Origin: Bdellovibrionales bacterium | Lineage (GTDB): Bacteria > Bdellovibrionota > Bdellovibrionia > Bdellovibrionales > JAEYZS01 | Assembly: GCA_031374125.1 (NCBI GenBank) | Contig: JANMFM010000253.1 | Span: 1-43,052, forward strand | Length of the DNA: 43,052 bases | Direction: 5' to 3' | Shown here: one piece after another, positions 1-43,052 of the stretch | How positions within the stretch are numbered: the first letter of the stretch is position 1 | How the letters are laid out: every line of letters begins with the position of its first letter | The notes under the pieces: generated by a model | The model's input: only the letters and a program-made list of their open reading frames with translations | Databases searched by the model: none | What the model was told of the DNA's origin: nothing | Program-made: the position numbers and the translations under genes

Positions 1-211
1 ATTTGTTCAAGGGACGCTCTATGTGTGGGTCAAAAACGCCGTTTGGATGCATGAAATGCTCTTTTTGGCGGGCCCCATCAGGGAAAAGGTTAATACTTTC
101 ATGGAGAAGGGGTGGGTACAGCAAGTGCGTTTCACTCTTAATCAGCACGAAGTTCCAAAGATGGATGAAGATAGTGCGATGAAAGATTCTGAAATTATCA
201 ATAAGAAATAA
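1..211 (+). CDS. C-terminal part of a DUF721/DciA-like protein (truncated by window edge)
   Basis: The frame is open from the window start. FVQGTLYVWVKNAVWMHEMLFLAGPIREKVN...VQQVRF fits the DUF721 pattern G-x-L-x-V-x-V...W-x-x-E...I-x-x-K-x-N...V-x-x-(I/V)-R-F. Confidence 0.55.
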   Translation, partial: FVQGTLYVWVKNAVWMHEMLFLAGPIREKVNTFMEKGWVQQVRFTLNQHEVPKMDEDSAMKDSEIINKK

Positions 212-1012
212 TCAAAGGCAAATTGATTTCACGGTTTCCATAAATACCAACGGATCTGTGACTATGCCTTTCCAAGCGACTTCCCAGTGCAGGTGAGGGG
301 CTTCGACTCTTCCTGTATTTCCAGATTTGGCGATGAGTTCCCCTTTTTTAATCTTCTGGCCAGGTTTCACGAGTAGTTCGCTCAAATGATAATACTTCGA
401 GAAAATAGCATTGCCGTGATCGATGATCACAGCGTTTCCAGGAATAACAAATTTATTTGCTATTGAAACTTTACCGTCAGCCATAGCGTAAACTTTGGTC
501 CCAATCATGGCTCTTAAATCGAGGCCCGTGTGAAAGTACTGCATGCCAGTTGGAAGTCTTCTGTAAGAGCCAAATTGTGAGACTTGCTTTGATTTAATTG
601 GGAGTTGCGTTTCTAAACAAAAAGATCCAGGGCTTTCTTTTAAAAGCGAAGACTTGATGATGGATTTTTCTTGATCAATTTGATTGGCTCCAATTTTTTG
701 AAGTTCATTAAAAAAATTTGCGGGAATACGAATGGACGAAGGATTGTCCAGTTTTCTCACCTGTACGCTCGTGATCGTCCCCGCAATGTCTTGAGTGGGA
801 TGAGAAAAAAATGATTTTGATATCTTTGAAAGAGCCATAATGACGGCTTGATCATTTTTATAAAGGGGAACAACGCCAAAGAATTTGGTTGGGCTAATTC
901 TAGACAGTTTTGCGTTGTCGAAATAAAAATCAGAATTTTTTTGATCAATCGATTCCAACCAGAAAGGTTCTCCCGCCTTAAGAGAGCTCATTTTGAAAGC
1001 AAGTTCCGACAC
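212..1012 (-). CDS. M23 family zinc metallopeptidase (peptidoglycan endopeptidase)
   Basis: HTGLDL (HxxxD), YYHLS and PHLHWEV (HxH) motifs. The true start may lie further upstream. Confidence 0.9.
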   Translation of the reverse strand: MSELAFKMSSLKAGEPFWLESIDQKNSDFYFDNAKLSRISPTKFFGVVPLYKNDQAVIMALSKISKSFFSHPTQDIAGTITSVQVRKLDNPSSIRIPANFFNELQKIGANQIDQEKSIIKSSLLKESPGSFCLETQLPIKSKQVSQFGSYRRLPTGMQYFHTGLDLRAMIGTKVYAMADGKVSIANKFVIPGNAVIIDHGNAIFSKYYHLSELLVKPGQKIKKGELIAKSGNTGRVEAPHLHWEVAWKGIVTDPLVFMETVKSICL

Positions 1013-1077
1013 GATGTTTGTTCTTAAAATATTATTTGAAGGAAAGATCCAAAGCGTAAAGAAGCAAAGGTAAAATA

Positions 1078-1905
1078 TTACTCTTTGCCTTCTTTGATCG
1101 TTTTTTGATCTGTAATCGTCTTTTGAATGATGGACTTCATGTAGTCGTTCCGTTTCCCACCCCCGAGAACACCTTTAATTTTTTCATGAATAGTTGGGTC
1201 GTTAATTAGCGCACCCAAGCTTCCACTTCCATTATCGATTTTTTCGAGGATACTTGCTAGATCTTTTGAAATTCTCTTCAGATTTTTTTGATCTTCCCCA
1301 CGTAAGTCCGAGACAGCCAAATTAAATTTTTGCATTGCTTGATCCATATGGGAACTTGCACTCAAAAGGTTTGTCATCATCTTGTCGCTTCTGCCATCTT
1401 TGTTGAGAGTCTTTGCGAATTTATCAATTTCACCAACGATATCAAAGATCTTTGATAATTCTTCGCCTCTTTGAGTGAGTGTAGTAATCAGGTCTGTTGA
1501 AATTTCTACTGTTAAATAATCACCATCTTTAAGGGGATTTCCGCCAGGTTCTCCAGGAGAAATATAAACGTACTTATCTCCGAGGGCGCCCTGGGTTCTT
1601 AGTCCAGCTACAGATTTGTCAGTGATTCTTGATTGATGCTCTTTGAAAAGTTTTACATAAACTAAAATTTTTGATTCTTCTTCAGAAAACTTAATATCAG
1701 AAATATTTCCAACTTCAAAACCACTCAAGCGAACAACGCTCCCCGGGGCCAGGCCATCAATTTTGTCGAATGGAACCTTGAGAGTATAGGTGCTAGATAA
1801 AAAAGATTTTTCTCCACCTAACAAAAATATCGTTACTATCAAGAGCAACAATCCTAGCCCAACGCCTATTCCTACTTTTAATTCTGTAGCTCCACGTTCT
1901 GTCAT
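1078..1905 (-). CDS. mlaD: MCE/MlaD family substrate-binding protein
   Basis: N-terminal TM helix, GLAPGSVVRLSGFEVG and GALGDKYVYISPG MCE motifs, helical C-terminal extension. Confidence 0.9.
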   Translation of the reverse strand: MTERGATELKVGIGVGLGLLLLIVTIFLLGGEKSFLSSTYTLKVPFDKIDGLAPGSVVRLSGFEVGNISDIKFSEEESKILVYVKLFKEHQSRITDKSVAGLRTQGALGDKYVYISPGEPGGNPLKDGDYLTVEISTDLITTLTQRGEELSKIFDIVGEIDKFAKTLNKDGRSDKMMTNLLSASSHMDQAMQKFNLAVSDLRGEDQKNLKRISKDLASILEKIDNGSGSLGALINDPTIHEKIKGVLGGGKRNDYMKSIIQKTITDQKTIKEGKE

Positions 1906-2645
1906 TTTGCAACCTCTTTACCATGAACAAATTGAAATACAGGATCATTCGAGTCCTGGCTAATATCTGTCAGTTTACCTTCGTATGTAATAAAACCTTT
2001 AACTAACAGTGCAATGCGATCGCAAACTGCAACAGCAGTTGGCATATCATGAGTCACGAGAATTGATGTCACGCCTTTTTTCTTAAGCTCTAGAATCATT
2101 TCTTGAATGCGGATTGTATTGTAAGGATCTAATCCTGCCGTAGGTTCGTCATATAGAACTATATCCGGATTCATAATGATTGCACGAGCCAAGCCCACTC
2201 TCTTTTGCATACCACCAGAGAGTTCTGCGGGATAAACCTTGTCGTTACCTTGCAGTCCAAATTCTTCTAAGAGACCTAAAACTTTCTTAGAAATTTCTTC
2301 TTCGTTGAGCTTTGTGTGTTCTCTCAATGGATAAGCCAAGTTTTCGAAAACTGTAAGGGAGTCAAAAAGCGCTCCGCCTTGGAAGACATAAGCAACTTTC
2401 TTTCTCACCGGCAGAAGATCTTTCTCAGACATTTTGGAAATATCTTCGCCATCAATAATGATTTGTCCATTATTTGGTTTTTCAAGTCCAATCAATGATC
2501 TCAGGATCACGCTTTTTCCTGAGCCCGAACCACCAATTAAACCTAGGCATTCGCCCTTCATAAGATGGAAGGAAACATCTCTGTGAACTTCTTTGGTTCC
2601 GAAAGATTTTTTATAATGTTTTACTTCAATCGCCTTCTTACTCAC
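1902..2645 (-). CDS. mlaF: MlaF-type ABC transporter ATPase
   Basis: GGSGSGKS Walker A, LSGGMQKRVGLARA signature, LYDEPTAGLDP. Confidence 0.92.
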   Translation of the reverse strand: MSKKAIEVKHYKKSFGTKEVHRDVSFHLMKGECLGLIGGSGSGKSVILRSLIGLEKPNNGQIIIDGEDISKMSEKDLLPVRKKVAYVFQGGALFDSLTVFENLAYPLREHTKLNEEEISKKVLGLLEEFGLQGNDKVYPAELSGGMQKRVGLARAIIMNPDIVLYDEPTAGLDPYNTIRIQEMILELKKKGVTSILVTHDMPTAVAVCDRIALLVKGFITYEGKLTDISQDSNDPVFQFVHGKEVAK

Positions 2646-2655
2646 TTTAGAATCC

Positions 2656-3444
2656 TTATAGGGTCTCGATAATCCAAAATAGTTTAGTTAATATAAAGTC
2701 ACTTATAACAATCAGTATTGAGGAAGCGACCACAGACTTTGTTGTAGCAATACCAACTCCTCTCGTGCCTTCCGAAACTCTCATTCCATAATGACAACCA
2801 GTCAGTCCCACAAACAATGCAAAGAAGAATGTTTTGCAAACGCCCACCATATAGTCATGGATCTTAATTGTTTGAGTTACTTTCTGAATAAAGAAAGATT
2901 GATCTAAACCAAGTTCAGTGGAACCGATGACTGATGCTCCATATATTCCAAGGGAGTTGGCAAATACTGTTAGAAGTGGCAACGATATCACGAGCGCCAA
3001 AATTCTTGGGATGATGATCTTCTTAAGTGGCGAAGTCCCAAGTGCTCTGATGGCATCGATTTGCTGAGTCACCTTCATGGATCCGATTTCTGACGCGATA
3101 CCCGCGCCCACGCGACCCGCAATCATAAGACTAGTGAATACTGGACCTAATTCTCTCACAATAGATAGAGAAACAATTTTAGGAACATATAGTTTTCCAC
3201 CGAATTTTTCTAAACCCAGTCCAAACTGTAAAGTGATCACCATACCTGTGCTCAATGCACAGACGGCAACAAGTGGTGCAGACTTGATCCCAAGGCTATA
3301 AATTTGGTCAATGATCAATCTCGGATAAAATGGTTTTCTAAAGGCTTCACGAAAAGCATTGTAGCAAAGTTCAGAGAGGCTACCGATGAAGTAGCACAAT
3401 TCAAACATTATATTTCCAAGTGAATGGGCAAATGAATGTATCAT
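2656..3444 (-). CDS. mlaE: MlaE-type ABC permease
   Basis: RELGPVFTSLMIAGRVGAGIASEIGSMKVTQQIDA and GVGIATTKSVV motifs. Confidence 0.93.
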   Translation of the reverse strand: MIHSFAHSLGNIMFELCYFIGSLSELCYNAFREAFRKPFYPRLIIDQIYSLGIKSAPLVAVCALSTGMVITLQFGLGLEKFGGKLYVPKIVSLSIVRELGPVFTSLMIAGRVGAGIASEIGSMKVTQQIDAIRALGTSPLKKIIIPRILALVISLPLLTVFANSLGIYGASVIGSTELGLDQSFFIQKVTQTIKIHDYMVGVCKTFFFALFVGLTGCHYGMRVSEGTRGVGIATTKSVVASSILIVISDFILTKLFWIIETL

Positions 3445-3938
3445 GGCACCCTGAAGTTTTTTACGAAGTTTGTAAATTGATCCAACTCTTTTTCAAAATT
3501 TTCTTTTAGAGCTACGTACGACAAGTGGTAGGAGCAAGAATTTTTCTTGAACACAACGAACTGTACTTTTACAGGAACGCCTTCCAACTTTCCTTCGATA
3601 TTGGATTTCAATCCTTCACGCTCATTGATGTTAATATTTTCTTCTTTTGAAATATCTACGCCTTCAAGGCTTGTAAAGGCTGTTGAACGAATTGTTTTGA
3701 GTGCAGGTTCTGAAGGGCTACAACTTGTGAAGTAGGTAATTGTGCTCGCAGTTTTGCTGCTGACCCACATACCATCCGAACTTGCAGAGTTTGAAGATTT
3801 AAATGGAGTCGGCGGAGCTTTTACACTGAGATTTGTAGCTTTTTCTGGTGCCGCAGACATTGGTATCTTTACAGAAACGCATGCTGCTGCCATGGTTAAT
3901 ATCATTAAGGCGGTTAAAATTTTTTTTTCTGTCGTCAT
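3441..3938 (-). CDS. Putative lipoprotein (possibly PsbP/DcrB-like fold), first gene of the mla operon
   Basis: From ATG 3938: MTTEKKILTALMILTMAAA-C signal and lipobox. Its stop overlaps the mlaE start. The fold assignment is a guess. Confidence 0.65.
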   Translation of the reverse strand: MTTEKKILTALMILTMAAACVSVKIPMSAAPEKATNLSVKAPPTPFKSSNSASSDGMWVSSKTASTITYFTSCSPSEPALKTIRSTAFTSLEGVDISKEENININEREGLKSNIEGKLEGVPVKVQFVVFKKNSCSYHLSYVALKENFEKELDQFTNFVKNFRVP

Positions 3939-4112
3939 GTTGTAATCTCGCTGTGCTTTAAATTTCTTGCATAATTTTTTATGCATCTGAAATCACTGAT
4001 GTCTTCACTATTATTTCGGGATCTTTCTGAATGAAATGAAGCCCTGCAAGCAGAACAAGACTAGACCATCCACCTAGACAAAAATCCTACCACAATCTAG
4101 ACGTCGGCCTTA

Positions 4113-4185
4113 GGCAAAAAAGTGATGCTTAAAGTGACGTAGGAAGTGACGTGAAAAGGTGTCAGAAAGTTGTCGCTATGACAAG
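4113..4185. promoter_or_regulatory. Candidate enhancer (UAS) array for the flagellar sigma54 promoter
   Basis: AAGTGAYG direct repeats at 4120, 4132 and 4144 (12-bp period), GTCAGAAAGTTGTC at 4161-4174 and the palindrome TTGTC-N5-GACAA at 4170-4184, about 85-150 bp upstream of the -24 element. Confidence 0.5.
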
Positions 4186-4266
4186 AATTATTGGTCGAGA
4201 TAATTGTTTAAAATGCACATATGTGAATAGAATCTCACAAATTCTTACTTTGATAGTCTCGTAGCC

Positions 4267-4284
4267 TTGGCATCTGCTGTGCAT
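4267..4284 (+). promoter_or_regulatory. Sigma54 (RpoN) promoter of the flagellar operon
   Basis: TTGGCATCTGCTGTGCAT with exact GG(4269-70)-N10-GC(4281-82) spacing. Confidence 0.75.
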
Positions 4285-4312
4285 TGTTATCATTCGAGTG
4301 AAGGAGTCATTC

Positions 4313-7177
4313 GTGTTCATCAAAACTTTAGTATTGCTTATTTTATGTGCGACAAGCTTTGAGGTTACGGCCCAAAGTACTGGTGCTGGCAATGCAGTTG
4401 CGCCAGTTGCCAACAGTGGCAGTATTTCTGTGGGAATCGAAGACATGAATGATGTTGCTCATTTCGAATTCAACGGTAGAGAAATCTGGGATTATAAGCT
4501 CACCAGAGAAGCTGACGGCATTGTTTCGGTGGAAGTGGATCAGCTTGATGATAAATCTGTTATCCAGCTCAAAACAATCAAAAGTAAACACATTGAAAAA
4601 ATCGAAATTCTTCCCGGGGTAAATTTAAAAAATAAAATCGTTTTTTACCTAAAAGACAAATCGACTCAAAGTTTTGATTATATCACAGATCAACCTTCAA
4701 GATTGGTTGTGGATTTCTTTAAGGATACTCCGCAAAAACCGGCAGCCATAGTACAAGCAAAAAAAGTTCCAGCTAAAATTACAAAACTACCAGCCAAAAA
4801 AGGTAGAGCTCCTGCAGGAACAGACTTTTTAATGGATGATACAAAAAAAGAAGTCTCTCCGGAAGTCTCTAAAGTGGCTCCAAGCGTACTTGATGGAGCA
4901 GATCCCAATTATACGCGCTTTAAAATTGAAGATTATGAAATTAAAGAATCTGCGATCATTGCATCTAAATTAAATTTATACATTACTTATCCGATGCTTT
5001 TAGTTGAAATGCATGACCTTCAGGATATTTTGGCTACACCAAATATTTATAATTTTGAAAAGAGCGAAACAGACGAAGGAAAAAAAGCACAGTTGCTTTT
5101 GACCTTATTCAAAAAAGGAAAAATTGATCCTGAAACGCAAGAACAAAATCCACTTGAAAAACCTAGGAATGCAGTTTTCTTAAAAACTCTAGAATTATTT
5201 AAAAAAGAATATCCAGATTCAAAATATAAAGAGACTTTAGATTTCATGGAAGCCGATACATATTATAATTTGTGGCTCCAAGATAAAAAAGTTTCAGATT
5301 TCGATATGGCAATTAATTTCTACACAAAAATTTTATTATCAGTAAAAGCCTCCAAGTATCATGACAGAATAGAAAGACTTATGGGCTACTCCTACATGTA
5401 CAGAGAAGACTACTTAACTGCCTTCACAGTATTTCAAAAATACATTAATAGAAACCCAGACTCAGAACACAAATACAGAATCAAGACTGCAATGGCAGAG
5501 TGTTTGGCCAAATTGAATAACACATCGGATGCTTTAAAAATTTATGATGAAATTGAATCAGATCCAAAAGCGGGCATCAATGCGGCGGAAGCGGCTTTTA
5601 GAAAAGGCGATATTTATGCCATCACAAAGCAGTATGATAAAGCTATTGTAGAATATGAGAGAGCCCTTAAGAAATATTCTAAAGAGCAAGATCAGTATCC
5701 GAATGCTTTTTATAACATTGCGGAAAGTAAATTCTGGCTCAATAGAAATAGAGAAAACTTAAAACAAAGCTTAAATGCCTATATTGAATTCTTAAAAAAA
5801 TATCCAAAGAACGAGCATGCAAGCTATGCAATGGAAAGAATCGGCGAAACTCTAGAAATCTTAGGAGCTCCTCAAAAAAGATACAACGGAGCCTTTGTAG
5901 AAACTATTTATAGATATGGAAACTCTCAAGCAGCTGGAATTGCTAAGATTCGCTTGTTGAGAGCACAGATTCCTTCAATGAAAGATAAGCAAGTCGTTGA
6001 AGAAGTTGCTAAAGTGAATGAGTTCATTAAAACCTCGAGCTTAGAAAAATTAACAGAATTCAAAACAATTATGATTTCTGATGGCTACTACGCGAATAAA
6101 AACTATGATGAAGCCTTAAAAAATCTAATTGCTTTCTATCAAGAGCATCCGCTTTCAGACTATCTTGATGTATTTAAGAAAAGAATCGTACAAACGATCA
6201 AAGACCAAATCGGATTCTCTATTGCAAAAGGTGATTATTTAAAGGCTTTCCAAATCTACGGTCAGAATGTTGGAAGTTGGTTAAAAGGTGCAGATCGAGT
6301 AGACACGAACTATCTTTTAGGAGTAGCGTTTGAAAAATCAGGTGTTCCTGATGAAGCGCAAAAGAAATATCAATCCGTACTGAATAAACTTTATGCTATT
6401 CGTGGGACCACTGAAGAAAAAGAAAGAGGCGTTTTTGAGGAGTTACCAAGCACTGATGAAGTCAATCTAAGACTGGCAGCGGTTTTTGTTGCTAAGAATG
6501 AATATGGAAAAGCTCAAGATCACCTAAAAGAAATATCCGGAGAAGTATCCGGAGAAATATCCGGAAAAGAAGCAACAGACGACGAAAAAGTAGAAAAAGT
6601 TTACCTGTCTTCTATCGTTTATGAAAAATTAAATAACCCAGAATTCGCAATCAGAAATTTGAAAGAATTGACGGAAACTTGGAGAGGAAATCCTGAAAAG
6701 CTTTCGTCCGTATATTTAAGATTGGCAAAGCTTCAGTCAGAAAGTAATCAAAATGCAGATGCTATCACAACACTGGATCGCCTTCTCAACATGTCTGCAG
6801 ATTCTTCGGTTGTAACCGATGAAGATCAAATGTTGGCTTTAAGATTAAAAGCTGAATATGCCGTAGCAATTAAAAAAGACAAAACTGCAATTGAAGCTTA
6901 TAGATCACTACTTGATCGATTCGAAGACAATTACCCGCTTTACTCCGCAAGATATCAACTCGGGAAAATTCACTATGATACAGGCGATGTTAAAGAAGCA
7001 GAGAAAGTATGGAGTCCCCTCAAGGACAAAACAGAGGCACAATTGTGGGACAGATTAGCGCAAGAAAATTTAAAAAGTTCTAACTGGAACAGCGAATACA
7101 AAAAGTACACAAATAGAATTCCAGCTATGGTAAATGATAAAGCTGGCTCATCTCCTAAAGAAGGAAACAAGAAATGA
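4313..7177 (+). CDS. Large exported tetratricopeptide-repeat protein heading the flagellar operon
   Basis: Signal peptide and many TPR-like helical repeats (AAFRKGDIY, AFYNIAES, ARYQLGKIHY). RBS AAGGAG at 4301-4306 favours GTG 4313 over 4298. Confidence 0.8.
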   Translation: MFIKTLVLLILCATSFEVTAQSTGAGNAVAPVANSGSISVGIEDMNDVAHFEFNGREIWDYKLTREADGIVSVEVDQLDDKSVIQLKTIKSKHIEKIEILPGVNLKNKIVFYLKDKSTQSFDYITDQPSRLVVDFFKDTPQKPAAIVQAKKVPAKITKLPAKKGRAPAGTDFLMDDTKKEVSPEVSKVAPSVLDGADPNYTRFKIEDYEIKESAIIASKLNLYITYPMLLVEMHDLQDILATPNIYNFEKSETDEGKKAQLLLTLFKKGKIDPETQEQNPLEKPRNAVFLKTLELFKKEYPDSKYKETLDFMEADTYYNLWLQDKKVSDFDMAINFYTKILLSVKASKYHDRIERLMGYSYMYREDYLTAFTVFQKYINRNPDSEHKYRIKTAMAECLAKLNNTSDALKIYDEIESDPKAGINAAEAAFRKGDIYAITKQYDKAIVEYERALKKYSKEQDQYPNAFYNIAESKFWLNRNRENLKQSLNAYIEFLKKYPKNEHASYAMERIGETLEILGAPQKRYNGAFVETIYRYGNSQAAGIAKIRLLRAQIPSMKDKQVVEEVAKVNEFIKTSSLEKLTEFKTIMISDGYYANKNYDEALKNLIAFYQEHPLSDYLDVFKKRIVQTIKDQIGFSIAKGDYLKAFQIYGQNVGSWLKGADRVDTNYLLGVAFEKSGVPDEAQKKYQSVLNKLYAIRGTTEEKERGVFEELPSTDEVNLRLAAVFVAKNEYGKAQDHLKEISGEVSGEISGKEATDDEKVEKVYLSSIVYEKLNNPEFAIRNLKELTETWRGNPEKLSSVYLRLAKLQSESNQNADAITTLDRLLNMSADSSVVTDEDQMLALRLKAEYAVAIKKDKTAIEAYRSLLDRFEDNYPLYSARYQLGKIHYDTGDVKEAEKVWSPLKDKTEAQLWDRLAQENLKSSNWNSEYKKYTNRIPAMVNDKAGSSPKEGNKK
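6530..6565 (+). repeat. In-frame 12-bp tandem repeat x3 (EISG-EVSG-EISG)
   Basis: gaaatatccgga gaagtatccgga gaaatatccgga. Confidence 0.9.
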
Positions 7178-8130
7178 TCCAACAAAACCATGCTATTTTA
7201 ACTCTAGATCCAAATATGAGAAAAGTTCTGAAAGTAGCTGAGAACATTGCTCACAGTAAAGCTTCTGTGCTTGTGACTGGTGAAAGTGGAACAGGTAAGG
7301 AATTGTTAGCAAGATACATTCACTCTAAGAGCCCAAGAGTTCTTAAGAGAATGGTTGCCATCAATTGTGCAGCTGTTCCAGAAGGATTGCTAGAGAGCGA
7401 GTTGTTCGGCCATGAAAAGGGATCCTTCACGGGAGCGCATCAAGCAAAACCTGGCAAATTTGAATTGGCTCACCAAAGTACATTGTTATTAGATGAAATG
7501 GGAGAGCTTCCACTTCTTTTACAATCTAAACTTTTAAGAGCGCTTCAGGAAGGTGAGATCGAAAGAGTCGGCGGCAGAGAACCAATCAAAGTCGATGTAA
7601 GAATTATCGCGACAACAAATAAAGATCTAAAAAAATTAGTTCAAGAAGGGTTATTTAGAGAAGATCTTTACTATAGATTGAATGTGATACCTGTTCATAT
7701 TCCTCCACTTAGAGCGCGGCCAAAAGATTTAATTCTTTTAGCAAAGCACTTTGTGGAAGTGGCTTGCATCAATAATGGAATCCAAGCAAAGGATCTTTCG
7801 CAAGACGCTGTCAACAGTCTTCAAATTTCTCAATGGCCAGGAAATATCAGAGAATTACAAAACGTCATCGAGAGAACGGTGCTTCTGAGCCAAAACCAAA
7901 TCCTCACAGAGGAAGATTTAAATTTGCAAATAGAAAATAATGTAGGAGATATGCCATTCACTCCGGGAATGACATTGGGAGATGCCGAAAAGTTTTTGAT
8001 TCTAAAAACTTTAGAATTCACGAGTCAAAATAGAACTCAAGCGGCAAAAATTTTAGGAATTAGTATTAGAACATTAAGAAACAAACTGAGCGAATATCGC
8101 AAGGACGGTGAGCATGAGCAAACTGTTTGA
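7174..8130 (+). CDS. Sigma54 enhancer-binding protein (AAA+ plus Fis-type HTH) lacking a receiver domain; likely flagellar activator
   Basis: GESGTGKE, ESELFGHEKGSFTGA, FREDLYYRLNV, WPGNIRELQN, NRTQAAKILGISIRTL. The AAA+ domain starts about 8 residues from the N-terminus. Confidence 0.9.
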   Translation: MIQQNHAILTLDPNMRKVLKVAENIAHSKASVLVTGESGTGKELLARYIHSKSPRVLKRMVAINCAAVPEGLLESELFGHEKGSFTGAHQAKPGKFELAHQSTLLLDEMGELPLLLQSKLLRALQEGEIERVGGREPIKVDVRIIATTNKDLKKLVQEGLFREDLYYRLNVIPVHIPPLRARPKDLILLAKHFVEVACINNGIQAKDLSQDAVNSLQISQWPGNIRELQNVIERTVLLSQNQILTEEDLNLQIENNVGDMPFTPGMTLGDAEKFLILKTLEFTSQNRTQAAKILGISIRTLRNKLSEYRKDGEHEQTV

Positions 8131-8527
8131 TAGAACCGCAGAAGGTCTTGCGAAGTCTCTAGACATGAGACTTCTGAGGCACAATATCACTTCGGCCAAC
8201 ATCGCCAATGCTGAGACGCCGGGCTATACTGCAAAGAAAATTGATTTCGAAGCAGAATTGTCTCGTGCGCTACAAATGGAAGGAATTCCAGGCGTAGAGA
8301 GTTCCAGCCCTGGTCACTTCCCAACGGTGGAAGGCGCGGTAAACAAAGTCCAAGCGGATGTTTATGACAATCCAGATATCAACGTGGCAAATGATAAGAA
8401 CACGGTAGATTTAGAAAAAGAAATGGCAACTCTTACGGAGAACTCAATCATTTATAAAGCCGCCATCGAATTGATGAGAAAAAAGATGGCCGCAATGAAA
8501 TACGCAGTGAGCGAGGGTGGTAGATAA
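8114..8527 (+). CDS. flgB: Flagellar basal-body rod protein FlgB
   Basis: ANIANAETPGY and NTVDLEKEM motifs. Confidence 0.93.
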   Translation: MSKLFDRTAEGLAKSLDMRLLRHNITSANIANAETPGYTAKKIDFEAELSRALQMEGIPGVESSSPGHFPTVEGAVNKVQADVYDNPDINVANDKNTVDLEKEMATLTENSIIYKAAIELMRKKMAAMKYAVSEGGR

Positions 8528-8964
8528 TGGATTTCATGACGGCAATGCGAGTATCAAGTAGTGGGATGACGGCGCAAAGAACGCGCATGAATACTATTTC
8601 TTCGAACATCGCAAACGTAAATACAACAAGAACTCCTGAGGGTGGACCGTATCGAAGAAAGGATGCAATCTTCGAAGCAATCCCAGAGCAAAAGACTTTC
8701 GGAGAAATCTTGATTGATAAGGGTGATAGAAATCTACATAGGGTCCAGGTTTCTGATATTGATGTCGATACGAAGGCACCTCTACTAAAGTATGAACCCG
8801 ATCACCCAGATGCAAATGAAGACGGTTACGTTGCTTATCCGAACATCAATTTGATGGAAGAGATGGCCAACATGATCCAATCCACACGTTCTTATGAAGC
8901 GAATATTTCAGCTTTTAACTCTTCCAAGAATATGGCACTGGACGCGATTGAATTAGGACGATAA
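8527..8964 (+). CDS. flgC: Flagellar basal-body rod protein FlgC
   Basis: SNIANVNTTR, GPYRRK, YEPDHPDANEDGYVAYPNIN, RSYEAN. Confidence 0.95.
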   Translation: MDFMTAMRVSSSGMTAQRTRMNTISSNIANVNTTRTPEGGPYRRKDAIFEAIPEQKTFGEILIDKGDRNLHRVQVSDIDVDTKAPLLKYEPDHPDANEDGYVAYPNINLMEEMANMIQSTRSYEANISAFNSSKNMALDAIELGR

Positions 8965-8998
8965 AATATAACTAAGAGTCAAAGACTCTTGGGGTAAC

Positions 8999-9025
8999 TA
9001 GTTGTCGCCAGAAGGCGGCACTGAG
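8999..9025 (+). repeat. Flagellar intergenic hairpin motif, copy 1 (before fliE RBS)
   Basis: TAGTTGTCGCC-AGAA-GGCGGCACTGAG, then GCAGGAACC-ATG (9035). Confidence 0.8.
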
Positions 9026-9034
9026 GCAGGAACC

Positions 9035-9385
9035 ATGGATGGTTTAAGATTTAACACTTCGACAACTAATGTTACGGACAATGTGAATGAGCTCAGAAAA
9101 AGTATAACTTCTGAAGCAAAAGCACCGTCTGGATCAAATTCTCACGGAATAGGTTCCAGCTCTGGGGAATCATTTGCCGATTCACTCAAGAAAGCTGTCA
9201 ACACTGTAGATAGTTTGCAAAAAGACGCCGACGTAAAAATGCAAGAATTAGCTACAGGCAAAAGTCAAAACATCCATGAAACCATGATCGCCGCAGAAAA
9301 AGCAGATATCGCTTTAAAGTTGATGGTTCAAGTTAGAAATAAAATTATAGATGCGTACCAAGAAATAATGAGAATGCAGGTGTGA
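9035..9385 (+). CDS. fliE: Flagellar hook-basal body protein FliE
   Basis: C-terminal IHETMIAAEKADIALKLMVQVRNKIIDAYQEIMRMQV. ATG 9035 follows AGGA. Confidence 0.93.
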   Translation: MDGLRFNTSTTNVTDNVNELRKSITSEAKAPSGSNSHGIGSSSGESFADSLKKAVNTVDSLQKDADVKMQELATGKSQNIHETMIAAEKADIALKLMVQVRNKIIDAYQEIMRMQV

Positions 9386-9389
9386 TGAT

Positions 9390-11042
9390 ATGACAAAATT
9401 ATGGTCGAGCTTAATTGCTCAATTTAAAAATTTTTACAAGAACCTAACGCCAACAAAGCGCATGTCAATGATCGCATCGCTTGGGATCGTGTTGGCCTCA
9501 GTCACGATAGTGTCTGTAATGATGTCGAGCACTAGTTTTGTTCCGATGATGAAGGATGTTTCTTCAGAAAGTTTACCTCTTGTTATTGAAAAGTTAAAAT
9601 CCAAGAACATTCCGTTCAAAGTTGAAGACGGTGGAAAAACAATTTCCGTTCCGCCTGAGCATGTTTACACAACTCAAATGGCATTGATGACAGAGCTTGG
9701 AACGAGTCATGTGGGTAATATTGGTTTGGAGTTATTTGATAAGCAAGATCTAGGCGCTACAAGTTACGTCCAAAGAATCAATTATCAACGTGCCCTTCAG
9801 GGTGAATTGATGAGAGCCATCAACAGCTTGGATGCAGTGAAGAAGTCAAAAGTTCTCTTGGCTCTTCCACCAAAGAAAACTTTTCTAGAAGAAGCAGGGA
9901 AAACCACGGCTTCTGTGACAGTGGATCTGCACCCAGGAAAGACTCTTTCTGAAGATCAAGTTCGAGGTATTACAAATTTAGTGGCTTCGTCTGTTGAGAA
10001 TCTAACTCCAGAAAATGTAACGGTCGTAGATTCGAGAGGTAAGGTTCTTTCTAAAAATAATGGTGATTCAGTTTCGGCAATGTCCTTAGAGATGATGGAA
10101 TTGAAAGAAAAAACCGAAAGACAATTAGAAAATCGAATTGAAGGAATTCTAACTCGCGTAGTAGGCCAAGGAAAAGTGATCGCAAAAGTGAATGCGGATA
10201 TCAATAGCCGTGATGTGGTGTCGGTAGAAGAAATCATTGATCCCGATAAGACTGCGGTGAAATCTACAATTACCGAAGATGAAAAATTAAATGGCAACAG
10301 AAGAAATCCAACGGGTGTGCCAGGAGCCAGAGCAAATCTTCCGGGTGCGGAAGAAGGCCAACAAGTGGCTTTCAACCAAGATGTGTCTAAAGAATATAAA
10401 ACAATCAATTACGATGTGCCAAAAACAGTTAGAAATATAAAAGAAGCTCCAGGAGCTATCGAGAGAATCAGTATCTCGGTTGTAGTCGATGGCGTAATGG
10501 AAAATATTAAAAAAGAAGATGGCACTTTCGAAAAGCAATACAAGCAAAGATCGCCTGAAGAACTTCAAAAATATGCTTCTTTAGTTCGCGGAGCCATTGG
10601 TTTTAGTGAAAAGCGTGGCGATACGTTCACGATCGAAAATATGCAATTTGAGCAAGAAAATTTTGAAGAAGCAGAGCAAATTCTCAATTCACTTGAGAGA
10701 AGAAAGTTATTCTCTTACATGTTGAAGTGGGGAATCATTGGCTTAGCCTTCCTGTTGTTCTTCTTTGTGGTAGTGAGACCATTCATGAGATGGATCACAG
10801 ATAACTTCCAAGAATCTGTGGAAGAATTGTTGCCCAAAACAATTGAAGAGTTAGAAGAATTGCAATCTGTAGACAATACTTTACCGGGCATGTCAGCAGC
10901 ACTTCCTTCGCTTGAGGAGTCTATCGATCCTGACAAAGCAGAAAGTGAATTACTAAAAGATAGAATTCTTGGATTGGTGGGAAGTAACAACCGGAAAGCG
11001 GCTGATGCTCTTGGCCTGTGGCTTGTAAGGAGAGATTCGTGA
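9390..11042 (+). CDS. fliF: Flagellar MS-ring protein FliF
   Basis: Two TM segments, GLELFDK, NYQRALQGEL, ASVTV, LVASSVENL. Confidence 0.95.
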   Translation: MTKLWSSLIAQFKNFYKNLTPTKRMSMIASLGIVLASVTIVSVMMSSTSFVPMMKDVSSESLPLVIEKLKSKNIPFKVEDGGKTISVPPEHVYTTQMALMTELGTSHVGNIGLELFDKQDLGATSYVQRINYQRALQGELMRAINSLDAVKKSKVLLALPPKKTFLEEAGKTTASVTVDLHPGKTLSEDQVRGITNLVASSVENLTPENVTVVDSRGKVLSKNNGDSVSAMSLEMMELKEKTERQLENRIEGILTRVVGQGKVIAKVNADINSRDVVSVEEIIDPDKTAVKSTITEDEKLNGNRRNPTGVPGARANLPGAEEGQQVAFNQDVSKEYKTINYDVPKTVRNIKEAPGAIERISISVVVDGVMENIKKEDGTFEKQYKQRSPEELQKYASLVRGAIGFSEKRGDTFTIENMQFEQENFEEAEQILNSLERRKLFSYMLKWGIIGLAFLLFFFVVVRPFMRWITDNFQESVEELLPKTIEELEELQSVDNTLPGMSAALPSLEESIDPDKAESELLKDRILGLVGSNNRKAADALGLWLVRRDS

Positions 11043-12073
11043 GCGGTCTTAAAAAACTAGAAAATATGAAGTTTGAAGAACTCAAAGGATTTGAGAAGGC
11101 AGCAATCCTTCTGAACTACTTGGGTAAAGATGCTACGACTCAAATGCTTCAATTCTTAGATGATGCTGATATCAGAAAACTTCTTGGAATCATGAATAGA
11201 TTGAGAGTGGTTCCAGTAGATATCACCAAAAAAGTATTAGAAGAGTTCTATGAAATGATAAGTGAAAGTAATGAATATATTTTCTCCGCGGACTTAACTA
11301 ATAAAGACAATATCGTAAATGCGGTTGGGGAAGAGCGCGCTCGCGGAATCTTGGGTCACTTGAATACAAAAGGAACATCAAGAAGCTTAGAAAGCTTAGA
11401 AACTGTAGATGCTAAATCATTGTCAAATTTTTTGATCAATGAACACCCACAAACAATCGCGGTGGTCTTGGCCCATTTGGAGCCTGAGAAAAAAGCTGAA
11501 GTGATCAAGCGTTTACCAGAAAATATCCAGACGGAAGTGGTATTGAGACTTTCTAACTTGGATTATATTTCTCCTGCATTGATTGCAGAATTGGATCAAG
11601 TGTTGAAGGAAGAGCTTTCAACTGTGGGCACTGTGGATCAGGCATCTTTGGGTGGTGTACAGCCAGTAGCCGAGATGATGAACATCATGGACAAAAATAC
11701 AGAATCGCAAATTATGGGTCGATTGGAAGAAAAAGATCCTATTTTGGCAGAAGAAATCAGAAAATTGATGTTTGTATTCGAAGACATTACAAAAATCGAC
11801 GACAAAGGCATTCAAACTCTTCTCAAGGAAGTTCCAAACGACAAGCTTCTGCTTTCTCTCAAAACTGCAAACGAAGATATTCGTGGAAAAATCTTCAAGA
11901 ATATCTCTGCTCGTGCGGCTCAATTATTGAGAGAAGATTTAGAGTCTATGGGCCCAGCAAGGTTGTCAGATGTTGAATCTGCACAACAAGAGATTGTGAA
12001 TGTAGCGAGAAAACTAGAGCAAGAAGGAAAGATCTTAATCGCAAGAGGCGGTTCGGAGGATGCACTTGTCTAA
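11039..12073 (+). CDS. fliG: Flagellar motor switch protein FliG
   Basis: EKAAILL, EHPQTIAVVLAHL, MFVFEDI, GPARLSDVE. GTG 11039 overlaps the fliF stop. Confidence 0.95.
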   Translation: MSGLKKLENMKFEELKGFEKAAILLNYLGKDATTQMLQFLDDADIRKLLGIMNRLRVVPVDITKKVLEEFYEMISESNEYIFSADLTNKDNIVNAVGEERARGILGHLNTKGTSRSLESLETVDAKSLSNFLINEHPQTIAVVLAHLEPEKKAEVIKRLPENIQTEVVLRLSNLDYISPALIAELDQVLKEELSTVGTVDQASLGGVQPVAEMMNIMDKNTESQIMGRLEEKDPILAEEIRKLMFVFEDITKIDDKGIQTLLKEVPNDKLLLSLKTANEDIRGKIFKNISARAAQLLREDLESMGPARLSDVESAQQEIVNVARKLEQEGKILIARGGSEDALV

Positions 12074-12851
12074 TTTCACTAGGTCTAACTTTGTACGCAC
12101 AAGTATTGTTATTCGTCATGATGACGAAGACAAAAAGGGTGTTCTCAACTATGAGGCAAAGAAGATCGATATGGATATGCCTCGTTCGGCAAGGCAATTT
12201 GTAACCGAGCAGCCTTTGGATCTAGGACCTCAATTCGTTATTGATGAACTGATTTCTAAACAGACGGGTATTTTTGAAAAAGAAAAAATGAAAGCCGAGC
12301 AAGCGATAGATGATAAAGTTATCGAAAAGCTTAAAGACATTCAGGAAAAAGCCTATAAAGAAGCTTATGAATTGGGATTGGAAGAAGGCAAAAAACTTGC
12401 CTATGACAATAATCAAGAAGCAATTAAGTTTCATCTTTCAGAAATGATCACGTTATTTGAAAATTTAAAAACTATGAAAAAAGACATCTTAAATAAAAAC
12501 GAAAGTGTCTTTGTAGATTTGATCTATCACATTGCAGAAAAAGTTGTCATGGAACACGTTCAAAAGAGTGAGACGACAACCGTAGAGGTGATCAAGCAAG
12601 TTGTTGATTCTCTCGATGTAAAAGAAGATATTTCGGTAAGATTGAACCAAGAAGATTTTGCAATCATGCAAAAGCTTATGGGCGACAATAGTCAAGAAGC
12701 GGAGATCTTTAAAAAATTAAAATTCTACGCAGATCCAGAAATCCAAAAGGGCGGATGTATGTTCGAGACCAATCACGGATTGGTTGATGCAACTCTCGAA
12801 GAGAGAATTGCAAAGCTTTGGACGCTTTTAAATCAAACCAAACCAGTGTAA
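12060..12851 (+). CDS. fliH: Flagellar assembly protein FliH
   Basis: AYxxG/GxxxG-type segment (KAYKEAYELGLEEG), GGCMFETNHGLVDATLE, position between fliG and fliI. Confidence 0.88.
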   Translation: MHLSNFTRSNFVRTSIVIRHDDEDKKGVLNYEAKKIDMDMPRSARQFVTEQPLDLGPQFVIDELISKQTGIFEKEKMKAEQAIDDKVIEKLKDIQEKAYKEAYELGLEEGKKLAYDNNQEAIKFHLSEMITLFENLKTMKKDILNKNESVFVDLIYHIAEKVVMEHVQKSETTTVEVIKQVVDSLDVKEDISVRLNQEDFAIMQKLMGDNSQEAEIFKKLKFYADPEIQKGGCMFETNHGLVDATLEERIAKLWTLLNQTKPV

Positions 12852-12873
12852 ATAAAAACAAACGGAGATTTTT

Positions 12874-14196
12874 TTGGATACGGTTTTAAAACTTGATAAG
12901 TACAAAAAAATTCTCGATCAGAATTCTCTTTCAAAAGACGTAGGGAAAATCACGCGAGTTGTGGGAAGCTTGCTTGAAGGCTACCTTCCTGGTGCCTCGG
13001 TGGGCAGTCAATGTTATGTGCAAGCTGCAAATAAAAAACAAGTTTTAGCAGAGGTTGTTGGATTCAAAGATCAAAAGGCACTCATGATGCCATTCTACGA
13101 TATTCAAGGAATTGGCTTAGGATCAAAAATTGTTTTAGATAAGCAAGTTTCTACAATCAAAGTCGGTAAAAATATTCTTGGAAGAATTCTTAACGGATTG
13201 GGACAAGAGATTGATGGTCATGGACCTGTAGAAACTCATGATGAAATTGATATCTATAGAAAATCAGTAAACCCATTGCAAAGAAGACCCATCGAAGAGC
13301 CTTTGGATCTCGGTGTAAGGGCGATCAATAGTCTTATCACTGTCGGAAAAGGTCAGCGTATTGGTATTATGGCGGGTTCAGGCGTGGGGAAGTCCGTGTT
13401 GCTAGGGCAAATGGCAAAGAACACTCAAGCAGATGTGAATGTGATTGCATTGATAGGCGAGAGGGGCCGTGAGGTTCGTGAGTTTATCGAGAGCGATTTG
13501 GGACCTGAAGGTTTAGCAAGATCGGTGATCGTCTGTGCAACGTCAGATGAAAGCCCACTCATGAGAATGAGAGGCGCCTTTGTTGCGACAGCAATTGCAG
13601 AATATTTTTCTGATATGGGGCTTAACGTTTTATTTATGATGGACTCAGTGACTCGTTTTGCAATGGCGCAAAGAGAAATTGGACTCAACATCGGCGAGCC
13701 GGCAACAACAAAAGGTTACACGCCAAGTGTATTTGCATTGTTGCCAAAATTATTAGAAAGAATGGGCTCATTTGAATCAGGAAGTTCAATCACAGGTCTT
13801 TATACTGTTTTAGTAGAAGGCGATGATATGGACGATCCAATTGCCGATTCAGTAAGATCAATTGTTGATGGTCATATTGTCTTAACTAGAAAACTAGCTC
13901 ACAAGGGTCATTTCCCTGCCATCGATGTGCTTCAAAGTTCAAGTCGTGTGATGAGAAAAGTAATTGCACCGGAGCACATGAACTTTGCCCATCAATTCAA
14001 AGAGCTTTTAGCAACTTACGCGGATGCGGAAGATCTAATTAATATTGGAGCTTATAAAGCTGGAGCTAGCCCAAAGATTGATAGAGCAGTAAGGCTTCAC
14101 GATAAGATGGATCAATTTTTAAAACAAAATATAGACGAGAAAGCCAGTTTTAATGATTCGCTTTATGGAATGGTAGATATCTTAAGCGGTGGATGA
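12874..14196 (+). CDS. fliI: Flagellar export ATPase FliI
   Basis: AGSGVGKS, ALIGERGREVREF, MDSVTRFAMAQRE, DGHIVL. Confidence 0.96.
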   Translation: MDTVLKLDKYKKILDQNSLSKDVGKITRVVGSLLEGYLPGASVGSQCYVQAANKKQVLAEVVGFKDQKALMMPFYDIQGIGLGSKIVLDKQVSTIKVGKNILGRILNGLGQEIDGHGPVETHDEIDIYRKSVNPLQRRPIEEPLDLGVRAINSLITVGKGQRIGIMAGSGVGKSVLLGQMAKNTQADVNVIALIGERGREVREFIESDLGPEGLARSVIVCATSDESPLMRMRGAFVATAIAEYFSDMGLNVLFMMDSVTRFAMAQREIGLNIGEPATTKGYTPSVFALLPKLLERMGSFESGSSITGLYTVLVEGDDMDDPIADSVRSIVDGHIVLTRKLAHKGHFPAIDVLQSSSRVMRKVIAPEHMNFAHQFKELLATYADAEDLINIGAYKAGASPKIDRAVRLHDKMDQFLKQNIDEKASFNDSLYGMVDILSGG

Positions 14197-14266
14197 TAGA
14201 ATTTAGATAACATCTCTAAAAAAGTGGACATGAAGTCCGCTTTGCGACGACAGAAAGTTGAAGCCA

Positions 14267-14710
14267 ATGAAGTTTAAGTTCGCGCTAGAAAAAGTGCTTA
14301 AGCATAAAAAAATCCTGGAAGACCAGGCCAAGAAAGACTTTGGCGAAATTTCTAAAAGACTTAGAGATCAAGAGCAATTCCTGAAAAATTTAGAAGCGGA
14401 TCTCAAGACAGCATTTGAAAATAAACATCAAATTCAAATCATGGGTGGAAATATAGGCGCATACCTAGAATTTTTCCATAACTATTACAACGCTCAGAAG
14501 AAATTAATCGAGAACCAAAAGAAAATCATTGCAGGGTTTGAGCGTATTCTCGAAGAGAAAAGACAATTTCTCGTACAAGCAGCCAGAGATCATAAGACCT
14601 TTATAATGTTAAAAGAAAAGAAAAAATTAGAATTTAAAAAAGAATTAAATAAACGCGAACAGAAACGTCTCGATGATATGAACATCATGAGACACGATAA
14701 GGCAGTGTAA
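14267..14710 (+). CDS. fliJ: Flagellar export chaperone FliJ
   Basis: MKFKFALEKVL N-terminus, coiled coil, EQKRLDD C-terminus; follows fliI. Confidence 0.88.
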   Translation: MKFKFALEKVLKHKKILEDQAKKDFGEISKRLRDQEQFLKNLEADLKTAFENKHQIQIMGGNIGAYLEFFHNYYNAQKKLIENQKKIIAGFERILEEKRQFLVQAARDHKTFIMLKEKKKLEFKKELNKREQKRLDDMNIMRHDKAV

Positions 14711-14712
14711 TA

Positions 14713-15495
14713 ATGAAAACAGGGTACGACACACACTTTAAAAAAATTCAAAAGAACTCACGCTTTCAAGTGAAGCCGAATAGCTCTCCTGCGGCCAATC
14801 GCCCAGAGGGAATGAAAGTTCAAAAGAAAAAGAGGAAGCAAGGTTTTCCTCTTGCATCAGTTCTTTCGACTTTGTGCATTTTGGGAGGAGCTACATACGG
14901 ATATATCAATCCTGATCAAGTTGATCAGTACTTAAGTAAGATTGAAATTGGATTTTTAGGTCAATCGTTTGCAGAAAGCGCACCAGCACCAAATGCGTCT
15001 AAAGGGCAAAAAGCTCCTGCGGAATCTGCAAAAATGGAAAAATCTGCCGACGGCAAAAGTCTTGAAACAAAAACAAAAACAACGACAGCTACGGGTCTCA
15101 CTTCCGAAGAAATCGCTCTTTTCAATAGTTTAGATGACAGAAAAAAACAACTGGACGTGAAAGAAGCGGAACTGAAAAAGTTGGAAGAAGAATTGCATAA
15201 TCAAAAGGTAGAGCTCGAAAAGCGTTTAGCAAGTTTGGAGCAACTGAGAACGCAAATTGGGAATCAGTTGCAAGAAAGAGTGAACGCAGATGCTGAGCAA
15301 GTAGATAAGTTAGTGGCTTTCTACTCTTCGATGAAACCGCAAACGGCGGCCAAGGTCATCGAAAAATTAAATGAGGACTTGGCAGTTGAAGTTCTCAAGA
15401 AGATGAAAAAGAAAGAAGCTGCTGAGATCATGAATATGATCGAACCAGATAAAGCTCAGAGATTGAGCGAGAAGTTTGCTGGATATAAAAAATAG
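14713..15495 (+). CDS. MotE/FlbB/YlxF-like flagellar protein (TM, coiled coil, MgtE_N-like domain)
   Basis: KLVAFYSSMKPQTAAKVIEKL...LKKMKKKEAAEIM; position after fliJ. Confidence 0.8.
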   Translation: MKTGYDTHFKKIQKNSRFQVKPNSSPAANRPEGMKVQKKKRKQGFPLASVLSTLCILGGATYGYINPDQVDQYLSKIEIGFLGQSFAESAPAPNASKGQKAPAESAKMEKSADGKSLETKTKTTTATGLTSEEIALFNSLDDRKKQLDVKEAELKKLEEELHNQKVELEKRLASLEQLRTQIGNQLQERVNADAEQVDKLVAFYSSMKPQTAAKVIEKLNEDLAVEVLKKMKKKEAAEIMNMIEPDKAQRLSEKFAGYKK

Positions 15496-15530
15496 TTAGG
15501 ATAAAAAATAGTTAGGATAAGAAATAGTTA
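15481..15530 (+). repeat. About 16-bp tandem repeat x3 spanning the motE-like stop and fliK leader
   Basis: ggatataaaaaatagtta / ggataaaaaatagtta / ggataagaaatagtta. Confidence 0.85.
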
Positions 15531-15557
15531 ATAGACGGGATTGGGGAACGAACTAAG

Positions 15558-17387
15558 ATGGTATCAGGAATTGGGTTAGGAAAATTTAATCCGCTCGATA
15601 TGAAGGAGACTGCAAAGTCTTCCAAGCCTTCTTCTTTTGATTCTTCATCTTCGGGCCTAAATTCTTCTAAAGACGTTACACCTCGCTCAATCAACTCTTC
15701 GGTGTCACAAAATAAATCTTTAGAGAAATCCGGAGAGAAATCCGTAGAAAAATCTGATCAAAAAGAATTCAATAGCAAAGTCGAAAGTTACTCAAAAGAA
15801 CCGCAAAATTCTTCAAAAGTAGACAAGTCTGGTAAGTTTACAGAAAAAGAAATTAAAGAAGCTCAATCTGAAATACAGAAAAATTCACAGAAAAATTCAC
15901 AGAAAAATTCACAGGAAAATTTACAGAATGGTTCTGAAATCCCGCAGATGGCAATGCTTCAAGGGGTTCAGCCAGTATTTATAAATCAACAAGCTCAAGC
16001 CCCGGTAGAAGTGAAGTCTTCCGACTCAGTTGGATTGAACTTAGAGAATGTGTCTGGCAAAGTGTCAGAACAGACACAGCCGGTTCTTCAATTCTTAAAA
16101 GCAATGCAAGAGAACTTTGGAATTAGCCCTCATCAAGTGATGAAGGCTTTAGGTGAAATGCCAACAGAAACAATGTTGCAATCACCGCAAGCGGCAATGA
16201 CTCCGCTTTTTGAAAAATTAGGAATCCAACCAAAGCAATTCACTAAGGCTCAAATCTTGTACACAGAGATGTTAACGGCAATGGAAAAAAATCCGCCAGA
16301 AGCATTTAGTGGCAAACTTGCAGTTGGAGCGGGTGCTGCTGGCTTAGGCGCAGCTGCTGCTATGAAGTCCTCTGAGCTTCCAGTTCAGATGATGGACAAG
16401 CCCGTCGCAGGACCAAAATCAACATTGGATCAGTTGATCGAACAAAAAATTTCAAGACGTGCTCTAGAGCCCTCAAATATGAAAGGTGCTCTTCCACAAG
16501 TTCAGCAGCCGCAAGTCAATATGGCACAAGTATTTAAGATGGACTCGAGCCAAATGAATCCATTGGCTACACCAGTAGATATGGATTCGGTAGCGCTTAA
16601 TAAATTACAAGAATTAGATCCAAACTTAAGAATCGAAGACATCAAAATCAATCCTAACAGAGTGACTGAACAATTCTCATCAAGCGCACCGATTTTAGGT
16701 GCAGGTGCAGCAGTTACGGCTTTAGCGGCAGCGACTAAAGATCAACAAAAAGATATGTCTGAAGAAGAAATGAAAGATCAATTTGCGGAGCAGATTGGTC
16801 AAATGCCAACAGACAAAAAATTAGATGGTCAATTTGCAATGGACAAGCTTGGAGCTCCAGTAGCGGCCGGGACATTGGCAGGCCAACCGAATCAACTTTC
16901 AAATGAAAACGTAGAAAAATTAATTTCAGGATCGCAAACTCTGATTAAAAAGGGTGGCGGAGAAATGAAAATCCAACTCAATCCAGAGGGATTGGGTAAA
17001 ATCCACGTGAATATTCAAGTGAAAGACGGCCAAGTTGGTGTGCAGATGATGGCTGATACTCATGAAGCGAAAAAACTTCTTGAGACAAGCATGAGTGATT
17101 TAAAAGTAGGATTGGCAGATCACAAATTAAACTTGAACCACATGAAAGTGGATGTCTCTGAACAGGCTTCTCAAAATATGAATCAAAATCATGATTTTAA
17201 GAGAGAAGAAGCGAGAGATTTCTTAGGACAATTTAGGCAATTCAATGAAGGTTTTAGACATGGTGCAAATGATACATCGGGAGCGAGAGCTTATAAAAAA
17301 GCGGCACAACCAACTCCAGATATTAATCCGGTGGAATCAAGAAGATCAGACTCAAACAAGTCTGGTGGGTTGTACTTAGTAGCGTAG
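15558..17387 (+). CDS. fliK: Flagellar hook-length control protein FliK
   Basis: Low-complexity N-terminus and the C-terminal T3S4 motif MKIQLNPEGLGKIHVNI; precedes flgD. Confidence 0.9.
   Translation: MVSGIGLGKFNPLDMKETAKSSKPSSFDSSSSGLNSSKDVTPRSINSSVSQNKSLEKSGEKSVEKSDQKEFNSKVESYSKEPQNSSKVDKSGKFTEKEIKEAQSEIQKNSQKNSQKNSQENLQNGSEIPQMAMLQGVQPVFINQQAQAPVEVKSSDSVGLNLENVSGKVSEQTQPVLQFLKAMQENFGISPHQVMKALGEMPTETMLQSPQAAMTPLFEKLGIQPKQFTKAQILYTEMLTAMEKNPPEAFSGKLAVGAGAAGLGAAAAMKSSELPVQMMDKPVAGPKSTLDQLIEQKISRRALEPSNMKGALPQVQQPQVNMAQVFKMDSSQMNPLATPVDMDSVALNKLQELDPNLRIEDIKINPNRVTEQFSSSAPILGAGAAVTALAAATKDQQKDMSEEEMKDQFAEQIGQMPTDKKLDGQFAMDKLGAPVAAGTLAGQPNQLSNENVEKLISGSQTLIKKGGGEMKIQLNPEGLGKIHVNIQVKDGQVGVQMMADTHEAKKLLETSMSDLKVGLADHKLNLNHMKVDVSEQASQNMNQNHDFKREEARDFLGQFRQFNEGFRHGANDTSGARAYKKAAQPTPDINPVESRRSDSNKSGGLYLVA
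15876..15923 (+). repeat. In-frame 12-bp tandem repeat in fliK (QKNS x3 plus QENL)
   Basis: cagaaaaattca x3 then caggaaaattta; another EKS(G/V/D) triplet at about 15723-15758. Confidence 0.9.
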
Positions 17388-17395
17388 CTGGATGC

Positions 17396-17456
17396 AGTAG
17401 TCGCCTTAGCGACTACTAGAGAAACGTATGAATAGGAGTCGCCACAGCGACTGCTG
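17396..17456 (+). repeat. Flagellar intergenic hairpin motif, copies 2 and 3 (between fliK and flgD)
   Basis: AGTAGTCGC-CTTA-GCGACTACT (17396-17417) and TAGGAGTCGC-CACA-GCGACTGCTG (17433-17456). Confidence 0.7.
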
Positions 17457-17465
17457 GGATAAGAA

Positions 17466-18509
17466 ATGAACGTAAAGTTGAATACAAAATTAATTAACGA
17501 TAAGCCCAACGAAAAGCTTGAAGGCACTTACAACAAGGCTTCAAATCTGGATGCAAAAAAATCAGAAGAGTTTTTCCAAGGTAAGGACATGGGTCAGGTT
17601 CTCAATGAGATCTCTGATCCAAACTGGGTTGATCCAAAGAAAATGAGAAGAGCTGAAAGCAAGATGGATAAAGATGCTTTCATGAAATTGATGCTCACTC
17701 AGCTGAAGTATCAAGATCCAATGAACCCACTCGAATCACATGAGATGGCTGCTCAATTGGCTCAGTTCTCGCAACTAGAACAATTATCAAATATTGATGA
17801 AAGCGTAAAGAGTTTAAAAACTGCCCAAGACCCAATGGCCAACTATCAAGCATTGAATTTCATTGGCAAGTCTGTGACTACGAATACTGAAAAGATCATT
17901 CGTAGCAAAGGCGATAATACCCATGACTTAAGATTCTCTATTCCACAAGGTGCTCGTGAAGTGACTGTAAAGATCATGGATGAAGTGGGAGAAGTTGTTA
18001 AGACTGTTAAAGCTACAAATTTAAAACCAGGTGAAAACACACTCACTTGGAATGGAACTAAGAATGATGGTTACCCAGCGTTCTCTGGAAATTACACCAT
18101 CGCAGTAGAAGGAGTCTCTGAACAAGGCACGAAAATCGTTGGCAGAACAACTGCCTCTGGTGTTGTGACAGGATTGAATTATTCTCCTGAAGGACCAATC
18201 TTAATGATCGGTGATCAAAAAGTAAGATTGAGTGACGTAAAAAACATTGAAGACTTAAATGAAAAGATGGCTCAACAAATTAGAGAGCAAGGAAAACAAG
18301 CTCCGCAAGTTCCAGGACAAGCGGTAGCACCGGCGGGACAAAATGGGGCAAATGCTTCCCCGCCTAATGTCTCTAAAGTGACAAAGTCAAGTGGGTCTAA
18401 AGCAGAAGTTGCTGGAGCTCCAGATCGTCCTAAGGGTAATATTAATAATATACCTATGAGTGGGGAGCTTCAACAAATGTTAGCAAAAGAAGGTTCGCTT
18501 AAGAGTTAA
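17466..18509 (+). CDS. flgD: Flagellar hook capping protein FlgD
   Basis: DKDAFMKLMLTQLKYQDPMNP, AQLAQFSQLEQL, FlgD Ig domain (LTWNG). Confidence 0.93.
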   Translation: MNVKLNTKLINDKPNEKLEGTYNKASNLDAKKSEEFFQGKDMGQVLNEISDPNWVDPKKMRRAESKMDKDAFMKLMLTQLKYQDPMNPLESHEMAAQLAQFSQLEQLSNIDESVKSLKTAQDPMANYQALNFIGKSVTTNTEKIIRSKGDNTHDLRFSIPQGAREVTVKIMDEVGEVVKTVKATNLKPGENTLTWNGTKNDGYPAFSGNYTIAVEGVSEQGTKIVGRTTASGVVTGLNYSPEGPILMIGDQKVRLSDVKNIEDLNEKMAQQIREQGKQAPQVPGQAVAPAGQNGANASPPNVSKVTKSSGSKAEVAGAPDRPKGNINNIPMSGELQQMLAKEGSLKS

Positions 18510-18524
18510 GAATAGAGAGAGGAA

Positions 18525-18553
18525 TAGTTGTCGCTCGGTAGAGCGACACTGAG
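18525..18553 (+). repeat. Flagellar intergenic hairpin motif, copy 4
   Basis: TAGTTGTCGCTC-GGTA-GAGCGACACTGAG, then GCAAGAAGA-ATG (18563). Confidence 0.8.
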
Positions 18554-18562
18554 GCAAGAAGA

Positions 18563-18994
18563 ATGTTAAAAAATATGGGATCGATACAACCTAATTCTCA
18601 AGTGACTCCATCGACCGGTGGAATCAACAAGGGAATCTCCGCAAAAGACGGAGAATTATTCAAAGGTCTTTTAGACAAAGAAGTGTCTAAAGACTTGAAG
18701 GATTTAGGCCAAGCGAAACCTCAATTAACTCAAGGAGACGGTTTAAAATTTTCTACGCATGCGATCGAGCGAATCCAGTCACGTGGAATCAAGCTCACAC
18801 CGGATGATATGAAGAAGTTAAACGATGCAGTTGATAAAGCCATTCAAAAAGGCTCTAAAGACACGCTTGTGTTAATGGGTGAAAATGCTTTTGTTGTAAG
18901 TGCAAAAAATAAAACTGTAATTACAGCAATGGACAAAAACCAAATGAAAGAAAACGTGTTTACGAATATCGATAGCACAGTTTTCATGGGTTAA
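18563..18994 (+). CDS. TIGR02530-family flagellar operon protein
   Basis: LKFSTHAIERIQSRGI...KGSKDTLVL...NKTVITAMD...ENVFTNIDS, between flgD and flgE. Confidence 0.9.
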   Translation: MLKNMGSIQPNSQVTPSTGGINKGISAKDGELFKGLLDKEVSKDLKDLGQAKPQLTQGDGLKFSTHAIERIQSRGIKLTPDDMKKLNDAVDKAIQKGSKDTLVLMGENAFVVSAKNKTVITAMDKNQMKENVFTNIDSTVFMG

Positions 18995-19002
18995 GAAAAA
19001 CT

Positions 19003-19029
19003 TAGTTGTCGCTTGGGAGCGGCGCTGAG
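19003..19029 (+). repeat. Flagellar intergenic hairpin motif, copy 5 (start of flgE leader)
   Basis: TAGTTGTCGCT-TGGG-AGCGGCGCTGAG. Confidence 0.8.
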
Positions 19030-19076
19030 ACTAGTTAAAAGGGGTATTGGGGTTTTAAAGTTACGGATTAATAATT

Positions 19077-19130
19077 AGGGGCTGGACCCGCAAGGGGGGC
19101 CCTCCAAATCTCGAATAGAATGTTCGAGAT
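19077..19130 (+). promoter_or_regulatory. Structured GC-rich element in the flgE leader
   Basis: AGGGGCTGGACCC-GCAA-GGGGGGCCCT (GNRA-capped stem), followed by ATCTCGAA-N7-TTCGAGAT. Confidence 0.55.
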
Positions 19131-19157
19131 ACAATGTCTTTAATGACAGGAGGTCAT

Positions 19158-20444
19158 ATGAGTGTTCTTTCATCAATGCTGACAGGTGTGTCAGGTTTAA
19201 CAGCGCAAGGTGAGGCGTTAGGTGTTATCGGAGATAACATTGCCAATTCACAAACAACAGGTTTCAAATATTCAAGAGCTGAGTTCCAAGACATCGTGTC
19301 GAAGAACTTAAAAGGTATTCTTGGTGGTAACCAAATCGGTCGAGGTGTGAAGATCGGTGCCGTGAATCCAATCATGATTCAAGGTAATATTGATCAAACA
19401 GAAAAGGCTACGGATTTAGCAATTTCTGGAGACGGTTACTTTACTCTTAGAGGTGGCGACGGGGAAACATTCACTAGAGATGGTTCTTTCCACTTCGACA
19501 AAGATGGTTTCTTGGTAACAAATGACGATAGAAAAGTGCAGGGTTATCAGACCGATGCAAAAGGAAAATTGATCAATCAAATTGGTGATATCAGATTCCC
19601 GAAAGCTCTTGTTCCAGCAAAGCCAACAAAAGAATTAATGGTTCACTTGAACTTAGATTCTAGAGAAGTAGCCGGTAAAACATTCGATATCAAAGATCCA
19701 CATGCAACTTCAAACTATTCAACTGGTGTAGAAGTTTATGATTCTCAAGGAACTAAGCACTTAGTAACAGTTTTCTTCAACAAAACTGCTGATAGAAATT
19801 GGGAATATCGTGGTTTAGTGGATGGTAAAGAAGTAACCGGTGGTAAAGAAGGCGAGATGTCAGAAGTTATCAAAGGTAAAATCTCGTTCAATGTAGATGG
19901 TATCTTGGATACAGAAGAAACATCTTCTCAAGGATTCAACTTCACAGGTGGAGCTTTACAAGGTCAGCAAATCAAATTGGATTTTGGCGATTCATTAACA
20001 ACAGACAAAGGCAAAGGATTAATCGGCTCTAAGCAATACGGTAAAGAATCAGATTTAATCACTTGGAAACAAGATGGAGCTGCAGCAGGCACAATCAATA
20101 ACCTATCATTCAATGATGATGGTGTTTTAACGGCTCTATACAGTAACGGGCAAGCAGAAGATTTAGCACAAGTTGTGATTTCAAGATTTGAAAACTCTGA
20201 AGGTTTATACAAACTTGGTAACAACAGATTTAAGCAATCCAGAAACTCTGGTGAAGCCTCAATCGGTAAACCAGGTTCCAATGGTAGAGGAACTTTACAG
20301 GCGAAATCTCTCGAGAAATCAACTGTGGATTTGGCTCTTGAATTCGTAAAACTAATTCAAAACCAAAGAGCGTTCCAGGCCAACGCAAAGACGATTACAA
20401 CAACTGACGAATTGTTAGCAGAAGTAATCAACTTAAAGAGATAA
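19158..20444 (+). CDS. flgE: Flagellar hook protein FlgE
   Basis: GDNIANSQTTGFK, DLAISGDGYF, TRDGSF, SLEKSTVDL, QRAFQANAK. AGGAGG precedes ATG 19158. Confidence 0.95.
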   Translation: MSVLSSMLTGVSGLTAQGEALGVIGDNIANSQTTGFKYSRAEFQDIVSKNLKGILGGNQIGRGVKIGAVNPIMIQGNIDQTEKATDLAISGDGYFTLRGGDGETFTRDGSFHFDKDGFLVTNDDRKVQGYQTDAKGKLINQIGDIRFPKALVPAKPTKELMVHLNLDSREVAGKTFDIKDPHATSNYSTGVEVYDSQGTKHLVTVFFNKTADRNWEYRGLVDGKEVTGGKEGEMSEVIKGKISFNVDGILDTEETSSQGFNFTGGALQGQQIKLDFGDSLTTDKGKGLIGSKQYGKESDLITWKQDGAAAGTINNLSFNDDGVLTALYSNGQAEDLAQVVISRFENSEGLYKLGNNRFKQSRNSGEASIGKPGSNGRGTLQAKSLEKSTVDLALEFVKLIQNQRAFQANAKTITTTDELLAEVINLKR

Positions 20445-20476
20445 TTGAATTTTTAATCATCACTCATGACCTTGCT

Positions 20477-20514
20477 CAGAGATAAAGCCGACACAACTTT
20501 ATCTCTGGCATTTT
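20477..20514 (+). terminator. Candidate intrinsic terminator after flgE
   Basis: CAGAGATAAAG-N9-CTTTATCTCTG 11-bp stem followed by GCATTTT (short U tract). Confidence 0.5.
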
Positions 20515-20548
20515 CGTGGATCTATTTGGCCAGCGGGCGGAGCATTGA

Positions 20549-21019
20549 ATGAAAGCTTTAGTATTTTTATTGGCATTATTATTTTTATCACCTTCGATTT
20601 TAGCGGAAACATCTAAACCGGAATTGAGTTTAGATAAAGTCGTATCTGAAATGAACAAAGAAAAAGAAAACAAAGTAAAAAATTTTGTGTCCGTGGCAGA
20701 AGAAAAAAAAGATGTCGATGTCGTAAAGGTATTGAAGGCCGACAAGAATTATACTTTTATAAATACAATAATTTACGGTGAGCATATCCTCACTTATTGC
20801 ATCAAAAACAAGATGTGGAAATCCGCAGAAGAGCTGATAAAAGGTGGAAGCAATCTTAATCACAAGGATAGTGATGGAAAAGTAGCTCTTATGTATGCAG
20901 CGGAAGCAAAGAACAAATATTTAGCCACGATGATAGTTGCTTCCAAGGCAGACAAAAAAATCAAAGACAATGCTGGAGTCACAGCCGAAGAATACCTTAA
21001 AAGAAATGGCTTGAACTAG
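20549..21019 (+). CDS. Exported ankyrin-repeat protein
   Basis: Signal peptide; LIKGGSNLNHKDSDGKVALMYAA and ADKKIKDNAGVTA ankyrin motifs. Confidence 0.8.
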   Translation: MKALVFLLALLFLSPSILAETSKPELSLDKVVSEMNKEKENKVKNFVSVAEEKKDVDVVKVLKADKNYTFINTIIYGEHILTYCIKNKMWKSAEELIKGGSNLNHKDSDGKVALMYAAEAKNKYLATMIVASKADKKIKDNAGVTAEEYLKRNGLN

Positions 21020-21040
21020 ATGAACTGAATTAGAGGGTTT

Positions 21041-21571
21041 ATGAAAATCGGTTTAATAGCACTGACCTTGTTACTAGCAAATTCAGCTTTAGCGGGCAGT
21101 TGTGAAAGTGCGGGGATTTCCTACGGAAAAGATCCAGAATGGTCATTCACGCATGCTTCTTACACTAACGTGCGAAAGATATCTGAAGCTCAAAAAGGTG
21201 GATGTAACTTCAATGCAAAAGCAAAATGCGTGAATATGAAAACTCGTGTTTCCGCTTTGAGCTGTGCGATCATTTTACTTGATGGTGAATACGAAACAGA
21301 CTACGCACTCACTGCGCTTTTAATAAAAAACAAAGCGAGCAGTGATGAATTGAATTTGTGTCAGTACAAACATAAAGTAGTAGAAGGAATGTTCTTCGCC
21401 ACTAGAGCGATGAGTGATAGTGATTCTAAAGATAAAAATCTAAAACAACTATCAGATAAACTGTATTTACTAAGTTCTGAGACAGGCTATAATGAAAGAT
21501 GTTTGTATGCTTCAAAAGATTCTAAAAACCCTGGATCGCAAGGATCACTAGGGGTAGAAGCTAATAAATGA
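21041..21571 (+). CDS. Exported Cys-containing hypothetical protein
   Basis: MKIGLIALTLLLANSALA signal peptide, RBS AGAGGG, six Cys; no family recognised. Confidence 0.7.
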   Translation: MKIGLIALTLLLANSALAGSCESAGISYGKDPEWSFTHASYTNVRKISEAQKGGCNFNAKAKCVNMKTRVSALSCAIILLDGEYETDYALTALLIKNKASSDELNLCQYKHKVVEGMFFATRAMSDSDSKDKNLKQLSDKLYLLSSETGYNERCLYASKDSKNPGSQGSLGVEANK

Positions 21572-21648
21572 AACCGATCTAGATGAAAAATTCTTCGCAT
21601 AGAAAAAGACGATGTCAAAATTTTTGATTCTTAAAAGAGTGAATTCAG

Positions 21649-22842
21649 TTAATTGCATTGAATAGATAATTTTTGGCCATTGATATTGAATGTGTAGCCT
21701 TGAGTATTTCTAATGCCTTGAGAAAGAGGAATTCTCGCGTACTGAAGATCGACAATCAATCTAAAGTACTGATCCCCTCTCATTGTGACAATTTGCGCAG
21801 GAACATGGGTAGCCAGCTTACAGTTCATTGTTCCTGGAAGAAAATAGGATTGAAAATCTTTTGGCTGTAGTTCAGGGACCTTCACATCTTCAGCCTGAGT
21901 CACGGCGAGATATTCAGAGAAGCTCAGCACGAACTCACCATCTGCACGGTGGAGTTGCGCTGAAAAGGAATTATAAGCCTTAGTGAGTTCCGAGGCTAGA
22001 TAATCCTTTACGGTAGCCGGTGAACAGTCTACTTTCCCTTTAATGTATGGGGTATCTAAACAAGTCATGGTCGTTGCAGCAATTACTGTTTGAAATTGTT
22101 GATCGCTCTCAATGGAGTAACTTTTTAAAACATCAATGTAAGACCGATCATTAAAATTTTTAAGTTTCATTTTAGAGAAAATTTCTAGAGCATCGGAGGG
22201 CAATCCTCCTTGTAGAATAGCTACGGCCTCATTATTCGTATTGAAAATGAGGCTTCCGGAATCACCATCTTCAAAATGACAATCTGCAAGCGAAATGGTT
22301 TTGGGTTTGGAGGTAAAAAAACTACCTGCGGCAATAGAATTTTGCTTTGCTTTGCAAGCTACTTTTTTTAATTGCGAAGAGTTATCAGAAAAATTTAATT
22401 TTGATTTATAGAAATAATAGGATTCCTCATTTTTAAATGAGGATCTCTTAAAATTAATAGGTGGGGTATCGATTGGTTTTTTAAGTTTAATGATTGCCAC
22501 ATCTGGCTTATTTAAATCATTTTTATCGTACGCTGTGAATACGATTTCTTTACATTCAGCGACGGTATTGCCAAATTTAAAATAAACTTCCCCTTCACAA
22601 TTTTTTGATTCTAAATATCTTTCAACACAGTGAGAGTTTGTCATTACCGTGTTGGCATCAACCACGGAGGCCTGGCAGAACTCATCACCGAAAATTCCTG
22701 TAGAAAGAACGGTACCTAATCCTGCAGGACAAGAGCTATCCAGACAAATCACTTTATGAGCAAAAGCATTTTCTAAAACTCTATTGGATTGAGCTGCGGA
22801 AGCTGAAGACCAAAATACTAGAATTGAAAAAACAATTTTCAT
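21649..22842 (-). CDS. Exported trypsin-like (S1) serine protease
   Basis: Triad motifs TNSHC, PDVAI, GDSGS; signal peptide. Confidence 0.85.
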   Translation of the reverse strand: MKIVFSILVFWSSASAAQSNRVLENAFAHKVICLDSSCPAGLGTVLSTGIFGDEFCQASVVDANTVMTNSHCVERYLESKNCEGEVYFKFGNTVAECKEIVFTAYDKNDLNKPDVAIIKLKKPIDTPPINFKRSSFKNEESYYFYKSKLNFSDNSSQLKKVACKAKQNSIAAGSFFTSKPKTISLADCHFEDGDSGSLIFNTNNEAVAILQGGLPSDALEIFSKMKLKNFNDRSYIDVLKSYSIESDQQFQTVIAATTMTCLDTPYIKGKVDCSPATVKDYLASELTKAYNSFSAQLHRADGEFVLSFSEYLAVTQAEDVKVPELQPKDFQSYFLPGTMNCKLATHVPAQIVTMRGDQYFRLIVDLQYARIPLSQGIRNTQGYTFNINGQKLSIQCN

Positions 22843-22865
22843 GAATATCTATTCCTTCTCACGCA

Positions 22866-24047
22866 TTAAAACTTCATTGCATTTTGGATAGCTTTGATTC
22901 TTGATTCAAGGCCTGGGTAATTTCTAAAAGATTCTTTGTCTTGGGGGTCAATTTCTTGGTAAGCCACTTTGTGAATTTTAATAAGAGCAGAAATTAGTGG
23001 TTTTGCTGAATAGCCAGCTCTATTTAAAATTTTTGCGCCATTCACATCTGCGGTCAACTCAACATTAGGCATATTGTCAGCCACTTGATGCATGATCATT
23101 TCACCAGTGCCGTTATTCAGAGTTTCTTGAAAGTAAGGAAGAGTTTGATCCGTCATTAGCCAGTGAAGTTCTTCATTACCAAGTTTTACAAAATGAATTA
23201 TAGCAGCCTTAGCTAGATAGCCAAATGTTTTTATGCTATCTCCATTAACTCCATGACCCATTTCATGAGCAATCGCCGCCCTCAGTTCATTATCGTCTAA
23301 CAGTTCATAAAGTGGTTGATGAACGAATATACTACATACGGTATTGAAGCTGTTCATAATTTCCGAGGGAATTGCATAAATTTTAAAGCAATTTGCCATC
23401 TCTTTATCTAGGGAGGCACCACGGATATCATTCAACAATCTGTTGAGCCTAGCTTGTGGAGCTTTTGGTGCCACAACTTTACCGGTTCTAAATGCGCTAG
23501 TTTCAACTAACATCTGCGTAGCAATTTCATAGATTGGATTTAATTTTACTTTTTCATCAACGACAGATTTTTGTTGAGAATCCCAAAAGGCAAATAAAAG
23601 TTTTTCCTGAGCTATTTTGAGAGGAGTCGGAGCGTAGCTCAAATCATCAAAAAGATTTGGATTCTTCGCATACCAATATTCAGTTGTAGTCTTATATACA
23701 GATCTAACATGAGGAGTAGCTTGGCGATACGATTCCCAAAAATTTGCATTGGCTTGGCGTCCAATTTTTTTATCAAATATTTTATAACCTTTTATCATTT
23801 CAGGACGAATCGTATTGGTGAAGTAATCCAGCATGATCAATCCACCCTCTTTTGCTTGTTCCGTTAAAACCTTAGTTTGCGCCGCCAAAGCTTTGCAAAA
23901 CTCAGGGTCCAAATCTAGTGGACATGCTTTAAGAGCATCAGAATCAAAGGATCTCTCTTGGAGATTTGAAGACTCATTGCTGCCAGCATAAACCTGGCAA
24001 GTTAATGAAAAAGCCATAAGGAATAGGAAATATTTATTTTGCCCCAC
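22866..24047 (-). CDS. Exported M48-family zinc metallopeptidase
   Basis: DDNELRAAIAHEMGH (HExxH), ELTADxxG, YPGLESRI; signal peptide. Confidence 0.85.
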   Translation of the reverse strand: MGQNKYFLFLMAFSLTCQVYAGSNESSNLQERSFDSDALKACPLDLDPEFCKALAAQTKVLTEQAKEGGLIMLDYFTNTIRPEMIKGYKIFDKKIGRQANANFWESYRQATPHVRSVYKTTTEYWYAKNPNLFDDLSYAPTPLKIAQEKLLFAFWDSQQKSVVDEKVKLNPIYEIATQMLVETSAFRTGKVVAPKAPQARLNRLLNDIRGASLDKEMANCFKIYAIPSEIMNSFNTVCSIFVHQPLYELLDDNELRAAIAHEMGHGVNGDSIKTFGYLAKAAIIHFVKLGNEELHWLMTDQTLPYFQETLNNGTGEMIMHQVADNMPNVELTADVNGAKILNRAGYSAKPLISALIKIHKVAYQEIDPQDKESFRNYPGLESRIKAIQNAMKF

Positions 24048-24294
24048 GAATTACCTCTATCTTTCCCCAGCCCCAATGAAATGGGAGAATGAAGGATCAT
24101 GAGATATTTAGCCAATCAATATTAGTTATTTTAGTCATAAGGTTTTATGAAAGCCTGAAAGCTCAGAAAATCGTTTTAAACCAAGACTAAAAAACGAGAG
24201 TCTTTAAAATTTTACAGATCCTGAAATTACTTCACGGAAAATTATGGGCAAGAAAGATCGGTGAGCCACTGCCATAGAAAATTAAAAAAATTTC

Positions 24295-25275
24295 TTAGAT
24301 CGAAAGGATTTGAGTTAGCTGCATCAACTCTAGTCTTATGGATTTTTGCTTTGTAATTACTTCAGCGAGTGGCAATGTCACGATCTGATCATTCTGTATG
24401 CCGATCATAACATCCGTATGACCATGGAGTAGGCCGTCCACTGCGGAGGCCCCAAGGCGACTTGCTAAAATTCTATCTTGGGCGGTGGGACTTCCGCCTC
24501 TTTGTAGATGCCCGAGGATACAAACCTTAGATTCATAACCAGATTTTTTTCTGATGGCCTCTGCAAGATCATAGGCTCGGCCTGGTTTTTGTCCTTCGGC
24601 AGTCACAAGAATACTGCTCAGTTTTCCTCTTTGAACGGATTTATTGATGTGATCGATAACATTGTCGATATTGAGTGGGCTCTCAGGAATAAATATTTCC
24701 TCTGCGCCTCCTGCTAGGCCCACGTTGAGCGCAATAGATCCAGAGTCTCTGCCCATCACCTCGACAACAAAAAGTCTATCATGGCTAAATGCCGTGTCTC
24801 TGATCTTATCTATGGCATCGAGGGCCGTGTTGAGTGCGGTATCAAACCCGATGGAGTAATCTGTTCCGTAAATATCATTATCAATTGTGCCAGGAACACC
24901 TACGATAGGAAATTGAAACTCTTCAGAGAGCGCATGGGCGCCCTTGAAGGTTCCATCTCCTCCGATACAAACTAAAGCATCGATTCCTTGGTTCTTTAAA
25001 TTTTCATGAGCTTTTTTTCTGAATTCAGATTTAAGAAATTCTTTGGATCTTCCTGTTTTTAAAATAGTTCCACCGCGCTGAAGAATATTTCCCACAGATT
25101 TTGCGGTCATCACTTCAAAGTTGCCATTGATAAGGCCGTTGTAACCTTGAATAATCCCTGTCACTTGAAGATTTCTATATAAACCAGTTCGAACAACTGC
25201 ACGAATAGCGGCATTCATTCCAGGAGCATCTCCTCCGGAAGTTAAAACGCCAATATGTTTGATATCTTTAGACAT
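24295..25275 (-). CDS. pfkA: ATP-dependent 6-phosphofructokinase
   Basis: LTSGGDAPGMNAAIR, GGDGT, PGTIDND, VEVMGR, LGHLQRGG. Confidence 0.97.
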   Translation of the reverse strand: MSKDIKHIGVLTSGGDAPGMNAAIRAVVRTGLYRNLQVTGIIQGYNGLINGNFEVMTAKSVGNILQRGGTILKTGRSKEFLKSEFRKKAHENLKNQGIDALVCIGGDGTFKGAHALSEEFQFPIVGVPGTIDNDIYGTDYSIGFDTALNTALDAIDKIRDTAFSHDRLFVVEVMGRDSGSIALNVGLAGGAEEIFIPESPLNIDNVIDHINKSVQRGKLSSILVTAEGQKPGRAYDLAEAIRKKSGYESKVCILGHLQRGGSPTAQDRILASRLGASAVDGLLHGHTDVMIGIQNDQIVTLPLAEVITKQKSIRLELMQLTQILSI

Positions 25276-25320
25276 TGGCTCAGTTTAAACAGGCTATTGA
25301 TAGGCTACAAGGCTATTTTT

Positions 25321-25358
25321 CAATTTGGACTTTACATGTCCAAATTGCATGCTAATAT
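25321..25358 (+). promoter_or_regulatory. Palindromic operator overlapping a putative promoter of the AAA ATPase gene
   Basis: CAATTTGGAC-N7-GTCCAAATTG (25321-25347); TTTACA-N16-TAATAT with a TG extension; ATG follows 6 nt after the -10 element. Confidence 0.55.
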
Positions 25359-25364
25359 GGACAA

Positions 25365-26513
25365 ATGATAGCCAGATTGATAGCACCTAAAATTGAGCAG
25401 AGTCCTAAAAGCGTTCTTTTGCTAGGCCCAAGGCAAGTTGGTAAGTCTACTTTAATTCAAAGTTTAAACCCAGACTTAGAGATCAACTTAGGTAATGAAG
25501 AAACTTTTTTAGCCTTCAAGAGTAACCCTAGCGAGATTATTCAAAGAATAGAGGGGCAATCAAAATTAAACACAGTTTTTATAGACGAGATTCAACTACA
25601 TCCACCGCTACTGAATACGATACAAACAATTCTAGACTCTAAAGAATATAAAAATAAAATCAAATTTTATCTTAGTGGATCAAGTGCGAGAAAGCTAAAG
25701 AGGGGCCAGGCGAATTTACTACCTGGTAGAATATTTGCATATCATCTAGGTCCATTGTGTATGGCAGAACTTAATTATGATGTGAATATGAATAAAGCGC
25801 TCAAATTTGGCTTTTTACCAGAAGCTCATTTATCTTCAGAAAACGATTTTTCAGAAAAATTATTATCTACTTATTCTGGTGTATATTTAAAGGAAGAAAT
25901 TCAGTCCGAATCTTTGACTCGAAACCTTGAAGGATTTTCTAGATTTTTAATTTCAGCTGCAGAAATGGCAGGACTTCCACTCGATTATTCAAAATTAGCA
26001 AAACAGGCAAAAATAGAAAGAAAACTGTGTTCTCGATTTTTCGAGATTCTAGAAGATACATTGGTTGCAACAAAGCTAGAAGTTTTTGATAAAACATCTG
26101 CAGATATAAAGAAACGCCCCAAATTTTATTTTTTTGATGTGGGTGTTTTGAATGGCCTGCTGCAAAACTTTGTTGTTTCTAACGATAGGAAAGGACTGCT
26201 ATTTGAGCATCTAGTGGCTAATCAAATAGAGACTTCGGCTAAAGCCAAGGACTTACCAATTAAACTTTCCTATTTTAGAACTAGAGGGGGCTTTGAAGTT
26301 GATTTTATTTTAGAAATAAAAAACAAAACTTATGCTATCGAAGTTAAGTCAGGAAGCATTACGAGTTCTGACGCTAAAAATATATTAAAAATCAAAGAGC
26401 ATACTAATAAAATTAATGATTTTTATATTATTGGTTTAAAAACAGAAAGTAAGAGCATATCTGGAGTTAAAATTCGAGAGCTATCTCAATTTTTAAAAGA
26501 AATAGGTCTTTAA
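25365..26513 (+). CDS. AAA_14 superfamily ATPase with DUF4143 (nuclease-like) C-terminus
   Basis: GPRQVGKST, FIDEIQ, SGSS, LPGR, PKFYFFDVG, YFRT-x3-EVDFI...AIEVK. Confidence 0.88.
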   Translation: MIARLIAPKIEQSPKSVLLLGPRQVGKSTLIQSLNPDLEINLGNEETFLAFKSNPSEIIQRIEGQSKLNTVFIDEIQLHPPLLNTIQTILDSKEYKNKIKFYLSGSSARKLKRGQANLLPGRIFAYHLGPLCMAELNYDVNMNKALKFGFLPEAHLSSENDFSEKLLSTYSGVYLKEEIQSESLTRNLEGFSRFLISAAEMAGLPLDYSKLAKQAKIERKLCSRFFEILEDTLVATKLEVFDKTSADIKKRPKFYFFDVGVLNGLLQNFVVSNDRKGLLFEHLVANQIETSAKAKDLPIKLSYFRTRGGFEVDFILEIKNKTYAIEVKSGSITSSDAKNILKIKEHTNKINDFYIIGLKTESKSISGVKIRELSQFLKEIGL

Positions 26514-26529
26514 TTACTTAAAGAGGTTT

Positions 26530-26802
26530 TTACTTAACTTGATTTTTAAAGTCAGAACCTGGCTTAAATTTAGGAGTCCAAGTCGCAGGAATTTGGATTT
26601 CTTTTCCTGTGTTTGGGTTGCGGCCAGTGCGAGCTTTTCTTTTTGCTTTTGAGAATGTACCAAAACCAACAAGTTTTACTTCTTCACCTTTTTTAACGGA
26701 TTTCGTGATGGTATCAACAACAGAATCAAGCACCGATTCAATATGTGCTTTGGTCATAGAGGTTTGTTTTGCAACCTTTTCTACTAGTTCTGCTTTATTC
26801 AT
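26530..26802 (-). CDS. hup: DNA-binding protein HU
   Basis: MNKAEL, GFGTF, RKARTGRNPNTG, PKFKPG. Confidence 0.93.
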   Translation of the reverse strand: MNKAELVEKVAKQTSMTKAHIESVLDSVVDTITKSVKKGEEVKLVGFGTFSKAKRKARTGRNPNTGKEIQIPATWTPKFKPGSDFKNQVK

Positions 26803-27042
26803 TGATTTTCCCCCTTGAAAATTATGTCAAAAAATTACGTCGTCGAAGTGATTATTGTAGCTCTCGAAGTGTTGGTCATTGAAATCCATGCTGTAAAAAT
26901 CGTCAATGACTAAATTTAGAATTTTATAAAAAGCGCGTTAAGATGTTTTAATGAGAATCTACGGATTGATACCACAAATAAAATGAGTGGCATTTTGGGT
27001 AATTATTTTTTTTGCTCTTGACAGTATATTTTTGGTCACAGG

Positions 27043-27240
27043 TTATTCTTGATCTTCTTCGGAGTTTTTTTCTTCGCGATCTTCGATATCGTCGTTCTCA
27101 GTTTTGTCTAAGGGAATTGCATATTTTCCATCGGCCCAATCGGCGATATCAATGACTTTGCAACGAGCAGAGCAAAACGGACGAAACTCGTTGCCATGAT
27201 ATTCAACGAGTTTTCTACATTTAGGACATGGTACTTGCAT
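27043..27240 (-). CDS. yacG: DNA gyrase inhibitor YacG
   Basis: CPKC...RPFCSARCKVIDIADWA and an acidic tail. Confidence 0.9.
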   Translation of the reverse strand: MQVPCPKCRKLVEYHGNEFRPFCSARCKVIDIADWADGKYAIPLDKTENDDIEDREEKNSEEDQE

Positions 27241-27280
27241 AGGGATTATTTAAAACGACTTGGAAGGAATGTCTACTTTT

Positions 27281-27901
27281 TTAGTAGTCATATCCTTTGT
27301 CCATTGTTCCGTTAGCAATTGTTTTCCAAGATGAATTGTCTTTGAAGTTCAAAGTGTAATACGTTGAATTTCCACTTAAACCTTGGTGTAAAACTAATTC
27401 TGCGATGATGTATCTCGTTGGGTTGCTATAATACACTTGAAAAATCACCTGGTTGCTACCATCATAAGTAAACTTAGTTCCATTCAATCTTACGGTCTGT
27501 GCGACTTGTCCGATGGTTTGTCTATACCCTAAGCTAGTTGAAGTTAAGTAAACATAATACTCAGTATCGTTGATTTTTTGAACTTTAGCTTGGATATCAC
27601 GGCAACCGTATGGATAGCTCCATACACATAAAGAGTAACTGTCCTGAACAAATATTCTAAGGTTAAAATCTCTAAATTTACTTTCGTCAGTGATGTTTCC
27701 GTTTGGATTATAAACGTATCCACCTGGAGGTACATTGCCATTGCCTGGATTTAAAGGATCCCAAGTACAAACACCGTTTACAACTTGGCCTTGGCAGGCT
27801 GCAGGAGCACCGTTCTTTTCTTTGTCAGAGCAGGCCACTAAAGTTAGTCCAATGGTTGTCCAGACTAAAGCCATAACAAAATATACTCTTAGCGCTTTCA
27901 T
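27281..27901 (-). CDS. Putative lipoprotein
   Basis: MKALRVYFVMALVWTTIGLTLVA-C lipobox; RBS AAGGAG. Confidence 0.75.
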   Translation of the reverse strand: MKALRVYFVMALVWTTIGLTLVACSDKEKNGAPAACQGQVVNGVCTWDPLNPGNGNVPPGGYVYNPNGNITDESKFRDFNLRIFVQDSYSLCVWSYPYGCRDIQAKVQKINDTEYYVYLTSTSLGYRQTIGQVAQTVRLNGTKFTYDGSNQVIFQVYYSNPTRYIIAELVLHQGLSGNSTYYTLNFKDNSSWKTIANGTMDKGYDY

Positions 27902-27932
27902 AGCGTTTTCTCCTTATACACATCCTATTGTA

Positions 27933-27949
27933 TTACAGGATTCGTGCCA
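27933..27949 (-). promoter_or_regulatory. Possible sigma54 promoter of the lipoprotein gene
   Basis: Minus strand TGGCACGAATCCTGTAA: perfect -24 element, but the -12 element is GT instead of GC at the correct spacing. Confidence 0.45.
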
Positions 27950-28136
27950 TACGAGGGGCGGTTATATTTCAGCTAATAACTATTTTTAGCTAGCTGCCAA
28001 AAAACGTCCACCACCTGTACAAAAAGGCGCCAGCCTTAAGCCTATAATGTTTAGAAATCTTAATACTCTCTCAAAACTCTTGAGAGAGTAGATTTTCCGA
28101 GGGAAAATGATGTAGGGAAATCCAGAAGGGTAAAAT

Positions 28137-28259
28137 ATGAAAAAAATATTAATGAAGAATAAGACCACGAGAGAATTAAGGCGTGAGACTCGCAAGATTA
28201 TCGGCCTGACATCTATTCTATTATTGATCGTTATTTTTGGAATGACGGCACTCGGTTAA
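28137..28259 (+). CDS. Candidate 40-aa small membrane protein
   Basis: MKKILMKNKTTRELRRETRKIIGLTSILLLIVIFGMTALG: basic N-terminus and C-terminal TM; weak RBS. Not in the ORF track. Confidence 0.4.
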   Translation: MKKILMKNKTTRELRRETRKIIGLTSILLLIVIFGMTALG

Positions 28260-28264
28260 GCTGA

Positions 28265-28333
28265 TTAGTAAGAAATCACGGCATTTAGAATGAAAATCAA
28301 AAACATCATCAGTGAAACATATCTGTAAAGCAT
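28265..28333 (-). CDS. Candidate 22-aa hydrophobic peptide
   Basis: MLYRYVSLMMFLIFILNAVISY; RBS AGGAG (28343-28347); sigma28-like promoter just upstream. Confidence 0.55.
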   Translation of the reverse strand: MLYRYVSLMMFLIFILNAVISY

Positions 28334-28359
28334 AACTGTAAACTCCTGCCTATAAATAC

Positions 28360-28386
28360 CCATCGGCAGTTTGCATAGAGGCTTTA
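28360..28386 (-). promoter_or_regulatory. Sigma28 (FliA)-type promoter
   Basis: Minus strand TAAA-N15-GCCGATGG versus the consensus TAAA-N15-GCCGATAA. Confidence 0.65.
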
Positions 28387-28401
28387 GTCTTTTAATAAAA
28401 A

Positions 28402-29787
28402 TTATTCGAGTCCCCAACGTTTTTTTACAGAATCTCTTGGATCCGAGGTGTACTTTTTGTCTTTCCAGATCTGAGCGAGATCTTTAAAGAGGAGATTGTT
28501 GCTGGAATCTCCATTGCCTCCATAACCATCGATTGAAATTGCGATGTCCGCATAGGCATCCCAGTAGTTTTGATACTCAGGGTTTGTGCTTCCGTTCTCT
28601 TCTTTCAATTTAAAGGCACTTTCGAAGTTTCTGGCAATTCTTTTATCTCTAGAGAACGTACTATGATTCTCATAATTGACGCTGCCAGGGGAACAGTTCT
28701 CGGTTGAGCATATACTGTATGCGTCGAGGACATACCAAACTCTATATAAAAGTTGCATGTAGGCGGAATTAACGGTTGTTTGAAAAATATCGAACTTTGT
28801 AAACTCTAATCCCAACTTGAGATAAATACCAAATTTAGCACTTTCATAATTATTTTCTAATAAATCAGGTGAATATTGTCCCAATCCATAAAAAGGCATT
28901 GCTTGCTTATCCGTTAAAGCCCATTCACCATCTTTTTTGTAGGGCCATCTCATTCTCATGAGCCCACCAGTTTCTTCGGTATAAAGTTGGTCGGTAATAT
29001 AATCGAGAATGAAGAGGTCTCGCACTTCTCTTGGAGTTGTTGAGCTATTGAACATTATTGATTTGTTCTCAATGATTCCGATGGAAACCATGGAGTGACC
29101 ACCGCCAACATAGTGAAATCCGGGAATGAAGGCATCACGGATAAGGTCAATAGCATATCCATCTTGGAAGAGTGTTCCAGTATAAGTCGTTTTCTGTACG
29201 TTATCCAAGGCTACAAAAAATCTCTCATCCTTTTCCCAATCTTCATTCGATGGAATAGAGAGCCATTCTACTTTCATTGTATCTTGAGTAATGTATCCTC
29301 TTTCCATTCCCATTTTTTGTGCAACGGGGAGTTTATGGATTCTTGCAAAGATCCAACGATAAGCCATCACAGCATCTGCGCAATCCGTAGCAATATTGTG
29401 TTTGGCTAGGAAATTCAACTCACTATTTGCTGTAATCCACTCGGCATACTTCTGTTCCCATTCCCAAGACCATTCGTGTTCTACTTTCCAAATGGGTTGG
29501 TTGTGAACTTCTGTAGAAACTGTAGGAATATTCTTTAATGTTTCTTTTGAGAGGGGAGCGGATCTTGTGGTTTTTTTGATTTCGCTCAATGCTGATTTCT
29601 CAGAATCAAAATATCGAGTATCCAAAACATTTGGTAGTTTATTGGGATTAAGTTCAACAGTATTTAAAACCCATTTTGAATTCTCCTCAAATAGCCAAAA
29701 ATATTTTTCAGCATTGATTTTGAAAGTGGATTCTTTTGCAAAGGAGGGAATAGAAATAAGTAGAATAAAAGACAATAAAATCTTCAT
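28402..29787 (-). CDS. Exported hypothetical protein, possible Cys-His hydrolase
   Basis: Signal peptide; WSWEWE..Y..W, TDCADA and GGHSM motifs. Function not assigned. Confidence 0.7.
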   Translation of the reverse strand: MKILLSFILLISIPSFAKESTFKINAEKYFWLFEENSKWVLNTVELNPNKLPNVLDTRYFDSEKSALSEIKKTTRSAPLSKETLKNIPTVSTEVHNQPIWKVEHEWSWEWEQKYAEWITANSELNFLAKHNIATDCADAVMAYRWIFARIHKLPVAQKMGMERGYITQDTMKVEWLSIPSNEDWEKDERFFVALDNVQKTTYTGTLFQDGYAIDLIRDAFIPGFHYVGGGHSMVSIGIIENKSIMFNSSTTPREVRDLFILDYITDQLYTEETGGLMRMRWPYKKDGEWALTDKQAMPFYGLGQYSPDLLENNYESAKFGIYLKLGLEFTKFDIFQTTVNSAYMQLLYRVWYVLDAYSICSTENCSPGSVNYENHSTFSRDKRIARNFESAFKLKEENGSTNPEYQNYWDAYADIAISIDGYGGNGDSSNNLLFKDLAQIWKDKKYTSDPRDSVKKRWGLE

Positions 29788-29843
29788 GTGTTCCTCTAAA
29801 GTTGAATATGAATCATTATTTCATATTCTCTAAAGAGACACAC

Positions 29844-30596
29844 TTAGGCTTTCTTGCGTAAAAGCCAAACCGTACTAAGGACTATGAGGAGTATGCTGAT
29901 GAGAGAGGAGACCGAAAGTCCTAACACAGGATCGCCACGGAAATCCCCTCGGAACTCTTCAACGACAAGTCTTCCAAAAGCATGAAGAAGGAGCCAAATA
30001 AAGAACAAGGATCCACTTTTAAGTTTTTTCCTTTTCTCCGTTAGGACTAGGACTATCCAAATGATTACTTCAATCAAAATCGAATAAACTTGCGTGGGAT
30101 GGAGAAGGATATTGGCGGGAGCTTCCACACCCTCAGGGAATCGAATGGCCCAAGGAAGGTCACACTCTTTCCCAAAGCAGCATCCGGCAAAGATACAGCC
30201 AATTCTTCCAATGATGTACCCCAGTGGAAGAACAAGTGCTGAACAGTCTAGCCAGTTAAAATAGTTTTGCTTAATTTTTCTTATAAAAATATAAGACGCA
30301 AGAATTCCACCAACCAATCCACCGTAGAAAACAAAGCCACCTTTATAAATCTTAAAAACCTCTACAGGATCACTGAGGTAATATTGAGGATATTCAAAAA
30401 GAATATGAAACACTCTTGCGCCCAAGAAAGCGCCGAGCATTACCATGATGGAGATTTCTGTAGAGATTTTAGGAGGAAGGTTAAGTTTAATGGCCCTTTT
30501 GTAAAAATAAACTATAGAAAGAGAAAAAGCCAAACTCATCACCACAAGATAAATTGGAATATTAATATGTGGTGATGGATGAAAGATTGGAAACAT
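29844..30596 (-). CDS. lgt: Prolipoprotein diacylglyceryl transferase paralog (Cys-containing signature)
   Basis: GARVFH, GGFVFYGG, GRIGCIFAGCCFG, HPTQVYS, EEFRGD. Confidence 0.85.
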   Translation of the reverse strand: MFPIFHPSPHINIPIYLVVMSLAFSLSIVYFYKRAIKLNLPPKISTEISIMVMLGAFLGARVFHILFEYPQYYLSDPVEVFKIYKGGFVFYGGLVGGILASYIFIRKIKQNYFNWLDCSALVLPLGYIIGRIGCIFAGCCFGKECDLPWAIRFPEGVEAPANILLHPTQVYSILIEVIIWIVLVLTEKRKKLKSGSLFFIWLLLHAFGRLVVEEFRGDFRGDPVLGLSVSSLISILLIVLSTVWLLRKKA

Positions 30597-30597
30597 A

Positions 30598-31497
30598 TTA
30601 TTCTAGATCATAAGTGTAAGATTGGTATCTCACATTCTTGGTGACACTTTTAACAATAATAATTCCGGCTATGATCATAATGAAGCAGAGAATTTGTCCC
30701 ATCGAGAAGTATTCGGCGAAGAATCCAAGCTGTACATCTGGCTCCCTAAAGAACTCGATGATAAATCTCGCGATTCCGTAGAAAATCAGGAACCAACCAG
30801 CGATGACACCTGTGCGTTTCCACTCGATTTTTACTTTTTTAGGAGATTTGCCATTTTTTGATTGTTCAGCAATCGCAGTTTCTAGAATCGGAGCAAAACC
30901 TTTTTTCTGTTCCCACTTTTGAATCACATGGCATAGGAAAAATACGATTAGGCCCTCACCCAATGCTTGGTAGAGTTGTGATGGATGTCTTGGCATCGGC
31001 CCGCCTTCAGGAAAGATCACGCCCCATGGAACGTCAGTAAATCTTCCGTAAAGTTCTCCGTTGATAAAGTTTCCAAGTCTTCCAAAGAAAATCCCAATGG
31101 CAGCACCGATGACAACGTTATCGACGATATGATAAAACTGAATCTTATATTTTCGGCAGAAGAAAATAACCGCTACGACATAACCAAGAAGTGCTCCATG
31201 GAAAGAAAGCCCGCCTTGCCAAACGGCAAATACTTCTGATAGGTGATTCATGTAGTACATTGGATTATAAACCGCGACATATACGAGTCTTGCACCGATA
31301 ATCATGCCGATCATGATATAAGTGATAAGAGCTTGGTTGCCTTCCGAATTTAAAATGTTTAAGCCGCGCTTATGGCGTCTCATCAAAATTAGGTAGCCCA
31401 CAAAATAACCAACAAGGTACATTAATCCGTACCATCTGATTTGAAGTGGACCTAAATGAGCAAGAACGGGATCGATGTTGTGAATATAATGTGTCAT
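30598..31497 (-). CDS. lgt: Prolipoprotein diacylglyceryl transferase (canonical)
   Basis: IRWYGLMY, GGLSFHG, GRLGNFINGELYG, RHPSQLY, IEFFREPD. Confidence 0.95.
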   Translation of the reverse strand: MTHYIHNIDPVLAHLGPLQIRWYGLMYLVGYFVGYLILMRRHKRGLNILNSEGNQALITYIMIGMIIGARLVYVAVYNPMYYMNHLSEVFAVWQGGLSFHGALLGYVVAVIFFCRKYKIQFYHIVDNVVIGAAIGIFFGRLGNFINGELYGRFTDVPWGVIFPEGGPMPRHPSQLYQALGEGLIVFFLCHVIQKWEQKKGFAPILETAIAEQSKNGKSPKKVKIEWKRTGVIAGWFLIFYGIARFIIEFFREPDVQLGFFAEYFSMGQILCFIMIIAGIIIVKSVTKNVRYQSYTYDLE

Positions 31498-31516
31498 TCG
31501 TACATTGCACTAGAAT

Positions 31517-32047
31517 TTAAGCGACTTGTCCACTCTCTTTTGGCTCTTCTTTCCTGAAGCTCAGGAAAAATAGAATAATGATTCCGCACACAATAGCAGA
31601 ATCAGCAATATTGAATGCGGGCCATGAATAAAGATGTCTAAAATGGAAATCAAGGAAATCGATAACGTATTTTACTCTTAAGCGATCGATATAGTTTCCA
31701 AGCGCACCACCAAAAACCAAACTCAGAGCAAGAACTTGAATTCTATCGTTTGCTTTTACAGATTTTAAAAAATAAATAATAATTCCCATGGCGATTGGAG
31801 GAATAAGAAGAAAAAAAGTTTCCCTAAAAGCCTCAGGGCTTCTTGCCATAAATCCAAAGGCTGCTCCTGGATTTTGCACATAGGTGAAGTTAAAATAATT
31901 CTCAATCACGGTTACGCTTTCGCCTAAGTAAAACTTAGATTGAACGTAGATCTTTGTGACCTGATCCATTGCTACTAAAAGCGCCGTTGTCGTTAATAGA
32001 TAAACCAATTTTATTTTTGTGTCTGTTTTCATGGTCAGTAAACTCAT
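31517..32047 (-). CDS. lspA: Lipoprotein signal peptidase II
   Basis: DQVTK, NPGAAFG, GGALGNYIDR, VIDF, PAFNIAD. Confidence 0.95.
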   Translation of the reverse strand: MSLLTMKTDTKIKLVYLLTTTALLVAMDQVTKIYVQSKFYLGESVTVIENYFNFTYVQNPGAAFGFMARSPEAFRETFFLLIPPIAMGIIIYFLKSVKANDRIQVLALSLVFGGALGNYIDRLRVKYVIDFLDFHFRHLYSWPAFNIADSAIVCGIIILFFLSFRKEEPKESGQVA

Positions 32048-34869
32048 ATCAGTGCCTCAACGCATTTTGGACAAATGCCTGGATGTTTAATAGATGATTT
32101 TAGATCGGTATTGTATGTCCAGCATCTCACGCACTTCTCTCCCTCAGCTTTTTTTGCTTCGATGTGGAGTTTGCCTTTTTTAAGATGCACTTGAGAAACA
32201 ATGAAAAATTCTAAAAGACTGTCTTTTAAAAGTTCTAAGACTTTCAATTCTTCACCTTCAGCTGTGATGATCAGCTGAGCCTCAAGGCCAGATCCAATCA
32301 CTTTATTTTTTCTGAGCTCTTCTAAGTTTTTCAGTGCTTCAGTTCTGATCGCTTGGAAAGTTTCAAAAGTTTTGATCACTTCAGGATTTACCCAAGTTTT
32401 ATTTGGTGTTGGGAATTTTTCTAAGAACACCGACGCTTTTTCTTTTCCCAGAGTGTGAGCATAGGTTTCTTCAGCCAAGAATGAAGCAATTGGTGCCAGC
32501 ATTTTTGCTAGGCTCGTAGTGATTTCATAAAGAGCCGTTTGCGCAGATCTTCTCAAATGACCATCGGTTTTTCTGACATAGAGTCTATCTTTTAAAATAT
32601 CCAAGTAGAATGCAGAAAGATCCACGGTCACAAAGTTATTGATCAAATGATAGATCTTGTAGAATTCATACTTCTCGTAACCTTCGGTTACGTTTTCAAT
32701 AAGCGTATTGAGCTTTGCAAGCGCCCATTGATCAAGAGAGGTTAAATCTTTATAGGGAAGAGCATCTTTTTTGTGATCATAATCGGAAAGATTTCCAAGA
32801 AGGAATCGGATTGTGTTTCTAAGGCGTCTGTAAGTTTCTGTGATTCTTGCGATACCTTCTGGATTGCAAGACAAATCATTGGCGTAATCTTCATGTGTGG
32901 CCCAGAGTCTAAGAATGTCAGATCCGCTATTCTTGATCACATCCATTGGATCGACAACGTTTCCTAAGCTCTTACTCATTTTTTGACCTTTAGAAAACAT
33001 CACGAATCCGTGAGTGAGGACAGTCTTAAATGGAGCAATTCCTTCGGCAGCGACAGAGGCGAGGAGAGAAGTGTGGAACCAACCTCTGTGTTGATCCGAA
33101 CCTTCGAGATACAAATCTGCCGGTTGGGTGAGACCCGTACGTTTTTTCTGAACCGCGGCCCAGCAAACTCCACTATCAAACCAAACATCAAGAATATCTC
33201 TACCTTTTTCGAATTCAGCTTTTCCGCACTTTTCACATTTATGAGATCCCGCAAAAACTTTAATGTCTGTATCAAAGTAACCTTCGATGCCTGCACCACC
33301 TTTAGTATCAATTCGGTTAGCCTCAGTGCGATCCATGCTATCTGCAATTCTCATCATAACATCTTCTTTTGCAAGAGGAGTCTGGCAAGCTTTGCAGTAC
33401 AATACTGGAATTGGAACACCCCAAAGTCTTTGACGAGAAACACACCAGTCTGGGCGATTCTCGATCATTGCAGAAATTCTTCTTTCGCCCCAAGAAGGAA
33501 CCCAGTTCACCTCTTTGATGGCGTTCAAAGATTTTTCGCGGATGGTGTGACCAGAATCTTTTAGATCCATTTTCAAGAACCACTGGGGAGTCGCTCTGTA
33601 AATCAACGGAGCTTTCGATCTCCAGCAATGTGGATAGCTATGTTCGATTTCACTGTGATGAAGGAGGTGCCCGGTTTCTTTGATAAGATCGAGAACAATT
33701 TTATTTCCTTCTTTGAGAACGTGTTTCCCTTGAAGGAATGCCGGAGCATCTAAATTATAAAAACCACCATCATCTACCGGAGATAAAATCGGAAGATGAT
33801 ATCTCATACCAACGTTGTAATCGTCGACACCGTGACCTGGAGCTGTATGCACGAGTCCTGTACCAGCTTCAAGTGTTACGTGATTTCCGAGAAGAATTTT
33901 TCCAGTTCTTTCGATGAAGGGATGCTTGTACTCAAGGTTTTCTAGATCTATGCCTTTTAAAGTTTTTGCAGGAGATAAAGATTTAAGAGTGATGCCGGTG
34001 TCTTTTTCGAAAGCTTCTTTAAGACCTCGAGCTACGACTACATAATCAGATTGATCATTGACTTGGGTTTCGTAAATTTCGTATTCAAACTCTGGGTGAA
34101 CAGTAACTGCTAAATTTGCAGGAAGAGTCCAAGGAGTTGTTGTCCAGATGACGAGATTTGTTTTTTTATGGGAATCGGGTACACCAAGATGTTTTAATAT
34201 TTCAAATTTTACGTAGATCGCTTGGCTCTTATAATTTTTGTATTCGACTTCGGCTTCAGCAAGCGCAGTTTTTAGAGCCCAACACCAGTAGACCGGTTTT
34301 GTACCGTGATAGAAGGCGCCAGTTTTCAGAATGTTTGCGAGAACTCGGACTTCTTCAGCTTCGTATTCTGGTTGTAGAGTCATGTATGGATTTTCCCAAT
34401 CCGCCATCACACCAATTCTCTTGAATTCTTCTCTCTGTATGCTCATCCACTTCGTAGCTTCTTCACGGCAAAGATTTCTAAACTGCTTATCAGTGAGATC
34501 GTTCCTTTTATCACCAAGAGCCTTTGTAACGACCAATTCAATTGGCAGACCATGGCAATCCCAGCCCGGAATGAATGGCGCTTTGTAGCCGCTCATATTT
34601 TTGTATTTGATCACGGTGTCTTTTAAAATTTTATTGAGAGCATGGCCAACGTGAATATGGCCGTTGGCGTACGGAGGACCATCGGGCATCGAGAAAGAAC
34701 CTTTCTCTGCATTGGAGTTCAGCATCTGGTTGTAGATATCTTGAGAGCGCCAGAATTCAATAAACTCAGGTTCCCTTTGATTGAGATTTCCCTTCATAGG
34801 GAAATCCGTTTTTGGCAAGTTGAGGGTGTCTTTATAGTTCACTGGCTCTGTGACTGGTTCTTTACTCAT
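32044..34869 (-). CDS. ileS: Isoleucine-tRNA ligase (type 1)
   Basis: DGPPYANG-HIHVGH, GWDCHGLP, WTTTPWT, EGSDQHRGWF, KMSKS, C-terminal zinc finger. Confidence 0.98.
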   Translation of the reverse strand: MSKEPVTEPVNYKDTLNLPKTDFPMKGNLNQREPEFIEFWRSQDIYNQMLNSNAEKGSFSMPDGPPYANGHIHVGHALNKILKDTVIKYKNMSGYKAPFIPGWDCHGLPIELVVTKALGDKRNDLTDKQFRNLCREEATKWMSIQREEFKRIGVMADWENPYMTLQPEYEAEEVRVLANILKTGAFYHGTKPVYWCWALKTALAEAEVEYKNYKSQAIYVKFEILKHLGVPDSHKKTNLVIWTTTPWTLPANLAVTVHPEFEYEIYETQVNDQSDYVVVARGLKEAFEKDTGITLKSLSPAKTLKGIDLENLEYKHPFIERTGKILLGNHVTLEAGTGLVHTAPGHGVDDYNVGMRYHLPILSPVDDGGFYNLDAPAFLQGKHVLKEGNKIVLDLIKETGHLLHHSEIEHSYPHCWRSKAPLIYRATPQWFLKMDLKDSGHTIREKSLNAIKEVNWVPSWGERRISAMIENRPDWCVSRQRLWGVPIPVLYCKACQTPLAKEDVMMRIADSMDRTEANRIDTKGGAGIEGYFDTDIKVFAGSHKCEKCGKAEFEKGRDILDVWFDSGVCWAAVQKKRTGLTQPADLYLEGSDQHRGWFHTSLLASVAAEGIAPFKTVLTHGFVMFSKGQKMSKSLGNVVDPMDVIKNSGSDILRLWATHEDYANDLSCNPEGIARITETYRRLRNTIRFLLGNLSDYDHKKDALPYKDLTSLDQWALAKLNTLIENVTEGYEKYEFYKIYHLINNFVTVDLSAFYLDILKDRLYVRKTDGHLRRSAQTALYEITTSLAKMLAPIASFLAEETYAHTLGKEKASVFLEKFPTPNKTWVNPEVIKTFETFQAIRTEALKNLEELRKNKVIGSGLEAQLIITAEGEELKVLELLKDSLLEFFIVSQVHLKKGKLHIEAKKAEGEKCVRCWTYNTDLKSSIKHPGICPKCVEALI

Positions 34870-34903
34870 GTTATCCTTGGTCGTATGCTTTAATGTAGGA
34901 ACT

Positions 34904-34933
34904 AATCTATTGAAATTAGAGCTTTAAAGTCAA
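34904..34933 (-). promoter_or_regulatory. Candidate sigma70 promoter of ileS-lspA-lgt-lgt
   Basis: Minus strand TTGACT-N18-TAGATT. Confidence 0.45.
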
Positions 34934-34949
34934 TGATCGGGACAGGGTT

Positions 34950-35561
34950 CTATGAGCGATTTGGGAAAATGGTCTTAAGTTTGTCATAACCGAGGGTTAT
35001 AAGCATCCTAACGACATCTGCATCTGATTCCATATTGAGTTCAGCCTTCACGGTATCGATGATGTTTTGAGATTTTTGATCTACAGATACACCAGTTTGA
35101 CGTCTTTCTGAGACTTTGAACTCAATGCTTCGCTCATCATAACGAGGTGGCGTAGGTGACTTCATAGGAGCTTCTTGCTCAAACTCAAACGCACGACTCA
35201 TATCAAAGTTTTGCGTGAAATCTGGAGCATCCGGTAAATTTTGTGGAACGGAGTTTTGTACGGGCTTAAGTGGTACTTGTGCTTTCAAGGTTTCTTTCTG
35301 TTTCTCAAATTGATTGAGTTCTGTTGCTAATGACTGAAGTTGATTTTTGAAATCTTTTGAACTGACGGGAGCAATGTTTTCTAGACGACCATCCCCTAAA
35401 GAGGAAACACCATTTCTTCTCGCTTGAAGATAAAGTGCGACAAGAGTTTCTTTTGTTGTCGCCATGTTTTTAACATACTCAGGCTGTGACTGTACCCAAA
35501 CGTACGCTTTCGCAACGTCTTCTCTAGTGTAAGCCTGTGGTGGTATATGATTGCTTGCCAT
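34950..35561 (-). CDS. Hypothetical cytoplasmic protein
   Basis: 203-aa ORF with ordered-looking termini (PPQAYTRE..., ESDADVVRMLITLGY) joined by a Pro/Gln-rich linker. Confidence 0.7.
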   Translation of the reverse strand: MASNHIPPQAYTREDVAKAYVWVQSQPEYVKNMATTKETLVALYLQARRNGVSSLGDGRLENIAPVSSKDFKNQLQSLATELNQFEKQKETLKAQVPLKPVQNSVPQNLPDAPDFTQNFDMSRAFEFEQEAPMKSPTPPRYDERSIEFKVSERRQTGVSVDQKSQNIIDTVKAELNMESDADVVRMLITLGYDKLKTIFPNRS

Positions 35562-35729
35562 GAAGGGTCAGAAACTAGCTGGATTTCTAAGACTCATCAA
35601 GATTTAAGTTCATGAGACCGCGCAATATTTTTTGATGTTAAAAATAAAAATTATTTTGCTCTGAAGTGAGACGAAAACAACAAACAGCGGACTAACAGAT
35701 TTATCCACAAAAGGTCGGGTACCTTTTGT

Positions 35730-37196
35730 CTACGTTGTGCTGATATAATCTCTTGGATTGATTCCGTATTTCTCGATTTTTCTCAAGAGAGTCTTCTTCG
35801 GAATATTTGCATGAAGAGCAGTTTGATTGATTCTACCTTTAAAGGTTTTCAAAGCTTTAATGATAAATTCTTTTTCGAAGAGCTCTTTGTGCTTGCCAAA
35901 ATCCAATTCACCATTCACTTCAACGCCAGCAACTTGAATTTCTTCTTCGCCTGCAACTGGAGCAATGGCTTCACCAGATTCTTCAGAGCTCTGAGCTAAT
36001 TTCTGAACATCTTCAAAAGAAATTCCGAGCGACTTTAATACTTTTTCAGGCAATGAATGAAGCGTGATCTTGTTTGAAGTTTCAATTACGAATGCATATT
36101 CCATGACGTTTTCTAATTCACGAATGTTTCCTGGCCAGCCGTACTTTTTAAAGCACGCCATAACCTCAGGAGAAATTCCAAGCATCTTTTTGCCATGAGC
36201 TTTATTGAATTTTGCTAAGAACATATTGAGTAAAGTTTCGATATCGTCTTTGCGATCTCTGAGGGGTGGTAAGAACATCGGGATGACGCTCAAACGGTAA
36301 AATAAATCTTCTCTGAAGGTTCCTTCTTCGATCATTTTTTCGAGAGGTTTGTTGGTAGCTGCAATGATTCTAACATTGGCTTCCAATTCTCTGTTCGCAC
36401 CAACTGGAGTGAACACTTTTTCTTGCAATACTCTCAAAAGTTTTGCTTGCATCAAAAGTGGCATATCTCCGATTTCATCTAGGAAGAGAGTTCCGCCTTC
36501 AGCGTATTGAAATTTACCGATTTTTCTTTGGTCAGCGCCTGTGAAAGAGCCTTTTTCGTGACCAAACAATTCAGATTCAAATAAATTTTCAGGAATTGCA
36601 GAGCAGTTGATTGCGACGAACTTTTGATCTTTTCTTGCAGAGTTAAAATGGATCGCTCTAGCCACGAGCTCTTTACCTGTTCCTGATTCACCACGGATCA
36701 AAACTGAAGTATCTACGTTTGAAAGTCTTGAAATAAGGCTAAACACCTTTTTCATTTCGATGTTTTTACCAACAAATTTTCTATCAGATTCAATAAGGAT
36801 AGGAGATGAGGCTGCTGCTGACGAAATCATGTCGTGAGCCTCGATCGATCTTTCTACGAGCTGGATCAACTCATCGCCTTTAACGGGCTTTGAAAGATAG
36901 TTGTAAGCGCCTTCTTTAACAGCAACAACAGCATCGTTGATGTTTGCGTAGGCAGTCATGATCAATACAATTGTTTGTGGGGAGAGTTCTTTGATTTTTT
37001 TAAGAGTTTCAAGACCGTTCAGGCGAGGCATATCTACGTCAAGTATAACGAGGTCGTATTGCTGAGATTCCATCTTTTCAATAGCATGCATACCGTCTAC
37101 AGCATCATCGACTGTGAATCTGCCTGAGTTCCTCAGTGTAGAGCTGACCGCTAATCTTAAACCAGCGTCGTCATCCGCTACTAATACCTTCAACAT
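35730..37196 (-). CDS. NtrC-family sigma54-dependent response regulator (REC-AAA+-HTH)
   Basis: VLVADDD, LVILDVDMP, SKP; GESGTGKE, GSFTGA, WPGNIRELEN; C-terminal HTH. RBS GGAGGG favours ATG 37196. Confidence 0.95.
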   Translation of the reverse strand: MLKVLVADDDAGLRLAVSSTLRNSGRFTVDDAVDGMHAIEKMESQQYDLVILDVDMPRLNGLETLKKIKELSPQTIVLIMTAYANINDAVVAVKEGAYNYLSKPVKGDELIQLVERSIEAHDMISSAAASSPILIESDRKFVGKNIEMKKVFSLISRLSNVDTSVLIRGESGTGKELVARAIHFNSARKDQKFVAINCSAIPENLFESELFGHEKGSFTGADQRKIGKFQYAEGGTLFLDEIGDMPLLMQAKLLRVLQEKVFTPVGANRELEANVRIIAATNKPLEKMIEEGTFREDLFYRLSVIPMFLPPLRDRKDDIETLLNMFLAKFNKAHGKKMLGISPEVMACFKKYGWPGNIRELENVMEYAFVIETSNKITLHSLPEKVLKSLGISFEDVQKLAQSSEESGEAIAPVAGEEEIQVAGVEVNGELDFGKHKELFEKEFIIKALKTFKGRINQTALHANIPKKTLLRKIEKYGINPRDYISTT

Positions 37197-37216
37197 TTTC
37201 CCTCCGAACATCGGTA

Positions 37217-39088
37217 TCATAATCTTCCCCCTAATGATCCATCACTGTTCCCACTTTGATGCTGGCCACTTTGATCCATTGGTAGATTCACCGTAAAGGT
37301 TGAACCTTGCTGAGGAAGACTCTCAACAGTTATCTGTCCTTTATGCAGCTCTACAAAATATTTTGCAAGGTACAAACCTAGGCCTGACCCCTTAATAGGT
37401 GAATTTTTCACATGTTTAGTACGATAGAACTTTGTAAATATGTGTCTAATTTCGTTCTCCGTGATGCCAATTCCTTGGTCAGCGACTTGAACGATAATTT
37501 GCCCTTCATCTTCTTCGGACGTCACAAGGATTCTGGAGTTCGTTGGCGAGTACTTAATGGCATTTTCAATGAGGTTCGAGAACACTTGCTTCATCAGATC
37601 AGCATCGATTTTTACTGAGAAAAGAGTATCGAGCTCAGGAATGATCTCGATGTTTTTTTGTTGAGCAAGGTATTCATATTTTTTGATTGTATCTTCCAAG
37701 ATGCGATTGATGTCGCGAGATTGAAGATTCAATTTAATTTTTTGCGATTCCACTCGGGATAAATCAAGAATAGAGCTGATGAATTCAGTGAGTTCTTCCG
37801 CAGATTTTCTGATTGTTTGAACCGCAGTCTTTTGCTCGGGTTCAAAATTTTCGGAATTCGCGAGAGCTATGTCGGCCATACCTTGAATTCTCGCAAGTGG
37901 GGTCTTGAGGTCATGAGACATCATGCTGAGGAAGTTGTTCTTAAGCTCTTCAACCTGGGTGAGGAGTTTGTTTTTTTCTCTAAGTTCCCAGAATTTTTTG
38001 TTTTCACGGATTAATCTGTAGGGAATAAAGAAATAGTAGCAAACAAATACAGCGATGAGGGGTTGAGCCATTCCAATTGCTAAGCCCGAGAATGTGAAGA
38101 GTAAGCTTGAAAAAATAAAATAGCTAACAACTAAGCCAAATATTGCGGTAATACCCATTGCTGGAGAAAGCATAAAAACCGCGAAGGTAGCAACTATAGA
38201 AAACAAAAACGTAACTGCTTTGTTTAAGAGAATTTGAGTCTTAATAATTCCATTATTTTCTAAGAAAGTTTTAATTACATGTGCATGAGCTTCAAGCTTA
38301 GTCATTCCGAGTAGATCGCGAGTGTACGGTGTTTTAATATAATAAGCTGGCGTAAATTTATCGTCATAGCCAATTAATACTATTCTATCTGTAAATGTGT
38401 TTTTCTCAAAAGAACCATTTTTAATTTCAGAGAGACTGTTTGCTATAAATGTGTGTGGTCTTTGATAATTAATATTTGTTTGTAGAGCTTCTCTAAATTC
38501 AAAAGTTCCGCGATACTTATGCGGGTCTCTTATTCCGTTATAAAAAGATGCTATATAAGGTTGAAGTAATGTCTGTCCTTGATAGTAAATCAAAGCGCGC
38601 CTAGATACATCATCACCGGCAAAGTTATTTTTGTCGTAAGTAATAACTCCGGGCACACTTTTGATTTTGTCATAAGGTTTTGGCAAAACAAGTTGGCTCT
38701 CTTGGCCAGCAATCACAACATCATCATAAATAACTAAAAAATTTTTGAATTTGGTTGTTAAGGCTGCAAACTCTGCTTTTTGATCCGCAGTACCTTGAAT
38801 GTTTTGAATTGGAAATGTGTAAACAACATAGTTCGGATTTTCCGCTAATAATAAAGTTAGAAATTTATTATGAGCAGCTAAGTTGTTGTCTTGGTTTTGA
38901 ATTGTGTTTTGATCAATAGCGATTGTTTTGATAAGGTCTGAGCCTGAACTAAAAGGTCGCAGTCGAAATCTTGCGTCATATAAAAGTGATTCGACATAAT
39001 GAAAATCGAATGAGCTAACAATTAGAGCTATTCCTAATGCCAAAGCTAAACTCAATATTGAAATGGCAAAGTTTCGCTTTTGGGACAT
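37217..39088 (-). CDS. CHASE2-domain sensor histidine kinase
   Basis: N-terminal TM; CHASE2-like DDVSRR and RIVLIG...KTPY...MTKLEAHAH; three TMs; SHDLKTPL; NLIENAIKY, DQGIG, GSGLGL. Confidence 0.88.
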   Translation of the reverse strand: MSQKRNFAISILSLALALGIALIVSSFDFHYVESLLYDARFRLRPFSSGSDLIKTIAIDQNTIQNQDNNLAAHNKFLTLLLAENPNYVVYTFPIQNIQGTADQKAEFAALTTKFKNFLVIYDDVVIAGQESQLVLPKPYDKIKSVPGVITYDKNNFAGDDVSRRALIYYQGQTLLQPYIASFYNGIRDPHKYRGTFEFREALQTNINYQRPHTFIANSLSEIKNGSFEKNTFTDRIVLIGYDDKFTPAYYIKTPYTRDLLGMTKLEAHAHVIKTFLENNGIIKTQILLNKAVTFLFSIVATFAVFMLSPAMGITAIFGLVVSYFIFSSLLFTFSGLAIGMAQPLIAVFVCYYFFIPYRLIRENKKFWELREKNKLLTQVEELKNNFLSMMSHDLKTPLARIQGMADIALANSENFEPEQKTAVQTIRKSAEELTEFISSILDLSRVESQKIKLNLQSRDINRILEDTIKKYEYLAQQKNIEIIPELDTLFSVKIDADLMKQVFSNLIENAIKYSPTNSRILVTSEEDEGQIIVQVADQGIGITENEIRHIFTKFYRTKHVKNSPIKGSGLGLYLAKYFVELHKGQITVESLPQQGSTFTVNLPMDQSGQHQSGNSDGSLGGRL

Positions 39089-39120
39089 GTTACCTCTACA
39101 TAAAGTTTTATTAGAAACGA

Positions 39121-39234
39121 TTAATAAAGATCCTGTGGACCTGATCTCACAATTGCAGTTTGTGTTTTATTAAAAGAGACACTCTTAACTTTTCTTTTTA
39201 ACTTCGTAATCATAGCTCTAATCTCCTTAATCAT
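39121..39234 (-). CDS. Unannotated 37-aa peptide, candidate signal/RiPP precursor
   Basis: MIKEIRAMITKLKRKVKSVSFNKTQTAIVRSGPQDLY. AGGAG lies 6 nt before ATG 39234; a second in-frame ATG (39213) has its own AAGGAG; a sigma54 promoter lies just upstream. Confidence 0.7.
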   Translation of the reverse strand: MIKEIRAMITKLKRKVKSVSFNKTQTAIVRSGPQDLY

Positions 39235-39282
39235 TTGAAACTCCTAGGATGAATGATTTTTTTTGATACCAAGACTTACAAT

Positions 39283-39300
39283 TAGCAATAACTCTGCCAA
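39283..39300 (-). promoter_or_regulatory. Sigma54 promoter driving peptide, kinase and regulator
   Basis: Minus strand TTGGCAGAGTTATTGCTA with exact GG-N10-GC spacing and near-consensus -24 and -12 elements. Confidence 0.8.
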
Positions 39301-39425
39301 TCTTGTGGGCCTAATGTTGTCTATGCAATATTAGTAAATTCATATACTTAATGCATCAAGTTATTTATAAGCATATAAAATCAGTGAGAAATTCGGTGCC
39401 CATTTGGGAATGAATAAATAAGTAA

Positions 39426-39440
39426 GTGTCTGACTGACAC
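39426..39440. promoter_or_regulatory. Candidate enhancer palindrome for the peptide promoter
   Basis: GTGTC-TGACT-GACAC, about 125 bp upstream of the -24 element, with AT-rich intervening DNA. Confidence 0.45.
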
Positions 39441-39511
39441 CAAAACATTTATCTTTGAATACTCTCTCCATGGAAAAAATTCAGATTATGTCCATAAAAC
39501 TTACGATTAAT

Positions 39512-41746
39512 TTATATGGATTTAATCTGGATCTTATCAAGGTCTTTTTTACCAAAAACCTGTGCATTTAGGTCCTTAGCGATTTTAAGAATATCTTCGT
39601 TCGAAGATAAGGTGGTGCATAAAAAAGCATTAAATAAATATTTAGCGCCCTTGTCTGTGGTCATTTGAATTACATCAAACCCTGTTTCGTCTTCGTTTTC
39701 AAAAATCATGTCAGTAATAATCGTATACGGTTGTTCATTGAATAAATTGAATGATCCTTTATCCATTTCATATTTAAAATTTTTAAATGATTCGAAAGAA
39801 ATAAAATTCAATTGGTTATCCTTAAATATTTTTTCCCACAGACTTCTCGTTTCGAAAACATCTTCTATGAGAATTATATTTTTCGCAGTATTGATTTCAA
39901 GGGTTCGTAAATTTGACTTCAGTAAGATAATCTTAAAAATTGTTTTGCCAGGAGTAGACGTGACCAGAGTAATATCTCCTCCGGTTTTCAATAAGGCCTC
40001 TTTCGCTTGAGATAATCCAATTCCAGTTCCAGATTTTTTATCGTATGTGAATCCTAAATCAAAAATATTCTTTTGGATCTCTGAGGGAATGCCTTTGCCT
40101 GTGTCTTCAATGAATATTTGAACACTATCTGGCTCATCAACAACTTCGATATTAATTTTCCCTATAAAACTCATTGCTTCGATGGAGTTGTTAAGAATAT
40201 TTGTTAAGGCTCTTTCAATTTCAGTTTGATCTACTGGAATTAATATATTTTGACAATCATGCTTCAGATGAATGTGAATATTAGAGTGTGTTTGCTTGTA
40301 AGTATTTACTAATTCATTGAGGGTTGAAATTATATCTACAGAAATAGGTTCGTGGACTGTTTCAAACGCTCCAGATTTAAATTTTTTAAGCAATGAGTCT
40401 GCGATATTGTTTATACGAGTAATGGTTTTATCCAAAAGTTTTTGAGCGTCAGGGTTCATTTCAGTGCGAGAAACCATTTTAACTGTTTCGAGAGCCATTA
40501 TTGGGGATTTAATATCGTGAGCTAATTGTGTTGCGATTCGAAAGCCGAGGTCGGCTTTTGCTGATTTTGCATTGATCTTCACTTTATTGATAGCTTTTTC
40601 TTTCTCTTCTTTTGCCAGGAAGAAGTTTTTATCATTTTGTCTCGCAAGGCGGAGAAAAGCGAATGGTATTGTAAGATATTGAAGTAAGAACAGCATCAAT
40701 AATGGATGAGTAGTATCAAGCTGCCAGCTAGTAATTCCAAAAATTAGTAATGGCAATAATATTATAAAAAAGAGTTGTCCAAAGCTAAATAAAAACAGAT
40801 TTTTAGCAGGTAATCTGCTGGCTATGCAAATAAAGAAAAATAAATTAAAAAATGTCCAAATATAGTTATAAGTGACAGGTGGGACTTTTGGATTGTCTTT
40901 TTGAATTAGAGTATCGAATCCGTTTGCGATAGCCTCGTTGACCATCATAGCAAAAACAGAGTGATCATATGGAATTTTTCTATAATCAAACAGATCATCT
41001 TTGGCATTTAAACTTACAATTACAATACTATCTTTGAAAAATGTAGGAGAGATTAGCGCAACATCATCAGCATTATTAACATTTATAGACTCATAACTAT
41101 CTTTTTTGGAGAATCTAGCTTTTACTGCCTCTCGACCATTTTGAAAAAAAGTTCCTTCATACTTTGGGCTTCCAATCACAAGTGTTTGAATAGATTCATT
41201 TGGATTATAATCCACTAGTATTCTTCGCACGACTCCATCCATTGCGCCAGAGACAGTCTCTGTTCCAATTCCTGGGGAGGTTATTCGTAGCTTCGATAGA
41301 GTGGGGTGTTTGTAGACTAAGCTTTGGAATAATGGAAAAGTATTTGGTATATGAAAGAAAACATTTTTATATTTTTTCGTGAATTCTACAAAGTCTGCGA
41401 TGGGATAATCTTTTTCATTGGTGAGTAGATAAAGCGGGTCGTAGGCATATGCGACAATTTTGGCGCCACTACTTACGGCGCTTTCTATGATTGCTTTGTG
41501 AGTTTTGAGGCTAAAATTATGAAAGTAGAGAGAGCTTTTTGAATTTTTCTCAGTAGGCGTAAGATTTATAAGTTTTATATTAGCGCTAGGCGATGTTCTT
41601 TTGAACACAGTGACATGAAAATCATAAAAGAATGCATCAATGCGTGGAAAATCAAATTTCCAAATAACGGCGGTAAGGGCCAAAGAAATTAAAAGATTTA
41701 TGATAATAAAAAGTATAAGTTTGTTTTTTGAATTAAGGCTAGGCAT
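39512..41746 (-). CDS. Second CHASE2 sensor histidine kinase with C-terminal receiver-like domain
   Basis: DGVVRR CHASE2 motif; TM bundle; AHDIKSP; NILNNSIEA, DTGKG, GTGIGL; receiver-like IILIED...IITDM. Confidence 0.82.
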   Translation of the reverse strand: MPSLNSKNKLILFIIINLLISLALTAVIWKFDFPRIDAFFYDFHVTVFKRTSPSANIKLINLTPTEKNSKSSLYFHNFSLKTHKAIIESAVSSGAKIVAYAYDPLYLLTNEKDYPIADFVEFTKKYKNVFFHIPNTFPLFQSLVYKHPTLSKLRITSPGIGTETVSGAMDGVVRRILVDYNPNESIQTLVIGSPKYEGTFFQNGREAVKARFSKKDSYESINVNNADDVALISPTFFKDSIVIVSLNAKDDLFDYRKIPYDHSVFAMMVNEAIANGFDTLIQKDNPKVPPVTYNYIWTFFNLFFFICIASRLPAKNLFLFSFGQLFFIILLPLLIFGITSWQLDTTHPLLMLFLLQYLTIPFAFLRLARQNDKNFFLAKEEKEKAINKVKINAKSAKADLGFRIATQLAHDIKSPIMALETVKMVSRTEMNPDAQKLLDKTITRINNIADSLLKKFKSGAFETVHEPISVDIISTLNELVNTYKQTHSNIHIHLKHDCQNILIPVDQTEIERALTNILNNSIEAMSFIGKINIEVVDEPDSVQIFIEDTGKGIPSEIQKNIFDLGFTYDKKSGTGIGLSQAKEALLKTGGDITLVTSTPGKTIFKIILLKSNLRTLEINTAKNIILIEDVFETRSLWEKIFKDNQLNFISFESFKNFKYEMDKGSFNLFNEQPYTIITDMIFENEDETGFDVIQMTTDKGAKYLFNAFLCTTLSSNEDILKIAKDLNAQVFGKKDLDKIQIKSI

Positions 41747-41807
41747 ACTTAAAAGTAATATTAAATGGTTAAATTGAAAAGAATTAAATAATAATTGTGG
41801 ATGTCAG

Positions 41808-42926
41808 ATGAACTTATTCGGATTTGAATTGTACCAAAAAGCAGGATCAGCGGAAATCAATTATCATAAAGGCTGGTCTTGGAAGCCATCCAGATTGGAA
41901 TTAATTAAAAATCCCAAGAAATTATTAAATTTTAAAAGCACTATGTATACGTTCTTGCCCCAAAAATTTTCCAAAGGTTATATTCTAATTTTATCTAAAA
42001 AAAACACGGCCGTGGGAAGCTTGATTTCTGAGCTTAAAAAGGCAAAGAAGCCATTCCTTTACCTTAATTGGGAGGAGTTAATAGGTGAGGGTATTGTAGA
42101 ATACAATTCAGCTGAAAAAAAATATTTAATCAAATACAAAAATAGCTCTTTCGATTTATCAAAGGTGAAGTCAATTTATTGCGACTATACTAATATTTCT
42201 GAGGTTTTTCATTTTAAAAGATCTAAGTTTTCCAATAAAGAAAAAGTTTTTTTAAGTAGGTGGATAGAGGCTTTGCAAATACTAGAGTATATTCTCAAAG
42301 AAAAAAAATGGTATCCTGCTAAACCCTCCCAAATGAGATATGAGTCGCAAAATAAATTTGGGGAACTTGTTGTGGCCCAAAAGTTAGGAATAAAAGTTCC
42401 GAAAATGATTTATACAAATGATCCGAGAGAGGCACAGAAATTTTTAAAAAATACTCCTTCTATAATAAAAGAATCAGGACTAAAGTTTTTTGAAGATTCA
42501 AAAGGGAATATTCAGATTTTTAAATCAAAAAAAATTGAATTTAATAATAAGAAAATTTCTGACATCCAATCTTCCCCATGTTTTTTTCAGGAATTTATAA
42601 ATAAAAAATTTGATATTCGATCTACAATTGTAGGAAAAAAAGTCCTAAGTGTAAAAATTCAATCTCAAGATAATAAAAAATCTGCGTCTGATTGGCGAGG
42701 CAATGAACATCTAACACCGATGTCTTCATTTGAACTGCCAGCTGCTTTAGAAAAGAAACTGATCCAGCTTCAAAAAATACTAGGGTTTGAGCTATCTAGC
42801 TTTGATCTTGTCGTCGATGACAAGAATAATTATTTTCTTTTAGAAATGAATCGCCCAGGACAATGGCTATTTATGGAAGCTTTGGCAGGTGTTCCAATTT
42901 CAAAAACCTTAGCTTCTAATCTTTAA
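41808..42926 (+). CDS. MvdC/MvdD-like (RimK superfamily) ATP-grasp peptide maturase
   Basis: NKxxxL..A..LG..VP, FFQEFINKKFDIRSTIVG, IQSQ...DWR and FDL...YFLLEMNRPGQWLFME match graspetide synthetase motifs. Confidence 0.8.
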   Translation: MNLFGFELYQKAGSAEINYHKGWSWKPSRLELIKNPKKLLNFKSTMYTFLPQKFSKGYILILSKKNTAVGSLISELKKAKKPFLYLNWEELIGEGIVEYNSAEKKYLIKYKNSSFDLSKVKSIYCDYTNISEVFHFKRSKFSNKEKVFLSRWIEALQILEYILKEKKWYPAKPSQMRYESQNKFGELVVAQKLGIKVPKMIYTNDPREAQKFLKNTPSIIKESGLKFFEDSKGNIQIFKSKKIEFNNKKISDIQSSPCFFQEFINKKFDIRSTIVGKKVLSVKIQSQDNKKSASDWRGNEHLTPMSSFELPAALEKKLIQLQKILGFELSSFDLVVDDKNNYFLLEMNRPGQWLFMEALAGVPISKTLASNL

Positions 42927-43052
42927 AGATCAGTTGAATAGGTTCCAGTGGGCGCTTTTCGTCTTCTGGGACGTTCATGGCTTTTTGGTCTTCGACTGAG
43001 ATTTCTCTCGCTTCTGTATCTTCCGGTAATTCGAAATCCACTGCGGGTAAGT
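42916..43052 (-). CDS. Acidic C-terminal fragment of a gene entering from beyond the window
   Basis: Open frame ...LPAVDFELPEDTEAREISVEDQKAMNVPEDEKRPLEPIQLIFKD*, convergent with and slightly overlapping the ATP-grasp gene. Confidence 0.45.
   Translation of the reverse strand, partial: LPAVDFELPEDTEAREISVEDQKAMNVPEDEKRPLEPIQLIFKD

Follow-up and report, generated by a model that had tools for sequence, protein, structure and literature searches.

The gene cluster at positions 35730-42926 of the analysed DNA (hereinafter the window: the whole stretch of 43,052 nucleotides, contig JANMFM010000253.1) most likely encodes a self-activating, modified-peptide signalling circuit of an uncultured representative of Bdellovibrionales; we put the probability of this reading at about one half. 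Between nearly identical uncultured relatives of Bdellovibrio, the genes of the peptide, the putative ring-forming enzyme, the sensor and the switch vary as a matched set. Judging from the sequences, this resembles a novel mode of peptide signalling that has "dialects". The original prediction offered this architecture as one without a known description, and we likewise found no description of such a circuit in the literature.

In the proposed circuit, a sigma54 promoter would drive the expression of a small precursor peptide, the histidine kinase HK1 and an NtrC-type regulator. An ATP-grasp ligase would close a small side-chain ring in the C-terminal core of the peptide, the predicted link between Ser31 and Asp35 of S-G-P-Q-D being an (i, i+4) lactone around proline. 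Freed from its leader, the matured peptide would reach the periplasm or the medium, and HK1 would detect it through its periplasmic/membrane sensor part and, in its turn, phosphorylate the regulator. The latter would bind the palindrome GTGTC-N5-GACAC, about 140 bp upstream, and activate the sigma54 promoter of its own operon, resulting in positive feedback. Joint diversification of the peptide core, ligase and sensor would lead to incompatible "pherotypes".

The original prediction had staked this interpretation on a small ORF conserved in relatives, on its linkage to an ATP-grasp gene and on a sigma54 motif ahead of it. All three comparisons speak for it: the small ORF was found at 18 of the 30 orthologous loci, the ATP-grasp linkage holds throughout the readable genomes of the window's family and in a single further family, and the sigma54 motif precedes the small ORF in relatives. 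The interpretation as such may be regarded as partly supported.

Genes of the cluster

All predicted members of the operon (sigma54 promoter motif, 37-aa peptide, CHASE2 kinase and NtrC-type regulator) are present on the minus strand with their ORFs lying as predicted, except that the start of the regulator gene, previously placed at 37196, is an in-frame internal methionine, the ORF spanning 35730-37220(-). Pfam analysis of the regulator revealed a receiver (Response_reg, 9.8e-29), an AAA+ domain (Sigma54_activat, 2.6e-72) with Walker A GESGTGK at 177 and a GAFTGA-type loop, GSFTGA, at 224, and a helix-turn-helix (HTH_8, 1.1e-6); together with the sigma54 promoter and the rpoN gene, present in the genome of the window, these are the features of an NtrC-family sigma54-dependent two-component system. 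The regulator gene lies directly downstream of the HK1 gene in 30 of 30 orthologous loci, and its product is 99% identical to the ortholog from the closest genome, G004. As the genome harbors 14 genes of strong sigma54 activators, which counts against the signalling reading, the use of the promoter by the regulator of the cluster is something we infer. On its other side the regulator adjoins a conserved gene of a 203-aa protein (34950-35561(-)), having no match in Pfam or NCBIfam; tblastn places it beside the regulator in G004, G002, G003, G005, G016, G013, and G001, and, in the same output, ORFs with a similar N-terminus adjoin the regulator in G040, G012, and G032.

HK1 (37217-39088(-)) contains CHASE2 (7.7e-18; 65.4 bits at a cut-off of 26.3), HisKA and HATPase_c domains. 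CHASE2 occupies residues 21-296 and is flanked by hydrophobic segments (approximately 5-32 and 286-356), i.e., it has the arrangement of a CHASE2 sensor protein. The sensor part (approximately residues 1-358: TM1, periplasmic CHASE2 and a cluster of TM helices; 38014-39088) is variable, and the cytoplasmic kinase core (approximately residues 359-623: HisKA and HATPase_c; 37217-38013) is conserved. Sensors with a CHASE2 domain are widespread, and hardly any ligand of this domain is known.

The second kinase, HK2 (39512-41746(-)), had been predicted to be a CHASE2 hybrid kinase. Its CHASE2 (1.2e-9; 38.6 bits at a cut-off of 26.3) and HATPase_c domains were confirmed, while the receiver that would make it a hybrid gained no significant match: the last 135 residues have no Pfam receiver match, a profile of four orthologous C-termini matched only receiver domains, at weak E-values of 0.29-0.85, and, as judged by eye, Asp, Thr, and Lys are conserved at positions resembling those of a receiver. 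HK2 is an optional member of the cassette, being present in G000 and G002, reduced to a 63-aa remnant in G004 and absent from G003, G005, and G016; its homologs occur beside the module in G042 and G013.

The small ORF (39121-39234(-)), a candidate precursor gene separated from the HK1 start by 32 bp, as predicted, encodes 37 residues and has AGGAG 8 nt before its ATG; an alternative ATG at 39213, preceded by AAGGAG, would give 30 residues. The peptide consists of a Lys-rich leader and the C-terminal core S-G-P-Q-D-L-Y and has no Cys. It is unannotated, absent from the protein collection and without a family match in Pfam or NCBIfam. With a leader, a core offering Ser/Thr/Lys donors and Asp/Glu acceptors, and a ligase gene nearby, it has the features of a graspetide precursor. 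That it is hydrophilic and lacks a signal sequence counts against the signalling reading, as does the search for export genes: like the original prediction, we found no exporter or leader peptidase within the cluster, nor an export route, and no Peptidase_C39 domain was found in the 98.65%-complete genome.

The variable cassette and the sensor classes

In comparison with G004, the region 38014-42895 forms a variable cassette, whose identity in 150-nt windows is mostly 0.44-0.63 where alignable (lower in gapped windows) against 0.87-1.00 outside. One boundary falls at the last TM helix of HK1, i.e., at the junction of its sensor and catalytic parts, and the other 30 nt before the stop codon of the ligase gene. 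Outside the cassette, the HK1 core shows 91-99% nucleotide identity per 150-nt window from 37264 to 38013 (98% at the amino acid level); beyond the ligase, identity recovers to 92% at 42896-43052 and to 94.7% on the continuation contig C163. Between G000 and G004, IleRS is 97%, the regulator 99% and the kinase core 98% identical, against 43% for the sensor and 52% for the ligase (the flanks of the latter being 97-99% identical), and the peptides differ. Thus the maturase, peptide and sensor part vary together and the kinase core and regulator are conserved, as in pherotype loci.

Among 21 HK1 homologs the sensors fall into two classes, A and B, named after inspection of the identity matrix, which counts against the signalling reading; identity is 61-81% within the classes and 37-45% between them. 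The kinase cores of the same proteins (84-98% identity) are intermixed across the classes, and four pairs combine cores at least 95% identical with sensors only 41-44% identical. On the sensor tree the members of each class form a single clade, four label changes are required on the kinase-core tree, and AU tests gave p = 1.6e-4 and 7e-42. The peptide type is known for 4 of 13 class members, and in these four genomes the sensor class follows it (G000 with G002, G004 with G001). In following the peptide type in these genomes, and not the phylogeny of the cores, the sensor classes resemble the pherotypes of agr and comQXP.

The most serious alternative, which we consider unlikely, is that the peptide is modified but serves a purpose other than signalling, for instance inhibits proteases, acts as an antimicrobial or takes part in predation. 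In this case the two-component system would regulate the peptide on another CHASE2 cue, and the co-variation would reflect neighbors moved together by recombination: as the sensor, peptide and ligase genes are adjacent, block recombination alone would make them co-vary. Against the alternative, one boundary of the cassette falls at the sensor/kinase junction, and the same class swap recurs among four pairs whose cores are nearly identical. In the control genus g32, too, the sensors evolve faster than the cores, which favors the alternative and counts against signalling; nevertheless, in the 43 pairs of this genus with cores at least 95% identical the sensors are 67-100% identical without any class jump, and the last five peptide residues are common to all 42 pairs for which both peptides were read. 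The ligase does not cleanly track the peptide type (G000 and G002 share the core with ligases 50% identical, and the ligases of G002 and G004 are 61% identical), which again favors the alternative and counts against signalling; the missing exporter and the fact that many graspetides are protease inhibitors favor it as well. Finally, no small ORF was found by the scan at 10 of the 30 HK1 loci, so that a kinase of this type can exist without the peptide and CHASE2 may have another ligand; against this, the small ORF opens the kinase operon, preceded by the sigma54 promoter, in all loci of the window's family.

As to known systems, the signalling reading finds a close parallel in Bacillus comQXPA, where maturase, peptide and kinase sensor part are polymorphic as a block, with the kinase core and regulator conserved. 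The gene logic (maturase, small precursor, membrane histidine kinase, response regulator) is the same, the variable block covers the same parts, and the sister loci with a radical-SAM enzyme, discussed below, share the gene order. Unlike in comQXPA, an ATP-grasp ligase or a radical-SAM enzyme takes the place of the isoprenyl transferase, the sensor is of the CHASE2 type, the regulator belongs to the sigma54 activators and the host is a Gram-negative member of Bdellovibrionota; the families in common are generic kinase and receiver domains only. The original prediction had drawn the analogy with staphylococcal agr (AgrBDCA), a positive-feedback system with a cyclic-peptide autoinducer, whose hypervariable region has a boundary inside the kinase gene and whose specificity groups are incongruent with the species tree. 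This analogy gains from the cassette boundary inside the kinase gene, the discrete classes and the predicted ring, also of five residues; its ATP-grasp part holds less generally, as the core module usually occurs without such a gene. An agr system proper was ruled out for the cluster: AgrB-type peptidase, polytopic AgrC and LytTR regulator, along with a thiolactone, are not among the features of its proteins (Pfam, NCBIfam), and the peptide has no Cys. In lantibiotic autoinduction (nisin, NisRK) a histidine kinase responds to a modified ribosomal peptide by switching on its own cluster, as proposed here; the chemistry, receptor and class of regulator differ, and the present cluster has no immunity or transporter genes.

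Peptide type and maturase type

The ligase gene (41808-42926(+)) is, as predicted, divergent from that of HK2 at a distance of 61 bp. The best NCBIfam models of the ligase are those of graspetide maturases (TIGR04187, 3.6e-36; MvdD, 8e-35; MvdC, 1.5e-30); the four such models gave 3.6e-36 to 2.6e-23, at 83-125 bits against cut-offs of 230-475. Since it scores below all of these cut-offs (at best 125 against 350 bits, which counts against the signalling reading), the ligase is a divergent relative outside every curated family. Its closest solved structures are AMdnB, CdnC, MdnC, MdnB, and PsnB (4e-43 to 2e-15), the top six PDB matches are graspetide ligases or an MvdD-like protein, and RimK/LysX-type structures match at about 1e-4 only; more distant homologs sit in canonical graspetide clusters. 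Judging from these matches, the enzyme probably belongs with the peptide macrocyclases and is a candidate macrocyclase of the small peptide.

Like the precursors of the clusters encoding its nearest solved relatives (microviridin MdnA/B/C, chryseoviridin CdnC, plesiocin PsnB), the peptide has a leader followed by a C-terminal core with Ser/Thr/Lys and Asp/Glu; as just one residue of this core is acidic, a single small ring is predicted. The differences, besides the scores, are an N-terminal extension of the ligase of about 50-100 residues relative to the matched model positions and the linkage to a two-component system; we found no earlier case of a signalling role of a graspetide in the literature. 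The peptide and ligase genes are directly divergent and approximately 380-815 bp apart in G003, G004, G005, and G016; in the window they are 2.5 kb apart on opposite strands with HK2 between them, which counts against the signalling reading.

The core module (peptide, CHASE2 kinase, regulator) occurs across the whole order, in most cases without an ATP-grasp gene. An ORF with a Shine-Dalgarno site and a common K-x-[IV]-K-K leader precedes HK1 at those 18 of the 30 loci, and in 10 of 30 the adjacent maturase is a PapB-like radical-SAM enzyme accompanied by a Cys-containing peptide, in the order maturase-peptide-kinase-regulator. The peptide type matches the maturase type. All eight peptides from genomes with an ATP-grasp ortholog have no Cys, and six of them end in [S/T/K]-x-P-x-[D/E]-x2, those of G016 and G013 deviating. 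Each of the 10 peptides following a PapB-like gene has one C-x-P or C-P motif; in the C-x-P forms Cys stands two residues before Pro, i.e., at the position of Ser/Thr/Lys in the ATP-grasp type. In a further genus the peptide was found at 25 of 30 loci, with Cys fifth from the end in all 25 peptides read. Synonymous changes distinguish the core codons of G000 from those of G002, and the core codons of G004 from those of G001.

The crosslinks formed by PapB are Cys-Asp thioethers, and for ranthipeptides a link to clostridial quorum sensing has been described. PapB is the best model of the sister-locus maturases (1e-50 to 1e-52), which remain below its cut-off (about 176 against 340 bits). Their peptides resemble PapB-type ranthipeptides/SCIFF in having Cys, often with Asp a few residues later; they differ in that Cys is single, there are no repeats, and many cores end in C-I-P-V-R, without an acidic residue.

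This match bears on a second, improbable alternative, in which the small ORF encodes an unmodified regulatory protein acting on HK1 or the regulator in the cell or at the membrane, and the ATP-grasp enzyme has a different substrate. The absence of a signal sequence would fit it, as would the leader motif common to loci with unrelated maturases, which may point to some different partner; in G013, moreover, the ligase genes are on contigs other than that of the kinase. Against it, Cys occurs only with radical-SAM enzymes and Ser/Thr/Lys...Asp/Glu only with ATP-grasp (8/8, 10/10, and 25/25 peptides), and the ligase both lies inside the variable cassette and has peptide macrocyclases as all its closest solved relatives.

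Promoter, palindrome and a possible wider circuit

The sigma54 -24/-12 motif TGGCAG-N5-TTGCT (TGGCAGagttaTTGCT, 39299-39284(-)) is the sole match in the window; with 0.28 matches expected and at least one in 27 of 100 shuffles, it is by itself not significant there. What counts is its conserved position in relatives: the identical motif is found at the equivalent place in G002, G004, G001, G005, and G003, while G016 and G013 have variants of it. In the radical-SAM loci a sigma54-like motif stands ahead of the maturase gene, the variants in G042, G053, and G040 being read by eye. The palindrome GTGTC-N5-GACAC (39426-39440), a candidate enhancer (UAS) for the regulator, lies 141 bp upstream of the -24 element in the window; the spacing is 141-143 bp in G000, G002, G004, G001 (where the palindrome is weak), and G005, but 131 bp in G013. 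That motif and palindrome hold fixed spacing within otherwise diverged DNA counts for the signalling reading. The terminator scan also listed the palindrome as a hairpin.

That the small ORF is unexpressed or a chance one, the promoter simply driving the kinase-regulator operon, seems very improbable: the ORF is short and unannotated, the motif lacks significance on its own, and in family f5 it stands directly before HK1 with no such ORF, but the Shine-Dalgarno site, common leader and maturase-matched core are kept at 18 of 30 loci and at 25 of 30 in the further genus despite strong nucleotide divergence.

In the Vibrio LuxO-sigma54-Qrr pathway membrane kinases feed an NtrC-type sigma54 activator, as in the present cluster. 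Against the LuxO model the regulator gives 4.7e-109, one of many similar matches and far under the cut-off of this model (365 against 800 bits); LuxU is absent, and the signals and receptors are unrelated. Only two exact copies of the palindrome occur in the 3.1-Mb genome, and a sigma54-dependent small-RNA candidate located elsewhere bears the same palindrome, the one piece of evidence that points to a possible link from the regulator to this candidate.

These features would be compatible with a broader reading, which we offer tentatively and regard as rather doubtful. The modules would be order-wide Gram-negative modified-peptide pheromone circuits, in which one leader-plus-receptor scaffold is served by interchangeable macrocyclases closing a ring around proline near the C-terminus (an ATP-grasp ester/amide or a radical-SAM thioether). 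The ring would be the first defined class of CHASE2 ligands, with at least two pherotypes in the genus of the window, and the LuxO-like sigma54 activator would control its own operon and a Qrr-like sigma54-dependent small RNA.

Implications

A genetically paired peptide would be a direct way toward a CHASE2 ligand. Two unrelated crosslinking chemistries, both predicted, at the same residue position of homologous peptides would represent a natural experiment in enzyme exchange, and the two sensor classes, which occur on near-identical backgrounds, offer matched pairs in which specificity can be compared. As cultured Bdellovibrio (genus g32, kinase ortholog in 44 of 44 genomes) carry the radical-SAM version, the signalling idea is genetically testable. 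Quorum sensing by peptides that have their own maturase and receptor is considered a feature of Gram-positive bacteria; its version in predatory Gram-negatives, if true, would widen this picture and may give a handle on density or kin sensing by predators.

Organization of the locus

The window is the entire contig C77 of a 3.11-Mb genome in 371 contigs (98.65% complete), the named records of whose relatives are MAGs of uncultured Bdellovibrionales or Bdellovibrionota. It carries on its minus strand all the elements proposed originally: a sigma54 motif TGGCAGagttaTTGCT (39299-39284), a small ORF for a 37-aa candidate precursor peptide (39234-39121, with an alternative SD-preceded ATG at 39213), the gene of the CHASE2 kinase HK1 (39088-37217), confirmed to start 32 bp past the small ORF, and, with a 4-nt overlap, the gene of the NtrC-type sigma54 activator (37220-35730, the regulator). 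A 15-bp palindrome, GTGTCAGTCAGACAC, was located by pattern scan at 39440-39426 of the same strand. The second CHASE2 kinase, HK2 (41746-39512, minus strand), upstream of the small ORF, and the ATP-grasp ligase gene, divergent from it across a 61-bp gap (41808-42926, plus strand), are likewise present. The former had been described as a hybrid kinase; its CHASE2 kinase part was recovered but a receiver domain was not, the C-terminus being receiver-like below significance. A class A penicillin-binding protein (PBP) gene, convergent with the ligase gene, extends past the contig end. Among sequencing runs, none of RNA was listed as containing 38000-42900, and a single DNA run, X1, possibly the source, contains most of this stretch (0.98 of its words), which has no bearing on expression.

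The gene order lspA-ileS-orf203-regulator-HK1-(small ORF)-ligase-PBP is common to the family and to G016, a genome of another family. In G003, G004 (the closest relative), G005 and G016 the ligase gene and the small ORF are immediate neighbours in divergent orientation; HK2 lies between them only in the window's genome and G002, and a 63-aa HK2 remnant is found in G004. The 203-aa product of orf203 (34950-35561, minus strand) has no family match, and in several of the order's families its gene stays next to the regulator; between it and the stop codon of the regulator a hairpin was read by eye at ~35707-35728. Elsewhere in the window, a flagellar block (7174-21600, plus strand) includes FliF (9390-11042), a FliI-type ATPase (12874-14196), FliK (15558-17387) and FlgE (19134-20444), together with a further sigma54-activator domain gene (~7174-8130) preceded by the gene of a 959-aa TPR protein.

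The small ORF and its candidate maturases

The HK1-regulator pair is far commoner than the ligase: 47 of the 61 relatives have it (E <= 1e-60). In all 30 loci fetched the regulator is directly downstream of HK1. The region upstream of HK1 was scanned in the same 30 loci. In eight of them we found an ORF behind an SD site that encodes a Lys-rich leader and no Cys, and every one of these genomes has an ATP-grasp ortholog. In ten more the ORF is homologous, its leader reads K-[HF]-I-K-K and its only Cys stands near the C-terminus as C-x-P or C-P; all ten follow directly after a radical-SAM/SPASM gene of a 428-aa class. In another ten loci the upstream scan revealed no Lys-leader ORF, which is a weak point of the signalling circuit proposed below, and in one the upstream region was too short for reading. 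In the remaining locus (L069, G056) a strict sigma54 motif, TGGCACCCCCTTTGCT, is followed by a dissimilar small ORF with a hydrophobic, signal-peptide-like N-terminus and a C-terminal G-C-V-I-C motif. The small ORF is thus conserved, as anticipated, in 8 + 10 of 30 loci. The anticipated linkage to ATP-grasp genes, however, holds for the family and G016 only: most HK1-regulator loci across the order have no ligase, and ten of the 30 have the radical-SAM gene instead.

The Cys-less peptides (n = 8) end in SGPQDLY, SGPQDMY, TSPSEYF, TSPEDIF, SKPHDIT, KKPTDHA, TNPASD and SGLKAD; six of them match [S/T/K]-x-P-x-[D/E]-x2, the exceptions being the final two. Their leaders and those of the Cys peptides align with one another. 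In genus g32, all 44 genomes of which have the kinase, the peptides end in C-[IL]-P-x-x (for example, C-I-P-V-R), and in 25 of 30 loci Cys occupies exactly the fifth position from the C-terminus, while at the other five (L111, L112, L116, L117 and L118) the regular expression returned no peptide. In the C-x-P forms the nucleophile stands two residues before Pro, Cys going with the radical-SAM enzyme and Ser, Thr or Lys with the ATP-grasp ligase. This shared position, with a residue matching the enzyme, is the strongest argument for the small ORF being the substrate of the maturase, and we consider it probable from the sequences that it is a genuine substrate of the ligase. None of the peptides matched a curated family, and that of the window was absent from a collection of 15 billion proteins.

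As to the radical-SAM genes, the best among the three models scanned was PapB (E 1e-50 to 1e-52, under the cut-off). A sister module, in which a PapB-like radical-SAM/SPASM gene is followed by a Cys peptide, a CHASE2 kinase and the regulator, occurs at L077-L085 (G042, G053, G032, G054, G059, G027, G040 and G018); in G042 an HK2-like kinase is divergent from it. A wider collection of loci by pattern scan gave six in genome contigs and two in metagenome contigs, one of the latter just 1.4 kb long.

Graspetide maturases were the best family models for the ligase, with scores far under their cut-offs. The solved structures nearest to a profile of seven orthologs (4e-43 to 2e-15) are those of AMdnB, CdnC, MdnC, MdnB, an MvdD-like protein and PsnB, RimK/LysX-type ligases reaching only ~1e-4. 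By these comparisons the ligase is related to graspetide macrocyclases, though divergent, and passes no curated family threshold. Its orthologs are rare (9 of 61 relatives, the window's own genome counted in): 6 of 6 other genomes of f1, the window's family, 1 of 5 of f8 and 1 of 1 of f11. Order-wide, 11 of 384 genomes gave matches at E <= 1e-30, two of them more distant genes; the one of these two studied closely, in G397, belongs to a canonical graspetide cluster, where the gene of a 126-aa repeat precursor immediately precedes it. Partial matches in 14 genomes of the phylum (~1e-11 to 1e-13), to the C-terminal half of the model, were excluded from the ortholog count. In G013 two ATP-grasp paralogs (L017 and L018, on contigs C86 and C92) are both located away from the kinase locus, one directly after the PBP gene, inverted, with a 290-bp gap without an obvious precursor, and the other after the gene of a 287-aa protein without family match.

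A route for export or leader removal was not identified for the peptide, which is another weak point of the circuit; Peptidase_C39 had no matches in the window's genome. The neighbours in the radical-SAM loci encode a metallo-beta-lactamase-fold protein, alpha/beta hydrolases and proteins of no family, none of them common to all loci. Alpha/beta hydrolase genes are found directly upstream of the radical-SAM gene at L079 (G032) and, at L086 (G012), beside HK1 and upstream of a YydG-like radical-SAM gene; these hydrolases are possible leader peptidases, though not common to all loci. In the window a trypsin-like and an M48 peptidase gene adjoin each other (21649-24047, minus strand) at a distance of over 15 kb from the cluster, with no link to the peptide seen.

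Promoter, palindrome and a candidate small RNA

By itself, the sigma54 motif is not significant within the window. It stands, however, directly before the small ORF in all family loci, G016 and G013, and rpoN is present in the window's genome. The palindrome (GTGTC-N5-GACAC) precedes the -24 element by 141 bp in the window, where it is exact, by 142 bp in G004, by 143 bp in G002, G005 and G001 (in the last with three mismatches) and by 131 bp in G013; the pattern scan did not find it at the equivalent place in G003 and G016. Other families, too, have similar palindromes ahead of HK1, and only two exact copies exist in the window's genome. In the radical-SAM loci the maturase gene has a sigma54-like motif ~50-60 bp ahead of it (some variants being read by eye). 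When the promoter regions of eight loci were aligned with MAFFT, the result was too noisy for defining binding sites. The palindrome could also be taken for a terminator of HK2, which we reject because its sequence, beyond the hairpin, recurs in loci without HK2 upstream. The conservation of motif and palindrome would fit positive autoregulation by the regulator, and sigma54 autoregulation of the operon is, in our estimate, probable; with 14 strong sigma54 activator genes in the genome, we infer rather than observe the assignment of the promoter to this one.

Outside the window, contig C263 (~1819-2034, plus strand; loci L124 and L131) harbors a candidate sigma54-dependent small RNA: behind the promoter TGGCACACACCTTGCT, with a one-mismatch palindrome GTGTT-N5-GACAC 76 bp before the sigma54 motif, come ~120 non-coding nucleotides ending with a GC-rich hairpin and a T run. 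All 5 of the family genomes searched keep the candidate, and 6 of 6 its palindrome; RNAalifold gave 23 pairs, six with compensatory changes. A covariance model built with the promoter left out matched in 11 of 61 relatives. Six weaker matches were outside the model-building genomes, and a sigma54 motif lies 17-20 nt upstream of those in G034, G006, G046, G016 and the second copy of G005, and is absent at G043. Rfam returned only a chance snoRNA match (E 0.45). Genome-wide, palindrome and sigma54 motif occur together twice, against 0.076 expected. By analogy to LuxO-Qrr, and going only by the common palindrome, the same regulator may have this RNA among its outputs.

The variable cassette and the sensor classes

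Measured per 150 nt, nucleotide identity between the window's genome and G004 is 0.87-1.00 over 31121-38013 and mostly 0.44-0.63, where alignable, from there to ~42895; it is again 92% at 42896-43052 and is 94.7% on the contig continuing the locus. The left boundary of this cassette lies in the last transmembrane helix of HK1, and the right one 30 nt before the ligase stop. At the protein level the two genomes share 97% identity in IleRS, 99% in the regulator and 98% in the HK1 kinase core, versus 43% in the HK1 sensor (aa 1-358) and 52% in the ligase. Sensor identity was highest between the window's genome and G002, both with SGPQD-type peptide cores (66%; IleRS 84%), between G004 and G001, both with STSP-type cores (69%; IleRS 75%), and between G003 and G005, with cores KKPTD and SKPHD (57%); in every other pair it was 29-48%. 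Sensor identity, as far as these alignments go, follows peptide type and not relatedness. The ligase tracks peptide type imperfectly, which weakens the case for the circuit.

Among the best 21 of 870 HK1 homologs at E <= 1e-100, 13 share 76-98% core identity and fall into two sensor classes, peptide type being known for 4 of the 13: class A (P0006-P0011, including the window's genome and G002) and class B (P0012-P0016, P0018 and the more distant P0021, including G004 and G001). With P0021 left out, sensors are 61-81% identical inside a class and 37-45% across classes, whereas the kinase cores of the same 12 proteins are 84-98% identical, with the classes intermixed; in four pairs the cores are at least 95% identical, yet the sensors 41-44%. 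In a sensor tree of 16 sequences each class forms one clade with 100% support, while the corresponding core tree requires four label changes, no better than shuffled labels. In AU tests the core data rejected a class A clade (p = 1.6e-4), and the sensor data a clade of the window's genome with G004 (p = 7e-42), these p-values being descriptive because the classes were named after the identity matrix was seen. In the control genus g32, 43 pairs have a core identity of at least 95%, and their sensors are 67-100% identical; both peptides were read for 42 of these pairs, and in all 42 they agree in their final five residues. Judging by these comparisons, the sensors evolve fast in general, and the class jump is special to the window's genus.

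The co-variation of peptide and sensor could also come from their physical linkage in one cassette, the peptide being a regulated modified product with some other job; we regard this, the main alternative, as rather unlikely, although the imperfect tracking by the ligase and the loci without a detected peptide leave it some room. That the matured peptide is the ligand of HK1 seems to us somewhat the better supposition. To the self-activating modified-peptide signalling circuit as a whole, that is, to a ligase substrate, sigma54 autoregulation and an HK1 ligand jointly, we assign a probability of about 0.5.

Relation to known systems

PMC12186529 is unrelated to the module. The original prediction knew of no description of this architecture, and our literature search likewise found no ATP-grasp or radical-SAM peptide tied to a CHASE2 kinase, though graspetide surveys could include a mention; nor did it find peptide quorum sensing described in Bdellovibrio.

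The cluster would work like the comQXPA and agr systems. It is a member of neither because their defining families are absent among its proteins. The proposed circuit is of a known kind, a peptide pheromone coupled to a two-component system with pherotypes, in which the enzyme, the receptor, the regulator and the phylum would be new.

Follow-up and report, generated by a model that had tools for sequence, protein, structure and literature searches.

The window analysed here, a stretch of 43,052 nucleotides from a member of the Bdellovibrionales, contains an open reading frame (ORF) of only 37 codons in front of a gene for a histidine kinase with a CHASE2 domain. The question raised by this locus is whether so short an ORF is a gene at all and, if it is, what its product may do. 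The ORF lies on the reverse strand (39121..39234; first ATG at 39234, stop codon at 39121–39123) and encodes the peptide MIKEIRAMITKLKRKVKSVSFNKTQTAIVRSGPQDLY, with an alternative start at Met8 (39213) that would give a product of 30 aa. Both ATG codons have good ribosome-binding sites, as the first-pass annotation of this DNA had stated: the Shine–Dalgarno motif AGGAG (39241..39245, reverse strand) can be read in the sequence before the first ATG, with a 6-nt spacer, and AAGGAG (39223–39228, reverse strand) before Met8, with a 9-nt spacer. The translation also agrees with the annotation in the numbering of the key residues (K23, T24, T26, R30, S31, G32, P33, Q34, D35, L36 and Y37) and in D35 being the only acidic residue after E4, the whole peptide containing one Glu and one Asp. 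We propose a leader at approximately residues 8–22 and a core at approximately residues 23–37 (39124–39168, reverse strand). The PFFARFL motif and the multiple core repeats, whose absence had likewise been noted, are indeed not present in the 37-aa peptide, nor does it contain a signal sequence or a hydrophobic stretch that would make it a membrane peptide. A weak hairpin (39128..39142) overlaps the 3′ end of the ORF. The peptide has no match in Pfam at E up to 0.01 or in NCBIfam at E up to 0.1, its Met8 form has none in NCBIfam at E up to 10, and the sole Rfam match over 38000..43052 is to a snoRNA at chance level (E 0.74).

Conservation of the small ORF in related genomes

Near-full-length counterparts of the kinase following the ORF (hereafter HK1), with 42–75% identity, were found in 26 of the 40 related genomes searched, and the DNA 5′ of HK1 was read for the first 19 of these counterparts and then in wider stretches. 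The comparison presented here concerns the nine genomes that also carry an ATP-grasp gene (see below). The locus is readable in eight of them, namely G000 (the genome of the window), G001 to G005, G013 and G016; G006 was left out because its contigs end at the locus and the sensor half of HK1 was not found in this genome, which is 96% complete. All eight loci contain, on the HK1 strand and 24–97 nt before HK1, an ORF of 25–44 aa preceded by a Shine–Dalgarno site (in the window, 32 nt separate the stop codon of the peptide gene from the ATG of HK1). Common to the eight peptides are a Lys-rich head, zero Cys residues and an acidic residue (Asp or Glu) among the final one to four positions, the tails being SGPQDLY in the window, SGPQDMY in G002, TSPSEYF in G004, TSPEDIF in G001, SKPHDIT in G005, KKPTDHA in G003, TNPASD in G016 and SGLKAD in G013. 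The features shared across the peptides include, besides position, size, the Shine–Dalgarno site and the acidic tail, a motif approximating L-K-x-K-I/V-K-K, and the start Met of the G002 ORF corresponds in the alignment to Met8 of the window peptide. Disruption of the frame in relatives, which the first-pass annotation had named as an observation that would count against the ORF, was not seen: the frame is intact in all eight loci, and these share no DNA similarity.

When each of the eight regions was subjected to 1000 mononucleotide shuffles, a Shine–Dalgarno-preceded ORF of at least 25 aa arose in 1.6–8.1% of them, and one that was in addition Cys-free, rich in Lys/Arg at its head and acidic in its tail in 0–1 of 1000, with the caveat that the features scored were picked after seeing the data. 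In the two closest pairs of genomes, third codon positions differ most often: the differences at positions 1, 2 and 3 number 7, 10 and 15 between G000 and G002, and 4, 8 and 13 between G004 and G001. A profile of the eight peptides matched, at E up to 0.001, three proteins among 1.84 billion representatives, none of which bears a name: the peptide of G003, a new TSPEDVF variant, and a 38-aa protein, P0003. The last is identical to the window peptide at 30 of 37 positions (81%) from Met1 on and keeps K23, T24, T26, S31 and D35; Ala replaces Pro33 and Lys replaces Arg30, and Pro33 is, to judge from this replacement, dispensable in the peptide family. The exact 37-aa sequence of the window was not found in a collection of 15 billion proteins. 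On these comparisons, the small ORF is very probably a real, conserved gene.

The peptides themselves are so variable that, as far as profile searches can tell, the similarity between their classes is at the detection limit, with three classes (G000/G002, G001/G004 and G003/G005) and two outliers only faintly alike. Profiles built with one class left out and run against 1253 small ORFs placed the peptides of G002 (E 0.0066) and G001 (E 3.5e-6) first outside the training set, whereas in the same test the window peptide came 26th (E 7.4), those of the G003/G005 class came 9th and 16th, and that of G016 came 39th. A donor/acceptor pair of the kind that the first-pass annotation had envisaged is kept within this variation: both S31 and D35 recur in the closest variants, G002 and P0003, and the same i-to-i+4 spacing occurs in the two other classes. 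A donor (Ser, Thr or Lys) four residues before the acid is present in six of the eight peptides and in P0003, while the offset of donor to acid differs in G016 and G013; since Ser, Thr and Lys are abundant in these peptides, finding a donor at a set distance counts for little as evidence. A metagenome scan with the ATP-grasp alignment returned three loci, namely G016 again, a 1.4-kb contig and an unrelated high-GC ATP-grasp; it used a single peptide pattern, and its low count is no measure of rarity.

The CHASE2 kinase operon and its promoter

HK1 (37217..39088, reverse strand) is a histidine kinase of 623 aa with CHASE2, HisKA and HATPase_c domains and hydrophobic segments at residues 5–32 and 286–356. 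Its sensor half (38116..39088, reverse strand; residues 1 to ~324), comprising the first transmembrane segment, the periplasmic CHASE2 domain and a membrane bundle, is hypervariable, and its kinase half with HisKA and HATPase_c (37217..38115, reverse strand) is conserved. The stop codon of HK1 is overlapped by the start of a gene on the same strand for a response regulator of the sigma-54 activator type (35730..37220; REC, Sigma54_activat and HTH_8 domains). On the other side of the small ORF lies the gene for a second CHASE2 histidine kinase, HK2 (744 aa; 39512..41746, reverse strand), oriented divergently from the ATP-grasp gene.

At 39284..39299 on the reverse strand, 86 nt before the Met8 ATG, stands a sigma-54 type −24/−12 element, TGGCAGAGTTATTGCT. 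The window contains no other match to TGGCA-N6-TTGCW; taken alone, this is not significant, as 27 of 100 shuffles give at least one such match. A sigma-54 element stands 44–86 nt before the peptide ATG in six of the eight loci, which lack DNA similarity in this region, and in G013 and G016 inspection by eye revealed elements with one mismatch and unchanged GG–GC spacing. A terminator-like hairpin 3′ of HK2 (39425..39441, reverse strand), coming from a consensus scan only, suggests that the peptide gene starts its own transcription unit, and we infer that the peptide gene, HK1 and the regulator are co-transcribed as one operon. A sigma-54 operon that opens with the peptide gene and closes with a gene for a sigma-54 activator would be wired for positive feedback. 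The loci, read from the PBP gene to the IleRS gene, contain no gene for a transporter or a leader peptidase.

A candidate modifying enzyme

The proposed modifying enzyme is an ATP-grasp ligase of the graspetide-maturase kind (372 aa), encoded on the forward strand at 41808..42926. All six of its sequence matches in the PDB are graspetide ligases (CdnC, with E 3.9e-22, MdnC, AMdnB, MdnB, 9bou and PsnB), and in NCBIfam it is matched best by models of ribosomal peptide maturases (TIGR04187, MvdD and MvdC; E 3.6e-36 to 1.5e-30), with every score far below the curated cut-offs (124.9 vs 350 bits, and 106–120 bits vs 425–475 for the MvdC and MvdD equivalog models). Invariant in the nine orthologs are the motif LEMNRPG (345–351), the counterpart of E-x-N in CdnC by alignment, and the residues E145, F148 and W152.

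Counterparts of the enzyme occur in nine of the 384 genomes of the order, i.e. in all seven of the window's family and in G016 and G013; all nine are metagenome bins, and they are mutually related. The genomes with the ATP-grasp gene are the same as those with an acid-tailed, Cys-free peptide, as far as eight of the nine loci are readable. The two genes are adjacent and divergent in G003, G004, G005 and G016; in the window they lie 2.6 kb apart with HK2 between them, an arrangement found in G000 and G002 only. The contigs of G001 and G006 end at this point, and in G013 the ATP-grasp gene resides on a different contig, beside the PBP gene. No other small ORF preceded by a Shine–Dalgarno site was found beside the ATP-grasp gene in the loci read.

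We modelled the complex of the enzyme and the peptide, each entered as an alignment, and compared the median of three runs with controls. The complex scored 0.64 and the best control 0.01; a mark of 0.64 is reached by 58 of 80 solved complexes and by 2 of 110 mismatched pairs. The runs have at least 72% of their contacts in common, with a partner pLDDT of at least 67. In the model, leader residues 9–21 are placed on enzyme residues 129–149, around E145, F148 and W152, and on residues 89–93, while core residues 25–37 come near residues 176–181, 225–237, 297–300 and 348–358, by the invariant EMNRPG (346–351). As solved ligase–leader complexes exist, the result may stem partly from likeness to these. 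The model supports binding of the peptide to the ligase; we consider it likely that the peptide is a substrate of this enzyme, which probably closes a ring in it. The view of the ORF as a graspetide precursor, put forward in the first-pass annotation, has gained from the conservation of the gene, the presence of an ATP-grasp gene at the locus and the complex model, and has gained little from the conservation of the donor, Ser, Thr and Lys being so common.

A sister system with a radical-SAM enzyme

A radical-SAM/SPASM gene, with the PapB ranthipeptide maturase model NF047865 as its best match (E 3.3e-44, below the cut-off), is present in 217 of the order's 384 genomes and is missing from all nine that carry the ATP-grasp gene. 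In all 30 loci read, the radical-SAM gene is followed by a Lys-rich ORF of 35–59 aa preceded by a Shine–Dalgarno site, and then by an ortholog of HK1. The peptides encoded have a motif like H-I-K-K-I/V and, in every one of the 30 loci, Cys in the last 12 residues, with tails such as GCIPVR, GCVPTGHD and CPEL. The radical-SAM gene and its Cys-containing peptide look like a sister system occupying the same slot before the kinase, and the match of tail chemistry to enzyme class is the strongest indirect argument that the ORFs encode the substrates of the enzymes. A sigma-54 site was found 5′ of the radical-SAM gene in 10 of 28 loci, compared with 0 of 28 control regions, which is suggestive and not general.

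Homology of the two peptide types was considered and set aside: a profile of the 30 Cys-containing peptides run against the 1253 small ORFs gave nothing above noise, the best peptide of the ATP-grasp type being that of G002 at rank 4 (E 4.6) and the window peptide falling outside the top 25. For this reason we do not claim common descent, and the K-I/V-K-K motif shared by both types may reflect composition. Seven of the Cys-containing peptides had no match in NCBIfam at E up to 10, and two of them had only stray matches in Pfam at E up to 10 (E 0.05 and 0.085), well below the cut-offs.

A hypervariable block shared by the peptide and the kinase sensor

A hypervariable, swap-prone block is made up of the genes for the ATP-grasp enzyme and the peptide together with ~324 codons at the start of HK1. 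The DNA of G000 and G004 is 95.4% identical over 32672..38115, from the IleRS gene to the middle of HK1; from 38115 to 42201 there is no blastn match except a 46-nt piece of 85% identity (41874–41918), from 42201 through the ATP-grasp gene the identity is 54–71%, and from 42908, at the end of the PBP gene, it is 93%. The proteins of the same two genomes are 18–46% identical over HK1 residues 1–300 and 95–100% identical over residues 351–623, with values of 99% for the regulator and 52% for the ATP-grasp enzyme. The left edge of the block, at approximately HK1 residue 324, falls into the membrane bundle C-terminal to the periplasmic CHASE2 domain, and in every genome pair divergence is faster in the sensor half than in the kinase half.

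The kinase half and the regulator follow one common tree (Mantel r = 0.99, seven genomes). The sensor halves pair differently, with identities of 65% for G000–G002, 68% for G001–G004 and 56% for G003–G005 (across genera), vs 27–46% for all other pairs; the sensor pairs are identical to the three peptide classes and differ from the regulator tree. Neither the peptide nor the sensor classes follow the species tree, much as with the pherotypes of ComQXPA. Peptide and sensor distances correlate with r = 0.72 (Mantel, p = 0.007) and peptide and regulator distances with r = 0.51, p-values that are overstated given that the seven genomes are related. The ATP-grasp enzyme is not sorted by peptide class: its identity is 50% between G000 and G002, and the enzyme of G002 is 61% identical to those of G001 and G004. 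The block is physically contiguous and may simply be inherited as one piece, so linkage alone could give the matching classes. That the peptide gene shares a swap-prone block with the sensing half of the kinase suggests a strain-specific peptide signal, and the link to the kinase, the sigma-54 promoter and the pherotype-like block argue for a role in signalling rather than for merely the minimal natural product of the first-pass annotation.

Comparison with known peptide systems

Graspetides (microviridin, chryseoviridin and plesiocin, with the ligases MdnB/C, CdnC and PsnB) likewise consist of a leader and a C-terminal core with Ser/Thr/Lys and Asp/Glu residues; their ligases are the only PDB relatives of the enzyme described here, and in the model the leader rests on the enzyme, with the core at its active site. 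In the sections of PMC8939145 available to us, the leaders are characterized by PFFARFL or, more generally, by P-h-h-x-h, and about half of the precursors by a Gly-Gly site. All three are absent here, the leader being Lys-rich instead, and the tricyclic core of microviridin is missing along with its PFFARFL leader. The single acidic residue in the core allows at most one side-chain ring, and a single ester bond is called ‘theoretically possible’ in only two clusters in the same sections of Makarova et al. (PMC8939145). The genomic partner, a CHASE2 kinase operon, also sets the system apart. As a graspetide, the window peptide would be atypical.

In its order and logic, with a modifying enzyme, a small peptide, a sensor kinase and a regulator, the locus resembles ComQXPA of Bacillus subtilis, where ComQ isoprenylates a Trp residue; the two differ in chemistry, sensor domain, type of regulator (a sigma-54 activator here) and phylum. 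The likeness extends to the pattern of conservation: in the part of PMC6334282 available to us, ComQXPA is described as poorly conserved in the genes of the enzyme and the peptide and at the 5′ end of the kinase gene, and as conserved in the rest; here, variation affects the ATP-grasp gene, the small ORF and the first ~324 codons of HK1, and conservation extends over HK1 from residue 351 on and the regulator. The agr system of staphylococci is similar in having a five-residue ring with a short tail (as proposed for the window peptide), autoregulation of its operon, and hypervariability of both peptide and sensor. In ring size the two are alike in form only: the membrane protease AgrB closes the agr ring as a thiolactone with the C-terminal carboxylate, whereas here no AgrB-like gene is present and a side-chain ester made by a cytoplasmic ligase is proposed. 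The thioether peptides of radical-SAM/SPASM enzymes (ranthipeptides, PapB type) share the slot before the kinase and differ in enzyme class and reactive residue. By analogy, the system as we picture it would couple a pathway of the graspetide kind to a pheromone circuit resembling ComQXPA.

While searching the literature on graspetides, CHASE2, Bdellovibrio, SPASM and pheromones, supplements aside, we encountered neither a description of this system nor a graspetide tied to signalling. It is not described in the available parts of PMC12186529, PMC11626197, PMC10581220 and PMC6334282, and neither Bdellovibrio nor a CHASE domain is named in the available part of PMC8939145, whose supplementary precursor tables could list these genes.

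The possible role of the peptide

The best reading of the locus, to which we would assign a probability of roughly 0.5, is that the ORF encodes a signal peptide that is cyclised by the ATP-grasp ligase and sensed by the CHASE2 kinase. The binding, the ring and its partners, leader removal, export, sensing and autoinduction that we infer would proceed as follows. The product of the ORF would be the precursor of a small ribosomal peptide, whose Lys-rich N-terminal part (~L-K-x-K-I/V-K-K) would dock on the ligase encoded at 41808..42926. The ligase would close one side-chain ring in the C-terminal core, in the simplest case between the hydroxyl of Ser31 and the carboxylate of Asp35, the latter being the sole acidic residue of the core. 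The leader would be removed and the peptide exported by functions encoded outside the block, and the periplasmic CHASE2 domain of HK1 would sense the exported, matured peptide; for this step taken separately, i.e. for the peptide being the ligand of HK1, we see the odds as even at best. The sigma-54 activator, presumably pairing with the peptide promoter, would feed back on it and create an autoinducing loop, with the strain-specific peptide/sensor pairs acting as pherotypes. Several observations weigh against this scheme: the locus holds neither an exporter nor a peptidase gene, donor residues are frequent by composition, the ATP-grasp enzyme does not sort with the peptide classes, and linkage could by itself make the classes match.

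The evidence for modification (adjacency of the genes, the PDB matches and the complex model) would apply equally if the ATP-grasp ligase made a graspetide with another job, such as a protease inhibitor of the microviridin type or an antagonistic peptide, and the two-component system only regulated the peptide or answered something else. Characterized graspetides such as the microviridins are protease inhibitors, and in a contiguous block linkage alone can match the classes of peptide and sensor. Yet the edge of the block lies inside the kinase gene, at the junction of sensor and kinase (~residue 324), the sensor half outpaces the kinase half in divergence, as receptors paired with a signal do, and the peptide gene leads the operon of the kinase, not that of the enzyme, all of which makes another job of the product rather unlikely in our view. 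The tie to the kinase, with the peptide gene joined to HK1 in all eight loci and the ATP-grasp gene on another contig in G013 and beyond HK2 in G000 and G002, could also be read as the mark of a small basic protein that works unmodified and directly at the kinase or membrane, in the manner of the small enterobacterial regulators of PhoQ or EvgS, and the absence of the leader motifs given for graspetides in the available sections of PMC8939145 would fit as well. The ATP-grasp ligase would then have another substrate, but no alternative substrate ORF was found beside it and the complex model lends support to the peptide; moreover, the peptide has no hydrophobic stretch, and acidic Cys-free tails accompany the ATP-grasp enzyme and Cys-containing tails the radical-SAM enzyme in a mutually exclusive manner across the order. 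An unmodified protein is, in this light, improbable.

Two further explanations would deny the peptide any role of its own. Ending 24–97 nt before the kinase start in all loci, and with the weak hairpin at 39128..39142 over its 3′ end, the ORF could be an upstream leader whose translation tunes expression of the kinase. This we hold to be quite improbable, as it is the amino-acid sequence of the tail and the Lys-rich motifs that is kept, changes being in excess at third codon positions, and the link with peptide-modifying enzymes would be left unexplained. Nor is it at all probable that the ORF arose by chance in AT-rich intergenic DNA: it is short and Lys-rich, as A-rich DNA would give, and its exact product is absent from the 15-billion-protein collection, but ORFs with a Shine–Dalgarno site are present in all eight loci, which share no DNA similarity, and shuffles almost never match them, so that this explanation is refuted as far as comparison can show.

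Possible implications for signalling in Bdellovibrionales

New in this study are the hypervariable block, the match of peptide and sensor classes, and the sigma-54 promoter before the operon of peptide, kinase and activator. The gene and its conservation are well supported, and the function is a proposal. CHASE2 is a common extracellular sensor module without a known ligand, its ligands being stated as unknown in the available part of PMC10581220. We tentatively suggest that a peptide cyclised by an ATP-grasp ligase may be the first candidate for a class of CHASE2 ligands and a strain-specific autoinducer in uncultured Bdellovibrionales, with a chemically distinct radical-SAM sister signal, a thioether peptide, in most of the order. 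The locus offers a concrete pair in this respect, an enzyme and a 30-aa peptide on one side and a kinase and a regulator on the other, with natural specificity classes. Even without signalling, a single-ring graspetide with a Lys-rich leader would widen the known range of that peptide class. A different peptide-modifying system precedes the same kinase operon in more than half of the Bdellovibrionales genomes searched, and the finding would thereby bear on cell–cell signalling among bacterial predators at large. If the proposal is true, the slot of the sister signal would include Bdellovibrio-type genomes, and predatory bacteria would possess a widespread and so far unnoticed form of peptide quorum sensing, in which the maturase has been exchanged during evolution.

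Genomic setting of the slot upstream of HK1

The place before HK1, the CHASE2 histidine kinase, holds either an ATP-grasp gene with a Cys-free peptide or a radical-SAM/SPASM gene with a Cys-tailed one, and its right flank is conserved in genomes of both types. This flank, for which locus L021 is a further example, is a gene for a PBP1A-like protein, convergent with the ATP-grasp gene; the window stops 137 nt into its 3′ end (42908..43052). On the other side, immediately after the regulator gene, a 203-aa protein without a match in Pfam or NCBIfam is encoded at 34950..35561 (minus strand). Its position is likewise kept in ATP-grasp-type and radical-SAM-type loci, with 31–98% identity, and the protein may belong to the regulon.

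A second CHASE2 histidine kinase, HK2, is encoded inside the variable block (39512..41746, minus strand), where its gene separates that of the enzyme from that of the peptide. HK2 is 744 aa long and ends in a receiver-like tail not called by Pfam. HK2 was found in this genome and in G002, the two copies sharing 44% identity, and in G013 it is oriented divergently from HK1 (35%). Among the loci compared, those of G003, G004, G005 and G016 lack it. A short frame about 440 nt upstream of HK1 in G004 (locus L003) resembles by eye the final 19 residues of HK2, as if HK2 had been deleted there.

A weak terminator-like hairpin (39128..39142, minus strand; six pairs, a 3-nt loop and a T-rich tail) overlaps the final codons of the peptide gene. 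It could make peptide transcripts more abundant than kinase transcripts, or it could be there by chance.

Cys-tailed peptides of the radical-SAM loci

The radical-SAM/SPASM enzyme occurs in 217 of the 384 genomes of the order, and all 30 loci read (L050–L079) have its gene, together with an unannotated ORF for a Lys-rich, Cys-tailed peptide, upstream of the HK1 orthologue. The same arrangement is seen in loci L028–L032. Locus L056 (genome G262) carries two Cys-type peptide ORFs in tandem directly 3′ of the radical-SAM gene, with the tails GCVPVGIR and ECAPLGAS; the precursor appears to have been duplicated there. Neither the ATP-grasp nor the radical-SAM enzyme is present in G038 and G030, which belong to one genus, and both genomes (loci L017 in G030 and L016 in G038) share a conserved 19-aa frame with a TTG start, ending in GPSCKGKTI, 6 nt upstream of HK1; this could be a further variant of the peptide, or its conservation could reflect shared ancestry.

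Seven of the Cys-tailed peptides were searched at E-values up to 10, with no match at all in NCBIfam and only two stray matches in Pfam, both well under the cut-offs. The Cys-tailed peptides appear to form a family that has not been described before, belonging to Bdellovibrio-type bacteria.
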